DNA from: an uncultured virus (IMG/VR IMGVR_UViG_3300027770_000057) | Taxonomy: Duplodnaviria > Heunggongvirae > Uroviricota > Caudoviricetes | Reading direction: 5' to 3' (one strand) | Length of the DNA stretch: 64,000 nt | IMG/VR virus record: IMGVR_UViG_3300027770_000057 | Location: 1 to 64,000 of that record | In this document: positions 1 through 64,000 of the stretch, piece after piece | How the letters are laid out: every line of letters starts with the position of its first letter | Position numbering within the stretch: position 1 is the stretch's first letter | Translations under genes and position numbers: made by a program | Notes under the pieces: model-generated | Database searches by the model: none | What the model saw: the letters and a program-made list of their open reading frames with translations, nothing else | What the model was told of the DNA's origin: nothing

Positions 1-1
1 C

Positions 2-37
2 GGTGGTATGCAACAAGGAATGAATCCGCCTTCTTAG
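2..37 (+). CDS. 3' end of a gene entering from the left edge (…GGMQQGMNPPS*)
   Basis: Open frame from the window start to TAG at 35-37 with coding-like composition; too short to identify. Confidence 0.35.
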   Translation, partial: GGMQQGMNPPS

Positions 38-46
38 TATTAAAAA

Positions 47-190
47 ATGAAAATAGTAAAAACAAAAAAGTCAGATTCACTATTTAAACATAAACCAGAT
101 AAAATTATATTTTATACTGATTTAAAACCTAGAATTCCATTGGTTTTTTTTAATAGAAAAAATAATAATGATAAAAAAAATTCTAATTAA
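47..190 (+). CDS. small hypothetical protein (47 aa)
   Basis: ATG at 47 to TAA at 190 read manually; fills the gap and overlaps the next start. Confidence 0.3.
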   Translation: MKIVKTKKSDSLFKHKPDKIIFYTDLKPRIPLVFFNRKNNNDKKNSN

Positions 191-947
191 TTTTGGCTTT
201 ATGTATTTGTTTTTATTTGTTTTAAATTTTTTACATGCTATAAATATTGACTTGCAAAATAAATGTTTGTTGCCATCAGTAAAACTACTTTCCTATGCTA
301 AAAAAAGCATAGGAAGTGGTGTTATTATTAAATCATATCTTATGAAAGATAAAAGTTATTCAAATATTGTAATTTCTTGTAATCATGTTACTAAAAACAA
401 TAAAATTATTATAGAACTTACGAATATAAATAACAAAGTTGAATGTTATTACAGTACAGTTATATATGAAAATCAAATCAATGATATTTCTATAATTCAA
501 TTTAGAACAGATGAAAAACAAGCTGTAGCAGAAATTGATTTTAAAAATGATATTTTTATAGCTGATGATATAATTAGTGTTGGATATGGATTATCTAATT
601 TGCCAAAATTAGGATATGGAAAGATAATTACTCAAAAACAAAACGATAAGTTATTCAAAGGTACATTTTTTACTAATATACCTATGGTCATGGGAGACTC
701 TGGTGGCCCAATATACAAAGATAATAAATTAATCGCTATATCTCAAGCAATTAGAGTTATAGAATGGAACGAAACTATATTACCATTTCCTAACATATCT
801 GTAATAATACCAATTAATAAATTAATAGAGATAAATAAAGAAGAATCTGGCAAACTAAGGTTTATTATAGAAGAAAAAAGTAGCCCGCCAATGTTTCCTC
901 ATTTATTTTTACAAATGCAAGAATTTGATAAGATTTTAATTAAATAA
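168..947 (+). CDS. trypsin-like serine protease (S1 family) with N-terminal hydrophobic segment
   Basis: GSGVII, SCNH (catalytic His), NDISII (Asp), GDSGGP (catalytic Ser); hydrophobic N-terminus. Confidence 0.88.
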   Translation: MIKKILINFGFMYLFLFVLNFLHAINIDLQNKCLLPSVKLLSYAKKSIGSGVIIKSYLMKDKSYSNIVISCNHVTKNNKIIIELTNINNKVECYYSTVIYENQINDISIIQFRTDEKQAVAEIDFKNDIFIADDIISVGYGLSNLPKLGYGKIITQKQNDKLFKGTFFTNIPMVMGDSGGPIYKDNKLIAISQAIRVIEWNETILPFPNISVIIPINKLIEINKEESGKLRFIIEEKSSPPMFPHLFLQMQEFDKILIK

Positions 948-980
948 AACTATAATAATTAATATTATGGAGTTTAAAAT

Positions 981-1196
981 TTGATACAAAAAGATTGCTT
1001 TTTTTACATAGATACATCTTTAGATAAAGACAAACAAAAAATACAATCTATTTGCGTTGAATGTTATAATAAAAATTTCAAGGAAAAAAATTGTTGGTTT
1101 TGGAATGGTAAGAATTTAGGATATGGGCCTTGGGATATAAACTGTGATATTTGCAATTGTTTTATAAATGAAATTTACAGGAGTAAAATTGATTAA
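981..1196 (+). CDS. small putative zinc-binding protein
   Basis: CVEC…CDIC pairs; GGAG SD upstream of the TTG start. Confidence 0.6.
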   Translation: MIQKDCFFYIDTSLDKDKQKIQSICVECYNKNFKEKNCWFWNGKNLGYGPWDINCDICNCFINEIYRSKID

Positions 1197-1836
1197 AGAT
1201 TTGTACAATGTAAAATCAAAAGAAATAAAAATACCAAGCGAAGTTTTAGATAAAATATTTAAATCATTAGAAGCAGATTTTTTTGTTGAAATTAATGTTA
1301 AAAAAACTAGCATTATTAAATATTTAAATAAAAAAAACAATAACTTAATTCATTTTTTAAAACCAGAAGATGCTGAAATATTTAGAGAAATTAGGGATAA
1401 TTTAAAAGAATTTATCAATGAAGTAAAAAGTTTAAAAATAGACAAGAAAAAGATTGATGAATTAAGTGATAGAGAAGCTTTGATTTTTAATTTTATAAAA
1501 ACTAGTCAAGATAACGATAATATATCTATTAAGAAATTTAAAAGTGATGCTGAAGTCTTGTCTAAAGATTTAAAAGATTTTTTTATATCAAATAAAAAAT
1601 CATTAGATATTGTAAAAGGCTTTAATGAACCAACCAATGTAATTTTAATTCACTTGAATTCATTAAGCTATCAATCATTTTTTAAAATTCATGGAAATTT
1701 TTTAATGTTTAATAAAGCAAAAATATTATTAATCGGAGATGATATTTCTGCTAATATAAATTTCTTTAAAAAATATGAATTTAAACCATTGTATAAAAAT
1801 CTTACTAAGAATACTATTTGGTCTAAAAATGTTTAA
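1168..1836 (+). CDS. hypothetical protein
   Basis: 222-aa ORF overlapping the upstream gene; no motif recognised. Confidence 0.7.
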   Translation: MKFTGVKLIKDLYNVKSKEIKIPSEVLDKIFKSLEADFFVEINVKKTSIIKYLNKKNNNLIHFLKPEDAEIFREIRDNLKEFINEVKSLKIDKKKIDELSDREALIFNFIKTSQDNDNISIKKFKSDAEVLSKDLKDFFISNKKSLDIVKGFNEPTNVILIHLNSLSYQSFFKIHGNFLMFNKAKILLIGDDISANINFFKKYEFKPLYKNLTKNTIWSKNV

Positions 1837-2144
1837 ATATAACCTAATTTTTCAGCTGCCATTACTTCTGGTGCTGTAACATATCTGCCAACCATTTCAG
1901 ATACACATTTTAAAAAATGCTTTGCTATATCTTCTTTAATTTGTTTCCCAAGGCCCATTCTATGTGCTTCGTAAAAAGCAGACATATCTATGGAATAATC
2001 AAGAATTATTCCATCAATCATAATTTGTTTTTCAAAGCTGCCATTTGGATGATGAATATATCCAACTTTAAAGCTTTTCTTTCCTTCTGGTATGTTCTGA
2101 TTAACCAGAAGATTTAAATTTCTAATTGGCTCTTCTTTTTCCAT
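1833..2144 (-). CDS. hypothetical protein
   Basis: 103-aa ORF with normal composition, abutting the convergent gene. Confidence 0.7.
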   Translation of the reverse strand: MEKEEPIRNLNLLVNQNIPEGKKSFKVGYIHHPNGSFEKQIMIDGIILDYSIDMSAFYEAHRMGLGKQIKEDIAKHFLKCVSEMVGRYVTAPEVMAAEKLGYI

Positions 2145-2170
2145 GTATTATTATAATAATGTGTATAAAT

Positions 2171-2800
2171 TTATTTTAATATTTTATATAATTTTACATC
2201 TTCAGAATAATAAGACTTGACTCTTTCAATGATATCTTCTGATAGTTTTGGCTTTTCAAACTTTCCTTCATTGACTTTTTCCATTGGCCAATTTAATTCT
2301 GCATCTTTGCATAATTTTTCTAAGTCATCAGGAAACAAATAAAGTTTAGTAATTGGTTTTATCAAATAAGATTGCGTAAGAAAATGAGTGTTTTTTCTTA
2401 AATTTATACTTGTTTTTTCCAATACAACATTTTCATCGTTCTCAAGTGCTTTAATTGCTTTTTCAGGAGCTATTTCAAGATAAGCTACTGTAGAAGCAAA
2501 TCTAACTATTGGATCACGAACAGGCAATAAAACAACTGTATCTGGATCTTTTGAATAAGGACAAATGTTTTGCCAAAAAGCTATTGAATCTAATTTTTCA
2601 TTTTTTAACATTTTTTGAAAAGATTCTGGCAAACTATCTTTAAAATTTTGTGAAAACCTTGACCAAATTCTTTCGTGATCATCTAAAGCTTTTTTTAATT
2701 CTTCAGGATAATACTGTTTTACAATAGCACACGCCAAAGTGGATGAACCAACTTTGGCGTTAAATGCAATATGACATTTAGGTAATTTAAAATATCTCAT
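2171..2800 (-). CDS. sulfotransferase family 2-like protein
   Basis: 5'-PSB-like NAKVGSST, 3'-PB-like VRDPIVRFAS, HFLTQS, C-terminal YSEDVKLY. Confidence 0.75.
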   Translation of the reverse strand: MRYFKLPKCHIAFNAKVGSSTLACAIVKQYYPEELKKALDDHERIWSRFSQNFKDSLPESFQKMLKNEKLDSIAFWQNICPYSKDPDTVVLLPVRDPIVRFASTVAYLEIAPEKAIKALENDENVVLEKTSINLRKNTHFLTQSYLIKPITKLYLFPDDLEKLCKDAELNWPMEKVNEGKFEKPKLSEDIIERVKSYYSEDVKLYKILK

Positions 2801-2836
2801 AAAATATATTAGTTAATTTATGAGATATTTTTAAAA

Positions 2837-3187
2837 TTATACTGCTGGAGCAGGAGTTGTTGCTTCTGGAACAGGGGTTGTTGCTTCTGGAACAGGAGTT
2901 GTTGCTTCTGGAACAGGAGTTGTTGCTTCTGGAACAGGAGTTGTTGCTTCTGGAACAGGAGTTGTTGCTTCTGGAACAGGAGTTGTTGCTTCTGGAACAG
3001 GAGTTGTAGTTGGAATTGTACCAATTACTTCAATTTCTGCTTTAGGATTACCTTCTTTGTATTTATCAATACATAATTGTAAACCGCCAGCATCTTCAAT
3101 TATTGAATTACTCCAAATACTCATAACAATGTCATCTTTATTAGTAACTACTACTCTTGTTTCTTCAATTTTAACTTTAATCTTCAT
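2837..3187 (-). CDS. hypothetical protein with mucin-like (TTPVPEA)7 tail
   Basis: 116-aa ORF; GGAG SD; tandem repeat tail. Confidence 0.75.
   Translation of the reverse strand: MKIKVKIEETRVVVTNKDDIVMSIWSNSIIEDAGGLQLCIDKYKEGNPKAEIEVIGTIPTTTPVPEATTPVPEATTPVPEATTPVPEATTPVPEATTPVPEATTPVPEATTPAPAV
2851..3007. repeat. 21-bp tandem repeat CAGGAGTTGTTGCTTCTGGAA, about 7.5 copies
   Basis: Seen directly; one copy has a single substitution. Confidence 0.95.
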
Positions 3188-3567
3188 TTTGGACTCCTTT
3201 TAACATGATGTTTGCCATCTATTTCTGTTATTTCACAACCAAATTTTTTGTACCATTTTAATAATTTTTCTTGGTTCATTCCCAAAAAAAACTTATCTTT
3301 TTTTGTAACAGAAGGCCCAACTAATGTTGGATAAGCTATTCCTAACATTGTAATTTTATTTTTATCTGCTAAATTACATAAAAACTTGCAAGTTTTATTT
3401 GCCTCAAAAGGATTGAATGAAATTATTTTTATTAATTTAAAAGTACTTTCATTAATCATTTTGCATCTTAGAAGAGTTTCCCCATGTTTCAAATGATGTC
3501 CACATGGGGATGTATTTTTATTTAACTCTTCCCAAAAAGAATTATCAATAGGTGTAATAATATTCAC
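3184..3567 (-). CDS. GNAT-like (acyltransferase-fold) protein, degenerate motif A
   Basis: LCNLADKNKITMLGIAYP…LLKWYKKFGCE resembles the GNAT C-terminal strand/helix with WYxxxG; no clear R/QxxGxG motif. Confidence 0.45.
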   Translation of the reverse strand: MNIITPIDNSFWEELNKNTSPCGHHLKHGETLLRCKMINESTFKLIKIISFNPFEANKTCKFLCNLADKNKITMLGIAYPTLVGPSVTKKDKFFLGMNQEKLLKWYKKFGCEITEIDGKHHVKRSPK

Positions 3568-3578
3568 CTATAATGAAA

Positions 3579-3938
3579 TTAATTATCATAGTCGCCATCA
3601 ACAAACTTACCATTTGCATCTTTGATAACTAAGAAATCAACATCTCTTTTCTTGTTTCCTGAAATGGTAAAGCTAGTTACAAGACCATCACCATTTACAT
3701 TTTTATAAAGACCCCAAGCTTTGCCAGCAGTAACAATAGTTAATTTTTCTGGAACATCCCAAACATATTCAGGAAGTTCAACATTGGCTTCTCCATTATT
3801 ACCTTCTTCAATATAAACAGTTCCACTATAAACAACATGTGGATCTAAAATAGAAACATATTGTGTTCTATTGTTTAATGGCCCTTTGTTAGGCTCTCCT
3901 GCACCATTGCCAACACCTGTAACACTTGAAGCACCCAT
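3579..3938 (-). CDS. MGASS-leader family protein 4 (putative virion decoration protein)
   Basis: N-terminus MGASSVTGVGNGA; AAGGAG SD; beta-rich body. Confidence 0.8.
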   Translation of the reverse strand: MGASSVTGVGNGAGEPNKGPLNNRTQYVSILDPHVVYSGTVYIEEGNNGEANVELPEYVWDVPEKLTIVTAGKAWGLYKNVNGDGLVTSFTISGNKKRDVDFLVIKDANGKFVDGDYDN

Positions 3939-4011
3939 AATATTCTCCTTTTTATAATTGTTAAAATAAACAATTCTTATACTATCTATTAATTTTAAAA
4001 AATATCTTACA

Positions 4012-4045
4012 AATAAATATACTCATGTAGATGAGTATATTTATT
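4012..4045 (-). terminator. 15-bp-arm inverted repeat between leader-family genes
   Basis: AATAAATATACTCAT-gtag-ATGAGTATATTTATT directly after the stop of 4052..4585. Confidence 0.65.
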
Positions 4046-4051
4046 AAGATA

Positions 4052-4585
4052 CTAAAGTGCAGCTATTGCTGTTTTAAAAGCAGCAAAATCAGCACAGCTA
4101 GAAACTAAAGTCTTTAAATCAGATATTTTAATCCAAATATTATTGTTATTAAAATCTTTAATATCTCCGCCATCTGGTAATGTCATAATGCCATTATCAT
4201 GAAATCTCCAGTTGTTATTATCAACATCAATGTTTACTTGATGTTCATCGCTAGCACTATCTCCACCATCAAGATTATCATCAAGGCTGTGATTGCCTAC
4301 AGTAATACTTACAGCAGGACCATAATTTTCTTCCATGTCTCTTTGACCACCCCACCATAATCCTAAATATTCTGTATTACTTGAAGCCCAAATTACTGAT
4401 TCTTGATCAAGAGATTCCTGATCTGATGCCCATAGTGTTCCAACTAAAAGATCACCAGTAAAGGCAGTAAGGTCTACTATGTTTGATAAATTCCTTACAT
4501 TTTCTGGTTTAATATTATTTTGAATTCTTGGAAAAGAATTCTCCACTGCTCCACTACCTGTACCTTCTGTTGATGTTGCTCCCAT
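4052..4585 (-). CDS. MGASS-leader family protein 3 (fibre-like C-terminus); start reassigned to 4585
   Basis: MGATSTEGTGSGA at ATG 4585 with AGAAAGGA SD; WRFHDNGIMTLPDGG and LKTLVSSCADFAAFKTAIAAL resemble phage fibre segments. Confidence 0.8.
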   Translation of the reverse strand: MGATSTEGTGSGAVENSFPRIQNNIKPENVRNLSNIVDLTAFTGDLLVGTLWASDQESLDQESVIWASSNTEYLGLWWGGQRDMEENYGPAVSITVGNHSLDDNLDGGDSASDEHQVNIDVDNNNWRFHDNGIMTLPDGGDIKDFNNNNIWIKISDLKTLVSSCADFAAFKTAIAAL

Positions 4586-4609
4586 AATTATTTTCCTTTC
4601 TATAAAAAA

Positions 4610-4642
4610 AATATTACAGGGTTTTATAAACCCTGTAATATT
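4610..4642 (-). terminator. 15-bp-arm hairpin with A-tract (U-tract on the minus strand)
   Basis: AATATTACAGGGTTT-tat-AAACCCTGTAATATT downstream of 4656..5066. Confidence 0.7.
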
Positions 4643-4655
4643 AAGTTGCATTACA

Positions 4656-5066
4656 TTAAATTACATTAAGACCATACTTAACAACTTGATACATGAATAC
4701 TCTTTCATCATTATCGCCTGTATGAAGATTGAAGCCACCGAATCCACTATCCCAACCTTCATCAGCATTGTTGCCGTTGGCATCAAGCTTTTCGATATGT
4801 GGTGGATAGTTATTACGACCATCACTATTAGTAAAGTCAGATTGCATAGCAAAAACGCCATACTTTTCTGGACCTTCTGGAAATTCTGGTAGCCTCACAA
4901 TAACTTGCCAATTGCCAGAACCTGTAGTATCTGGCTCTGTGGTACATTCTCCACATGCTACCACAACACAACCAGCACCTATTGGAGCAAAATAATCACG
5001 ACCATTGTGTGGCCCTTTGGTAAAAGCTGCACCAACGCCTGTACCAGTAACACTTGAAGCACCCAT
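4656..5066 (-). CDS. MGASS-leader family protein 2
   Basis: N-terminus MGASSVTGTGVGAA; AGAAAGGA SD. Confidence 0.8.
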   Translation of the reverse strand: MGASSVTGTGVGAAFTKGPHNGRDYFAPIGAGCVVVACGECTTEPDTTGSGNWQVIVRLPEFPEGPEKYGVFAMQSDFTNSDGRNNYPPHIEKLDANGNNADEGWDSGFGGFNLHTGDNDERVFMYQVVKYGLNVI

Positions 5067-5101
5067 AATAAGTTCCTTTCTAAAAAACTTAATTTTTAAT
5101 T
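5056..5101. repeat. 46-bp exact direct repeat, copy 1 (translation-initiation region plus first codons)
   Basis: GAAGCACCCATAATAAGTTCCTTTCTAAAAAACTTAATTTTTAATT identical to 5425-5470. Confidence 0.9.
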
Positions 5102-5435
5102 ACAATCCTATTCCTTTATAAACTACCATATAGTTTACAACATCACTTCCACTTGCATATACAGTAAATTTCCAATTTGCATCAACTGCGGAAGCAGAAG
5201 TAGCAGCAGGACTAGAAGCATCAGTATTAGTTACTAATACAATCCATTCTGTATTATCATCACTTAATTGTGGTAATTGAACAACTTTTGAACCGCCTGA
5301 ACATGTTACAGAATTAGCTGCACCAATATAAGGCCCAATTAAGTGTGAAACTCCAAGAGTTTGACGACCACTAGCACCTTTGTTTGATGATTCAGCAGAT
5401 CCTACACCTTTACCGCTAACACTAGAAGCACCCAT
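5100..5435 (-). CDS. MGASS-leader family protein 1
   Basis: N-terminus MGASSVSGKGVGSA; ends VVNYMVVYKG, similar to FMYQVVKYG of protein 2 and VDFLVIKD of protein 4. Confidence 0.8.
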   Translation of the reverse strand: MGASSVSGKGVGSAESSNKGASGRQTLGVSHLIGPYIGAANSVTCSGGSKVVQLPQLSDDNTEWIVLVTNTDASSPAATSASAVDANWKFTVYASGSDVVNYMVVYKGIGL

Positions 5436-5470
5436 AATAAGTTCCTTTCTAAAAAACTTAATTTTTAATT
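5425..5470. repeat. 46-bp exact direct repeat, copy 2
   Basis: Identical to 5056-5101. Confidence 0.9.
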
Positions 5471-5555
5471 TAATTAAAGTCTAATTTATATATTTTTAAT
5501 TTAAATTAATTATTTATTTTTTGGTTAGAATTCCTACCAAAAAAGTAAATAATAT

Positions 5556-6146
5556 ATGATTCAAAAATGGCAATACTTTGAAAGTAATTTAACTTTAAGT
5601 GAAAGAGAATCACAAATTATAACAGGTACATTGCTTGGAACATCTTCTATTGTATTTCCTGATAAATCTAAGAATCCACATCTTTTAATGAGATCTCCTA
5701 AGAAAGATCCAATTTGGATTAGATGTAAAGCTTTTGAATTAAAAAAACTATCTAGACCTAAATCTTTTATAGAAGATAAATATTATTATAGGTGGAATTC
5801 ATCATCGACAGAATTATTAAAAAATCATTATAATATTTTTTATAAAAAAGGAACCAAACAAATATCTTTTAAATTATTAGAATCATTAAAACCATTATCT
5901 ATAGCTTGTTGGTTTTTAGATAAAGGATTTATCAATGAATATGAATGTGGATTAAAATTAAATACATCTAATAAATCACTTGAAAATATATTAAATTTTT
6001 TTAAATTATTAGACATTCCTTTATTTAAAAAACAAAACTATTACATTTTTAAAGAAAAGAAAAATGTAAATTCTTTTTTTAATATAATAAAAAATCATAT
6101 ACCAATTGAAATAAAAAAGAATATATTAATACATTTGGAATTTTAA
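5556..6146 (+). CDS. LAGLIDADG-type homing endonuclease-like protein, catalytic residues degenerate
   Basis: QIITGTLLGTSSI (cf. GxLLGDG) and LSIACWFLDKG (cf. LAxWFMDDG); YNIFYKKGTKQI segment typical of LAGLIDADG_2. Confidence 0.7.
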   Translation: MIQKWQYFESNLTLSERESQIITGTLLGTSSIVFPDKSKNPHLLMRSPKKDPIWIRCKAFELKKLSRPKSFIEDKYYYRWNSSSTELLKNHYNIFYKKGTKQISFKLLESLKPLSIACWFLDKGFINEYECGLKLNTSNKSLENILNFFKLLDIPLFKKQNYYIFKEKKNVNSFFNIIKNHIPIEIKKNILIHLEF

Positions 6147-6377
6147 GACATTATCATATAAATCTTTTAAAGTTATGCCTGTATTTAAATTATTATAAAT
6201 AGTATCGTCAACTTTAATTTTAAATTTAATCTCAATATCAAAAATAAGTTGCATCATATCCAAGGAATCAACTTTTAAATCAAAGATTTTTGTAATTTCG
6301 TTTATTTCATCTACAGAACATGAATCTGCTAAAGATTCACAGATAACTTCTTTGAATGTTTCAAAATTTAGTTCCAT
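6126..6377 (-). CDS. acpP: acyl carrier protein
   Basis: Acidic 83-aa protein with DLKVDSLDMMQL (phosphopantetheine Ser motif), IEIKFKIKV and TLKDL. Confidence 0.85.
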   Translation of the reverse strand: MELNFETFKEVICESLADSCSVDEINEITKIFDLKVDSLDMMQLIFDIEIKFKIKVDDTIYNNLNTGITLKDLYDNVLKFQMY

Positions 6378-6490
6378 GATATTCTCCGAATATGTATCAT
6401 AACTTTAATTATATTATTAATAATCATATTATGTGTCAAGTAAAAATTATTTATTGTTAAACTTTATAATTTTTTTTTATATATTTCTTT

Positions 6491-8041
6491 TTAAAGCGGT
6501 TCCTCACAATCTAAGAGTTGATTTTCTAATTCTTGAATTTCTTCATTTAATGTTTGAATCATATTAAGAAGTTGGTTTATATCGCCTTCTAACTCATCAT
6601 CTTTATCTTCGGCCTCACTTCTTTTTTCTCGCAGAGGTTTTAAGATAGAATTATAATATTCAAGTTCATCAAGCGTATATTGCGTAGTTTCTTTTTTTGT
6701 ATTTTTTAAGTTATCAGCAAGGCTACGCACAGAAGCTATTCCATCGTTACCAATTCCATAGGCTGTATAATCAGGATTATTCATAATGTCACCAATAGCT
6801 CTAAATCGCTCTTCGTTGTCTTCCTTATATTGCGATATTCTTAGCAGATCATATGGGTCTAGAATTTCGTTAGAATATATTTTTTGCAATTCTATATTGT
6901 TAAATTTTATGGAATTGTTTGCGAATTCATATTGTCTTACAAGGTCTATAATATTGGACACAATACCATATAATCTATCAATTTCATCTTGTATTTGTTC
7001 ATTATATTCATTATTAGAATCACTATTAGGATCATCTTCTATTAATTGGTTTATTTTATCATTTAATTCGTCATATTCTTTTTGAGTGTCATTTAAATAT
7101 TTTTGAGGTTCTTCTCGTTCTTTTGTTTTATCAGCAATACTTGTTTCCTTATTTAGTACTTGGATTTCTTTTTCTCTTATGTTTTCTCTTATTGTATCAC
7201 AATTTGGTCGTTGTGTTGTTGTACTTGTTGTTGTACTTGTTGTTGTACTTGTTGTTGTACTTGTTGTTGTACTTGTTGTTGTACTTGTTGTTGTACTTGT
7301 TGTTGTACTTGTTGTAGTCGTTGTAGTCGTTGTAGTTGGTGCTTCTGTTGTTGTAGGTGCTTCTGTTGTAGAACCATCACCGTCAAAAGAAAATATTGTT
7401 CTTGTTCTTGTTCTTGCTATTGTTCTTGCTCTTGTTGTGGTAGGTGCTTCTGTTGTGGTAGGTGCTTCTGTTGTTGTAGGTGTACTTTTTGTATGGCCAT
7501 TACCGTCAAAAGAAAACATTGGTTTTGTTTTTATTTTATTTAAAGTAGAATTATTTAAATTTTTTATTGTTCTTTTAGATTGATTAATTCTGTCAAGTTC
7601 TACATAAGTATTTGTTAATTTATTTATACTAACTTTTGTTTTTTTTAATTTTTCTATTAGCTCTAATGTATTTTCTGTATTTTCTAGAAGATTATTCTCT
7701 GTTTTTTTGAATTTACTTTGCAATGATGTAATTTTATTAGAAAATAAATTGTTTTTATCAATTGCAATATTTTTTTTATCTTTAACTAATTTTAAGTTTT
7801 GTTCAGTTGGATTATCAATATAATCATTAATAGTTTTTATTAATTCATCTGCTGAAACATTATTTCTTCTAAATGAATTTTTGCTATTATCAAATGATTG
7901 CTTGGTTTTTTTAAAACTTAAAGTACTTTTTTTTATATTATTTAAAAGTTTATTAGATTTTTCTATAGATTCTGTTGTATTTGATTTTATCAAATTAACA
8001 AATTGTCTTGCTTCTTTAATTTTAGATTTTATTTTTTTCAT
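6491..8041 (-). CDS. coiled-coil protein with central Thr-rich low-complexity linker
   Basis: Basic N-terminal coiled coil, TTTEAP/TTTS repeats, acidic C-terminal coiled coil. Confidence 0.75.
   Translation of the reverse strand: MKKIKSKIKEARQFVNLIKSNTTESIEKSNKLLNNIKKSTLSFKKTKQSFDNSKNSFRRNNVSADELIKTINDYIDNPTEQNLKLVKDKKNIAIDKNNLFSNKITSLQSKFKKTENNLLENTENTLELIEKLKKTKVSINKLTNTYVELDRINQSKRTIKNLNNSTLNKIKTKPMFSFDGNGHTKSTPTTTEAPTTTEAPTTTRARTIARTRTRTIFSFDGDGSTTEAPTTTEAPTTTTTTTTTSTTTSTTTSTTTSTTTSTTTSTTTSTTTSTTTQRPNCDTIRENIREKEIQVLNKETSIADKTKEREEPQKYLNDTQKEYDELNDKINQLIEDDPNSDSNNEYNEQIQDEIDRLYGIVSNIIDLVRQYEFANNSIKFNNIELQKIYSNEILDPYDLLRISQYKEDNEERFRAIGDIMNNPDYTAYGIGNDGIASVRSLADNLKNTKKETTQYTLDELEYYNSILKPLREKRSEAEDKDDELEGDINQLLNMIQTLNEEIQELENQLLDCEEPL
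7212..7518. repeat. 12-bp (TTTS) tandem repeat, about 8 copies, plus 18-bp TTTEAP units and duplicated FSFDGxG
   Basis: GTTGTTGTACTT repeats and GGTGCTTCTGTTGT units seen directly. Confidence 0.9.
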
Positions 8042-8159
8042 ATATTATATATACTTTTATTTATTTTTTCAAAGAAGTTTATGAACTAAACATAAGCTTG
8101 GATGATGTTTTAAATAATTCTGAAATAATTACACTTTTTAATAGCAAATAATATTAAAT

Positions 8160-8199
8160 AAAAAAACCCACTTAGTTTAACACTAAGTGGGGATTTTTT
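8160..8199 (-). terminator. rho-independent terminator after the major capsid gene (bidirectional-looking)
   Basis: CCCACTTAGT-ttaac-ACTAAGTGGG flanked by A-run and T-run. Confidence 0.85.
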
Positions 8200-8243
8200 A
8201 TTATTCTAAAGTTTTATGTTAGCTTAAGAATATAGTGTAAAAA

Positions 8244-9674
8244 TCAAATAATAAAATTTGCAATGGAAAGGCGAGCATAAAACTTCGAACCTTCACGCAA
8301 TAGTTTCTTACCATAACGGGTAAGAATACCACGCCTTGGGCAGAAGCTTTCAGGATCAAGAACAGTAGGAGTCTGGGTGAGTGGAACATATGGGCAATAG
8401 AAATATCCACTGTCCATGTAACTGTCGCCCTTATAACCCATTAAGATCTGATTAGATTGGAATAATGGATCTTTGTATATTCTCCAACGATTGTTGATAG
8501 TACCAACATACTGTACACCTAAAGAAGAGGTGAAAGTTTCACTTGGTGCAGGTGCGAAACCAGCAGTTGCGGTTTCAAAGATTGAAGCAACTTCAGGGGA
8601 AGTTACTAACCAATTTGCACCACCACGCAAAGTTTTGCGATGGATAACATTGGAAACCTCAACTACTTTAACATAGAGGGATTCGTATTTTTCTTTAACC
8701 GTATCACCTAAAGCAGTGCTGTAATCCCAAGCTGCTACAGTTCCAGCATTCAAGCGAAGATCTTGAAGAATTTCACGATCAATTTCAAGATTGATTTCTT
8801 GAGCAAGAACAGCAGTCAATTCAGCTTCAGCGTCAAGATTGTGTTGGCTACGAAGATCTTGTTGAGCTTCATAAGACCATACTGCCTTCAATTTACGAGT
8901 TTTTGCAACGATTTCTTCACTTTCAATTACAAGATTGATTTCGGGAAGATCTTGATTGCATTCCATGTTATACTGGTAATTGATAACAACACTAGAAGCA
9001 CCCAATGCGTTATTCGTAGTTAATGAAATTAAGCCAGTAGTATTATCAACGCTACCGCTAACAACCTTATCAGTAGGAGTACCAATATCAGTTGCACTAA
9101 AGCTATTAGAAGCACTAAAGTTGAAAGTCTGGATAGCAACACCGCCATCATAAACGGTTCCAGTGAAGGTTCCAGCTAAGATTGGAGTATGTTCAGCTAC
9201 GAAAGTTAAACTAGTAGTTGCACCAGCATCGCTGTGAGATTCGTTTTGAACGAATTGGCTACTATAGTAAACATCAAGATTTGAAGTACCATCAGCTAAT
9301 TGTTGCAAGCTATTTGCATCATCGCCTGGAAATCCACCATTATTAGATGCACCACGAATTGCACCTTTATTGGATGAATAACGAAAACGGAGATAATACA
9401 CAAGACCAGTAGGCCCTAAAAGAGGTTGTACTGAAACAATCTTGTTAGCAATTAGTTGAGGATAAATCCTGCGTACTAAAGGAATACTGATTCGTTTGAA
9501 CTGAGCAACATCTGAAGTGTCAGTTGAAATTTCGTTAATAAGTCTTTGATTTTCTAAGAGAACTGCTGTAGAAGAGCGAGTGTTAGGATCGGTAATGCCA
9601 TCAAGGATGCCAGTAGTACCCCAACGAGAAACAAGCTCTTTACTCTCAGTTAAAAATTTTGCATTTGCGTTCAT
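8244..9674 (-). CDS. gp23: major capsid protein, T4 gp23 family
   Basis: AVLLENQ, IPLVRR, VSVQPLLGPTGLVYYLR, AKTRKLKAVWSYEAQQDL, EINLEIDREI, GYFYCPYVPL, ILTRYG. Confidence 0.98.
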   Translation of the reverse strand: MNANAKFLTESKELVSRWGTTGILDGITDPNTRSSTAVLLENQRLINEISTDTSDVAQFKRISIPLVRRIYPQLIANKIVSVQPLLGPTGLVYYLRFRYSSNKGAIRGASNNGGFPGDDANSLQQLADGTSNLDVYYSSQFVQNESHSDAGATTSLTFVAEHTPILAGTFTGTVYDGGVAIQTFNFSASNSFSATDIGTPTDKVVSGSVDNTTGLISLTTNNALGASSVVINYQYNMECNQDLPEINLVIESEEIVAKTRKLKAVWSYEAQQDLRSQHNLDAEAELTAVLAQEINLEIDREILQDLRLNAGTVAAWDYSTALGDTVKEKYESLYVKVVEVSNVIHRKTLRGGANWLVTSPEVASIFETATAGFAPAPSETFTSSLGVQYVGTINNRWRIYKDPLFQSNQILMGYKGDSYMDSGYFYCPYVPLTQTPTVLDPESFCPRRGILTRYGKKLLREGSKFYARLSIANFII

Positions 9675-9699
9675 TGTAAAAAAACCTTTCGTTTAAAAT

Positions 9700-10614
9700 T
9701 TAGTTGCTTTTCTTCACACCAGAAAGAACTAATAATTCGTTGTTTACACCGTTCCCAGAGTTATATTCCGCAATAACCTGAACATTATCGGTGTTGATAT
9801 GTCCTCTCCCCGATGCATTCTTTACTTTTTCAACTCTTTCATTCTGCTCAGATATAATCTGGGCTTTTTTAACTTTAGAATTTTTAGATTCTAATGTATA
9901 ATTATTTCTAGATTCATTTACCATACTATTAAACTTTTTAACGGTTTCATTAAGTTTGGTATTTTCAGTAGAAAGTCTAATGCTGCGAGCTTCTAGGATT
10001 CTAAGTTGACCACGAAGTTCTTCAACATTTTTATTGGATTCATTAATTTTATTAGTTGTAACAAAAGATATATCTTCATTTTTGATATAATCAGAAGTAA
10101 GATCAACGATTTTGTTAAGAACAACTTTATGTTCAACTAAAGATGGATCGCTAAGAATATCAGTTTTTGCTTGTTCATAAATTTCAGAACCTTTTTGTTG
10201 AAGGAATTGATCTACCTTTTCAACAATATATTCTTTCATTTCTGCCAATTTAGAATCGTATTCTTCATACAAAGAAGTTTCGATGTCTTTATTTTTGCTG
10301 CGTTCATTAAGAAGCATTTGATATGCTTCTTCGTAACCTTCATCAAGAGAGTTATCGAATTCATCTTTTTGAGACTCTAAGCGATTGCGAAGGTCAGTGA
10401 TAATTTCATAAGCTTCTTGATAACCCTTATAAGCAGTTTTTTCTGCTTTTTCTAAATCGGTAGTAAGCTGTTGATAAGCTTCCTCTAAATTAGAATTATA
10501 TTCTTTTTCTATTTCTTCCTTAGCTGAGGATAGCATTTCCTTAACAGCCGAGGCAACTTCAACTAATTGATCCTGTGGGATCAAGTTTTTCAATGATTCA
10601 GTAATTTTGTCCAT
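9700..10614 (-). CDS. prohead core scaffolding protein (gp22-like)
   Basis: Acidic coiled coil between protease and capsid genes; IVEKVDQFL; several L/I-x-E sites. Confidence 0.8.
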   Translation of the reverse strand: MDKITESLKNLIPQDQLVEVASAVKEMLSSAKEEIEKEYNSNLEEAYQQLTTDLEKAEKTAYKGYQEAYEIITDLRNRLESQKDEFDNSLDEGYEEAYQMLLNERSKNKDIETSLYEEYDSKLAEMKEYIVEKVDQFLQQKGSEIYEQAKTDILSDPSLVEHKVVLNKIVDLTSDYIKNEDISFVTTNKINESNKNVEELRGQLRILEARSIRLSTENTKLNETVKKFNSMVNESRNNYTLESKNSKVKKAQIISEQNERVEKVKNASGRGHINTDNVQVIAEYNSGNGVNNELLVLSGVKKSN

Positions 10615-10618
10615 TATC

Positions 10619-11284
10619 CTAACCTCTCTCTTTTAAGCTGGAAGTATGTGATTTAATAATTCCGCCAATGCAAGCAATTAAAGCGTTTTTATTTACTTTA
10701 TTATTTATGCTTGTATCATTATTTTTTTGAGAAATAATAGAATTATTTTCAGGAAAGTTTTGAAAGCCTTCCTTTGTTGCAACGATTTTTTCTTGAAAAG
10801 CACCATTTGTACTTGGATCTGCAACAATATCAAAAGTGATAAGTTTATAGCCTTCGCTAATAACTAAAACACCACTTTCGTTATTTTTTCCATTTCCAAC
10901 GCCACGGCTGCTGATGCCTACTCTTACACCATCGTTGATAAGTGCTCTAAGAGTTCTACCATAGGGTGTATTAAGGATTTCTCCTTCACCCATTAAAGCA
11001 TTGCCTTCCCACCATAATTTAGTAATTAAGTGAGATGCATGTTCAAAGTGAATAATAGAATCGGTTGGATGATCTAACTCTCCAACTAATCCTCTAGCTT
11101 TTATAATTTCATTTAAAGAATCTACATTGTTCTTTAAAACAGTTTCAGGGTATAACCTGCCATTTTTATTAGCTTCGTTACAAGCTTGGAATTTGCCACG
11201 AAATTTTACAACTCCGTTACTTCCCTCATTAAGCGTGAGGTTAACTCCATTATTAAGGCAAGAATCTATTAATAACATACTCAT
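10619..11284 (-). CDS. gp21: prohead core protease, T4 gp21 family
   Basis: NKNGRLYP, GELDHP, ASHLI, ILNTPYG, GISSRGVG, FDIVADPS. Confidence 0.97.
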   Translation of the reverse strand: MSMLLIDSCLNNGVNLTLNEGSNGVVKFRGKFQACNEANKNGRLYPETVLKNNVDSLNEIIKARGLVGELDHPTDSIIHFEHASHLITKLWWEGNALMGEGEILNTPYGRTLRALINDGVRVGISSRGVGNGKNNESGVLVISEGYKLITFDIVADPSTNGAFQEKIVATKEGFQNFPENNSIISQKNNDTSINNKVNKNALIACIGGIIKSHTSSLKERG

Positions 11285-11304
11285 ATTACCTCCTTAATAA
11301 TTGG

Positions 11305-13002
11305 TTATTTGTCACTATTGTGTAGGTGCATAAAGCTTTGATCCAAAGTCATTCCATTTTTTGGAATATAAGGATTGCTTAGGTTTGGCCAAGTATCACT
11401 TCCTTGATTAGTAGCTAAACCATCACCTTCTGTAGTGTTTGGATCTTTATCATTTACTTGAGGAATAACATCCTTAAGAACATAAGGATTATTCAAGGCT
11501 GGGAAAATATCTTTACCAGCAGAAGTATATGCAGATTTTGCAGAGTTATCTATGCCAATTTTATTACCATCAGAAGTTACAACACCTTTATAATCACCGT
11601 TATATTTGCTTGGGAAAGCTTCAATTTTAGCTTTCTTAGCAAGAATAGGATGATCGCCATTTAAAGAATTGTGTGGTTTGTCATAATTACCAATAGTATT
11701 GCTTGACATTGCAATATTTGAAGCTTCTGTTAAAGACTTAATTAAATTATTACCAGCTTCTAAAACATTATAATTTAATTCACTATCACCAGAAATAACA
11801 AGCTTAAGATCTTCAAGACCTTCGGAAATTTTTGCTTTTGCTAACTTATTTCCATTGTTTCTTGAAATAACATTATATACTTCATCGAGTATTTTATATG
11901 CATCTACAAAAGATTGAAATTCACGATTGTATTGATCATCAAGACCTGGTAATACTTTTTCGCAAGTTTTACGATAAGCATTATAATCTTCTGTATATTC
12001 TTGGCCATTAATCTTGAATACTTTATTAACACTGTCTGCGTAAGCATTATGTGCAGTTCTTAAAATGCCTTCTGCCATAAAGTTACAAGTTTGATCATCA
12101 TAATTATTACTATCAGATGCTTCTAATGATTCTTTTATCATGTTAGCTAGTTCATTTTGGTTTAAGAAAACTAAACTTGGCCAAGCACCAACAATATTTT
12201 CAAGAGTAGTTTCTACTTCTTTAACATCTGAAACAGCGTTTGCTCTACGCAAATCATTAATAGCTCTTAAAAAATTATTTTCTTTAACAAGTTTTTTAGC
12301 ATTAGATCTTTGATAAGTAACCTCAGAGCTTGGAGTTTTCCAATTAAATGAAAGTATTTTTCCTTCATTTCTTAATTTCAAACGAGGTAGTTTTACAGAA
12401 ACAACATTGTTACTATTATCGTGGGATAAAGAAACATTATTAAATAAAGGATTTCCTTTTTTGAAATTTAAGAATTCTTGTATGTTTTCAGACATTGCTT
12501 TGAATTCTTCAATTTTAGATTTTCTGAAAAGCATTTTTACACTATCAAATTCAGAAGGTTTGTTATAGCTAGATTCATTAATTTTATTGGCTTTTTTATT
12601 CTTACCAAGTCCTTCTTTGAATACTTTTTTGTTAATTGGCATGTGTATATAGTTTTCAAACATTTCACTAGCAAGGTTTTTTTTATCTTCTAGAATTGCT
12701 TCAACCATATTGGTAATAAACTTTTTATTAGCAACTCTTTCAGATTCTTCATTAACGACTAATTCCTTAATATTATCTAACAAAAGATTGTTATTATCTA
12801 AGTTATAAGTTGCGTGAATGTAAGTATCTTGTGGAGTAACAAAAGTTACTTCCGTTTCGTTAAGACAATGAACCTTTAAAGATTCAAGCCTTAGCCTTTT
12901 AGCTAAAATATCGCAAGATTCATTAATTTCTTTCATAGCGACATTAATAGATTTTTTTTCAATTTCATTAATAACATTGATATCAATAAGTTTTCTCTTC
13001 AT
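11305..13002 (-). CDS. putative prohead core/head protein
   Basis: 565-aa ORF directly upstream of the protease; GGGAG SD; many L/I/V-x-E sites; duplicated FP/WPxLxNPY(V/I) motif near the C-terminus. Confidence 0.65.
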   Translation of the reverse strand: MKRKLIDINVINEIEKKSINVAMKEINESCDILAKRLRLESLKVHCLNETEVTFVTPQDTYIHATYNLDNNNLLLDNIKELVVNEESERVANKKFITNMVEAILEDKKNLASEMFENYIHMPINKKVFKEGLGKNKKANKINESSYNKPSEFDSVKMLFRKSKIEEFKAMSENIQEFLNFKKGNPLFNNVSLSHDNSNNVVSVKLPRLKLRNEGKILSFNWKTPSSEVTYQRSNAKKLVKENNFLRAINDLRRANAVSDVKEVETTLENIVGAWPSLVFLNQNELANMIKESLEASDSNNYDDQTCNFMAEGILRTAHNAYADSVNKVFKINGQEYTEDYNAYRKTCEKVLPGLDDQYNREFQSFVDAYKILDEVYNVISRNNGNKLAKAKISEGLEDLKLVISGDSELNYNVLEAGNNLIKSLTEASNIAMSSNTIGNYDKPHNSLNGDHPILAKKAKIEAFPSKYNGDYKGVVTSDGNKIGIDNSAKSAYTSAGKDIFPALNNPYVLKDVIPQVNDKDPNTTEGDGLATNQGSDTWPNLSNPYIPKNGMTLDQSFMHLHNSDK

Positions 13003-13038
13003 CTTTATGCTCCCTAATTAGGTTTCAACAAAATATTT

Positions 13039-13186
13039 ATTGAATCACTTCTCAATTTTTATTTTTTTATAGATTGTGTTACAATCTTTTGTTCTCATGA
13101 GAAACAAATTTAGCTTTTTACTAAAACTAAAAATAAAATAAAATTTATGAACTTTTTTATATGTTCACATATTACATAGTTATGTA
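13039..13186 (-). promoter_or_regulatory. multi-hairpin intergenic element upstream of the head operon
   Basis: Adjacent inverted repeats AGATTGT/ACAATCT, TTTGTTCTC/GAGAAACAAA, TTTAG/CTAAA, TGAAC/GTTCA, TACATA/TATGTA. Confidence 0.45.
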
Positions 13187-13216
13187 TGCATAAGTTTTGA
13201 AAATTAAAGGAAAAAG

Positions 13217-13516
13217 ATGTATTCTTTTAAAAAATTTATAAAAATCAAAGAAGCGTATCAAGTAGATATTGAATATGATTATGTAACTGAATTGGATGAT
13301 ATAATTAATGCTGCTAAGATATTTATCATTAAAAACCCTAAAAAAATGAAAGAATTTCTTGAAAAGGAAAGTAAGAATGATGAGGAATTAAAGAATTTAT
13401 ATCAATTTAAATTTTTAGATAAAAGTAACCAACTTAATAATATTAAAAAACCTAATACTCCACTTGGGTATTTTGCTGGATATGATTTTTTGCAAAAAAT
13501 TGATTCTCCAATATGA
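13217..13516 (+). CDS. small protein with capsid-targeting-like N-terminus
   Basis: MYSFKKFIKIKEA; AAAGGA SD. Confidence 0.65.
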   Translation: MYSFKKFIKIKEAYQVDIEYDYVTELDDIINAAKIFIIKNPKKMKEFLEKESKNDEELKNLYQFKFLDKSNQLNNIKKPNTPLGYFAGYDFLQKIDSPI

Positions 13517-13564
13517 TAAAAGTTATCAATACTGTATATTGTGTTTAATAAATAAAATTAATTA

Positions 13565-16093
13565 TTAAAAATTTTCTTCTGAATGATCAATATCTTCATG
13601 ATCTTGCTCAGAAGCATAGTCTTCAATATTCATATCGTATTTTTCTAAATCTTCTTTGCTTGGTTCCGCTAAAAGCGAACCAGATTGTTTTGAACTTGTA
13701 GGAGGAGTAGTACCGCCTAATTCTCCACCTGTATCAGGACTTGGAGAAGTTTCGCCACTTTCTGGTGGCTGTAATAATGTATTTGGGCCTTCAGGGGTTG
13801 CTCCAATTTCAGGATTTTCCTTAGAATCTGTTCCTTCGGCAGGAATACCTACACCAAGAAGCTGAGGATTTTGAGTAATAATTTGCATCTTAGCATCTTC
13901 AAGTTTTTGAAGTTTCATTCTTGCTACAATTTCTTCAGTCTCATCAGGAGTATACTTCATCCACTTGTTTAGAATGTCATAATCAGAAAGCATAAGAGAA
14001 CTCTTTAGAGATGTGGCATTTGTAATTCTAGCTGCCATAACATCTGCTCTGCTAAGTTCTCTCCAATCTGATGGAGGAGTCATTTTTATAGTTAAATCTA
14101 AATATGATTCTTTGGGATAACCTTTTAACCTTAAATGTCTATCAGCAATTTCCCATAAGCCATCTTCGAAGCAAGATTGAAATCTTTCAATTAATCTTGC
14201 AAATCTAACATCTTGAGCACTTAATGAAATTTTTGTAATATTTACATCTTCAACATTAAAATAATTTTTAGGAAAATTAAGTGCTGTGAATAATTTATTT
14301 CTAAAGTACAAGCAATCATCTACCTCACCTAAGTTTTGAGCACCAGGTAATGTTTCAATTTTAGTATTGCTATTTGGTCTTATTGGTAGCCAATAATCTT
14401 CGTCTTGCGAAGGAGCATGCCATTTTTCATCTACACTATTTGCACCAGATGAGTAACGCATTTGCGTTTTTCTTTTTCTAAATTGATCTTTCATTCTTTC
14501 GATAAATGATTCTGCTTTAAATGGAGGCAAAGTACCAACATCTATGTAAAAAACCCTGCGTTCTGGTGCTCTACTTAGTCTGTAAACAAGCATTGCATCT
14601 TCACATAGTCTTACTTGTTGTGCAGGTCCTCTGGCAGCTTCAACAACTGAAACACCATAAGGATAAAAGCTTTTCCTATCTTCTCCAATTCTGATGTGAA
14701 TTATTTGTTCTGGTGCAAATCTTATTGCTGTAGAATTTATCATTTGCGTATCAGTAGTAGCTACTATTGGAGAAGAAATTAAAGATGTGTAATCTGGCCC
14801 TTCTTTGCTTTGTTGAAACTCAACTATTTTACCTTTTGTAGTTTCTATTCGATACATAGAATCAACTGGCAACCTTGCAATTTTATAAATTCCCTCTGTA
14901 GGATTTTCTTGATTAATTACAATTTCCCAAAACAAATCTCCATAAACTAAAAGATTTTTAAAATCTCCCCAAACTGTACGATTTAAATTAAGCATGCTTC
15001 TGTGATAAAGCAAAAATTTTAATTCTGATTTAATATCTTCATTTTCACAAGAAATTGTAAAAATATTACCATCTGTATCTCTTTGGCAATTATGAACAAT
15101 AATTGAATCTGTTGCGAAGTTATGATGGTTTTCAACTGTCATATCATATACTTCCTGTACAGATCCTTTTTCTACAGCCATTACAACTCTTCTGTCTTTA
15201 TAAGTTTTTAAATACTTCATTTCTTTTACAGAAAATCCATTTTTGCTAAGTCTATATTTTGTAGTTCTCCAATCAACTTTAGTTAAGGTTGCAACATCTT
15301 TGCATTTTAATCCAAGGCTTATAAGTTTCGTTGTTTCGTTTATTTTTTCATATTTATTTAAATCTTTTTCAGCTTTAAATTCTTCAATAAATTGTCTTTC
15401 GTGAATCCATCCCTTTTGGTGGGTGTATATTCTTGGAAATTGATTTATTTTTGATTTTGTTAAATCTTGATTTGCTTTTAATCTATAAAATGGCATTAAT
15501 TGATCATGAAATTTTAAGTCGCCAGCTTGTTTCCAAGTTCCATTTTTCATTAAAATACGATGATCAGCAGTACATTCAATGTGTTCACCATTATCAAAAT
15601 ATACCTTTACTGTTTCTGCTGTTTTTGTAATTCTTACATCGTAAGCCCAACTTAAGGCATAATCTTCTTTTTCAAAATCATAACAATAAACTAAAAATTT
15701 CTGATTTTTCTTTATTTCATATAATTCTTTTATAGTTTTTTGACCAAAAGGCGTTGATATTTTTGTATCGCCAGCCAAGCAAGCTTCATCTGTATAAACA
15801 TTTATTACAGATTCAATTTCTGGCATAGATCTTAATCTATCATATTCCTTATATCTACTCATTCTATTTGAAATCGTAGAAAGATCTATAAAATCATTGC
15901 TTTCTCTTAGTCTTACCAACCTTTGATCTTGATTTCCATAAAATCCACCGTCTGGTGAAATAGAAGGAACTGAATCTGGATTTTGAATACCAGCACCAAC
16001 AATATCTCTCGTAGAAATCTTTTTAGAGATTGGATCATCTGAGAAAGCGTAAGTAAAAGTCTTGTAAAAATTAGCCCAAATTGGTGAAGGCAT
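13565..16093 (-). CDS. gp20: portal protein, T4 gp20 family, interrupted by an intein
   Basis: MPEIESVINVYTDEA, EDAMLVYRLSRAPERRVFYIDVGTLP, EDYWLPIR, IETLPGAQNLGEVDD, FARLIER. Confidence 0.97.
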   Translation of the reverse strand: MPSPIWANFYKTFTYAFSDDPISKKISTRDIVGAGIQNPDSVPSISPDGGFYGNQDQRLVRLRESNDFIDLSTISNRMSRYKEYDRLRSMPEIESVINVYTDEACLAGDTKISTPFGQKTIKELYEIKKNQKFLVYCYDFEKEDYALSWAYDVRITKTAETVKVYFDNGEHIECTADHRILMKNGTWKQAGDLKFHDQLMPFYRLKANQDLTKSKINQFPRIYTHQKGWIHERQFIEEFKAEKDLNKYEKINETTKLISLGLKCKDVATLTKVDWRTTKYRLSKNGFSVKEMKYLKTYKDRRVVMAVEKGSVQEVYDMTVENHHNFATDSIIVHNCQRDTDGNIFTISCENEDIKSELKFLLYHRSMLNLNRTVWGDFKNLLVYGDLFWEIVINQENPTEGIYKIARLPVDSMYRIETTKGKIVEFQQSKEGPDYTSLISSPIVATTDTQMINSTAIRFAPEQIIHIRIGEDRKSFYPYGVSVVEAARGPAQQVRLCEDAMLVYRLSRAPERRVFYIDVGTLPPFKAESFIERMKDQFRKRKTQMRYSSGANSVDEKWHAPSQDEDYWLPIRPNSNTKIETLPGAQNLGEVDDCLYFRNKLFTALNFPKNYFNVEDVNITKISLSAQDVRFARLIERFQSCFEDGLWEIADRHLRLKGYPKESYLDLTIKMTPPSDWRELSRADVMAARITNATSLKSSLMLSDYDILNKWMKYTPDETEEIVARMKLQKLEDAKMQIITQNPQLLGVGIPAEGTDSKENPEIGATPEGPNTLLQPPESGETSPSPDTGGELGGTTPPTSSKQSGSLLAEPSKEDLEKYDMNIEDYASEQDHEDIDHSEENF
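15089..15781 (-). mobile_element. intein (231 aa) in the portal gene
   Basis: Block A CLAGDTKI, block B CTADHRIL, block F VYDMTVENHHNF, block G IIVHN followed by Cys+1. Confidence 0.95.
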
Positions 16094-16139
16094 ATAATTC
16101 CTTTGAATCTTTATATTATTATTATTATAATAGTTATAA

Positions 16140-16754
16140 ATGTTAAGTTTAAAATTATTACAAAAGAAAGCTATTTTACTTGCAAGCCATTATGGTTGTG
16201 AGGTCTTTAATTTATATAACAATTTAATTAATATCAATAGAATCAACGGATTTTTGAGGAAAAGTCCTAAAAGAATTAGTGATTACGATGATCCAGCATG
16301 TTCTTATTTATTTTCAAATAAACATTTATATCCAAAAAAAGACAAGATATATTTAGATGTTTTGTTATTTAATTACCAAATAAGCTGTAAAGAATTATTT
16401 AAAAATCAGAGTTTAGAATTTTTATTCTATTTAGGAAATGGAATTTCTACAGTAGAAAAAATTGTACAAACTACTGGATTGGAAAAAGAAGCTGCAAGAA
16501 GATATTATTGTTTTAGATTAAGAAGGCTTTGCGAAATGATAGAAAAGCTTCCAAATTGTTATGTTTTCATCGAAGGAATTTCTAAACTTGAAAATTTAAG
16601 TATTTATCTTAACGAAAAGTATAAAATTATACCTGATGTTAAATTAAATTATTCTATAAAAATTGAAAGTCAAGGAATTCCTGAAAATTGCTTTGAAAGA
16701 TATTATGCTTTTATACAGCACTGCGATGAGAAAAAATTTCTTAAAATAATTTAA
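16140..16754 (+). CDS. hypothetical protein
   Basis: 204-aa ORF divergent from the portal. Confidence 0.7.
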   Translation: MLSLKLLQKKAILLASHYGCEVFNLYNNLININRINGFLRKSPKRISDYDDPACSYLFSNKHLYPKKDKIYLDVLLFNYQISCKELFKNQSLEFLFYLGNGISTVEKIVQTTGLEKEAARRYYCFRLRRLCEMIEKLPNCYVFIEGISKLENLSIYLNEKYKIIPDVKLNYSIKIESQGIPENCFERYYAFIQHCDEKKFLKII

Positions 16755-17068
16755 TCGATCAGAATTGTTATTGGGTTGTTTTCTTGAGAATTAGTAGGAT
16801 TTTTAATTTTTTTAATGTTTTTTTCTTGTTCTTTAATCATATTATCAAGATTATTTACAATTGTTTTTAATTGATAATCATTAAGTTGCACAGCTAAATT
16901 ATTGGAAATATTATTTTGTTCTCTTTTATCTCTTTTTTTTTCAACTTTTTCAACAATAGAAAGTGCAGACCTAAGAATTGGTTTAATATTTTCAAAAACA
17001 AAGTCATTAGGTGTATTCTGCAAAGCCAATAATAAATGTTTTTTTAAAATACTAGTATTATGTTTCAT
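16751..17068 (-). CDS. hypothetical protein
   Basis: 105-aa ORF coupled to the upstream gene; AAGGA SD. Confidence 0.7.
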   Translation of the reverse strand: MKHNTSILKKHLLLALQNTPNDFVFENIKPILRSALSIVEKVEKKRDKREQNNISNNLAVQLNDYQLKTIVNNLDNMIKEQEKNIKKIKNPTNSQENNPITILID

Positions 17069-17069
17069 G

Positions 17070-17891
17070 TTATTTCCTTATAAAGTCAAATATTTGAAAT
17101 TTATTATCAAAAATAGAAAAAGCATTTTTGTCGTCAGATACAACTTCATTTTTCCTGCATTTTACCTGAATATTATTTTTAAAAGGCCTAATACTTAATT
17201 TTTCATTTTCTAAAAACGCACATTTTAAAAACAACATATTTTTCTTAACTTCATCTATGTTTTTTATATGTTCAAAACTTACAAATAAATTAATTAAAGA
17301 TTTATCTTTATTTCTATTTTCAAAAAATTCATTAAATTCTTTGTTTTTACAATTTAAAATATTTATTTTTTTATTTTCAAAATTAATATTCAATTCAAAT
17401 TCTTCTTTTTTATTTGTAATTTTAAATTTATTTATAGGTAAAAAACAATCATAATCTTTAGATGTTATTTCAAAATAATCATCTTTATTAGTTGATATTA
17501 GCATCTCAGAAATTAATAATTTTGCATAATTAGCATTTTTAAATGTTTGATTGCTTAATTCATCTGCATAGCTTTCAAAAAAATCATTTATGCAATTGTC
17601 ATCAGCGTATATTTTTAAAAAATCTGGTATTGCATTTTCTTTATAATAATTTCTACATTCTACTAAAAATTCATTTTTATTTTTATTAATATTTCTATTA
17701 AATAATGAAATTTCTTTCAAACTTAATTTGTCTAGATTGTAATCAATAAAATTTTTATCAATTAAACAATTTTTAATCCATTCCGATGAAAACATATTAT
17801 TTCTTAATGCTTTTTTATATTCATTAAGTTTTATTTTTATACTTAGCTTAGTTTCTTTTTTAAGTAAGCTTTCTTTAAAAGATATTACCAT
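17070..17891 (-). CDS. hypothetical protein
   Basis: 273-aa ORF overlapping the terminase stop; AAGGAG SD. Confidence 0.7.
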   Translation of the reverse strand: MVISFKESLLKKETKLSIKIKLNEYKKALRNNMFSSEWIKNCLIDKNFIDYNLDKLSLKEISLFNRNINKNKNEFLVECRNYYKENAIPDFLKIYADDNCINDFFESYADELSNQTFKNANYAKLLISEMLISTNKDDYFEITSKDYDCFLPINKFKITNKKEEFELNINFENKKINILNCKNKEFNEFFENRNKDKSLINLFVSFEHIKNIDEVKKNMLFLKCAFLENEKLSIRPFKNNIQVKCRKNEVVSDDKNAFSIFDNKFQIFDFIRK

Positions 17892-19669
17892 CCAAACTCC
17901 TTAAGCATGTCATTGTTTTTTCTGTACTTTTCTATTAATAAAGTCTTTGCTTCTTCGTTTAATTTACTGCCTTCAAACTTATCTTCTTTATAATTATTGC
18001 CATAATCTGATATATTTAATCTTAACTCTCTTTTAAGTTCTTCTAATGTTTGATTTTTAATCACAGCTAAATTATTTGGATCTGTAGAATTATTATCTCC
18101 AACATTAAATGAAGCTATATCTCTAAAAATTTGTTCTCTTGCGTATAAAGCTATAGATAAAGACATTATAGCATCATCATGCTTTCCTTTTTGTGCTTGG
18201 GCTTTTTTACTTACTGTATTATATTCAAATGTTTTAATCTCTTTGGAAAATCTTGTGGAATTAATTTTAATTTGACTATTATAAATTTTTTGTTGTAAGT
18301 TTTGTAAAATTACTGTTCGATTTTTAATCGTAATTTTAATACCAGGCTTTATATTGTTTTTAGTTTGATTGTCATAGTACAAATTTTCATAATAATAATC
18401 ATGTTGTAGAGCATTTAATATTGCACCTCCTGTGGACATATCTTCAATTACCAACAAAGCATTATTGTAAAAAGAGCCTATTTCTTTACAGACTTGAGAA
18501 AATTCATGGGTTGGAATATTATTACTATAAAATTCAGCTACTTGCTCTAAGGTATTTTGATTTATTATTTGTATACATGAATTATCTCCGTGATCTCCAA
18601 TTCCTTCGGCTGAATCTACACCAGCTATATATTCTTGTCCATTTTGCGGTTCTTTCCATATCCATAAAGAACCTTTAGAATCTTCTTCTTCTAATTCATC
18701 GTTCCGATTTGCAAATTGAGGAAATAATTTTTTTAATGGTGGTGATTCTCTAGTGTATTTATCTATCTCAGTCAACTTATTAGAAGCAATATAAGTTTCT
18801 CCAGAACCTAAAAACACCCTTAGCACTTCTTGTAAAAACCCTCTTTCTCCAAGTTGAGATTTTTGTTCTTTTACCCATTGTGGATTTAGTTTATCATTAT
18901 AATCAGGATGTTCCCAATAATCTAAATCAATAACATTAAACATGTTTTTCTTTTCATTTGCAGCATTATAAGTTTCTTCGTACCAGTTACCAACACCGTT
19001 TACAGTAGAAATTATAACACAGCTTCCACCTGTACTTAAAACAGGCCACATAGCTTTCCAATGAGTTTCCATATCTGGGATAAATGCAGCTTCATCAATT
19101 ATTAATAATGTTGTTGCTTTACCACGGGCAGCTTCAGGCGAATAAAACATTAAATTGCCACCAGTTTCAGAAAATTGCTTTAAATGATCATTCCATTTTC
19201 CTTCTTTTTTTGGCTTCAACCATTCTGGTAAATTTTCTGCTGCTCTGTCTACCATCATACCAATAACAGTTGCTTCACGATCAGTTTTTGATAAAAGCAT
19301 GACTTGTTGATCTAACCTAAACATACATCGCCACATTCCCCAAAGCAAAGTAGTGGTCGTTAATCCTCCTTGACGGAATTTACTAATAATATTAAATCTT
19401 TTTCTCTCGTAATCTTTAATACATTTTACTTGATAAGTAAACATAATAAATGGTATCAAGCCTTTTGTTGGATGTAGTATTTTTACATATTTATGACAAA
19501 AATAAGAGAAACTTTTAGTGCATTTTACAATTTCTTCTTGTTGTTTTCTTACATCATAAGTATTTAATTCAGCTACGGTTTCATTTGGATTAATTTCAAA
19601 TTGATAGTTATCAAAATGATAGAAGCTTTGATTGTATTTACTGTAATAAAAATTTTTATAATTTGCCAT
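17885..19669 (-). CDS. gp17: terminase large subunit, T4 gp17 family
   Basis: Walker A KFRQGGLTT, Walker B LLIIDEAAF, ISTVNG, nuclease GVDSAEG and HDDAIMS. Confidence 0.97.
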   Translation of the reverse strand: MANYKNFYYSKYNQSFYHFDNYQFEINPNETVAELNTYDVRKQQEEIVKCTKSFSYFCHKYVKILHPTKGLIPFIMFTYQVKCIKDYERKRFNIISKFRQGGLTTTTLLWGMWRCMFRLDQQVMLLSKTDREATVIGMMVDRAAENLPEWLKPKKEGKWNDHLKQFSETGGNLMFYSPEAARGKATTLLIIDEAAFIPDMETHWKAMWPVLSTGGSCVIISTVNGVGNWYEETYNAANEKKNMFNVIDLDYWEHPDYNDKLNPQWVKEQKSQLGERGFLQEVLRVFLGSGETYIASNKLTEIDKYTRESPPLKKLFPQFANRNDELEEEDSKGSLWIWKEPQNGQEYIAGVDSAEGIGDHGDNSCIQIINQNTLEQVAEFYSNNIPTHEFSQVCKEIGSFYNNALLVIEDMSTGGAILNALQHDYYYENLYYDNQTKNNIKPGIKITIKNRTVILQNLQQKIYNSQIKINSTRFSKEIKTFEYNTVSKKAQAQKGKHDDAIMSLSIALYAREQIFRDIASFNVGDNNSTDPNNLAVIKNQTLEELKRELRLNISDYGNNYKEDKFEGSKLNEEAKTLLIEKYRKNNDMLKEFGW

Positions 19670-19740
19670 TGGTTTCTCTTGTTTTATATACTATGTTTAT
19701 TTATAATATTATTGTTATTATTTAATAAAAAGGAGATAAT

Positions 19741-20178
19741 ATGAATTTAGAAACATTAATTCAAAATTTAAAAGAAGATTTAAAAAACGAAAGAAAGCAT
19801 ATGCTTTTTTATTTAACAAACGCAAGTACTGTAATAGGACTTTGTAGATTTGAAATAAAAGAGTTTTTATTAGAAGAAGCTGCTAGTGAGATGAAACATG
19901 TTGAACAATTTCAAAATTTAATTTTAGGATTAAATGGTGAAATTAATGATTGTGAGCATAATCACTTTGATGTATTTAAAGATGCTGGTGAAATATTAAC
20001 ATATGCTTACAAGATGGAAACTGAAGTAGTTTATAACTACACAAGAAGAATTAAAGAAGCACAAGAATTAAATGACTCTAATGGATTATGGATTGAAATA
20101 TTCTTAGAAAGTCAAATTGCTAAGAGCAGAGAAGATATAGATAACATTAAACAGGTATTGGCAGGTATTAAACAATAG
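19741..20178 (+). CDS. ferritin-like (bacterioferritin-type) four-helix protein
   Basis: DLKNERKH, EAASEMKH, LILGLNG, YKMETEVVYNY; AAGGAG SD. Confidence 0.85.
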   Translation: MNLETLIQNLKEDLKNERKHMLFYLTNASTVIGLCRFEIKEFLLEEAASEMKHVEQFQNLILGLNGEINDCEHNHFDVFKDAGEILTYAYKMETEVVYNYTRRIKEAQELNDSNGLWIEIFLESQIAKSREDIDNIKQVLAGIKQ

Positions 20179-20222
20179 TAAAAATACTTATTAATAATTT
20201 TTATATTATTAATAAATATTAC

Positions 20223-20906
20223 ATGCCAATATCAACACCCAAAAAATTAGTATTTGTTCATGTGCCAAAAACTGGTGGCCAAACAATTTTGAAGTATTTA
20301 AAATTTGAAAGAAAAATCAGAGCTTTTTACGGTAGAACAAAACATGTTTTTGAAAATACTAAATACGGTAAAAAAACAATTTCTGGTATTGAATATAGCC
20401 ATTATACTTTAAGCCTTTTTAAAAAATATTTAAATTACAAAGAATTTAAATATTCTTTTTCTTTTGTAAGAAATCCATTTGAAAGATTAGTTTCAGAGTT
20501 TCATTGGAGAATAAGAGCAAGAATCTCGTGTTGGCCTCTCCAAGATATAGAGCTTAAACCAAGTAACTTTGAAATGTTTGTACATAAATTATCAGAATAT
20601 AAACTTAGTTATTCTGAAAAAGATCTTATCTTGGAATCTCATTATTACCCACAGACTAAATTTGTTTATTTAGATTCATATTTTGAAAATAATAATAAAA
20701 ATGCAAAGGTTTCATTTATTGGTAGATTTGAAAATTTAGAAGAAGATTTAAAAAAAATAGGATCTATTTATAATATTGATCGTATAATTCCTTGGCGAAA
20801 TTCCACATCACATGAAGACTATAAAAGTTTCTATAACAAAACTACTAAAAAGCTAGTTGAGAAAATTTATGAAACTGACTTAAATAATTTTAATTATATT
20901 TTTTGA
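20223..20906 (+). CDS. sulfotransferase family 2 protein
   Basis: FVHVPKTGGQT, FVRNPFERLVSEF, FIGRFENLEED, IYETDLNNFNY. Confidence 0.9.
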   Translation: MPISTPKKLVFVHVPKTGGQTILKYLKFERKIRAFYGRTKHVFENTKYGKKTISGIEYSHYTLSLFKKYLNYKEFKYSFSFVRNPFERLVSEFHWRIRARISCWPLQDIELKPSNFEMFVHKLSEYKLSYSEKDLILESHYYPQTKFVYLDSYFENNNKNAKVSFIGRFENLEEDLKKIGSIYNIDRIIPWRNSTSHEDYKSFYNKTTKKLVEKIYETDLNNFNYIF

Positions 20907-20975
20907 AAATTATGTTACTTATTATAAATAAAATTAAGAAAACTATATCAGTTAAAATATAAGAAAGCAGAAGTT

Positions 20976-21848
20976 ATGGCATTTTTTCAAAATCCGTTTG
21001 AGTTTACATTTAATGGTTCTTTATTTGGGATTGGCCCTCAATACAATATTTCCTATGGAATAGGGGCAAATAGAAATAAATCTAATTATATTACTTTGTA
21101 TAATCTTGAACCTTATGATTTGTCTCAAGGAGCAGAATTAATTTTTAATGTTGCAATTGATCCAGACATGCTTCACTTTGGTTCTTTTTCTGTTACTATA
21201 ACAGGATTAGATCTTACTGCTATTACAGCTGCTGAAGTTGCTGCATCTTTAAATTCGAATGTTAATTTTAGTCAATATTTTACTGCGAAAACTATTAAAT
21301 TTGCTGCGAGCGATATTAATAGTACAGTTTTAATGGTTGCTAAAAATAGAATGTTCTTTAGATGTTATGTTTCTAATGCAAGTGCATGCTTTCCTTTAGC
21401 TATAAATAAATATGCACCAGTTAAAGAGCTTCCAGATCTTTTTCAACAATATGCTGTTAAAAATATTTTTAACTATTTAAGCTATGGATCTCAAAGAATA
21501 ATTTATCTAGATCCTTCTTCTCCTGATGATGCTAAGGTTATTACTAATGCTGGATTTGATCCTGATAATCCAACTCCTGATTGGAAGCTCCTTGCTAGTG
21601 CATCTCCTCTTTATACATTTACTAAAACAGTTTATAATTCTGAAGATTCTTCCATTTATTGTAAATTAGTTTATCACGCTGGTGCTATTGCTGGTCAAAT
21701 GTGTAAGAAAATTATTTATGAATATGATGAAAGTGAAAATGTCATTGGAGTATGTGAAATACCTTATATTTTAAAAAATGATGATTTAATATATCCAGCA
21801 ACTACAACTACAACTACAACTACAACTACAACTACTCCTACTCCTTAA
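20976..21848 (+). CDS. putative virion protein with poly-Thr tail
   Basis: TAITAAEVAASLNS structural-type motif; C-terminal T12 run; TATAAATA at 20923. Confidence 0.65.
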   Translation: MAFFQNPFEFTFNGSLFGIGPQYNISYGIGANRNKSNYITLYNLEPYDLSQGAELIFNVAIDPDMLHFGSFSVTITGLDLTAITAAEVAASLNSNVNFSQYFTAKTIKFAASDINSTVLMVAKNRMFFRCYVSNASACFPLAINKYAPVKELPDLFQQYAVKNIFNYLSYGSQRIIYLDPSSPDDAKVITNAGFDPDNPTPDWKLLASASPLYTFTKTVYNSEDSSIYCKLVYHAGAIAGQMCKKIIYEYDESENVIGVCEIPYILKNDDLIYPATTTTTTTTTTTTPTP

Positions 21849-21859
21849 TTTATAGAAGA

Positions 21860-22417
21860 TTAAATAAAATCATTCCCCCAATTTTTTCTTATTTCATTAA
21901 TAAGTCTTTCTTTATTCTTTTCTTTTACTAATTGATTTTCTTCAATTATTTTTTTATTTTTTTCAATTATTATTTTCTTTGAATGATGATATAAAGATTC
22001 TATTGTAGGTTCCCAATTTCCATCTGGATTATAAACAATTAAATTACTTGATTCTTCGTGATATTTTAAGTATCCTTTATAATAAAGTTTTATTTCAGAA
22101 TCAGAATTTAAATATTTAATTTCTAATCCATTTCCATATCTTAAACCATCGTACCATAAACCAATTTGATAGGACACATTGTTTTCTGAAAATGTTTTAA
22201 CTTCATCATCTTCTTTATCGTAAAATCCATCGTTTATATCTAGTAAATTTTCTGTTTCCGAACCTTCGTTATCATAAATAATAGGATCTCCAAGAGCTTG
22301 ACAAATTAACGCTAGCTTGCCTTGTGTTCCCATTAAATCTTTATTGATAGCTTCTACTATTCTTTGTTGTTTTATTTTATTATTTATGTCCATACGGATA
22401 TCTATAATTAGAGACAT
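21860..22417 (-). CDS. hypothetical protein
   Basis: 185-aa ORF; start uncertain. Confidence 0.7.
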   Translation of the reverse strand: MSLIIDIRMDINNKIKQQRIVEAINKDLMGTQGKLALICQALGDPIIYDNEGSETENLLDINDGFYDKEDDEVKTFSENNVSYQIGLWYDGLRYGNGLEIKYLNSDSEIKLYYKGYLKYHEESSNLIVYNPDGNWEPTIESLYHHSKKIIIEKNKKIIEENQLVKEKNKERLINEIRKNWGNDFI

Positions 22418-22443
22418 TTTTTATTTTAACAAAAGGAGTAGTT

Positions 22444-24042
22444 ATGTTTGATTTAATAAAGTCTATAATTGATAATATTTTTGTTTTAGTTGGATTTAAA
22501 AAATCAAAAAAAGAAACTTGTCTTTTCAATAACAAACCAACAGTTCAATTGCTTAATGATCCAACAACACCAAGACTAAAAATTTCTAAAGTTATTATTC
22601 CAGCAAATTTTTTAAACTTTACTGTTAAAGGATTTAATTCAACAGGAAATATTTTATTGAGTGAATCTTGGCAAAAAGAAAATGTTTATGCAAACATTAA
22701 TGGTGCATTGGCTTACCTTAAACAATATTTTCCTCAGAATGTTAATAAATGGGCAGCAGTAAACAGTTTGACTGTTGATACTAGAGCAGGTAATGATGCA
22801 AATGCATATTACGATAGAAGGAATTTAAAGTTTTTTTATTTTAATGCCAATAAAAAAACTATTTATACATGTGATTCTGCTGATGTTGTAGTACATGAAT
22901 TAGGCCATGCTATATTAGATTCTATCAGACCAGATTTTTGGAATTTAGCAGCATTTGAAATTGGTGCATTTCATGAATCTTTTGGTGATTTAACTTCATT
23001 ATTAACTTGCCTTAGTTATGATCTATGTTTAAATTCTGTTTTAAAAGATACTAATAATGATTTGAGTAAATCAAATTTTGTAAGTAAACTTGCAGAACAA
23101 TTTGGTGTTTCATTAAAAATTGGTAATTCATTAAGAAATGCCTTGAATGATTATAATTATGTTGATCCAAAAACATTGCCTTATGATGGCAATGGATTGA
23201 TTCAAGAAATTCATAGTTTTTCTCAAGTATGGACAGGAACATTTTATGATTTGCTAGTTGAATTTTTTAATTTGTATGGTAAAAATTATGCTGCTTTAGT
23301 TAAAGCTAGAGATTTATCAGCAGAATTTTTGTATAATGCAATTCAAAACACACCATCAAATCCTAATTTTTTCAAAGCTTTAGCAACTAATTATATTTCA
23401 TACGATTTAACAAAATATAATTCTCAATATAATTCTATTTTAATAAAAGTTTTTACAAAAAGAAATTTAATTTCTGCTTCTTTATCTGATTCTTTGACAA
23501 ATAATAAATTTAATATTATGAACGAGGGAAACAATATATTATTTAAAGAAGAAAAATTTGTTTCTTTAGATGCTAAAGAATTCGATATAAATATTGATGA
23601 ATTCAATGTTCAAATTGCAGCCGATACTTACAAGCCAAAAAACAATTCGTTTAACATGCTTTCTATTGAAAATAATATAGATGAATCTTTAGAAGCAGCA
23701 AAATTATTTGTTAGATATTTAAAAAACAAAGATAGTATTGGCAATAATAAAAATCAATCTTGGGAAATTGATTCAAAAACAAATTTATTGACAAGAAAAT
23801 TTTCTTGTTATGGTGATTTGGGATTTATTAACAATTGCACAATTGAAGGTCAGCCAGAGTTTGGCAAGTGTTGGAAAGCAGAAAATAATTCTGGTTGTTG
23901 TCCTTTTGGTTGTAAAACAACCACAGAATCATCAATTCCAGAAAAACCTGTATGTAGCATAAGCTATAACAGCTGCAATAAAAGTTCTTATATTAGCTGC
24001 AACGGAACAGTTAATAGTGTTTGTAATTGTAAAACAAGATAA
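22444..24042 (+). CDS. zinc metalloprotease (thermolysin M4 / fungalysin M36-like) with Cys-rich tail
   Basis: NAYY, VVVHELGH, GAFHESFGD, EIHSFSQVW; AAGGAG SD. Confidence 0.9.
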   Translation: MFDLIKSIIDNIFVLVGFKKSKKETCLFNNKPTVQLLNDPTTPRLKISKVIIPANFLNFTVKGFNSTGNILLSESWQKENVYANINGALAYLKQYFPQNVNKWAAVNSLTVDTRAGNDANAYYDRRNLKFFYFNANKKTIYTCDSADVVVHELGHAILDSIRPDFWNLAAFEIGAFHESFGDLTSLLTCLSYDLCLNSVLKDTNNDLSKSNFVSKLAEQFGVSLKIGNSLRNALNDYNYVDPKTLPYDGNGLIQEIHSFSQVWTGTFYDLLVEFFNLYGKNYAALVKARDLSAEFLYNAIQNTPSNPNFFKALATNYISYDLTKYNSQYNSILIKVFTKRNLISASLSDSLTNNKFNIMNEGNNILFKEEKFVSLDAKEFDINIDEFNVQIAADTYKPKNNSFNMLSIENNIDESLEAAKLFVRYLKNKDSIGNNKNQSWEIDSKTNLLTRKFSCYGDLGFINNCTIEGQPEFGKCWKAENNSGCCPFGCKTTTESSIPEKPVCSISYNSCNKSSYISCNGTVNSVCNCKTR

Positions 24043-24062
24043 AAACTCTTAGAAAGGATTAT

Positions 24063-24185
24063 ATGTTCGATGAAATACTTTTTTTCTGTGCTGGTTTACT
24101 TGTTGGTTGGAATTTAATACCGCAACCAACTTGGGTTAAATTACTTTATGATAAAATAATGTCAAAATTATTTCAAAATTCATAA
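24063..24185 (+). CDS. small membrane protein (40 aa, not in the ORF track)
   Basis: MFDEILFFCAGLLVGWNLIPQPTWVKLLYDKIMSKLFQNS*; AGAAAGGA SD. Confidence 0.7.
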   Translation: MFDEILFFCAGLLVGWNLIPQPTWVKLLYDKIMSKLFQNS

Positions 24186-24206
24186 TTTATTTAAATTGAT
24201 CAATAT

Positions 24207-24246
24207 ATAACAAAAGAAATTTATTTAAATAAATTTCTTTTGTTAT
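24207..24246. repeat. perfect 40-bp palindrome without spacer
   Basis: ATAACAAAAGAAATTTATTT|AAATAAATTTCTTTTGTTAT. Confidence 0.85.
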
Positions 24247-24295
24247 TTTGTGTTTTAAAATATAATAAATTATGTTTTCTAAAAGGGAGGAAATT

Positions 24296-24712
<417 letters not shown>

Positions 24713-24753
24713 ACAAGAAGCATATAGAAACTATTAAAAAAGGCGGTGTACAA

Positions 24754-26046
24754 ATTAAAACTATCATTGTGATTGGTGCTGGAATTTCTGGATTATCAGC
24801 AGCTAAAAGCTTGAAAACAAAAGGTTATAATGTTACTGTTCTTGAAGCTAAAAATTATATTGGCGGAAGAATTAAAACACATGATTTTAATGGTATAAAA
24901 TTAGAAATGGGAGCTTCTTGGGTACATGGACAAATTGGTAATCCTGTAGGAAAAATTGTTAAAAAACAAGGAGGAAGGCTTGTTCTTTCAGATTATAAAC
25001 CTCATATTTACTATAATAAAAAAAATAAAAAATTTAATTTTAAAAAAGGAATTCTTAAGAAATTTTATGATAATTTAAAAGCTATTAAAAAAGACAAAGT
25101 TGACCAATCAATACTTAATGCTTGGAATACTTTTGTAAAAGAATCATTAAAAAATTCAAAAAAATATACTCCTTCACTTATTGGCGATTTATTTCAAACC
25201 ATTATATATGATTTTCAAGCTGAGGTTGGAGGTGATTTATCAGAAATTTCTGCTCAACAATGGGATGAAGATGGCGAACTTGAAGGAGGAGATCACTTAG
25301 TTTTAAAAGGATATGAAAGAGTAACTGAATTTTTAGCTAATGGTTTAAATATAATCTTGAATACACCAATTAAAAAAATTGAAGATAATAAAAAATCTGT
25401 TAAGGTAACAACAGTAGGAGGCACTGAATACATTGCGGATTATGTTGTTGTTTCAGTGTCTTTAGGAGTGTTAAAAAGCAACTCTATTACTTTCATTCCT
25501 GCTTTACCTAAAAACAAGAAAATTGCTATAGATACAATTAAAATGAGTAATTTTTTAAAAACTTGGTTAGTTTTTGAAAAAGATTTTTGGAGCAACGCAC
25601 AAGATATACAGTTTTTTACAAATCATTTATTTTTAGATTTTTTTAACCCTTTATCAGTATCAGCTAATCACTCGGCATCTTTTAAAAATCCAATTTTATT
25701 GGCAATGCATGGAGGAAAACAAGCTGAAAAGGTTAGAGGACTTACAAGTGATCAGATCTCACAAAAAGTTTATAATGTACTTGAAAAAGTTTATGGTGGA
25801 AAAACAACAAAACCTACTGTGCATCAGAGTTCATGGCATAACGATCAATATACATTAGGAAGTTATTCGTTTATTCCAGTTGGAGGCAATATAAGCATGT
25901 ATGATGATATGGCCAAACCATATGGAAAAATTTATTTTGCTGGGGAGCATACATTTGGTAGATTTCATGCAACAACACATGGTGCATTTTGGTCTGGTAA
26001 AAGAGCAGCAATCGAAATAGATTCTAGAATTTCTTCAATCATTTAA
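24754..26046 (+). CDS. flavin-containing amine oxidase (polyamine/monoamine oxidase family); probable ATT start
   Basis: IIVIGAGISGL, LEAKNYIGGRI, EMGASWVHG, SLGVLK, WHNDQYTLGSYS, FAGEHT, TTHGAFWSG. Confidence 0.92.
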   Translation: MKTIIVIGAGISGLSAAKSLKTKGYNVTVLEAKNYIGGRIKTHDFNGIKLEMGASWVHGQIGNPVGKIVKKQGGRLVLSDYKPHIYYNKKNKKFNFKKGILKKFYDNLKAIKKDKVDQSILNAWNTFVKESLKNSKKYTPSLIGDLFQTIIYDFQAEVGGDLSEISAQQWDEDGELEGGDHLVLKGYERVTEFLANGLNIILNTPIKKIEDNKKSVKVTTVGGTEYIADYVVVSVSLGVLKSNSITFIPALPKNKKIAIDTIKMSNFLKTWLVFEKDFWSNAQDIQFFTNHLFLDFFNPLSVSANHSASFKNPILLAMHGGKQAEKVRGLTSDQISQKVYNVLEKVYGGKTTKPTVHQSSWHNDQYTLGSYSFIPVGGNISMYDDMAKPYGKIYFAGEHTFGRFHATTHGAFWSGKRAAIEIDSRISSII

Positions 26047-26517
26047 TTTTAATTGAATGTTTTTAACCATAGATATTCTTATGCTTTTTAAATTTAATAT
26101 TCCAATAGCCTTGTCTTTAAAAAAACCATTCGAATGTAAATGTTGAATCATGTAAAACAAATAATTAGGATCAATTTTATTAGATGTAACTTTTATTCCA
26201 ATTTTTTCTTTATCAAAATGTTTATTTGGTTTTCCTACTTCTTCAACAGAACCTTTTCTTGTTATCCAAAAATTAGCTTCTGGTAAATTAACTTTAACAT
26301 TTGCTATATCTGAAAATTTTAAAATTTCATTATTTTCTAGCTTGTAAAATTTAGGTTTGGGTTTTCTTTTTCTAATACCAGTTGGTGGCAAGTTACTGAA
26401 ATCATAATTTAATCCAGGTCCACCTAAACCATTAATCCAACTTGAAATTGCTTGATTGCTAACACCATCTTGATTGTTTGTCGCAATTTCGTTTAAAAAT
26501 TTTAAAAATGATTTCAT
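26035..26517 (-). CDS. hypothetical protein with capsid-targeting-like N-terminus and HsdS-like C-terminal segment
   Basis: MKSFLKFLNE start; FWITRKGSVEEVGK…IDPNYLFYMI…IRISMVKNIQL recalls type I S-subunit fragments. Confidence 0.6.
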   Translation of the reverse strand: MKSFLKFLNEIATNNQDGVSNQAISSWINGLGGPGLNYDFSNLPPTGIRKRKPKPKFYKLENNEILKFSDIANVKVNLPEANFWITRKGSVEEVGKPNKHFDKEKIGIKVTSNKIDPNYLFYMIQHLHSNGFFKDKAIGILNLKSIRISMVKNIQLKLND

Positions 26518-26539
26518 AATATTACTAATATATATCATT

Positions 26540-27046
26540 ATGAACAACAAAAATACTTGGAATGGCGTTTTAATTATTGATGAATTTATCGTATACAGAG
26601 ATAAAAAAATAATTTATAAAGAAAATAATATTAATAATATTTTTCATTCTAGTGGGCAGTTTTATTTTTTGAAAATATTATTTAAGCATTTAAGTGCTCC
26701 TAATAATTATTATTTAGGACTGGATAACAGAAGTGTTGTTACCTTAGAAAACACTCTTGAATCTATTGAAGGTGAACCAGTAGGAAAAGGATATATAAGA
26801 CAATCTGTTTCTTCTAATAATTTTCAATTAAATCAAGGACAAAATGGAAACTATAGAGTTGTTGGCCCAACAGTAACATTTAACGCAACTACTAACAAAT
26901 GGGGTCCTGTTAAAAATATATTTCTTACAAATTCTTCTTCGGGAACCGATGGACATTTAATTTCTTCTGCTAATTTAGCTGAATCTATAACTTTAAATCC
27001 TCCAGATTCAGCAACATTGAAATTTGCCTTTGCTTTTTCTAATTAG
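26540..27046 (+). CDS. putative tail/virion structural protein
   Basis: EPVGKGYIRQSV, VTFNATTNKWGPVKNIFL…SGTDGHLI resemble tail-fibre-associated domains. Confidence 0.6.
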   Translation: MNNKNTWNGVLIIDEFIVYRDKKIIYKENNINNIFHSSGQFYFLKILFKHLSAPNNYYLGLDNRSVVTLENTLESIEGEPVGKGYIRQSVSSNNFQLNQGQNGNYRVVGPTVTFNATTNKWGPVKNIFLTNSSSGTDGHLISSANLAESITLNPPDSATLKFAFAFSN

Positions 27047-27434
27047 ATTTTAAATAAAAAGAACTTAATAATTCTTTTTTGTTTATAAACTTAATATAAT
27101 GTATGAATTTAACATTTGTATTTTTATTTAAATCATAAGTATTTAATGAACTAAAAAAATTATTTTTTTCTAAAGTTTTTTTATTTTTTAAATTAATTGA
27201 ATAACAATTATTTTCACAAGATATTGTTTTTTCTTTTTTATCAAATAAAATTTTATATTTTGTAAATATTTCTTCAATATTATTTTTGTGCTTTTCATTT
27301 ATAAATGAAGATTCAAAAAAAGATCCATATGCTTCAAAGCTTTGTTGTTTTTTAATTAAAGCTAACTTTTCTTCTTCAATTACAATTGTGTGACAAATTA
27401 AATATAATTTTGATTCAGGTTTTTTAACTTTCAA
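27039..27434 (-). CDS. hypothetical protein
   Basis: 131-aa ORF coupled to the nuclease gene. Confidence 0.6.
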   Translation of the reverse strand: MKVKKPESKLYLICHTIVIEEEKLALIKKQQSFEAYGSFFESSFINEKHKNNIEEIFTKYKILFDKKEKTISCENNCYSINLKNKKTLEKNNFFSSLNTYDLNKNTNVKFIHYIKFINKKELLSSFYLKSN

Positions 27435-27436
27435 GA

Positions 27437-28207
27437 TTATCCTTTTTTAAAAAATGGACAGATATCATTATAATCGCACCTTCTGCAATGTTCTCCGACA
27501 TTTCCATGTACTTCGTCTGGATCTTTATTTATGATTTTTTTGTAAGTTTCAATTAAAGTTTTTTTGCAATTTTGTAAAGTTTCTTCGCTAAAGCTTACTG
27601 ATATTAATTCACATCCATCAAGATAAAACAAAGCTAAAACAATATTTTCTGCTTTTATATTAAACAATTCTTTTACAACTAAAGCATAAGTTTGCATTTG
27701 CAAATCGCTTTTAATTGTAAATTTATTTTTTCTATAAGGCCCTTTTTTAGTTGTTTTATAATCAATAATAAATATCTTATCGTTTTTTTTAATTAATCTA
27801 TCTATGAATCCATATGCAGTTATATTATTAGGTGGATCTAAATCAAGTTTGAATTCAAATTCTAAATCACCATCAAATCCTAAGTATTCAGTTATATTTT
27901 TAATGGCTCTTACATGATCGCCTATTTTTCTTTGATAGGCAATTGGCAAGCTAATTTTTGATTTATTATCAGAATCTCTCTGTATAGCAATATTTCCTTC
28001 TATTATATTTTTAATATAATGTTCTAAAGTATTGCTGCCTTTTGATTCGACATATAATTCGGCCCCTTTATGAATAATTTGACCGTATGTAAAATAAATT
28101 TGTTGCGGTTTATTTGAAACTACATTAAGATGATATCGGTATTTATACTGCTGTTCGCATAAATCCCAACACTGTTTTCTACTTACGCTTAAATGTGAAA
28201 TTTTCAT
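27437..28207 (-). CDS. PD-(D/E)xK exonuclease (Cas4/RecB/AddB-like) with probable Fe-S cluster
   Basis: HLSVSRKQCWDLC, GQIIH, GFIDRL, IIDYKT, QMQTYA, HCRRCDYNDICP. Confidence 0.9.
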   Translation of the reverse strand: MKISHLSVSRKQCWDLCEQQYKYRYHLNVVSNKPQQIYFTYGQIIHKGAELYVESKGSNTLEHYIKNIIEGNIAIQRDSDNKSKISLPIAYQRKIGDHVRAIKNITEYLGFDGDLEFEFKLDLDPPNNITAYGFIDRLIKKNDKIFIIDYKTTKKGPYRKNKFTIKSDLQMQTYALVVKELFNIKAENIVLALFYLDGCELISVSFSEETLQNCKKTLIETYKKIINKDPDEVHGNVGEHCRRCDYNDICPFFKKG

Positions 28208-28235
28208 ACTGTATTTTACACTATTGGAAATAATT

Positions 28236-29237
28236 ATGCAAATTAGTTTTGATGCTTTTAAAGATTGGGCAGATAAAAGATTTTCCAACATCTTAATAAA
28301 AGGCAATGAAATTAGATTAAATTCTATTTTTTCTGAAGATAAAAGTCATCATATGTGGTGTAATCCTTATGGTGGCAAAAAAACTATAGATTATGGGGTT
28401 TATCATTGTTTTAAAACAGATAAAAAAGGAACTTTGATTGGTTTGGTTATGGAAGTAGATAAGTGTGATTTTTATACCGCATTAAGGATTTTAAAAGGCG
28501 ATGCAAGGGTAAGTAATAAACCATTGAATAAAATATTAGATTTTTATGATAATAAAATTTATTCTAAAGTAAGAAAAATTAATTTCCCAGAACATTGTTT
28601 TAAAATTGATGAATTTTCAAATGATAAAATTCATCAAAATGCAATCGAATATTTAAATAAAAGAAAAATTGATTTTAAAGATTTTTATGTTTGTTTGAAT
28701 GGAAATTACAATAATAGAATTATTATACCTTATTTTAATGAAATGAAAGAATTAATTTATTTCAATTCTAGAGCGTTGCATGAAACAAAATTAAGATATT
28801 TAGGGCCACCAAAAACAATTGGCGTAGGCAAAGAAGATATTCTTTATTTCCCAAGCATTCCAACATCAAAGAAAGTTTACCTTACAGAAGGCGAATTTGA
28901 TGCTTATTCGTTAAAAACATGTGGGTTTAATAGTGCAGCTTGTGGAGGTAAAAATTTATCTGATATTCAAGCATCTATGTTATCTACTTTTAAAATTTGT
29001 CTTTGTTTAGATTTAGATAATGCAGGTACTACCGCTTTGAAAAGCATGAAAAATAAGTTAGATGCTTTTAATTCTTCTGGATCAAAAAATAGAATTACTA
29101 TAATTAGACCAGCAGAAGGGTATAAAGATTGGAATGAAATGCTTGTTAAGTTCAACATAGATGTTGTAAATGCATATATTGAAAAACACGAAAAATTATT
29201 TTCTTTAAGTGACTTTGGAGGCTTCAATGAATTCTGA
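28236..29237 (+). CDS. DNA primase (TOPRIM; DnaG/T4 gp61-like)
   Basis: YHCFK, YLNKRKI, RIIIPY, NSRAL, RYL, LTEGEFDA, CLDLDNAG, KDWNEM. Confidence 0.92.
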   Translation: MQISFDAFKDWADKRFSNILIKGNEIRLNSIFSEDKSHHMWCNPYGGKKTIDYGVYHCFKTDKKGTLIGLVMEVDKCDFYTALRILKGDARVSNKPLNKILDFYDNKIYSKVRKINFPEHCFKIDEFSNDKIHQNAIEYLNKRKIDFKDFYVCLNGNYNNRIIIPYFNEMKELIYFNSRALHETKLRYLGPPKTIGVGKEDILYFPSIPTSKKVYLTEGEFDAYSLKTCGFNSAACGGKNLSDIQASMLSTFKICLCLDLDNAGTTALKSMKNKLDAFNSSGSKNRITIIRPAEGYKDWNEMLVKFNIDVVNAYIEKHEKLFSLSDFGGFNEF

Positions 29238-29526
29238 TATTAAAAAAATATTTTTAAATAAAATTTGTACCATAATATTAAAACCAATTAATAGAAACTT
29301 TAACGAAGAACAAAACATTAATTATTTTGTTGGATCTGTTATTGATATTAACGAAGAAGGAATCTTAATGGAACACCCAGAAAATAAATGTAAAAGTTTT
29401 TTTTATAAAAATTCTATTATTGGTTTGGCAGAAGAATTAGTTGTTTATAAAAAAGATGAAGTAAAAAATAAGAATTTTAATCCTTATGAAAACATAGATG
29501 ATTTGACGGATGTTATTAAAAAATAA
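29227..29526 (+). CDS. hypothetical protein (possible Sm/SH3-like beta barrel)
   Basis: GGAGG SD; FVGSVIDINEEGILM. Confidence 0.65.
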   Translation: MNSDIKKIFLNKICTIILKPINRNFNEEQNINYFVGSVIDINEEGILMEHPENKCKSFFYKNSIIGLAEELVVYKKDEVKNKNFNPYENIDDLTDVIKK

Positions 29527-29528
29527 TA

Positions 29529-30338
29529 TTAAATATCTGGTATACCAAGACATCCAATTGTTATTCTTGATAGAAAAATATCAAGATCTTTTTTGTTATA
29601 ACTGTCAATGTTTTCTTCTATGCATCTATAAAGATCATCAACTTTATTCTCTTTGATAGTTAAAATTATTTTTTTATTTAAAAGTTCTTCAAATTTAGTA
29701 ATTTGATTTTTAATATCAACTACAAAATCTTTTCTATCAAGATTATTTAACAAGTCTGATATTTTTTCTTTTATTTCTTTAATTTTTTCAACTAAATATA
29801 AATCTGGTTTAGTAGCTTCTTCTGGTTCTTCTGGTTCTTCTGGTTCTTCTGGCTTGCTTGGTTCTGCTAGTTCAGAAGAAGGTTCTACAGTAACTTTTTT
29901 TGCTGCTTCGTATCTTTTTTCGTTTTTTAAAACATTAATAATTACATTTAAAGTATTTTCAATTTCATTTATTTTATCTGATATTTCTTGAACCATTTTA
30001 TCTCGACTCAATTCAATTGAATAATAATTAGATTGATTCCAAGTTTTTATAGCATCATAAATTAAATTATATGTTTTTTCATCAAGACAAAAATCAGGAA
30101 TGTTGTTGTAAACTGGCTTCTTTTTTCCAAATAATTTTTCTAATACAGTTTTTTTTTCAGAATCAACATCTGGATTCTGTGTTTTTATTTCAGATTTGCA
30201 TTTCTCTTTTAAATCATTTAGAAATTTATTATAAGACGGAAAATTGTCATCAACAAAACTTCTTGTTTTGCCAATAAATTCTCTTTTTAATTCTTTCAAA
30301 GTTGAAACAAGATTATATAACTGTCTTAAGTTTGCCAT
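29529..30338 (-). CDS. hypothetical protein with EPE repeats
   Basis: 269-aa ORF; 9-bp repeats near 29816-29851. Confidence 0.7.
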   Translation of the reverse strand: MANLRQLYNLVSTLKELKREFIGKTRSFVDDNFPSYNKFLNDLKEKCKSEIKTQNPDVDSEKKTVLEKLFGKKKPVYNNIPDFCLDEKTYNLIYDAIKTWNQSNYYSIELSRDKMVQEISDKINEIENTLNVIINVLKNEKRYEAAKKVTVEPSSELAEPSKPEEPEEPEEPEEATKPDLYLVEKIKEIKEKISDLLNNLDRKDFVVDIKNQITKFEELLNKKIILTIKENKVDDLYRCIEENIDSYNKKDLDIFLSRITIGCLGIPDI

Positions 30339-30341
30339 GTA

Positions 30342-30809
30342 CTATATATTATTTTTTTTTAAAAAGCTTCCGATTTTTTTCAAAGACATTATTTTTGAAT
30401 CGAAATCATGAAAATCACTATTTGTATACTGTATGTTTAATTCATTGAATTGAGATTCTTCTTCGTTTGAAACAACATCAAAATAAAAACTTTTTCCTAT
30501 TTTGCTTATTAATTTAAACTTATGCATTAAAAGATATGCAGCAACTCCTAAATCAGTAACAAAGCAGTCTGAGTTGCTTTTAATATTAAAATCTTGTAAT
30601 TTTTTAAGTCCCATTAAACAATGATCAAAGTAATGAAATTCACTTAATAGATAGCTAACAATTAATTCATCAAATTTAAGTTCATCATTTTCATTAATTT
30701 CAAAAAAAAATATTTTTTCTTTTTTACCTAATAAATTAAACTTATTCATTAGCAAATAAGCTGAAATTCCTAAATCTGCTTGTGATTTAACTATTTTATT
30801 ATTTATCAT
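30342..30809 (-). CDS. protein with two tandem copies of a ~75-aa domain (DUF5659-like)
   Basis: DLGISAYLLMNKFNLLGK…SEFHYFD…LKK repeated as DLGVAAYLLMHKFKLISK…SDFHDFD…LKK. Confidence 0.7.
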   Translation of the reverse strand: MINNKIVKSQADLGISAYLLMNKFNLLGKKEKIFFFEINENDELKFDELIVSYLLSEFHYFDHCLMGLKKLQDFNIKSNSDCFVTDLGVAAYLLMHKFKLISKIGKSFYFDVVSNEEESQFNELNIQYTNSDFHDFDSKIMSLKKIGSFLKKNNI

Positions 30810-31816
30810 GATAAGGATGCCTCTGCTGCAATATAACAGCCTCTAGTTACACTAAACAAAGGATCAGGTGGCATTATTACATTTCCAATTGGAATGCTTA
30901 AATCGGCACTTTTAATTGTTTGTTCAAATATTTCTTTAAATCCATCTATACTTGCAGTTCCACCAGCTACAACAAAATCAATTGGTTCAGCAATTCTTAC
31001 TGATTTACCAGCATTTGCTAATCCATTCTTAATACCGACTACAGTTTTTTCAATCATCAACTTATATTGAGTTTGTATTGCTCTTTCAATCAAGTTTGTT
31101 GGTTCTTTTATTAGACTAACTTTCATTTTTTCTTTATTTATGAAAGTTGGGCTTTCGCCAGTAGCCTTTGCAGCTTGTTTATCAATCCAATCTCCTGAAT
31201 TTACTATTGCAAATTGAAAAATTGGATTTCCATACATTGCAAAACAAACATTAACCATGCCCCCACCGCAACTACAACTTATACCTGTAAAATTTTTATT
31301 TCCTAATTCAGCATAGACTAATGCTAATGCTTCATTTATTGGTCTAGATTCTAATTTTGATCCATTGTTAGATTCATAAGCATTAAAAATAGCTTGTAAT
31401 ACCTTGCTGTGATAATCAGCATCTGTTTCTAAGTTAATTGCATTTGCTGGCACACAATAATACAAAAGAGAATTTTCTTGAATATCACCAATTAAACTAT
31501 GTATCATAATGCTTAAAATTTGAAATGCATCTTTTTCTTTAGGATTCACACATCCATCACACATCGGTCTTTTTAATTCTAAGCTAGGTAAAGTATAAGC
31601 CATGTTTACAGCAGATTCGCCTAATGCATATGCTACCTTTCCTTTTTCAATTAATGGAACGCCTGCATTTTTCATCATGTTGAAAACGAATCTGTTTTCT
31701 AAAGGTAGCTCTAAGAAAGCATTAATTTCTTTTTTGTATGAAAACTCTTCTTTGTTTTTCTTGCTACAAATTAAAGTATATGTGCCAACATCGAATCCAA
31801 TAATTGATTTTGCCAT
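30806..31816 (-). CDS. actin-like ATPase (MreB/FtsA/ParM superfamily)
   Basis: Phosphate-1 IGFDVGT, RPMCDGCV, YCVPA, connect-1 INEALA, phosphate-2 SCGGGMVNV, SGDWID, adenosine VAGGTA, VTRG. Confidence 0.88.
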   Translation of the reverse strand: MAKSIIGFDVGTYTLICSKKNKEEFSYKKEINAFLELPLENRFVFNMMKNAGVPLIEKGKVAYALGESAVNMAYTLPSLELKRPMCDGCVNPKEKDAFQILSIMIHSLIGDIQENSLLYYCVPANAINLETDADYHSKVLQAIFNAYESNNGSKLESRPINEALALVYAELGNKNFTGISCSCGGGMVNVCFAMYGNPIFQFAIVNSGDWIDKQAAKATGESPTFINKEKMKVSLIKEPTNLIERAIQTQYKLMIEKTVVGIKNGLANAGKSVRIAEPIDFVVAGGTASIDGFKEIFEQTIKSADLSIPIGNVIMPPDPLFSVTRGCYIAAEASLS

Positions 31817-31825
31817 GACTTCCTT

Positions 31826-32068
31826 TTATTTACCAAAGTTTAAATTGTTTGTCTTTGTGGATTTAAAATCAGGTATCTCCCACATAGGATTTTCTTCTTT
31901 TTCTTTAGTATCATTAGTTAAATTTATAATAGTGTTTTGTGGAGAATTTTGAGAATTAAAATTAGGCATACCAGTAAAATTGATATTTACATCTAGTGTT
32001 ATATGAAGAGAACACTCTCCATCTTTTGTAACTACTTTCACTTTATTGTTGTCTATTTTGTAAACCAT
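31826..32068 (-). CDS. hypothetical protein
   Basis: 80-aa ORF from ATG 32068, between the GT9 and actin-like genes. Confidence 0.65.
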   Translation of the reverse strand: MVYKIDNNKVKVVTKDGECSLHITLDVNINFTGMPNFNSQNSPQNTIINLTNDTKEKEENPMWEIPDFKSTKTNNLNFGK

Positions 32069-32072
32069 AGTA

Positions 32073-33038
32073 TTAAAAATATTTATTAATAAGCTCTTCG
32101 ATTTTTCCAACGAATTCTTCATTAGTTAATTCAGAAACACAAGGTTTATTACTTATTACATTTGTTTTAGTACAAGCACCATAATTCCAGCAAGGGCCAC
32201 AATCCCAATTACCATTTTTCCTATGTCTTTGTAAAACAATTGTATTTTTATAATACTTGCAATATACATATCCATCTACATAGCTAAAAATTGCTAAATT
32301 TGGTTTATTTAACCCACCAGAGCAGTGTAAATGTCCTGTATCTACAGTTATTGTTGCTTTTGATAAGTAATGGGCAGCAATTACATCATCAAAAGAATTT
32401 AAGCATAAAAATGGATATCCTTTTCCTATTAAACTTAAATTAATTTGATTATGTAAAATTATACAATTAATTTTCCTCTGATATAAATACTTCAATATAA
32501 ATTCAATTTGACCAACTAATAAATCTTTAGCTGGTTGAGCAGAAAAAGGGCATAATAATACAACAGGAGCTTTATTAAATATTATAAATTTTTCAATATA
32601 AGAGTTTACTTTGATTATCGATTCTTCTCTTGGAGACAAATACATATTATGATTCTCAGGGTAGACACCACAATGTTCAGCCCATATGTCACTTCTGTGA
32701 GTAACACAATTAACTAAATATTTCCATTCGTGTCTAATGCAAGCATTTTTTAAATCAAATACTTTTATAAAATCATTTTTATTTATTGATCCTGAATCTG
32801 AAATTTCATCTATAAAAGGATGGGATCCTATAGAGTGATAAGCTTTTGGAATTGACCAATTAATATAAAAATGAGGATATTTTTTCTTTATATCTTCAAA
32901 CATCATTCTCATCATTAGAATGTCACCAAACCCACCCATTTCTCTCAAAAATAATATTTTTTTTCTTTTATTATAATATTCATCAATTTTATTTATGTAA
33001 ATATCATTGTTTGGTTTTTTAATTAAACATTTAAGCAT
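32073..33038 (-). CDS. glycosyltransferase family 9 (heptosyltransferase-like)
   Basis: GGFGDILM, HPFIDEI, LCPFSAQPAKD, ITVDTGHLH, CGPCW…PC. Confidence 0.88.
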   Translation of the reverse strand: MLKCLIKKPNNDIYINKIDEYYNKRKKILFLREMGGFGDILMMRMMFEDIKKKYPHFYINWSIPKAYHSIGSHPFIDEISDSGSINKNDFIKVFDLKNACIRHEWKYLVNCVTHRSDIWAEHCGVYPENHNMYLSPREESIIKVNSYIEKFIIFNKAPVVLLCPFSAQPAKDLLVGQIEFILKYLYQRKINCIILHNQINLSLIGKGYPFLCLNSFDDVIAAHYLSKATITVDTGHLHCSGGLNKPNLAIFSYVDGYVYCKYYKNTIVLQRHRKNGNWDCGPCWNYGACTKTNVISNKPCVSELTNEEFVGKIEELINKYF

Positions 33039-33051
33039 AACTTATTATAAT

Positions 33052-33089
33052 AAAAAAAGTCATCTTGTTAAAGATGACTTTTTATTTTT
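33052..33089 (-). terminator. rho-independent terminator
   Basis: AAAAAGTCATCTT-gtta-AAGATGACTTTTT. Confidence 0.8.
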
Positions 33090-33107
33090 TAAAGTTTTAT
33101 ATGCTTT

Positions 33108-33674
33108 TTAGGTATAGCAAATACTTTTTACGCCAGCAATAATTTGAATAGAAGCAGATCCTGCACCAGCAGCAGAGAAACCAAGACTAGTAATTTGCAA
33201 ATCGCCATGATTAAAAGTTTGGGTAGAAGTTGAACCAATTGTGAACTGTGCAGATGGTAATCCGTTTAGTTCGCAAACAACATCATCTTCACCATTGTTT
33301 GTTATTTGAATAAATGATGCAAATGAATTATAAAGAGTTAAATAATTAATAGCTTCTACAATAGAAGTTGTAACAGTAGTGACATTAGTTACTACTGGGA
33401 AACTATTTTCACTTGGATCATTACTGTATACAGATCCATCATCGGTTACAGTTTCAACAATAGCATCTTCATAAGATGCTTGAGGATAAGCAAATTTTTT
33501 CCAATAGTTACAATCAGTAAAAGTTTCACCATCCATTAATTCTCTGTAAATCCCATTAGGGCCAGCAACATACATTCCTCTTTGAACAGAAGGATTTATT
33601 TGTGATCCATTAGAAGGATTAATGTCTAATTTTCCTTGATCTATATTATTAAGGGCTACTTTAAATTCACTCAT
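33108..33674 (-). CDS. putative virion structural protein (beta-rich)
   Basis: AAGGAG SD, own terminator, Thr/Ser/Gly-rich composition. Confidence 0.65.
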   Translation of the reverse strand: MSEFKVALNNIDQGKLDINPSNGSQINPSVQRGMYVAGPNGIYRELMDGETFTDCNYWKKFAYPQASYEDAIVETVTDDGSVYSNDPSENSFPVVTNVTTVTTSIVEAINYLTLYNSFASFIQITNNGEDDVVCELNGLPSAQFTIGSTSTQTFNHGDLQITSLGFSAAGAGSASIQIIAGVKSICYT

Positions 33675-33731
33675 TTTTTCTCCTTTAAGATTTATATTGT
33701 ATTCTTACAATTATCTAATCTATATATAAAG

Positions 33732-34337
33732 CTAAGAGCTAAAAATGATATTTTCTGGGAAGATTTTCTTATAAATATCTTTACAATAGCTGTCTTCTAC
33801 TAGAATTGTTTCTAACCCTCTGTATGCTCCTAGATATAATTCTGGGGATTCTAGACCAGCAATGCATCCTAATTCGTTTACATTGTAATCCTCATTAACT
33901 ATTTCATATCCTTTACTTATAATAAACTCTTTTAGATTTTTAAGCTTGTTTGAATTTAAAGTTGTCCTTCTAGTTGATTCTATTATTAAACATTTTTTTG
34001 ATAAATTTTTTACTAGAGGCTCTTTCTTTACAACTAAATTAATATTCGTATCAAGAATCAACGATGTCAATGGATGAACCTTGAAGTTTTCTTTACAATC
34101 ATAAATACAACCAAACTTTTTCTTGTTGTTTATTAAGAAATCAAAATCAATAATGTTTTTTTGTTTATTAAAATTTCCAGATACTGATTTGTTGAATCCA
34201 TAAAATATTTTCAACTCTGGGAAATATTCTTCTAGTTTTTTTCTAATTAACAAAAGAATTATTGGTATTTCTAAGTTGTGACTTAGATATGATATGCAGT
34301 AATTATTGTAAATCATATTATAATTTTCAATTATCAT
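33732..34337 (-). CDS. hypothetical protein
   Basis: ORF; start taken at ATG 34337 to avoid overlap with the divergent small ORF. Confidence 0.65.
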   Translation of the reverse strand: MIIENYNMIYNNYCISYLSHNLEIPIILLLIRKKLEEYFPELKIFYGFNKSVSGNFNKQKNIIDFDFLINNKKKFGCIYDCKENFKVHPLTSLILDTNINLVVKKEPLVKNLSKKCLIIESTRRTTLNSNKLKNLKEFIISKGYEIVNEDYNVNELGCIAGLESPELYLGAYRGLETILVEDSYCKDIYKKIFPENIIFSS

Positions 34338-34352
34338 GTATATATTTATTAT

Positions 34353-34514
34353 ATGGATGAAAAACAAAAAACAACTGATATTTTAATTGAAAGCAAAGAA
34401 GGTTTACAAGAATTAATGAATAATTTTGATAATAAAGAAGAAGCATTAATTAAATTACTTGAAATTATTAAAGAAAAGGGGAAATTAGATGAAGCATTTT
34501 TTATACCTTTGTAA
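34353..34514 (+). CDS. small hypothetical protein (53 aa, not in the ORF track)
   Basis: MDEKQKTTDILIESKEGLQELMNNFDNKEEALIKLLEIIKEKGKLDEAFFIPL* read manually. Confidence 0.55.
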   Translation: MDEKQKTTDILIESKEGLQELMNNFDNKEEALIKLLEIIKEKGKLDEAFFIPL

Positions 34515-34836
34515 AAGGGATAAAAAAGGGGTTATCCTCCTTTTAACTTTAAATGGCGGGAAAATACCAATAACATACCTTAACGATTTTGATAATATTG
34601 GATTGCCAGATAATATAAAACAAAAATGTGAAAGATATTATGATTCTTTAAGATTTAATTGGCAAATTGTCGTTGAGTCAAATGATAACTTTGATATAAT
34701 TAAAAAGAATCTTCATAAGAATGGTTATAAAAATATACAATTTGATAATGCTCCTTTGTTTTTCAACTTAGAATCAAATAAATTGAATATTTTAGAAAAA
34801 TTACCAAAAAAGATGTTGCAAAAAAAAATTATTTGA
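34489..34836 (+). CDS. hypothetical protein
   Basis: 115-aa ORF. Confidence 0.65.
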   Translation: MKHFLYLCKRDKKGVILLLTLNGGKIPITYLNDFDNIGLPDNIKQKCERYYDSLRFNWQIVVESNDNFDIIKKNLHKNGYKNIQFDNAPLFFNLESNKLNILEKLPKKMLQKKII

Positions 34837-34898
34837 TTAAACTTAAAATTGTGTTGCTTGTTAAATTTATTTTGCTGTGTTTAAACACGGAGGTATTT

Positions 34899-35468
34899 AT
34901 GAACGGTGTTAAGAATTGGTTGGCATACGCTGGGTTGGCTTGCGTTACAGGCTTTGCAATTTTTCAAAATTATCAAATTAATAAATTGCAAATGATTAAT
35001 CAAATTACTTTTGAAGCTCGCCATCTTACTGATGATAGCTTTAAAGAGTTATTCATGATAACAATGGGTAACATTCGTGATAACCAAATGGAAAACATCA
35101 AAAGCACTGGTAAGGTAGAAGGAATGCTGGCTGTTATTTCAAATCAAAAACCACAAGACAGTGAAACATCTGCATTATGGCATGCTGGATATTACAGAGG
35201 CATTGATCAAAGCCAAGATATGGCTGCAATTTCTTATGAGACTGGATATCATGCTGCTTTAGATGATATTAGTTGTCCTATAAACAAAAGACCAAACTCT
35301 GAAACCATAAAAGCTAAGAGTCCTTATAACAAAGATTCTTTAGATTCAGAACAAGATAATAAAATCAAGCCTGTTTCTAATAATTCTAATGAAGGTAATA
35401 AGCCAAAAATTACTACCAGTCCTGAACAAAAAATTGCTCCTGTTAAAGATAAGCCTAATAATAATTAA
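34899..35468 (+). CDS. membrane-anchored hypothetical protein
   Basis: GGAGGT SD before ATG 34899; N-terminal hydrophobic helix; repeated HAGYYRG/YETGYHA. Confidence 0.75.
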   Translation: MNGVKNWLAYAGLACVTGFAIFQNYQINKLQMINQITFEARHLTDDSFKELFMITMGNIRDNQMENIKSTGKVEGMLAVISNQKPQDSETSALWHAGYYRGIDQSQDMAAISYETGYHAALDDISCPINKRPNSETIKAKSPYNKDSLDSEQDNKIKPVSNNSNEGNKPKITTSPEQKIAPVKDKPNNN

Positions 35469-35506
35469 GGTATTAGTATGTAATTTTTAAAAAAGCACCA
35501 TCATTA

Positions 35507-35800
35507 TTAATTTTGGTGCTTTTTTAAATTTTCTTTTTCTATCAGAAATTTGCCTTTTTTAGTTTCAATGATGATTAATCCTTCAGTTGAAATTTCTGCG
35601 ATCCTTCCTCCATGCTTTCTGAAATATTTAGCCATTTCATAATCATCATTATTTGAATCTACACTTTCAATAACTTCTAATAAATTAGAAAAGCTTATTT
35701 TAGAATAAACTTTAACTCCTATAATATTATTATTATTTGTGTCTTGATCGTTTCCCAGCCATTTTTGAAATCCATCTATTGAAAGATAATTTTTACTCAT
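35507..35800 (-). CDS. hypothetical protein
   Basis: 97-aa ORF with ATGA overlap. Confidence 0.7.
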   Translation of the reverse strand: MSKNYLSIDGFQKWLGNDQDTNNNNIIGVKVYSKISFSNLLEVIESVDSNNDDYEMAKYFRKHGGRIAEISTEGLIIIETKKGKFLIEKENLKKHQN

Positions 35801-36711
35801 AATTTTAAATATTCTATTAGACTTTCTTTGTTTATATATGTAGCAAAATTAAAAGTTTTTTCTAAACCATGGTGAAAAATATTTAAATTATTATTTTTTT
35901 TCTTTAACCAGAATACCATAGAGTCAATAATTGATTCCGATAATTTATTTTGTTGATATTGATAATGCAATTCATTGTTGTGTAAAATAGTTGCAGGTCT
36001 TTCTTTTTCAAAAGCCTCAGAACAATAAAGTAAAAATATATTTTTTGCATTACAATAATAACAATAATTAATTGCAGCACAAATTGGATTTCTATAATCA
36101 TCTAAATGTTTTGAATCATCATTTTTAACACTTGGATTGTAGTTTTCTAATGGAGTTGGATTGTAAAAATTTATATTTTTATATTTATAATAATCAATAA
36201 ATTTATTATAAACCCTAGTGCTTAATAAACAATTTGGATAAAATTTATTACTAATATTGTTTAAGCATTCTTGAAAAGGATTGTTTTCAACAAACAAATC
36301 AGGTAAAACTTTTATATTATTCCATTTTTTCAAAGAGTTATTAGTTAAAATAATAAATTTTTTATTAATGTTTATTTTTTCTAAAATGTTTTCTATGTTA
36401 TTAAAACCAAAACCATCTGAGACTATTATTACATTTTTTTGACTTAAATCTTTTGGTTCAAATCTTGGAATGTTTGAACCAATGTTTTTATTATCATTTT
36501 CAATGAAGAATTTTATTTCATCATCTTTATAAAGTTTATTAATATCAATTGGTCTTGCATGTGGCAAAGTAAAATTTCTTACCCATATATTTTTTTCTAC
36601 ATAAATATATTGATTGCCATTTTTATGATTTTTTATTGTTAAATTTTTATCTTTATTTTCTAGGAGGACACGGTATGATTGCAAAACAGGGGAGGTCTTC
36701 GGCATTTTCAT
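35797..36711 (-). CDS. MptE/Maf (DUF115)-like Rossmann-fold transferase, degenerate
   Basis: VIIVSDGFGF…FIILTNNSL…PDLFV…AAINYCYYCNAKNIFLL follows the DUF115 motif order; start uncertain. Confidence 0.5.
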   Translation of the reverse strand: MKMPKTSPVLQSYRVLLENKDKNLTIKNHKNGNQYIYVEKNIWVRNFTLPHARPIDINKLYKDDEIKFFIENDNKNIGSNIPRFEPKDLSQKNVIIVSDGFGFNNIENILEKININKKFIILTNNSLKKWNNIKVLPDLFVENNPFQECLNNISNKFYPNCLLSTRVYNKFIDYYKYKNINFYNPTPLENYNPSVKNDDSKHLDDYRNPICAAINYCYYCNAKNIFLLYCSEAFEKERPATILHNNELHYQYQQNKLSESIIDSMVFWLKKKNNNLNIFHHGLEKTFNFATYINKESLIEYLKL

Positions 36712-39700
36712 CTCCAGTTAATTTCTTGTAATCAATCTCAACTTTTACTTCTATAGGTGATCCCTTGTAAACCATTTCAATCTCTGGATTGTCAGGCATA
36801 CTTAATTTTATTTCACTTGGAATTGAACCAATAAGTTCAATGTAATCTGGTATGCCTGTTACACTTATACTTGTTGGCATGTTTTCAAAGTCAACTTTAA
36901 TAGTTTTAGGAATTTCAATATCACTATGTAACTTAATAATTGAAGGTAAATTTTCACTGTTAATTTTAATAAATTCTGGAATTGAACCAGCATCAATGTT
37001 AATTTTTTCTGGTATGTTATGATTAATGTTAATTTCATTAGGTATTTGTTGATTAAATATTACATTAATATCTTTAATTTCTGGAACAATAACTGAAATA
37101 TATTCTGGTATATCATGCAAAACCATAATATCGTTAATTTCAGGAACAACAAGCTTAATTTCATCTGGAATACCAACAAAATCATAATTAACTTCCATTC
37201 CTAATTCATCGTAGTAACCTTGTCCATTGTCACTAGGAGAAATATTTGTTTTCCCAGAGTTTAAAGCTGCTGACACAGCATTCGAAGGACATACAACTCT
37301 TACTATACATGAAACAATAGGAGGAGTTCCCCAATCAACAGAAATTCTTGGTGGTCTACCATAATCTAAACTTATATTTGGAGGATTATCAAATTTAATA
37401 ATTAATGATGGTGGTTTTCCAAAAGGTATTGGTGCAAATGATGGTGGCTTATCAAATCCAACTTTTGAAAATGAAGGAGGCGTATCAAAACTTACTTTTC
37501 CAAGTGAAGGTTTATCAAATCCAACTTTTGGAAACGAAGGTATATTTTCAAAACTTACCACAATCTTTGGCACTGGCCCAAAACTTATAAATCCAAATGA
37601 TGGAGGTTCACAGAAGCTTATACATTCAAATGATGGAGGAGAACCAAAACTTATTAAAAAATTAGATGGTGTACAAAAACTAATACATGGAATCTTTACA
37701 CAAACACTTATGCAAGGCATCACAGAAGGAATTAAAAAGCTAATTGGTGGTATTAATGGTATATTGGAAACAAAACTAATTGGTGGTATTTTTGGCGGGG
37801 GACAAATGCTAATACAACTAATAATAGGAACATTACAAAAACTTATACAGGGAGGAGTTGACCAACTTACAATTAAAGATGGAGCCTTTTCAAATCTTAT
37901 TTTTTCAAAGCTTGGTGGCTTTTCAAAACTAATAATATTTGGCAATGAAGGTATATTGCAGAAACTTATACATTTAGGAAAACTTGGTACATTAATAAAA
38001 CTAATAGGTGTAAAACTTGGTGCATCACAAAAACTAACGCATGGAAACGATGGTGGCTTACAGAAGCTTATGCATGGAAACGATGGTGCTTTTGTAAAAC
38101 TAATAATATTTGGCAGTGAAGGTACATTGCAGAAACTTATACATTGAGGGAAGCTTGGCACATTACAGAAGCTTATACATGCAAACGATGGTGCTTTTGC
38201 AAAGCTAATAATATTTGGCAGTGAAGGTACATTGCAGAAACTTATACATTGAGGGAAGCTTGGCACATTACAGAAGCTTATACATGCAAACGATGGTGCT
38301 TTTGCAAAACTAATAATATTTGGCAATGAAGGTATATTGCAGAAACTTATACATTGAGGGAAGCTTGGCACATTACAGAAGCTTATACATGCAAATGATG
38401 GTGCTTTTGCAAAACTAATAACATTTGGCAATGAAGGTATATTGCAGAAACTTATACACTTAGGAAAACTTGGAACATTACAGAAGCTTATGCATGTAAA
38501 CGATGGTGCTTTTGCAAAACTAATAACATTTGGTAGTGAAGGTACATTGCAGAAACTTATGCACTTAGGAAAACTTGGTACATTACGGAAACTTATAGCA
38601 CTTGGTATACTTGGTAAGTTAACAAAACTTATAGATTTTGGTAAACTTGGTAAGTTAACAAAACTTATAGACTTGGGTAAACTTGGTACATTTACAAAAC
38701 TTATAGACTTGGGTAAACTTGGTACATTTACAAAACTTATAGTGCAAAAACTTGGCACATTAACAAAACTTATAGTGCAAAAACTTGGCACATTAACAAA
38801 ACTAATTGCTGGAAAACTTGGTGGTTTTTTAAAACTAATTGCTGGAAAACTTGGGGTTCTATCAAAACTAATCTTTGGAAAAGATGGTGGCTTTGCAAAA
38901 CTAATAACTTTAGGGAAACTTGGTACATTAACAAAACTTATAGACTTAGGGAAACTTGGCAGATTAACAAAACTTATAGATTTAGGGAAGCTTGGCACAT
39001 TAACAAAACTTATAGACTTAGGAAAACTTGGTACATTTACAAAACTTATAGATTTAGGGAAACTTGGGACATTAACAAAACTTATAGATTTAGGGAAACT
39101 TGGTACATTAACAAAACTTATAGCTCTACAAAAGCTTGGTATATTAACAAAACTAATCGGTGGAAACGATGGTGGCTTCGTAAAACTAATTGGTGCAAAA
39201 GATGGTGGTCTTGTAAAACTCAACTTTGGAAAACTTGGCGGTCTATCAAAGCTTATCTTTATAAACGATGGCGGTCTATCAAAACTTATCTTTGGAAAAG
39301 ATGGCGGTCTATCAAAACTAATCTTTGGAAAGCTTGGTGGTCTATCAAAACTAATCTTTGGAAAAGATGCTGGCTTTCCAAAGCTAATCTTTGGAAAACT
39401 TGGTGGTTTATCAAAACTAATCTTTGGAAAAGATGGCGGTCTTGCAAAACTCAACTTTGGAAAACTTGGTGGTTTATCAAAACTAATCTTTGGAAAAGAT
39501 GGCGGTCTTGTAAAACTCAATTTTGGAAAAGATGGTATTGTAAAACTAATTGGTGGAAAAGTTGGTGGTCTTGTAAAACTAATTGGTGCAAAACTTGGTG
39601 GTTTTCCAATGCTTATTTCTGGGAACTTTGGAGGACAAATACTAATACAAAATTTTGGAGGACAAATACTAATACAAAAACTTGGAGGAAATAATTTAAT

Positions 39701-40900
39701 TCCATCATTTGGATTAAATTTAATATTTATAACAGATGGAATACAAGGAAAAAAACAACTAATTGGTGGAATATTAGATGGAGGAATAATCGTTATTACA
39801 CTTGGAATATAATTTCCAATTGGTGGAATAACTACACTAATAATGCTAGGTATTGGTTCGGTAGGAATAATTAGTATTGTAGATGGAACATTAATAGGAC
39901 TAAATTCAATTAATGACGGAATAGTATTTAGTGGGCCAAAATTAATTTGACTTGGTATTGGAGGAACAACTGATATGATAGAAGGTATATTTATATTTGG
40001 AATACCAATATCAAAATTAGGAAATATTATAGGTGGAAGATTAATTATTGCATCTGGAACTTGAGGAATTGTAATATCTAAAGGAGGTAAGGCAGGACAT
40101 TCAGGAATTTGAATAAATACTGGCTCTGGTGCTACTGGCAAAGTAGGTTCATTTGCATTATTTCTTATCGTTGGAGTTTGAACTATATTACAGTTATTTG
40201 TTTCTACATTAACAACTGGATCTATTTGAACAGATGTTGCATATAAATGCGTACCAGTTAATTCATTTGTAGTAGAAGTTCCATCGCCAAAATCAATTTT
40301 AAAATTTTTATAACCACCTATAATTTTTAAATTGTAACTTATAACAGTTCCGCTATTTGGATCTTTGCTTAATGTAATGACAGAAAAATTTACATCTGGA
40401 CATCCATAATCATCAAATATAGGAGGTGTATTGAATAAGTTTCTTATTTTCCAATCTAAAGTTTTTTGATCCTCATCAAAATCAATTCCAATAAAATTTT
40501 CAATATTTACAATTGCTTGAGCTAATTGATTGTGATGCTCAGCTACAACAAGACCTCTAATTGATACACCAGCTAAGTTATAGCGAGTTGGCTTGCCACC
40601 TATATTCCTGATACAGTCTTTTAAAGCTACAACTTTTCCTGTTTGATAATCTTTATCAACTCTTCTGTAATAAAGAAGTTCACCTTCTATAGTTGCAAAT
40701 CCATTATCTGGCCAAGGATCTTCAATTAAATTAGTATTTTTATAACCTTCAATATAAATTATTTCAGACCAAGCTTCATTATCTACAACAAGAAATGACT
40801 CGGTAGTATTATGTACCTTGTATAAAGTATAATCAGAATCTATTCCTAAAGGATAGATTGGTTGTGGTATGAAGTTTTGTTCTTTGTCTATACTTTCCAA
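36653..40900 (-). CDS. large virion-type protein: AEHHN domain, PKD domain, long Pro/Cys-rich ISFxxxP repeat array
   Basis: 1415 aa; VVAEHHNQL; IDFGDG (PKD); repeats. Confidence 0.8.
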   Translation of the reverse strand: MESIDKEQNFIPQPIYPLGIDSDYTLYKVHNTTESFLVVDNEAWSEIIYIEGYKNTNLIEDPWPDNGFATIEGELLYYRRVDKDYQTGKVVALKDCIRNIGGKPTRYNLAGVSIRGLVVAEHHNQLAQAIVNIENFIGIDFDEDQKTLDWKIRNLFNTPPIFDDYGCPDVNFSVITLSKDPNSGTVISYNLKIIGGYKNFKIDFGDGTSTTNELTGTHLYATSVQIDPVVNVETNNCNIVQTPTIRNNANEPTLPVAPEPVFIQIPECPALPPLDITIPQVPDAIINLPPIIFPNFDIGIPNINIPSIISVVPPIPSQINFGPLNTIPSLIEFSPINVPSTILIIPTEPIPSIISVVIPPIGNYIPSVITIIPPSNIPPISCFFPCIPSVINIKFNPNDGIKLFPPSFCISICPPKFCISICPPKFPEISIGKPPSFAPISFTRPPTFPPISFTIPSFPKLSFTRPPSFPKISFDKPPSFPKLSFARPPSFPKISFDKPPSFPKISFGKPASFPKISFDRPPSFPKISFDRPPSFPKISFDRPPSFIKISFDRPPSFPKLSFTRPPSFAPISFTKPPSFPPISFVNIPSFCRAISFVNVPSFPKSISFVNVPSFPKSISFVNVPSFPKSISFVNVPSFPKSISFVNLPSFPKSISFVNVPSFPKVISFAKPPSFPKISFDRTPSFPAISFKKPPSFPAISFVNVPSFCTISFVNVPSFCTISFVNVPSLPKSISFVNVPSLPKSISFVNLPSLPKSISFVNLPSIPSAISFRNVPSFPKCISFCNVPSLPNVISFAKAPSFTCISFCNVPSFPKCISFCNIPSLPNVISFAKAPSFACISFCNVPSFPQCISFCNIPSLPNIISFAKAPSFACISFCNVPSFPQCISFCNVPSLPNIISFAKAPSFACISFCNVPSFPQCISFCNVPSLPNIISFTKAPSFPCISFCKPPSFPCVSFCDAPSFTPISFINVPSFPKCISFCNIPSLPNIISFEKPPSFEKIRFEKAPSLIVSWSTPPCISFCNVPIISCISICPPPKIPPISFVSNIPLIPPISFLIPSVMPCISVCVKIPCISFCTPSNFLISFGSPPSFECISFCEPPSFGFISFGPVPKIVVSFENIPSFPKVGFDKPSLGKVSFDTPPSFSKVGFDKPPSFAPIPFGKPPSLIIKFDNPPNISLDYGRPPRISVDWGTPPIVSCIVRVVCPSNAVSAALNSGKTNISPSDNGQGYYDELGMEVNYDFVGIPDEIKLVVPEINDIMVLHDIPEYISVIVPEIKDINVIFNQQIPNEININHNIPEKINIDAGSIPEFIKINSENLPSIIKLHSDIEIPKTIKVDFENMPTSISVTGIPDYIELIGSIPSEIKLSMPDNPEIEMVYKGSPIEVKVEIDYKKLTGDENAEDLPCFAIIPCPPRK
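37320..39700 (-). repeat. 33/36-bp degenerate tandem repeat array with a 105-bp higher-order unit
   Basis: SFPKISFDRPP and SFPKSISFVNVP units; 35-aa super-unit recurring at 38122, 38227 and 38332. Confidence 0.9.
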
Positions 40901-40920
40901 TTATTTACTTTCTTCTAACA

Positions 40921-40955
40921 ATAAAGTATATATTAATAAAGTATATATTAATAAA
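40921..40955. repeat. 15-bp tandem duplication ATAAAGTATATATTA in an intergenic spacer
   Basis: Two copies plus a partial, each containing TATATA. Confidence 0.7.
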
Positions 40956-43188
40956 TTCCCATAAACCATTGCTTTAATATTGGTCTTTGATATAATTTAC
41001 TAAAAGTAAGTTCTAAATTATTGAATTTAACCATACTGTTTTGACTGTAATCATAACTTAAGTACGCAAAATGATCATAATTTGATGTTCCTATTAGTGA
41101 ATTTGATTCTTTATCAAAGCCAGAAGTTGTTTTATCTTGTAAGCTTCTAAAGCTTAAGCTGCTGTTATTACCAGCAACATACCATGTGTTTGAACTATCT
41201 TCGTAAATTGAAATATTACTTGAATTATTAAAAAAGAATAATCCATTACTCATTGTCAAAAATTGACCTTCTTTATAATTAGAATTTGGTAAATCTTGTA
41301 ATTTTTTAATTGCTATAAAAGGATTACTTGTGCTTCCTATTGTACAATATAAGCTAGAAATTAATATTTCGGTTCCAATTAAAGTATTTCTTAAAAAATA
41401 CCCAGTTTCATTTTTCCAAGTCGATCTATACAAAGAAAAATTACCTGTTATTGTTTTACCACTTTGATTATAAACAGATTCATTTTGTTTCAAGTCAATA
41501 GCGTTTGCTTGAAATGCATGATCGTTAAAGTCATTAATAGAAACGGTTTTTGAAGCTAAGTTATAAGTTTGTAATTTAGTTTTTGTTGGTGAAATATAAG
41601 CACCATAACCAGAGCTTGTCATACCAAGCATAAAATACGCATTAGATTGTGTGTTTAGAAACAACCAATTATAAGGTCTTTGAAAAGAATTTTCTGTTTT
41701 GTATGTTTTTTCAAATCCATTAAATGTTTTTACATATACTTGCTCGGTGTTTGGTTGATTTTCTTTACTTCTACCAGATGCCCAGAATAAAAATGAATCA
41801 CCTCCATCGCCACTTGTTGATAAGCCAGAAGAACAAAATCCTATATTTCTTTTAAATTCATATTTTTGCACTTCAGAGTTTGGTTCATTTTCTAAAAAAT
41901 CGTCATTTGTATTTAATTTTAAAGAATTAGATTGTGGGGCTTTATAGGTTTCAGATATTAAACCAAATTCAGCAGCTTGAACTTCATCTGTACCAGCTAT
42001 TATATTGTTTAATTTTTCTTTATATAGCCAATGCCATAAATTAACATTTTCTACAATGTCTATAACATTTTTTTTATTAGTTATTCTGAAAGATCCTGAT
42101 TCTGTATCGCATCTAATAATAGCATTGTATACACCACCAGTCTCAAAAAGAGCATTAGTAGATTTTGAATTTGCATGAGATATGTCATCTGATAATTCCC
42201 AAGCATATAAAACTACAGGATCTATTGGTTTTCCTTGACTGTTTACTTCTTCTCCTGAAAAAGTCTTACCAGTTTCTTGATTTATACCATTTGGAATTTT
42301 TAAATACAAAACACTATTTGCAGAAGCTCTTATTTTTGAATTTAAGTCACCAGAAGTAATTTGATTTCCTTTTGGATCAAAAGAAATAACTGCTTCATCT
42401 GGTGCTGGATATCTTGAATTAATTAAATTTTTAAAAGTTAATTCATCTTCACCAAATTTATTAATTATTTTAAAGGTAACAGTATAATTACCAGGTGTTT
42501 CATAAGTTTTTTCAATAGTTTGATTAGTGTTAGTAGTTTCTTTTGAATTATTTAAATATTCAAATGTTCTTATATCTCCATCTCCAAAATTCCAAATTGT
42601 TTTAATATTATTATTTGCATTATCTGTTGCTAATCTAAAACTTAAATCAGTAAAGGTTATTTTTAGAGGTATGATTCCTTCTCTTATGTCTGCTTGGAAC
42701 CATGCTTTTGGTTTTAAGGCAATTCTCCTCAAATAATTAATTCTTGCTTCTACTGAACCAGTTTTTGGAATATTTACTCTATCATTTCTTACACCAGTAA
42801 ATTTTTCAATTTCAATTAATGCATCTTTAATATTATTATGATGTTCTGCAACTACATTCAAAGTAATGTTTGTTACTTTTCCTAGTTTTTTTACATCTGG
42901 GAAACCATCTAATAATTCAATATCTAAAAATGTTTGTGTTGCATTATCTTTTAAGCCATAATAGAAACTTATTCCTCTTTCATCTAAATCAGAACATTGG
43001 TCAGTCAATGTAATTATTCCACTTGCTGGGAAAAAAGACATTTCATCTGTAGTGGCGTTTGCATAAATGATTTTATCTTTTGGATTATAATCTTTTAGCA
43101 AAGGAATTCTTAATGAATCTTTAACAGAAAATAAATTTGTATCAGTATCTAAAATGTTTGGATATGTAATTTTTATTTGGTTTAGCAT
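40948..43188 (-). CDS. PKD-domain virion protein (AEHHN family)
   Basis: VVAEHHNNI; ITFTDLS…WNFGDG…YETPGNYTVTF. Confidence 0.8.
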   Translation of the reverse strand: MLNQIKITYPNILDTDTNLFSVKDSLRIPLLKDYNPKDKIIYANATTDEMSFFPASGIITLTDQCSDLDERGISFYYGLKDNATQTFLDIELLDGFPDVKKLGKVTNITLNVVAEHHNNIKDALIEIEKFTGVRNDRVNIPKTGSVEARINYLRRIALKPKAWFQADIREGIIPLKITFTDLSFRLATDNANNNIKTIWNFGDGDIRTFEYLNNSKETTNTNQTIEKTYETPGNYTVTFKIINKFGEDELTFKNLINSRYPAPDEAVISFDPKGNQITSGDLNSKIRASANSVLYLKIPNGINQETGKTFSGEEVNSQGKPIDPVVLYAWELSDDISHANSKSTNALFETGGVYNAIIRCDTESGSFRITNKKNVIDIVENVNLWHWLYKEKLNNIIAGTDEVQAAEFGLISETYKAPQSNSLKLNTNDDFLENEPNSEVQKYEFKRNIGFCSSGLSTSGDGGDSFLFWASGRSKENQPNTEQVYVKTFNGFEKTYKTENSFQRPYNWLFLNTQSNAYFMLGMTSSGYGAYISPTKTKLQTYNLASKTVSINDFNDHAFQANAIDLKQNESVYNQSGKTITGNFSLYRSTWKNETGYFLRNTLIGTEILISSLYCTIGSTSNPFIAIKKLQDLPNSNYKEGQFLTMSNGLFFFNNSSNISIYEDSSNTWYVAGNNSSLSFRSLQDKTTSGFDKESNSLIGTSNYDHFAYLSYDYSQNSMVKFNNLELTFSKLYQRPILKQWFMGIY

Positions 43189-43195
43189 ATTTGTT

Positions 43196-44221
43196 TTATC
43201 CTACTACTAATATATCTTGTAAAAATACTTTTTTAACATTTTGTGTTTCAAATGTGTCAATAATAAATGGTTTATATTCACCTGGCTCATCATAAATATG
43301 TTTTACCGTATGTATATTTGGATCACTTATAATTTTATCTTTGCCGTCACCAAAAACAAAAAATCTATTAAGTATATTGCCGTCAGTCTGATCTACAAAA
43401 TTATATTCAGTTGGATTTAAATTATTTTTCATTGCTGTTTTTTTAGATATTCCGCCAAACCTTGGCAAAATATAAAACAAAGGAATTCCATTTTCATTAT
43501 TTGAATTAATATAATTAGATTTTGTTACTATTCCTTGACCGCCTAATTCATTAATAACATTTAATTGAATAGTAAAAATTCCTTCACGAATGTAAGTGTG
43601 TTCTGGAGATTCTTCTATAGAAGTAGTATTATCTCCAAAATCCCAAAAATACTTACTATTATTTCCTATTGTAAAGTTCTTAAATTTAACTGTAAAAGGT
43701 GGTTTCCCAATTACTGGAAATCCTCTAAAGATAGGTTTTGGACTTAAAATATCATTTTCTAATGTCTTCAATATTCCATTCAAAGAATTTTCTAAAGGAA
43801 AGTCTTTTTCTCCAAGTTTATTTTCAATTTTTAAAACAGCATCTTTAACAGCATTATGATGTTCTGCAAAAACACCAGATGTTACAGTTGTTCCTTTTGG
43901 CCATACTGTAGCTCTTGTATTTTGAAATCCTCTGATAACATTGAGGATTGTATTTCCTTCTTTTTTAAAGTAATATATTAATTCACTAATGCCATCTTTA
44001 CTTGAAAGATTTCCTACTTTTAAAATTCCTTGAATTGGAAAGTTAGTAGCATCTTCTAAGTTAATTATTTTTGTATTAAGACTTATCCCAATTAGTAGTT
44101 TAGTCTCAGATAAATTCCTTGCCTCGTATAAGGTAGTAGAAGAATCTATAATTGTTGGAAAACCTGATAGATTCCCAGTTAAATAGTTTTCATCGTAAGA
44201 AGATGCTTTTTGAAAATACAT
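43196..44221 (-). CDS. double-PKD-domain virion protein (AEHHN family)
   Basis: VFAEHHNAV; WDFGDN…PEHTY…GIFTIQL; FVFGDG…HIYDEPGEY. Confidence 0.85.
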   Translation of the reverse strand: MYFQKASSYDENYLTGNLSGFPTIIDSSTTLYEARNLSETKLLIGISLNTKIINLEDATNFPIQGILKVGNLSSKDGISELIYYFKKEGNTILNVIRGFQNTRATVWPKGTTVTSGVFAEHHNAVKDAVLKIENKLGEKDFPLENSLNGILKTLENDILSPKPIFRGFPVIGKPPFTVKFKNFTIGNNSKYFWDFGDNTTSIEESPEHTYIREGIFTIQLNVINELGGQGIVTKSNYINSNNENGIPLFYILPRFGGISKKTAMKNNLNPTEYNFVDQTDGNILNRFFVFGDGKDKIISDPNIHTVKHIYDEPGEYKPFIIDTFETQNVKKVFLQDILVVG

Positions 44222-44246
44222 AATGTTCCTGTTTAAATATTTATGA

Positions 44247-44903
44247 TTATTGCATTAATTTATTTACTTCTTTGTTTTGGTTATTAGAAATATTATTTTG
44301 AATTTCATCTAATGCACTTGTAAGTTGTTTTTTTACAATAGAAATATCTGGTAATGCTAAAATTGTTTTACATAACTCTAAATCTGTAGGAATGTTAAGT
44401 AAAAATCTTAAATTCAAGTCATTCCCTAGCTTAGCTGACCAATATTGATTTTGAGATTCAACATCATCAAAAGATTTAAGTTTTTCTACCTTTTCAATTT
44501 CCATAAATGTTTTAACGAAAAAATCTAATTCTTCATTTACACTTTTTAATTTATCGTTGATTTTTTTAAAAACAAAATCTTTTCTATCATAATTTCTTAT
44601 CATTTTCTTTAATTTTATTTCTAATATCTTTCTTTTGTATGTACATGATTCTTTTTCAATTAAGGTTTTATATCTATCTATTTTTAAAGATAATATTTCA
44701 TAATTCTCTTCAGAAATTAAAATTTCTTCTTTGTAAGAATCTACTGTTTCTATTCTTGCGTTAATTTCTCTTGTGCATTGCCATAGCTTAGATTGTAAAG
44801 TAGGTTCTTTTCCTACTATGAAGTGATTTAATTGAAAAAATGAATGTCTTTCTTTTAAATCTGAATTATTAATAATTTCTTTTGCTTTTTCAATTAGTTC
44901 CAT
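44247..44903 (-). CDS. hypothetical coiled-coil protein
   Basis: AAGGA SD before ATG 44903. Confidence 0.7.
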   Translation of the reverse strand: MELIEKAKEIINNSDLKERHSFFQLNHFIVGKEPTLQSKLWQCTREINARIETVDSYKEEILISEENYEILSLKIDRYKTLIEKESCTYKRKILEIKLKKMIRNYDRKDFVFKKINDKLKSVNEELDFFVKTFMEIEKVEKLKSFDDVESQNQYWSAKLGNDLNLRFLLNIPTDLELCKTILALPDISIVKKQLTSALDEIQNNISNNQNKEVNKLMQ

Positions 44904-44911
44904 GTTTTCCT

Positions 44912-45436
44912 TTAAATTTTTATGCCTACAACAGCTTTTAATTTGCATCCTTCAATTGATGCATTATATCCCCATGATAATTTAATAATATCTAAATGGT
45001 TATCTTTTCCAAAACCACCTACTTTATTATAAGTGTTTTTATTTATTAATAAACCATTTAAAGGATTTTTTACAAATTCATAAATTCTATTTTTAACTGG
45101 GAAGATTATATCTTTTTCATTTAGAACAAAAATAGATAACTTTTTAATAAGATGCTTTGTTAAATATGTACCTGCTTGAACTAAAAAACACCATTCTGTT
45201 TTACAGTTTCTTAAAGCAATATCATAATTTTCTAAAATTTGAAAACTATCAGAATGATAAATATCATATTCCTGACCTTTGTTGTAATAATCAAATTTTA
45301 AATCATTAGTTATTAATATTTTTTTATAATTTGTATAAAAATCATAATAATGCCTTAGTGTTTCATTTATTTTATTTGTATCTCTATCAATTGCTACAAT
45401 TGCCATAGAAACATTAAGCTCTTTTGGCTCATACAT
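44912..45436 (-). CDS. possible degenerate GT2-like glycosyltransferase
   Basis: YDIALRNCKTEWCFLV and LLINKNTYNKVGGF resemble GT-A segments; the DxD motif is absent. Confidence 0.45.
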   Translation of the reverse strand: MYEPKELNVSMAIVAIDRDTNKINETLRHYYDFYTNYKKILITNDLKFDYYNKGQEYDIYHSDSFQILENYDIALRNCKTEWCFLVQAGTYLTKHLIKKLSIFVLNEKDIIFPVKNRIYEFVKNPLNGLLINKNTYNKVGGFGKDNHLDIIKLSWGYNASIEGCKLKAVVGIKI

Positions 45437-45457
45437 AATAAAACCCTTTTAAATAAA

Positions 45458-46255
45458 CTATTCTGCCAAGGAAACATCAAAATCTATTTTAATTATGTCA
45501 TATTGTGAAATAGAATTCAATAATTGAAATGAAATTAAATCATCATTTAATGAAAATTTATTTTTATGCCATTTACTATTTGTATTTGGATTAGCTGGAG
45601 GAACAAAAACTTCGAAATCTGAAAATATCTGAACGCCATTTATGAAAACTCTTAAAGTATTATTCATTATCTGCTTAGATAAACTCGTAGTGTAGTTTTT
45701 ATAATCAGATCCTAAAAAAGATGGTTTAGGAGTTACACCATAATAATGAATATGGGCACTTTCTAAAGGATAATTTAAATCGGCAGTAAGATTATTAGGA
45801 GCATCAAATCTCCATTTTAACGATGAAGAATTTTTTAATTCTAATATTCCTGTTTGAAAGAAAATACCACTGCTAATACTTGGAATATTAATATTCAAAG
45901 ATAAATAATTTGCACCTTCTTGAATTTGAGCTAATTTATTTCTCTCGTCAAGCTTCATTCTTATGTAGCTTATTTCATTATAAATTCCATCTTCGTGATA
46001 ACCAATATTATGTAAAGAAATATCAACCGCAGTTGGCTTTAAATCTCCATTACTAGTTAAAGATTGATTTAATCTAGCAGCTAAGTCTATTCTTGAACCA
46101 ATTGAATTTTCTAAAACACCAGTGTTGAAATCAACTGCATCATTTAAAACTTCTTGTCTTTTAATTAATGCTGCAATAGGTAAATTATCATAAATATAAT
46201 GATAAGGCTGTAAAGCTTCATAAGATGGAACTGTGATATTATTAATATTTGGCAT
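45458..46255 (-). CDS. putative tail/baseplate structural protein
   Basis: Position in the baseplate operon; LRVFINGVQ…DIIKIDF beta domain. Confidence 0.6.
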   Translation of the reverse strand: MPNINNITVPSYEALQPYHYIYDNLPIAALIKRQEVLNDAVDFNTGVLENSIGSRIDLAARLNQSLTSNGDLKPTAVDISLHNIGYHEDGIYNEISYIRMKLDERNKLAQIQEGANYLSLNINIPSISSGIFFQTGILELKNSSSLKWRFDAPNNLTADLNYPLESAHIHYYGVTPKPSFLGSDYKNYTTSLSKQIMNNTLRVFINGVQIFSDFEVFVPPANPNTNSKWHKNKFSLNDDLISFQLLNSISQYDIIKIDFDVSLAE

Positions 46256-46285
46256 ATTTTTATATATATTTTAAAATTTATTTTA

Positions 46286-46789
46286 TCAAATAAAATTAAG
46301 ATTCCAATTCCAAGTAATCTGCATTTGATCCGTTTTGTTAATAGCACCAAAGGTTAACATACTGTACAAATCTCCTGTTCCCATAACTAATGCCATTTCG
46401 TTAATTGCATAACCATTAGCATCGTTATAAGTTAAAACAGAAGTGAAAATACCCTGAGTTTGATTAGTTGGATTAACTTGAGAAATAACAGGCTTAGTAG
46501 ACCTTGTTATTCCATAAAGACCGTTTCTGTTAGAGTCTACATAAAGCGGAACTCCACCTGATTCTCCACCATCGCCAAAAATCATTGATTTAATATAATA
46601 TTCAAAACTAGAAGCTATTTCACCTGCTTCGTTAGTGCATCCTTGTAAATTTCTAGTAAGCGATCTTACAAGGGCTTCTCTACCAGTCTTTAAAACTGTA
46701 TTTTTAAAGTGACTTTTAATAGTTGAACCGTTTTTAAATTCTATAATCATGTCTACATCGCCAGTTGTTTCAACTCTAGAATTATACAT
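46286..46789 (-). CDS. baseplate/tail-fibre attachment-like protein
   Basis: NTVLKTGREAL, MIFGDGG, ANGYAINEMAL, INKT…ITWNW; start reassigned to ATG 46789. Confidence 0.65.
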   Translation of the reverse strand: MYNSRVETTGDVDMIIEFKNGSTIKSHFKNTVLKTGREALVRSLTRNLQGCTNEAGEIASSFEYYIKSMIFGDGGESGGVPLYVDSNRNGLYGITRSTKPVISQVNPTNQTQGIFTSVLTYNDANGYAINEMALVMGTGDLYSMLTFGAINKTDQMQITWNWNLNFI

Positions 46790-46790
46790 T

Positions 46791-49700
46791 TTAAACCTGA
46801 CCTTTCGTATTGTTGCCATCTTTTGTTTCAATTGTAAAAGAAACATTTTCTTCTTGATTAATTATATCTGTTGGCCCATCTTTCTTTTGGCCGTTATTTA
46901 ATGCAATAACAGAATTATTTAAATTATCTAAATTTAAAGGAGAACTATCACATAGATAAATTTCATTATTTTGTTGATCTTTTCCAGACACCTGATTAGC
47001 TCCTCCTCTATTTAAATCATGAATTATTACATAATCACCAGTTGGCTTTAAGTAAATTTGTGGTATTCCATTTTCTCTAATGAATTCATCATAATTTAAA
47101 GTAATAGTATAAATAATATTTTCTTTTTTCTTAAATTGCTTACAATTTACAGAAATAGAAGTACCGCCACTAAGATATGTGCCTAAATCTAATGGAAGTC
47201 CTTCAATCTCTAAATAATTGACTGATAATTCATTAAAGTAACTTACAATTTTATAAAAAACATCATTTATAACTAAAATAAAATTTTCTTTAAAACTGTC
47301 ATTATCTAATGAACCAGATATGGTTGAATCTTCAAAAACAGGAAGTAATGATGGTTTTTCAATTATTATTTTATTGTAAGCTAAGTTACCAGTGTGCTCT
47401 TTAACAACCCTATCTAATATCTTACCACTTGTTCCTATTACATCACCGTTTTCCCAATTGCTAATATAAAATTCATTTTCGTTATATCCATAACCTAAAA
47501 CAACATATTGGGTGTCATCGTTTAAATAATAAAAATAATTTCCTATTTTTATTCTTTCAACTGCTTTGCCAAAATTGCCATCATTTCCTATTACTAATCC
47601 TTTATTTTCAGAAGTTAAACTTCCATTAGATGAAAAATATATTTTTTCATTGTTTTCATTTAATAAGTCATAGTTAATATCATCTATGGTTAAACCTTCT
47701 GATAATGAAGGTAAGGTAAAATCATTCTCTAGTACAATTGAACCATCAGGATTAACATCATAAATATTATAAATATTAAATGTGTTTGGATATACAATAT
47801 AATATTTTATTTTCCAACAATCATTTGATCTTTGGTTTTCTACATCTACAACAGTTGTAATATTGTTTTGTTTTTTTTCATTTATTATTAGTTCATCTTT
47901 AAATGTATAAATGCTTTCTTGCTTAATTGTAAAGTTTGTACCAGTGTAATTTATGTTGCTTAATCTATAAGCAAATTCAGATTGGTTTATAGGTTGAGAA
48001 ATTAATGCTTCTTCATATATTCTAATTAGATTTTTTTTAGGCTCAAAAACAGTATATTTACCAGTGTTTGAACTTGGATTTAATATTTCAAGCAAAGTAT
48101 TTACTCTTGAATTAATACCAAGTTCTGAAAAATCTACTAAAGGAGAAAATAGGTTTATTTCTTTGTTGTATCCTTTAACTGTTTCATTGCCAAGATTGTC
48201 CATTATTGCTAATGCATTACGATGAACAACTCTTTGTAATAATCCCAAAAACATATTTCTATTAAAAGCCATTTGAGCATTACCAGAAATAATAGTTTCT
48301 GTTAGCTTGTAAGTAATCAAAGCCTCTATTTTTTCTTCTGGCGGAAGAATCATAGTTTCAAAGAAACCAGAATAATTTAAACTATGTAAAATACTGTGAA
48401 ATGGCGTAAACTCTTTAAGTACATTGAAAACTTCTTGAATTCTTTCACTGTTTAAATTTTCAATTTCAACATCTAAATTGTAAAGCGTTGATAAATAACC
48501 ATTGCATGTATCTAAGAAATTCTTGTCAATATCACAAGGGTTTTCACTCTCTCTTAAAGAACCATTGTATTCATCCATGTTGTAAATGTTTTCAGAATAT
48601 GGAAATTCTGTTCTAATATCTCCGAAAACAATTGGATCATGAAATGCGTTTTTAAATGGTATAATTTCATTGATTAATACATCATCTTCTTCTATTACTT
48701 TGGCATTCCAATTTTTCAACGGATGAATTATATTTAAATCGTTTCTAAGGTCTGCAACAGGTAAACTCCTGATGTAATTTTCTATTATTTGCTCTGAATC
48801 ATATTCTACTTTTCTTATTTGATAAATTATTTTTATTGCTTCACCGTCTTTTAATGAAATTCCAATTAATATTAATGTGCTTTTATTATTACTTGTTTCT
48901 ATTTCAATGTTAGAAATAGGAATCTCTATAAAACTATTATTCTTAGCACGATAATACAAAACAAAATTTTCATCGTTAATTGGTAAGCTTATTTTAGAAA
49001 GATCAAATCTTATTTTATTACTATCTCCATAAAAAACATCAACCCAAGTGTATTTTGAGTAAATCTGATAAAGTTGAGTGTATTTTTTAAGTATTATACC
49101 AGCATCACCCAAAGCAGAATTTAATCCATTTAGCGTTCCTTTCATTTTGAAATTAGGAATAGCTTTTGCAATCTGTCTTCTCCATCTTATTGGATCATTT
49201 GATTTAAATTCTAAACGATATAAATTTCCCAGATAAGATAATAAATGCTCTGGTATTAAATTTGAATCAATTAAAGTAGCAATATTATTTGCTAAGTTCT
49301 CAGTATAAGAAAATGCATCTCCTACAGCATTATTAAACTTTTCTAATATTTCTGGACTTACATCCGTTGTACTTAAATAATTCTTGTAAAGATCAGGCAA
49401 ATATCTATTTAATAAATTTGTATACTTTTTTTCATTTGTTTCTAAATTCTTAGGAGAAATATAACTTGATGTATTTGACGATAAAGAAAAATAAATACTA
49501 GAAGAAAGTAATTGAGAAGATATATTTGGTCGCCAACTATAGGAAATAAAATAATCTCCCTCTCTTAAACCACTTTGCTCAAATTTAAATTTAAAATGAC
49601 CATTGACTATGTTGCTATCGTTATCGATAACTTTCTTAATTATAAATCCTTTTTTTTCTGGAGTCCAAACTGGATTTTCTGAAGATCCAAATTTTGCTAC

Positions 49701-50033
49701 AGCAATTAAATTATCAAATTCAACTTTGTTTAAAGATTTCTGAAGCAAATCCCTTTGTGCAATTTTTAATTTTTCTTTTAAATCTTGATTATTTGGATAT
49801 TCGTATGAAGCTTGTTTTAATTCTAGATACTTTACTTCTAAAGTAGGATCACTTATATTAATATTTCTGAAACTTGATTTATCATAAACAAAATTTCTTT
49901 CAACAAAATATACAGTAATTGATGTTACTTCATAAGGATCTGATTTAAAAACACAATTAGTATTTGGAGTATATAAATCAAATACTATTGTGTCGCTTAC
50001 TTTCGGATTTTTTGTGTAATATTTTTCTGCCAT
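46791..50033 (-). CDS. baseplate wedge protein (gp7 / P2 gpI-like)
   Basis: YLPDLY, IPEHLLSYLG, WRRQIAKAIPNFKMKGTLNGL, KEFTPFHS; follows gp6. Confidence 0.75.
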   Translation of the reverse strand: MAEKYYTKNPKVSDTIVFDLYTPNTNCVFKSDPYEVTSITVYFVERNFVYDKSSFRNINISDPTLEVKYLELKQASYEYPNNQDLKEKLKIAQRDLLQKSLNKVEFDNLIAVAKFGSSENPVWTPEKKGFIIKKVIDNDSNIVNGHFKFKFEQSGLREGDYFISYSWRPNISSQLLSSSIYFSLSSNTSSYISPKNLETNEKKYTNLLNRYLPDLYKNYLSTTDVSPEILEKFNNAVGDAFSYTENLANNIATLIDSNLIPEHLLSYLGNLYRLEFKSNDPIRWRRQIAKAIPNFKMKGTLNGLNSALGDAGIILKKYTQLYQIYSKYTWVDVFYGDSNKIRFDLSKISLPINDENFVLYYRAKNNSFIEIPISNIEIETSNNKSTLILIGISLKDGEAIKIIYQIRKVEYDSEQIIENYIRSLPVADLRNDLNIIHPLKNWNAKVIEEDDVLINEIIPFKNAFHDPIVFGDIRTEFPYSENIYNMDEYNGSLRESENPCDIDKNFLDTCNGYLSTLYNLDVEIENLNSERIQEVFNVLKEFTPFHSILHSLNYSGFFETMILPPEEKIEALITYKLTETIISGNAQMAFNRNMFLGLLQRVVHRNALAIMDNLGNETVKGYNKEINLFSPLVDFSELGINSRVNTLLEILNPSSNTGKYTVFEPKKNLIRIYEEALISQPINQSEFAYRLSNINYTGTNFTIKQESIYTFKDELIINEKKQNNITTVVDVENQRSNDCWKIKYYIVYPNTFNIYNIYDVNPDGSIVLENDFTLPSLSEGLTIDDINYDLLNENNEKIYFSSNGSLTSENKGLVIGNDGNFGKAVERIKIGNYFYYLNDDTQYVVLGYGYNENEFYISNWENGDVIGTSGKILDRVVKEHTGNLAYNKIIIEKPSLLPVFEDSTISGSLDNDSFKENFILVINDVFYKIVSYFNELSVNYLEIEGLPLDLGTYLSGGTSISVNCKQFKKKENIIYTITLNYDEFIRENGIPQIYLKPTGDYVIIHDLNRGGANQVSGKDQQNNEIYLCDSSPLNLDNLNNSVIALNNGQKKDGPTDIINQEENVSFTIETKDGNNTKGQV

Positions 50034-50035
50034 AA

Positions 50036-51583
50036 TTAATTATACAAGAAGTTAATTGTTACGCTTTCTGGTCGAATAATTTCATAGTACTTTATTGCAA
50101 TTGTTTTAGCAAATGGAACTTCTACAGTACTGAAAACAATATCTATTGTTTTAATTTGTTTTAAATCTGACAAAGCTTGAATAATATCTGATTCTTGTAA
50201 AGCTTGACCATAATCCCAATTTGTTAAATTAAAATAAAAATCAATTTTACTCTCCATAGATGCTCTGATGTTGTCTTCGAATTTCTTGTAGAATTTATCT
50301 AAAGTAACATCAATTAAAACATTAACATCTACTACTTCTCCATCTCTAATACAAATATTATCAGTAAGCATTTTAATTTCATTCAAAGAATCAGTTAGTT
50401 CTTCTTTAAATTGACTGCTAGCCTTAGATAAACCACTATTGCCACTTCTAACTAATACAAATAAATCAATGATATTTGCAGCACATCCATAATTTCTTAA
50501 TGCAGCAAGTGCTTTTCCAGTTATACCATTGTAAACAGTAGCAAATTGATTTGCAAATGTTTTATAATCTTCTCCAGATACAGCACGATTTTGAGTTCTT
50601 AAATATAAAGGTATTTTACTTCTAATGTCTTCTATAGTATCACCTGAATAACCAAATTCTGCTTTTGTGTAATTAGTTAAACTAACAGTAATTATATTAA
50701 CGCTTCCTTCAATACTTACTATTGTTTGTGAATTTGCAAAATTTGTAACAATATCTCCGTTGGGACTTCCACCAGTACGATAAATTACATTAATATTAGT
50801 GCCAGAAGATGGAACTAATCCACCTTTGCCATTTCCAAAAATAAGATTTGCACTGTAATCAGGATTGTATTCTATTAAATATTCTTTGTTTGCCGATCCA
50901 GAAGTAAAAAAATCAACCTGATCCCATTCTTGCCCATCAACAACTACTCTTATAGAATCTGAAATAATTGATATTGCATCTAATTGTAATATTTGATTTA
51001 TTTCTCCATTAGAAATAAAAGTATTTTCTCTTGTAATACCAGCTACACCAACTATATTTGAATTAATTAATTGACCTGCTCTGATAACAATTGGTTCATT
51101 AAATATAGGCCTGTTTAAAGAATCAGCAGGATAAAGCTCAAACCTACTAGGAATTTGATTTGAAACAATATCAATATTAAAAGGTGTTTCTATTTTAACA
51201 TCAAAATCTTGAACAGAATTAATTCTTGCAGAAAACAATGCTTTTGAACCAATAGGAGGCTGAGGCTTTAATCCTGCTAGTTTTGCTAATCTAAATATAT
51301 TATCTAATTCTGTAACCGTATCAATAAATACTTCATTTGCAATTTGATCAATTTTAAAAGAAAGGGTATCTGCTAAAAATGCAAAATTTTCAATTAACAT
51401 TATAGCAAGACTAGATTCTACAAAATCGTTGAAATCATTACCAAACTTTTCTTTGATGAAGCTTACCAACCTAGATTTCATTGAATAAAAATCTTGATTT
51501 GTATAATTTAAAGAAACTATATTTGTTTGTTTTGGAGTTACTCCAATATCATAAGGTGTAATAATATCACATTTTTCTTGCAT
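50036..51583 (-). CDS. gp6: baseplate wedge protein (gp6 / P2 gpJ-like)
   Basis: NYTNQDF, FNDFVESSLAIMLIE, EVFIDT, FGNGKGGLVP, YRTGG, QNRAVSGEDY. Confidence 0.92.
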   Translation of the reverse strand: MQEKCDIITPYDIGVTPKQTNIVSLNYTNQDFYSMKSRLVSFIKEKFGNDFNDFVESSLAIMLIENFAFLADTLSFKIDQIANEVFIDTVTELDNIFRLAKLAGLKPQPPIGSKALFSARINSVQDFDVKIETPFNIDIVSNQIPSRFELYPADSLNRPIFNEPIVIRAGQLINSNIVGVAGITRENTFISNGEINQILQLDAISIISDSIRVVVDGQEWDQVDFFTSGSANKEYLIEYNPDYSANLIFGNGKGGLVPSSGTNINVIYRTGGSPNGDIVTNFANSQTIVSIEGSVNIITVSLTNYTKAEFGYSGDTIEDIRSKIPLYLRTQNRAVSGEDYKTFANQFATVYNGITGKALAALRNYGCAANIIDLFVLVRSGNSGLSKASSQFKEELTDSLNEIKMLTDNICIRDGEVVDVNVLIDVTLDKFYKKFEDNIRASMESKIDFYFNLTNWDYGQALQESDIIQALSDLKQIKTIDIVFSTVEVPFAKTIAIKYYEIIRPESVTINFLYN

Positions 51584-51586
51584 TTT

Positions 51587-52012
51587 TTATAATTCTCCCC
51601 CTGTAGGTAATTGTATCGTCAACACCTCAACATAATCAATTTTTTGTGGATCAAAAAAGCTTATACTTATGCTTAATACATGATCATTTGAATTTAATTC
51701 ATTTGCATTTTCAGAACTGCTTTCACGACCATTTGTAATATCTATTTGAGAAATAACAATTCTTGGTTCCCAAGATTCTATGGAATTTGCTATAAGTCTT
51801 TTAGTCTCAGCTACTAACGCTGCATCATTAGGTGAAAACAATAACTTTCTTAAAGGAGTTCCATAACTTGGCAGCATTACTCTTTCTTTTGGATTAGTGA
51901 GTAATAATTGGATTAAATCAGATTTTAAAGTGGCTATTCCTTCTTGTGAAAATAAATATCCTAACGGACTTTTACTTATTGGATAAGGAATACCTTTTAA
52001 TACGAAACTCAT
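51587..52012 (-). CDS. gp25: baseplate wedge subunit gp25 / GPW
   Basis: LLLTNPKERVMLPSYGT…LLF…WEPRI. Confidence 0.93.
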   Translation of the reverse strand: MSFVLKGIPYPISKSPLGYLFSQEGIATLKSDLIQLLLTNPKERVMLPSYGTPLRKLLFSPNDAALVAETKRLIANSIESWEPRIVISQIDITNGRESSSENANELNSNDHVLSISISFFDPQKIDYVEVLTIQLPTGGEL

Positions 52013-52039
52013 ACTATTATGTAGTAATTAAATATATTT

Positions 52040-54220
52040 TTAAACAACTAGATTGTTATTATTGTTGTTATTGTTGTTATTATTGTTATTTTCATCAGAA
52101 ACTGGATTAATTGCTGCTATTGATACAACTTTGGCATCGTCACTACAAGAACCAAATATTCTATCTGAAATTCTTAATTTTCCATCTTTGTAAACAATTA
52201 CAGGAGCAATACAGAAAGTATCTTCTTTTGTAGATTTAGTTTTACAATCTCCAAGTCCTGCAAGTAAGTAAATCCTTTTCTTTGATGCATTGAAAAAATA
52301 TTCATTTACACGATAATCATAATTGTCAGTTATGGATACTCTATCTTTTGTAACTAAACTTAATTTATCTGCTGGATTATTTTTAGAATTACCTACAATT
52401 TCATAAGTGCTATCATAACTGTATTGTAAATAATTTCCTCCAGCCCTTAAATAAACATAACCTCTTCCAATAGGCCTTTCTTGCATTTCTAAAACATGAG
52501 AACCACGCTCCTTGTTATCTTTTTGTGGTGCAGTTAACCTTAAAAATTGACTAGCTGTTTTTTCTTGATCGTTTCTGTCGCTCATGTAAAGTTCAAGGCC
52601 ATAACCACTTCTTAATTGAATATAAGCATTTGTTGCATTGCTCACAGGAAAATTATTCTCAGTCCTACATTCCATACTTTTTTGGAAAACGCCTTCATCA
52701 ATCATTTTAAATACATGATTACTAGTAGAATTCATGGTTATTCCACGATTTGAACCACCAGTGCCAGGACATTCAGATAAAGTTTCATCGCATAAAAATA
52801 TTTCATTGTTTAATGCAGATTTTATCCTTATTCCGTTATCAGCAGATCTTACTTTAGATGGTTGTTCATAATCAATCATTGAAATTGAATGACCTGTACA
52901 ACTCTTCCAATATGTTCTTCCTAAATACTTATCATTACATCCAAAATCAAAAGATTCTAAAGACCTTTGCCATTCAGGTGTTCCTCTAGGTTCTTCAACG
53001 CTATCATCCATAACAAAAGTATGACCAGATATAGAAAGAAGTTGTATTCCTGTTTGGGGAAGATCACATTTGTTATTCTGAGGTGTCTGTGGTCCTTTTA
53101 TTGGCCTACATTCATTTGCTGATTTAAAAAAAGGATTTGTTCCTTTTTGAGTATTTGCGTAAATAGTTCCTTCTGGAGTATCGGGATGACCACCAATTAC
53201 ATTTTCAGACTGCTTGCCACAACTTACTGGATTAGGGAAACCTTCTGGAGTTTCTTTTGAAAATGGTAAACCAGGTTCTATAATATCAGTTATATAATCA
53301 AATCCTTTTGGTTCTTGGAAAGCAGTATCACTTTGTGGCGTTAAAGCAGTAACATCTTCATTGATATTTGGTTCTTTCGCATCAACATAACAATTTGTAC
53401 TACCATCTCTGGTTCCATCTCCACATTGAGGATGTGCCCATTGACCAGCGTAGTGTAAATGATCATCTTTAAAAATCATCCAATTACCACACCCAGATAA
53501 AAGCTCCATCCTTTTCCACTTCCTATTGCATTTACCATCACCATCAACCATTTTAAGCATGTGTTTTTCAGGAGTTTTAAAACCATAAATATTTGGAAAA
53601 GTAGCTCTTTTTAATGCATCTAAATTATTATCTATATCTGTAATTGATGTAATGTCATATCCATTATAACTTTCAGTATTCCAAGGAGGTAAAACTTGCG
53701 AGCCATTGTTAGGGCCAACTAAATAATTATTTCTTTTTCTTTCATATAAAACATCGTATTCTTCAACTGGTATACCCCAAGCATGGCTTCCATCAGCACC
53801 TCTATCTCTTGTCCATGTTGTTCCAATATAATAAGCAGATTCTTTATTTCCATGCTCAAAAACTAAACAAACTGTTGATCCTGCTGGAGGAACCCATGAT
53901 GATCCAGAATCATCAAATCCTCCAAATGTACTAATTGGAAATGCCCATGGTAAAGCAGTTACTTCTATCGATTGATTATTTGCATTTCTTGGATTAACTA
54001 AAACTGGATTAAAATATCTTACTCTATTTTGCTTATAAATATCAAATGTATCTATTACAAGAGCAGTGTACATCCCAGTTATTTGCGTGTCTTGTTTTAC
54101 AGTATTAGAAGATTTGTTTAAGAATGTTTGAGGTATTTTGTTTACAGCTAAGCTTAATTCATTAATGTATTTTTCTAAAACTTTTAATTTGCTATCTAGA
54201 CTATTAATTTTATTGATCAT
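52040..54220 (-). CDS. baseplate central spike (gp5/VgrG-like, N-terminal OB fold)
   Basis: VIDTFDIYKQNRVR, LPWAFP, WVPPAGSTVCLVFEHG; repeated SGHTFVMDD-type strands; poly-Asn tail. Confidence 0.8.
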   Translation of the reverse strand: MINKINSLDSKLKVLEKYINELSLAVNKIPQTFLNKSSNTVKQDTQITGMYTALVIDTFDIYKQNRVRYFNPVLVNPRNANNQSIEVTALPWAFPISTFGGFDDSGSSWVPPAGSTVCLVFEHGNKESAYYIGTTWTRDRGADGSHAWGIPVEEYDVLYERKRNNYLVGPNNGSQVLPPWNTESYNGYDITSITDIDNNLDALKRATFPNIYGFKTPEKHMLKMVDGDGKCNRKWKRMELLSGCGNWMIFKDDHLHYAGQWAHPQCGDGTRDGSTNCYVDAKEPNINEDVTALTPQSDTAFQEPKGFDYITDIIEPGLPFSKETPEGFPNPVSCGKQSENVIGGHPDTPEGTIYANTQKGTNPFFKSANECRPIKGPQTPQNNKCDLPQTGIQLLSISGHTFVMDDSVEEPRGTPEWQRSLESFDFGCNDKYLGRTYWKSCTGHSISMIDYEQPSKVRSADNGIRIKSALNNEIFLCDETLSECPGTGGSNRGITMNSTSNHVFKMIDEGVFQKSMECRTENNFPVSNATNAYIQLRSGYGLELYMSDRNDQEKTASQFLRLTAPQKDNKERGSHVLEMQERPIGRGYVYLRAGGNYLQYSYDSTYEIVGNSKNNPADKLSLVTKDRVSITDNYDYRVNEYFFNASKKRIYLLAGLGDCKTKSTKEDTFCIAPVIVYKDGKLRISDRIFGSCSDDAKVVSIAAINPVSDENNNNNNNNNNNNNLVV

Positions 54221-54236
54221 TTAAAATACCTTGCTA

Positions 54237-55934
54237 TCAAAACTTCATAATGTTTATGCTGTATAATTCTAATGTAGTAGTGTAAGATCCAGAATTAATT
54301 GTAGACCTGCAAGATTTTACTTGATAAACTTGAGATAATTCTTTATTACAAGCACTTTTAGCTAAAGATTCACATGCACCATTTTCATTTGTTGTTACTT
54401 TTACACAATATGGATCAATGAAAATAATTTTTATATATGGAGTCTTAAGCCAATTAACAGTATTGGCCCAGTAAGGGTCACCATGAATCTCAAGATCTGC
54501 TTTAATTGGCCCAACGATTGGTAAATTGTCTAAATCAACACCAGCTATTAAGTTTGCTTGTAATGTTTCAATTTTTATTGCAGCAATTCTAGAAGGAGGC
54601 GTATCATTCATTGTAGCTGGCGTTGGTGAAATATTTACACCTGGCCCATTGCTATAAGTACTTGTAACTGTTGGCTCTCCTGATTGACCAGTTTTTAAAT
54701 TTTTTAACCTTGAACAAGAAGGAATTTGAACAACACCTTGCCCAGTTCCAGATGGGCCTCCACCACCAGTTCCTGCTTTTAATTTTGGAGATTCATTATT
54801 TTCTGGATTAACTCTAGCTAATGGAGTGGCTTGAAATTGAGTGTTAAATTTTATTACTGGACTACAATCACCACCACCAACAATGTAAGTTGGTATATTA
54901 TCATAGTTAGTTTCTCCTTTCTCACCTAAACACCAATTTGGTTTCCTGTCTTCTATCATTAAAATTGATGGCTTACCTTTAGAACCATTATCATAAGCAA
55001 AATTAAATCCTTTTTTGCTATTTGTTTGAAATCCATTTAAAAGTTCTCTGTAATATTGAAAAAGAGACAATCTGTTTGGATTAAAAACATTAAAAACTCC
55101 ATTTTTCCCCCCTTGATCAGGCATGAATTCCCATTCCGTAATCTTTTGGTTAGGTTTTGTTGGAATTGTAACGAAAGCTACAGTTGTTAGACCATCTTCT
55201 TTTTTATTTTCACAATTAAATTTTGCAAATTTGTCTATTGCACCTTTTAATGCACCTTTTAATTTTTCGCTAAAAACAATGTTATCTAATCTAGATTCTT
55301 CAGTTTTTCCAAATCCATCAGTGAATTTAATAGAAACTTTATATACTCCAGCGTCTGATGAAACATTAACTGATTGCATTAGACCATAAATATATGGCCC
55401 AGATGTAGTTTCCTTACCGTCACTAATAATTTTGTAACTATTATTATTGTTACTAGTAGCTTTCTGCATTCCGTACTTATCTACAGAATCATTACATCCT
55501 CTTATAATCCAACCAATATCAATATAAGCTTTAGCTAATGAGGCATCTCCAGACTCATTTCCCATAATAAATTTATCCCACTTACAACCTTCTTTAGGCA
55601 CAATAGAAATTAATTTTTTAACATCATCAAAATCACAAGTAACAAGAGTTATATTTCCTTCAAAACTTGTACCAATAGTCATTTCAAAACTTTGAATATA
55701 TGAGTTGTTAAATTTATATTCATTGTTACCAGCTGTTGTAACATTTTGACCAAGTGGATCTGCTGTTGAATATGCTTTATCTCCCAAAACAAATAGAACA
55801 TAAGGAACATAAACACTGTTATCTTTTTTAGTAAAAGGTTCTTTTATTCCACCGCCATTTGTTATGTAATTGAATCCGCTACCGCTTGCACAGGCGTTTA
55901 AAACTTCAAAATTATTTTTGTTGTTACAAGGCAT
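54237..55934 (-). CDS. baseplate hub protein (gp27-like)
   Basis: IDIGW, ADLEIHGDP, YQVKSC…GSYTTTLEL; position upstream of the spike gene. Confidence 0.6.
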   Translation of the reverse strand: MPCNNKNNFEVLNACASGSGFNYITNGGGIKEPFTKKDNSVYVPYVLFVLGDKAYSTADPLGQNVTTAGNNEYKFNNSYIQSFEMTIGTSFEGNITLVTCDFDDVKKLISIVPKEGCKWDKFIMGNESGDASLAKAYIDIGWIIRGCNDSVDKYGMQKATSNNNNSYKIISDGKETTSGPYIYGLMQSVNVSSDAGVYKVSIKFTDGFGKTEESRLDNIVFSEKLKGALKGAIDKFAKFNCENKKEDGLTTVAFVTIPTKPNQKITEWEFMPDQGGKNGVFNVFNPNRLSLFQYYRELLNGFQTNSKKGFNFAYDNGSKGKPSILMIEDRKPNWCLGEKGETNYDNIPTYIVGGGDCSPVIKFNTQFQATPLARVNPENNESPKLKAGTGGGGPSGTGQGVVQIPSCSRLKNLKTGQSGEPTVTSTYSNGPGVNISPTPATMNDTPPSRIAAIKIETLQANLIAGVDLDNLPIVGPIKADLEIHGDPYWANTVNWLKTPYIKIIFIDPYCVKVTTNENGACESLAKSACNKELSQVYQVKSCRSTINSGSYTTTLELYSINIMKF

Positions 55935-55935
55935 T

Positions 55936-56256
55936 TTATATAGTTCTAGGAACCCTTAAAGTAAGACCTGATTTAAATTCGTAAATATCTTTAATTCCAT
56001 TAAATTCCATTATGTACCACCAATAATCAACCGTTCCATAAGCTGCGTAAGAAACTAAATCAGGCCTGTATTCAGTAGAAGAATTTATTAATACAAATTT
56101 GTCATTTGAACTTGCTGGTATTGGTTTTCTTTTGTATGTTGAAAAAGTTAATTTATTATTATCACCATAATATAAAACTTTTGAATTTATATATCTACTT
56201 GAAAAATCAACAAACCTTTTTGTTGTAATGTCAGGATAAGAAATTTGATTTGCCAA
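55936..56256 (-). CDS. baseplate wedge gp53-like / LysM protein
   Basis: RPDLVSYAAYGTVDYWWYIMEFNGI…GLTLRVP; AGGAGG SD before TTG. Confidence 0.85.
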   Translation of the reverse strand: MANQISYPDITTKRFVDFSSRYINSKVLYYGDNNKLTFSTYKRKPIPASSNDKFVLINSSTEYRPDLVSYAAYGTVDYWWYIMEFNGIKDIYEFKSGLTLRVPRTI

Positions 56257-56257
56257 T

Positions 56258-56779
56258 TTATCCTCCTGTTTCTAATATGTTCTTAGAACCTGGTAAATTA
56301 AAAGTTGCATAAACTACTTCAAATGATAATTCAACATCAAATTTCATTGGTAAAAAAGTCGCTTCATCCCACATAACATCAACTGGAAATTTAACATTGT
56401 AACTTTTTAAAACTGCACATAAAGGATTATCTCCAAGGAGATATCCACATTTTATGGTTACTAATGGAGGTGGAACCATCACGGTACTAGTACCTGAATC
56501 AGGGTAAACTAAGCTTTCTAAAAATCTTAAATCATACAAATTGTACTGAGATTCTTCTTCGCTCTCAGCAAAAAAGTGAACACTCCAACTTATTGACCTT
56601 GTGTCACCATGAGAAAAAACTTTTAATGGTGCAGACCTACCGATGCCACTTTCGTCTGAATAATTAGCTTGTTTTTGATCACTAATATCAGGTAAAATTT
56701 TCATTTCTAAAGTTGTTTTACCTGATTTAATGTAGCAGTCTGTTAATCTTCTTAATTTACCGTTTACTGTTGCTTTCAA
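56258..56779 (-). CDS. tail tube initiator / contractile-system tube-like protein
   Basis: ANYSDESGIGRSAP, LESLVYP, PPPLVTIKCG, LPMKFDVELSF. Confidence 0.7.
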   Translation of the reverse strand: MKATVNGKLRRLTDCYIKSGKTTLEMKILPDISDQKQANYSDESGIGRSAPLKVFSHGDTRSISWSVHFFAESEEESQYNLYDLRFLESLVYPDSGTSTVMVPPPLVTIKCGYLLGDNPLCAVLKSYNVKFPVDVMWDEATFLPMKFDVELSFEVVYATFNLPGSKNILETGG

Positions 56780-56808
56780 TTTATTTCCTTTTATTATTAT
56801 TATATAGT

Positions 56809-57531
56809 ATGGAATTTACACAAACTAAATTAAAATTTATAGTTACTGGTACTGGTAGATGCGGAACATTGTATTTATCAAAATTATTATCTTTTTGTAA
56901 TACTTTTTGTGGTCATGAAACTATTTTTGATTATTCTTCATGGAACACAATTCTTCAGAGATTGTTTAATGATAAAAAACTAATTTTAAGTAAAATAGCA
57001 AAAGATACCTATGGAGATTACTTAGAAGATAAAAACATCGAAGCTGATTCTAGTTATATGGCAATGCCATACATACACCTTAATATATTCAATAGTTGTA
57101 ATTTTATTCATGTAATAAGACATCCAGAAAATGTTATTAATTCGTTTTGTCATTATTTAAATTATTTTTACGATGAATCTTTTTTTTCTTTAAAAGAATA
57201 TGATAAAAAATATTTAAATTTTATTTATAAAAATGTACCAGATATTAAAAAATATAAAAATCCTTATGATAGAGCAGCATATTTTTATCTCTATTGGAAT
57301 AATCAAATAGAAGAAAAATTAAAAAATAAAAATAAAATATTAATTAAAATTGAAGAAATTAAAAATAATAAATTATTAGAAGATTTTGTTGGAATTAAAG
57401 TACCTGATGATTTTGAAAAAATATCAACAAATAAAATTGAATATAAAAGATTTAAATTAAAAAATATAAAAAATATAAAAATAAGAAATGATATATTTAA
57501 TTTTTGTGAAAAACATGAATATAATTATTAA
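56809..57531 (+). CDS. sulfotransferase-like P-loop protein
   Basis: FIVTGTGRCGT…CGHE, IHVIRHPENVINS, YWN; start reassigned to ATG 56809. Confidence 0.75.
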   Translation: MEFTQTKLKFIVTGTGRCGTLYLSKLLSFCNTFCGHETIFDYSSWNTILQRLFNDKKLILSKIAKDTYGDYLEDKNIEADSSYMAMPYIHLNIFNSCNFIHVIRHPENVINSFCHYLNYFYDESFFSLKEYDKKYLNFIYKNVPDIKKYKNPYDRAAYFYLYWNNQIEEKLKNKNKILIKIEEIKNNKLLEDFVGIKVPDDFEKISTNKIEYKRFKLKNIKNIKIRNDIFNFCEKHEYNY

Positions 57532-57815
57532 TGAGAATAAACAACAAGAAAAAATTTAAGAAATATATTAAATCTTGTTTTTTTTGCAATGAAAGTAACT
57601 TGAACTTACTTGATGTTCATAGAATTTATGAAGGTCATAAAGGAGGTGGATACTACCACGAAAATGTTTTAGTTATTTGTGCAAATTGCCACAGAAAAGT
57701 TCATGCAAGTGAAATTTATAATATTAAAAAATATAAATCTTATGGTGGTATTAGCTTGTTTCAAGTAATGTATTTTATTGAAGATAAAGAATATTTTAAG
57801 CCTTGTGATTATTAA
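57531..57815 (+). CDS. HNH endonuclease
   Basis: CFFC…LDVHRI…GGGY…NVLVICANCHRKVH. Confidence 0.88.
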   Translation: MRINNKKKFKKYIKSCFFCNESNLNLLDVHRIYEGHKGGGYYHENVLVICANCHRKVHASEIYNIKKYKSYGGISLFQVMYFIEDKEYFKPCDY

Positions 57816-58420
57816 TCGCTTAATTTAAATGGAGCTTTTTTTCCTGCATTATTAAATTTTTCATTATCTGGTTTATCTTTTCTACCTTTTATATGTTTTA
57901 TGCTAAATGGCTTATCATCCATAGCATCGTTATGCTTTTCATTGTCTGGCTTATCTTTTCTACCTTTTATATGTTTTATGCTAAATGGATGCCCATCCAT
58001 AGCATCGTTATGTCTTTCATTGTTTTTTTTATGTTGCGTTGGTTTTAAATGACTTATATTAAAAAGACCACCATCTCCAGAAGCATTATGTTTCCAATTA
58101 TCAGTTGGTTTGCCATTGCCTTTTATGTGAGTTATTTTAAAAGGTGATTTTTCCCCAGCCTTATTGTGTATTTCATTATTATTGTTTGGTTGCTTTGGCT
58201 TTAAATGATTAATTTTAAAAGGATTTTTTTCGCCAATATTATTCCATAAACGATCATCTTTACTTATGTATAAAATTGCATCAGCAGAAGCTGGAATAAA
58301 ATAAGCTGGTGGCAGTAAACATAATCCACCATATCCACATGGATACAGAAGTGTCTTTCCAGCAGTTGCACCTTCTACTATTTTATTTTCTTCTTGTATT
58401 AGCCATTTTTTAAATGTCAT
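57812..58420 (-). CDS. basic repeat protein with capsid-targeting-like N-terminus
   Basis: MTFKKWLIQE; about six N…PFxIxH(L/I)K repeats of ~26 aa. Confidence 0.7.
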   Translation of the reverse strand: MTFKKWLIQEENKIVEGATAGKTLLYPCGYGGLCLLPPAYFIPASADAILYISKDDRLWNNIGEKNPFKINHLKPKQPNNNNEIHNKAGEKSPFKITHIKGNGKPTDNWKHNASGDGGLFNISHLKPTQHKKNNERHNDAMDGHPFSIKHIKGRKDKPDNEKHNDAMDDKPFSIKHIKGRKDKPDNEKFNNAGKKAPFKLSD

Positions 58421-58454
58421 GATGTATATATTGTTATTTTATATATTCTTACTG

Positions 58455-64000
<5,546 letters not shown>

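Follow-up and report, generated by a model that had tools for sequence, protein, structure and literature searches.

On the minus strand of a 64,000-nucleotide stretch of DNA from an uncultured phage (hereafter the window), a major capsid gene is followed by genes for an acyl carrier protein (ACP), four small proteins beginning Met-Gly (MG1 to MG4), a GNAT-fold protein and a sulfotransferase-like enzyme. This arrangement raises the question of whether the phage acylates the Gly2 residues of the four proteins using its own ACP, as the first-pass annotation proposed, or whether their common N-terminus serves another purpose. We put at roughly 60% the reading in which MG1-MG4 carry a shared tag that docks them on the virion, probably on the capsid, as interchangeable knobs, the ACP, GNAT and sulfotransferase genes being accessory genes whose products likely do not acylate the tag.

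Gene order and transcription units

The gene order and coordinates originally given for positions 2171-8041 held when re-checked, except that MG3 starts at 4585 rather than 4651, with a ribosome-binding site just 5' of 4585. The capsid gene, of the T4 gp23 type (8244-9674, minus strand; Pfam Gp23, E 6e-89), has an intrinsic-terminator-like hairpin at its 3' side (8167-8191, minus strand). Beyond this lie the genes for a Thr-rich coiled-coil protein (6491-8041) and for ACP (6126-6377), both on the minus strand, the latter converging tail-to-tail with a plus-strand LAGLIDADG-fold gene (5556-6146). A conserved pseudo-palindrome, TTGG-N12-CCAA (5521-5540, no strand assigned), lies between this divergent gene and MG1 and is a candidate operator. 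All remaining genes are on the minus strand: MG1 (5100-5435, 111 aa), MG2 (4656-5066, 136 aa), MG3 (4052-4585, 177 aa), and a four-gene cassette that runs from MG4 (3579-3938, 119 aa) through the GNAT-fold protein (3184-3567, 127 aa) and a Pro-rich protein (2837-3187) to the Sulfotransfer_2-like enzyme (2171-2800).

A single operon for the whole run was rejected because of the terminator at 8167-8191 and the opposing LAGLIDADG gene. Sigma70-like sites are found upstream of the Thr-rich gene (11/12 matches) and of the ACP gene (10/12 matches, 6411-6439), although such sites are not enriched here (38 versus 42 in shuffles). No conserved T4-type late promoter emerged from the regions 5' of the tagged genes. 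The run is best explained as a mosaic of three units: a core in which a nuclease-dead LAGLIDADG regulator would accompany the tagged array, a mobile MG4 cassette, and the ACP and Thr-rich genes, which would be stand-alone insertions beside the core (a lineage-level accessory gene and a strain-level insertion, respectively). The Thr-rich gene is missing from four related loci (L073, L119, L153 and L154).

The 196-aa LAGLIDADG protein matches LAGLIDADG_2 only. At the positions we take to be those of the catalytic Asp in the two LAGLIDADG motifs, Asp is absent from every row covering them (47/47 and 48/48, of 49 aligned), and the gene keeps its place next to the tagged genes in 44/62 groups, as opposed to the sporadic, mobile distribution of homing endonucleases. 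Because both catalytic Asp are missing in every homologue aligned and the gene faces the conserved palindrome, we consider its product a candidate domesticated regulator, predicted to be nuclease-dead. PMC3984707 describes WhiA/DUF199 as a LAGLIDADG fold domesticated as a regulator, a role that the phage protein may share; WhiA is bacterial, whereas the phage protein is a small LAGLIDADG_2 protein with predicted DNA binding. If correct, a homing endonuclease would here have been co-opted for regulation in a phage.

A shared N-terminal tag on exchangeable bodies

MG1, MG2, MG3 and MG4 have in common the N-terminal peptide M-G-A-[TS]-S-x-x-G-x-G-x-G. The tag is not due to chance, since four copies occur in the 72 kb record versus none in each of 20 codon shuffles, and its Met is the true start, given that the ribosome-binding motif AAGGAGA is present in 43/104 regions upstream of tagged genes versus 0.8 in shuffles. 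Among related giant-phage loci the tag was found in 121/128, falling into 62 groups, on seven body families (knob, Gly-rich repeat, solenoid-like and others) plus one truncated case. Residues 2-5 are strongly conserved. Residue 2 is Gly in 93/96 tags, Ala in two and Ser in one, a proportion inflated by search patterns that themselves contained Gly2; the exceptions occur in L015 (two) and L076 (Ser2), with an Ala2 tag in G059 additional to the 96. Met1 is probably removed, residue 2 always being Gly, Ala or Ser. Position 6 is Val in 80/96 tags.

The bodies behind the tag are swapped and the arrays differ in size. MG1 and MG2 are knob proteins of one body family and share a duplicated 77-nt start region (88% identity); MG3 has a different body, and MG4 is again a knob protein. 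Two tagged genes are seen in L072 (a locus cut at its start), four here and five in L073. Gene neighbours are patchy: besides the LAGLIDADG gene, GNAT accompanies the tagged genes in 10/62 groups and ACP in 2/62. Relatives have capsid proteins of 74-95% identity. Pfam and PHROGs profile searches yielded nothing for MG1-MG4 or the GNAT-fold protein. A tblastn search of MG1 against 50,697 phage records (INPHARED) gave no match; this search is insensitive, as LR756511.1 carries a distant tagged gene and yet was not matched.

In the structure model of MG1, residues 1-31 have pLDDT<50 and the remainder forms a confident beta-sandwich. Its best structural matches, with a probability of 1.0 and best E values between 1.5e-3 and 9e-3 (all E > 0.001), are the tips of the Pam1 tailspike, the R2 pyocin fibre, K1 lyase and phage tail fibres, and its Atlas neighbours are likewise fibre- or tailspike-tip-like. 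A flexible N-terminal segment followed by a fibre-type knob is as expected of a head fibre or capsid spike with an N-terminal anchor, and the decoration role initially suggested for the tagged proteins is likely right. By analogy with its fold relatives, the knob may trimerise.

Probable docking of the tag on the virion

Comparable attachment is described in several reports. In crAss001, N-terminal residues 1-38 and 1-58 of the head fibres bind hexon pockets (PMC10172136); these proteins, gp21 and gp29, are small, with short capsid-bound N-terminal segments and distal domains with a presumed role in binding to the host or the environment. The likeness is one of description, and the two crAss001 fibres use two pockets, whereas here one tag is present on at least seven body families. 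The Pa223 capsid spike gp52 is attached to the capsid through residues 2-41 (10.1101/2025.06.11.659172), similarly combining a flexible segment from residue 2 with a C-terminal knob. However, gp52 is a single gene product with a triple beta-helix shaft and a TNF-fold knob, in contrast to the shaftless MG1 with its K1-lyase-C/gp53-C-like knob. T4 Hoc and phi29 gp8.5 are also accessory head proteins for surface attachment, on gp23-type or other capsids (reviewed in PMC7602432); they differ in having Ig or coiled-coil bodies, one gene and no shared tag family.

We favour docking because one tag occurs on seven body families across 62 groups. The flexible Gly-rich tag would become ordered upon binding a conserved site on the particle, leaving the bodies to bind host-surface or other glycans. 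The anchor could nevertheless be in the tail or baseplate, as knobs of this fold are known mainly from tails, being typical of tail-fibre tips, and all fold matches have E > 0.001. Linkage to the capsid gene is also loose, with this gene inside the fetched locus in 17/62 groups. We are doubtful of this placement, and of the related proposals that the tag nucleates trimers or acts as a packaging signal in the manner of the T4 capsid-targeting sequence. Many proteins of the phage family already carry a separate MKxFxE-type leader, which we take to resemble the T4 signal. Tail genes lie >40 kb away in the window (ORFs read by eye), and a tag on bodies of unrelated folds is easier to reconcile with a common docking site than with a folding aid. 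If the tag docks, an uncultured clade of giant freshwater phages would adjust its surface by exchanging the domains attached to a single 12-14-residue handle. Its decoration proteins could then be annotated by a sequence rule, and the tag might be of use for display.

Some observations fit docking less readily. The tight MG4-GNAT link and an ACP gene directly upstream of MG4 in L076 are left unexplained by it. The position of the LR756511.1 tagged gene, 22 kb from the capsid gene, and the very high, if inflated, conservation of Gly2 also count against this reading.

The accessory genes and the proposed acylation

The GNAT fold first assigned to the 3184-3567 product was borne out by Foldseek, which matched this single domain at probability 1.0 with a best E of 2e-3 (no match reached E<=0.001), and Acetyltransf families are found on 11-16% of members of its Atlas neighbours. 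AcrVA5 (PDB 6iuf) is the most compact match (target TM 0.67, rmsd 3.4). The window family differs from AcrVA5 and the minimal phage GNATs in having no Gly-rich CoA loop, in a conserved GPS insertion that follows strand 5 and in its tie to a knob gene; no anti-CRISPR role is proposed for the window GNAT. The missing pyrophosphate loop, normally located between strand 4 and helix 3, is absent in all 10 close members aligned, whereas a GxG remnant is kept in 6/7 distant relatives. NCBIfam profiles did not match the protein, and PDB sequence searches with the GNAT and the sulfotransferase profiles gave no significant match. Every occurrence of this GNAT family is within the cassette of MG4, GNAT, Pro-rich protein and sulfotransferase, and MG4 is directly upstream of it in 9/9 true viral loci and 17/17 evaluable of 19 metagenome loci, so that its link to one tagged gene stands. 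L063, a would-be tenth locus, was dropped as a spurious match inside a 744-aa gene. The cassette is probably a mobile surface-decoration module, in which the GNAT would have lost normal CoA binding and the sulfotransferase would act on a glycan. The ACP was also correctly identified, scoring 27.9 bits against PF00550 (cut-off 20.8) with the DSL Ser intact and DSLD invariant.

The model put forward in the first-pass annotation, in which the phage ACP supplies an acyl chain that the GNAT attaches to Gly2 of every tagged protein, draws on the GNAT fold, the prevalence of Gly2 and the presence of all the genes within 6 kb here. It nevertheless appears highly improbable: 52/62 groups have neither GNAT nor ACP nearby, and the co-occurrence with leader genes on which the model was staked is therefore largely lacking in relatives. 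Among three full-length genomes carrying tagged genes, this GNAT family is found in none and ACP in one, ~194 kb from the tagged gene, and absent from the other two. Each does have some generic GNAT, but the 4 of 6 that were compared share no more than 31% identity and are not orthologous. ACP is kept without GNAT in L119 and in L154. The tagged gene near the L154 ACP is a decayed one, with an internal deletion and neither start codon nor ribosome-binding site, and 116 kb of L154 yielded no GNAT; a PPTase was found in 0/4 records searched. Eukaryotic N-myristoyltransferase is a double GNAT using myristoyl-CoA, and the myristoylation consensus wants Ser/Thr at position 6; the window protein, in contrast, is a single 127-aa domain, and only 11/96 tags have Ser/Thr there. 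The eukaryotic enzyme acts on N-terminal Gly after Met removal, according to PMC8339906. Here the GNAT fold is present, while Ala2 and Ser2 tags break strict Gly2, and Ser/Thr6 and the co-occurrence of enzyme, donor and substrate are the exception. Because they are missing from most relatives, ACP and GNAT are likely not a system acylating the tag, and general Gly2 acylation is not supported. Modification by an enzyme of the host, or by one from another family encoded elsewhere in the phage genome, would suit the conservation of residues 2-5 and the generic GNATs, but is very unlikely, as no GNAT is shared among those compared and a tight binding pocket accounts for the conservation without modification.

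A narrower proposal is that only the MG4 cassette acylates, the loop-less GNAT using phage or host acyl-ACP in an HlyC-like manner on an amine of MG4 or the Pro-rich protein. This matches the constant MG4-GNAT pairing and the loss in this family of a loop kept by distant relatives; HlyC-type GNATs taking holo-ACP also lack the canonical CoA loop (PMC9703596 and PMC8339906). The neighbours immediately upstream of MG4 also point this way: in L076 an unrelated ACP gene, and in L052 a gene resembling an acyl-CoA ligase, albeit weakly (E 6e-5, well short of the cut-off). Those same sources describe HlyC/TAAT enzymes as relying on a conserved His to acylate Lys residues inside RTX toxins, and neither ApxIC nor HlyC was among the Foldseek matches listed for the window GNAT. 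Against the proposal, only 2/8 GNAT groups with upstream DNA covered have ACP, L092-L094 have MG4, Pro-rich protein and sulfotransferase without GNAT, the L076 tag has Ser2, loop loss fits a dead enzyme equally well, and the loci are phylogenetically related, so the counts are not independent. We therefore judge the proposal improbable. The same doubt attaches to its fullest form, in which a ~500-kb phage clade would combine a universal plug-in virion tag with a sub-cassette lipidating its own knob (acyl-ACP to MG4 or its Pro-rich partner, beside a sulfotransferase) to give a chemically decorated surface protein. A phage that attaches lipid acyl groups to a protein of its own virion would be the more surprising outcome, although the comparative evidence leaves it little room. 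The literature searched (mostly open papers) contained neither the tag strings, nor a paper joining jumbo phage, acyl carrier, GNAT and virion, nor a report of such acylation, and no phage case was among the papers listed for bacteriophage myristoylation.

There is a 4-nt overlap between the Pro-rich gene and the GNAT stop, and in L076 the two genes are fused. The Pro-rich protein has a ~55-aa conserved domain and a Pro-rich spacer that varies among relatives, with TTPVPEA repeats in the window. The description of the locus as encoding Thr-rich proteins is accurate for the window but does not extend to relatives, in which the Thr-rich tail is Pro/Ala/Glu/Val-rich; Thr-rich tails as glycosylation or sulfation acceptors were rejected for this reason. 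In L084 the Pro-rich protein carries a fused F5/8 carbohydrate-binding domain; this was set aside, as the downstream genes were judged eukaryotic-giant-virus-like and the repeat may have caused a chimeric contig. Taken alone, the window protein gives only a weak sulfotransferase match (PF03567, E 0.12, below cut-off), while 4/6 aligned homologues do match (best E 2e-5). K16-x-x-S-S, R95-x-P-x-x-R-x-x-S and H139, to which we presumptively assign PAPS-binding and motif roles, are invariant.

The tagged array and its genomic setting

The window belongs to a 72 kb virus record, that of a T4-like giant phage whose capsid protein (gene 8244-9674) is 75% identical to that of LR756511.1, an uncultured phage of 595 kb, and the genomes of relatives reach 527-533 kb. 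The gene order described by the first-pass annotation was confirmed, with nine of nine genes in place. The run comprises more than one transcription unit, since a terminator lies 3' of the capsid gene and the ACP gene (6126-6377, minus strand) is tail-to-tail with the LAGLIDADG gene (5556-6146, plus strand). Promoter-like sites 5' of the ACP gene and of the Thr-rich coiled-coil gene (6491-8041, minus strand) are good matches, yet show no enrichment over shuffles. The Thr-rich protein was seen solely in near-identical copies of the window's phage.

Four minus-strand genes, MG1 (5100-5435), MG2 (4656-5066), MG3 (4052-4585) and MG4 (3579-3938), encode a common N-terminal tag, M-G-A-[TS]-S-x-x-G-x-G-x-G, which occurs four times in the record and not once in 20 codon shuffles. 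Ribosome-binding site positions indicate that the Met is the true start. Searches with the tagged proteins yielded 52 and 49 viral loci; the tag is present in 121 of 128 loci, forming 62 groups at 95% identity. Seven body families and one truncated case were found behind it. Array content varies in close relatives, with four genes in the window and five in locus L073, while in L072 MG4 directly follows MG1; a start region is duplicated between MG1 and MG2. The predicted structure of MG1 consists of a disordered segment (residues 1-31) followed by a β-sandwich, for which the best structural matches are tailspike/fibre tip domains (probability 1.0, E >0.001), in agreement with its Atlas neighbours (K1-lyase-C, H-lectin and gp53-C). 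The same anatomy is seen in capsid fibres with N-terminal anchors, as described in excerpts of PMC10172136 and of the Pa223 preprint (10.1101/2025.06.11.659172). We infer that the tagged proteins dock on the virion. The best reading, with a probability of roughly 0.6, is a modular virion-decoration array within a mosaic of accessory genes.

GNAT, ACP and the acylation proposal

It had been proposed that the phage acylates Gly2 of the tag using its own GNAT and ACP. The fold assignment holds: the 3184-3567 product (minus strand) gives a confident model (pLDDT 85), and nearly all listed Foldseek matches are GNATs, AcrVA5 being the most compact of those listed. Among 1.84 billion representatives, 11 close and 9 distant relatives were found. 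In a 17-sequence alignment (query included), the CoA phosphate loop survives as a GxG remnant in the distant relatives and is lost in the close family. Such a loss would be consistent with an inactive enzyme or with one that uses ACP, the latter because HlyC-type GNATs also lack this loop (PMC9703596 and PMC8339906, in the portions available).

Co-occurrence of ACP, GNAT and tagged genes in relatives, the key test of the proposal, was largely not seen. Within the fetched flanks of the 62 tagged groups, LAGLIDADG is a neighbour in 44, GNAT in 10 and ACP in 2. Over whole records, most of them fragments, ACP was detected in 1/41 using PF00550 (the window's own record, as positive control, was matched) and in 3/31 using a phage-ACP profile, and the GNAT family in 1/41. 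Three full-length genomes (G018, G020 and LR756511.1) are firmer: all carry tagged genes, none of the three has the window's GNAT family, and only G020 has an ACP, approximately 194 kb from the tagged gene. Other GNATs are present in each, and are mutually unrelated (4 of 6 compared). In a single lineage (L069, L073, L119, L153 and L154) the ACP gene comes next after the junction between the capsid and LAGLIDADG genes; of these, L119 combines ACP and tags without GNAT. L154 has an intact ACP gene and, at this locus, only a decayed tagged gene, and GNAT was not found in its 116 kb. Residue 2 of 96 distinct tags is Gly in 93, a share inflated by the search patterns used, Ala in 2 and Ser in 1; position 6 is Ser/Thr in 11 of the 96. 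A small residue at position 2 allows Met removal, and the residues found suit this rather than a Gly-specific acyltransferase. The acylation system is thus largely not supported.

The MG4-GNAT cassette

GNAT lies directly 3' of MG4 in 9/9 true viral loci and 17/17 evaluable metagenome loci, and is followed wherever the contig extends by the Pro-rich protein (2837-3187) and the sulfotransferase (2171-2800), both on the minus strand. Sulfotransferase loci, 13 in all, fall in the cassette in 11 of 11 evaluable cases. At least four settings are seen for the cassette, which lies at the core locus, behind the capsid gene, within an island of sugar enzymes or, in L076, behind an unrelated ACP gene. 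GNAT is missing from loci L092-L094, where MG4 is accompanied by the sulfotransferase and a divergent Pro-rich protein, and is therefore optional. The Thr of the Pro-rich tail is lost in relatives. The cassette is probably a surface-decoration module. Because sugar enzymes are frequent neighbours of the cassette, the substrate of the sulfotransferase is likely a glycan.

Acylation confined to this cassette is improbable, and is retained at all because ACP, MG4 and GNAT are adjacent in L076 and a weak acyl-CoA-ligase-like gene takes the place of that ACP in L052. However, ACP occurs in only 2/8 GNAT groups with upstream coverage, and the L076 tag carries Ser2. The L076 and window ACPs gave no alignment by BLAST, and the part of PMC13573597 available places ACPs of other jumbo phages in islands of unknown function.

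An in-frame GNAT-Pro-rich fusion via one extra junction base (L076:7950-8711) is either real or an assembly slip, and an F5/8 carbohydrate-binding domain follows the Pro-rich protein at L084:79-858, on a contig that may be chimeric. The window also holds two further sulfotransferase-like ORFs, identified by motif (20223-20906 and 56770-57531), and glycosyltransferase-like genes; there may be several targets that this phage glycosylates or sulfates.

The LAGLIDADG gene and other neighbours

The two catalytic Asp positions of the LAGLIDADG protein are replaced in 47/47 and 48/48 aligned homologues. Across the clade its gene is divergent from the tagged genes, facing a conserved ~20-bp pseudo-palindrome (5521-5540), and it adjoins the tag in LR756511.1 as well. 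Exact TTGG-N9-16-CCAA occurs in 8/45 LAGLIDADG-adjacent upstream regions (0.9 in shuffles) and in 2/54 others; with one mismatch, the counts are 28 against 10.6 in shuffles and 20 against 11.5, respectively. This test is post hoc, because the pattern was chosen after the upstream regions had been seen. WhiA offers a precedent for a domesticated LAGLIDADG regulator (PMC3984707, in the sections available), and the gene with its palindrome is likely a candidate of this type. In L154, the palindrome and LAGLIDADG are intact beside the decayed tagged gene (6900-7080), which has lost its ATG and ribosome-binding site and has an internal deletion.

Neighbours of the tagged locus conserved in many relatives include a 103-aa unknown (1833-2144), a trypsin-like protease with a signal-like N-terminus (168-947) and a small Cys-rich protein (981-1196). 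Short diverged capsid-gene fragments (mostly residues ~390-470), possibly recombination scars, lie close to the tagged locus and separate from the complete capsid gene in L012, L022, L025, L027, L028, L029, L030, L037 and L105. Elsewhere in the window, a 1415-aa protein (36653-40900, minus strand) has a structural-looking N-terminus followed by long Pro/Ser/Phe/Cys repeats (ISFxKPPSF, ISFCNVPSF). The portal-like gene (13565-16093, minus strand) contains an insertion between C-LAGDT and HN-C, bounds that resemble those of an intein. A 146-aa protein of nearly all Asp/Glu (24272-24712, plus strand) is possibly a nucleic-acid mimic.
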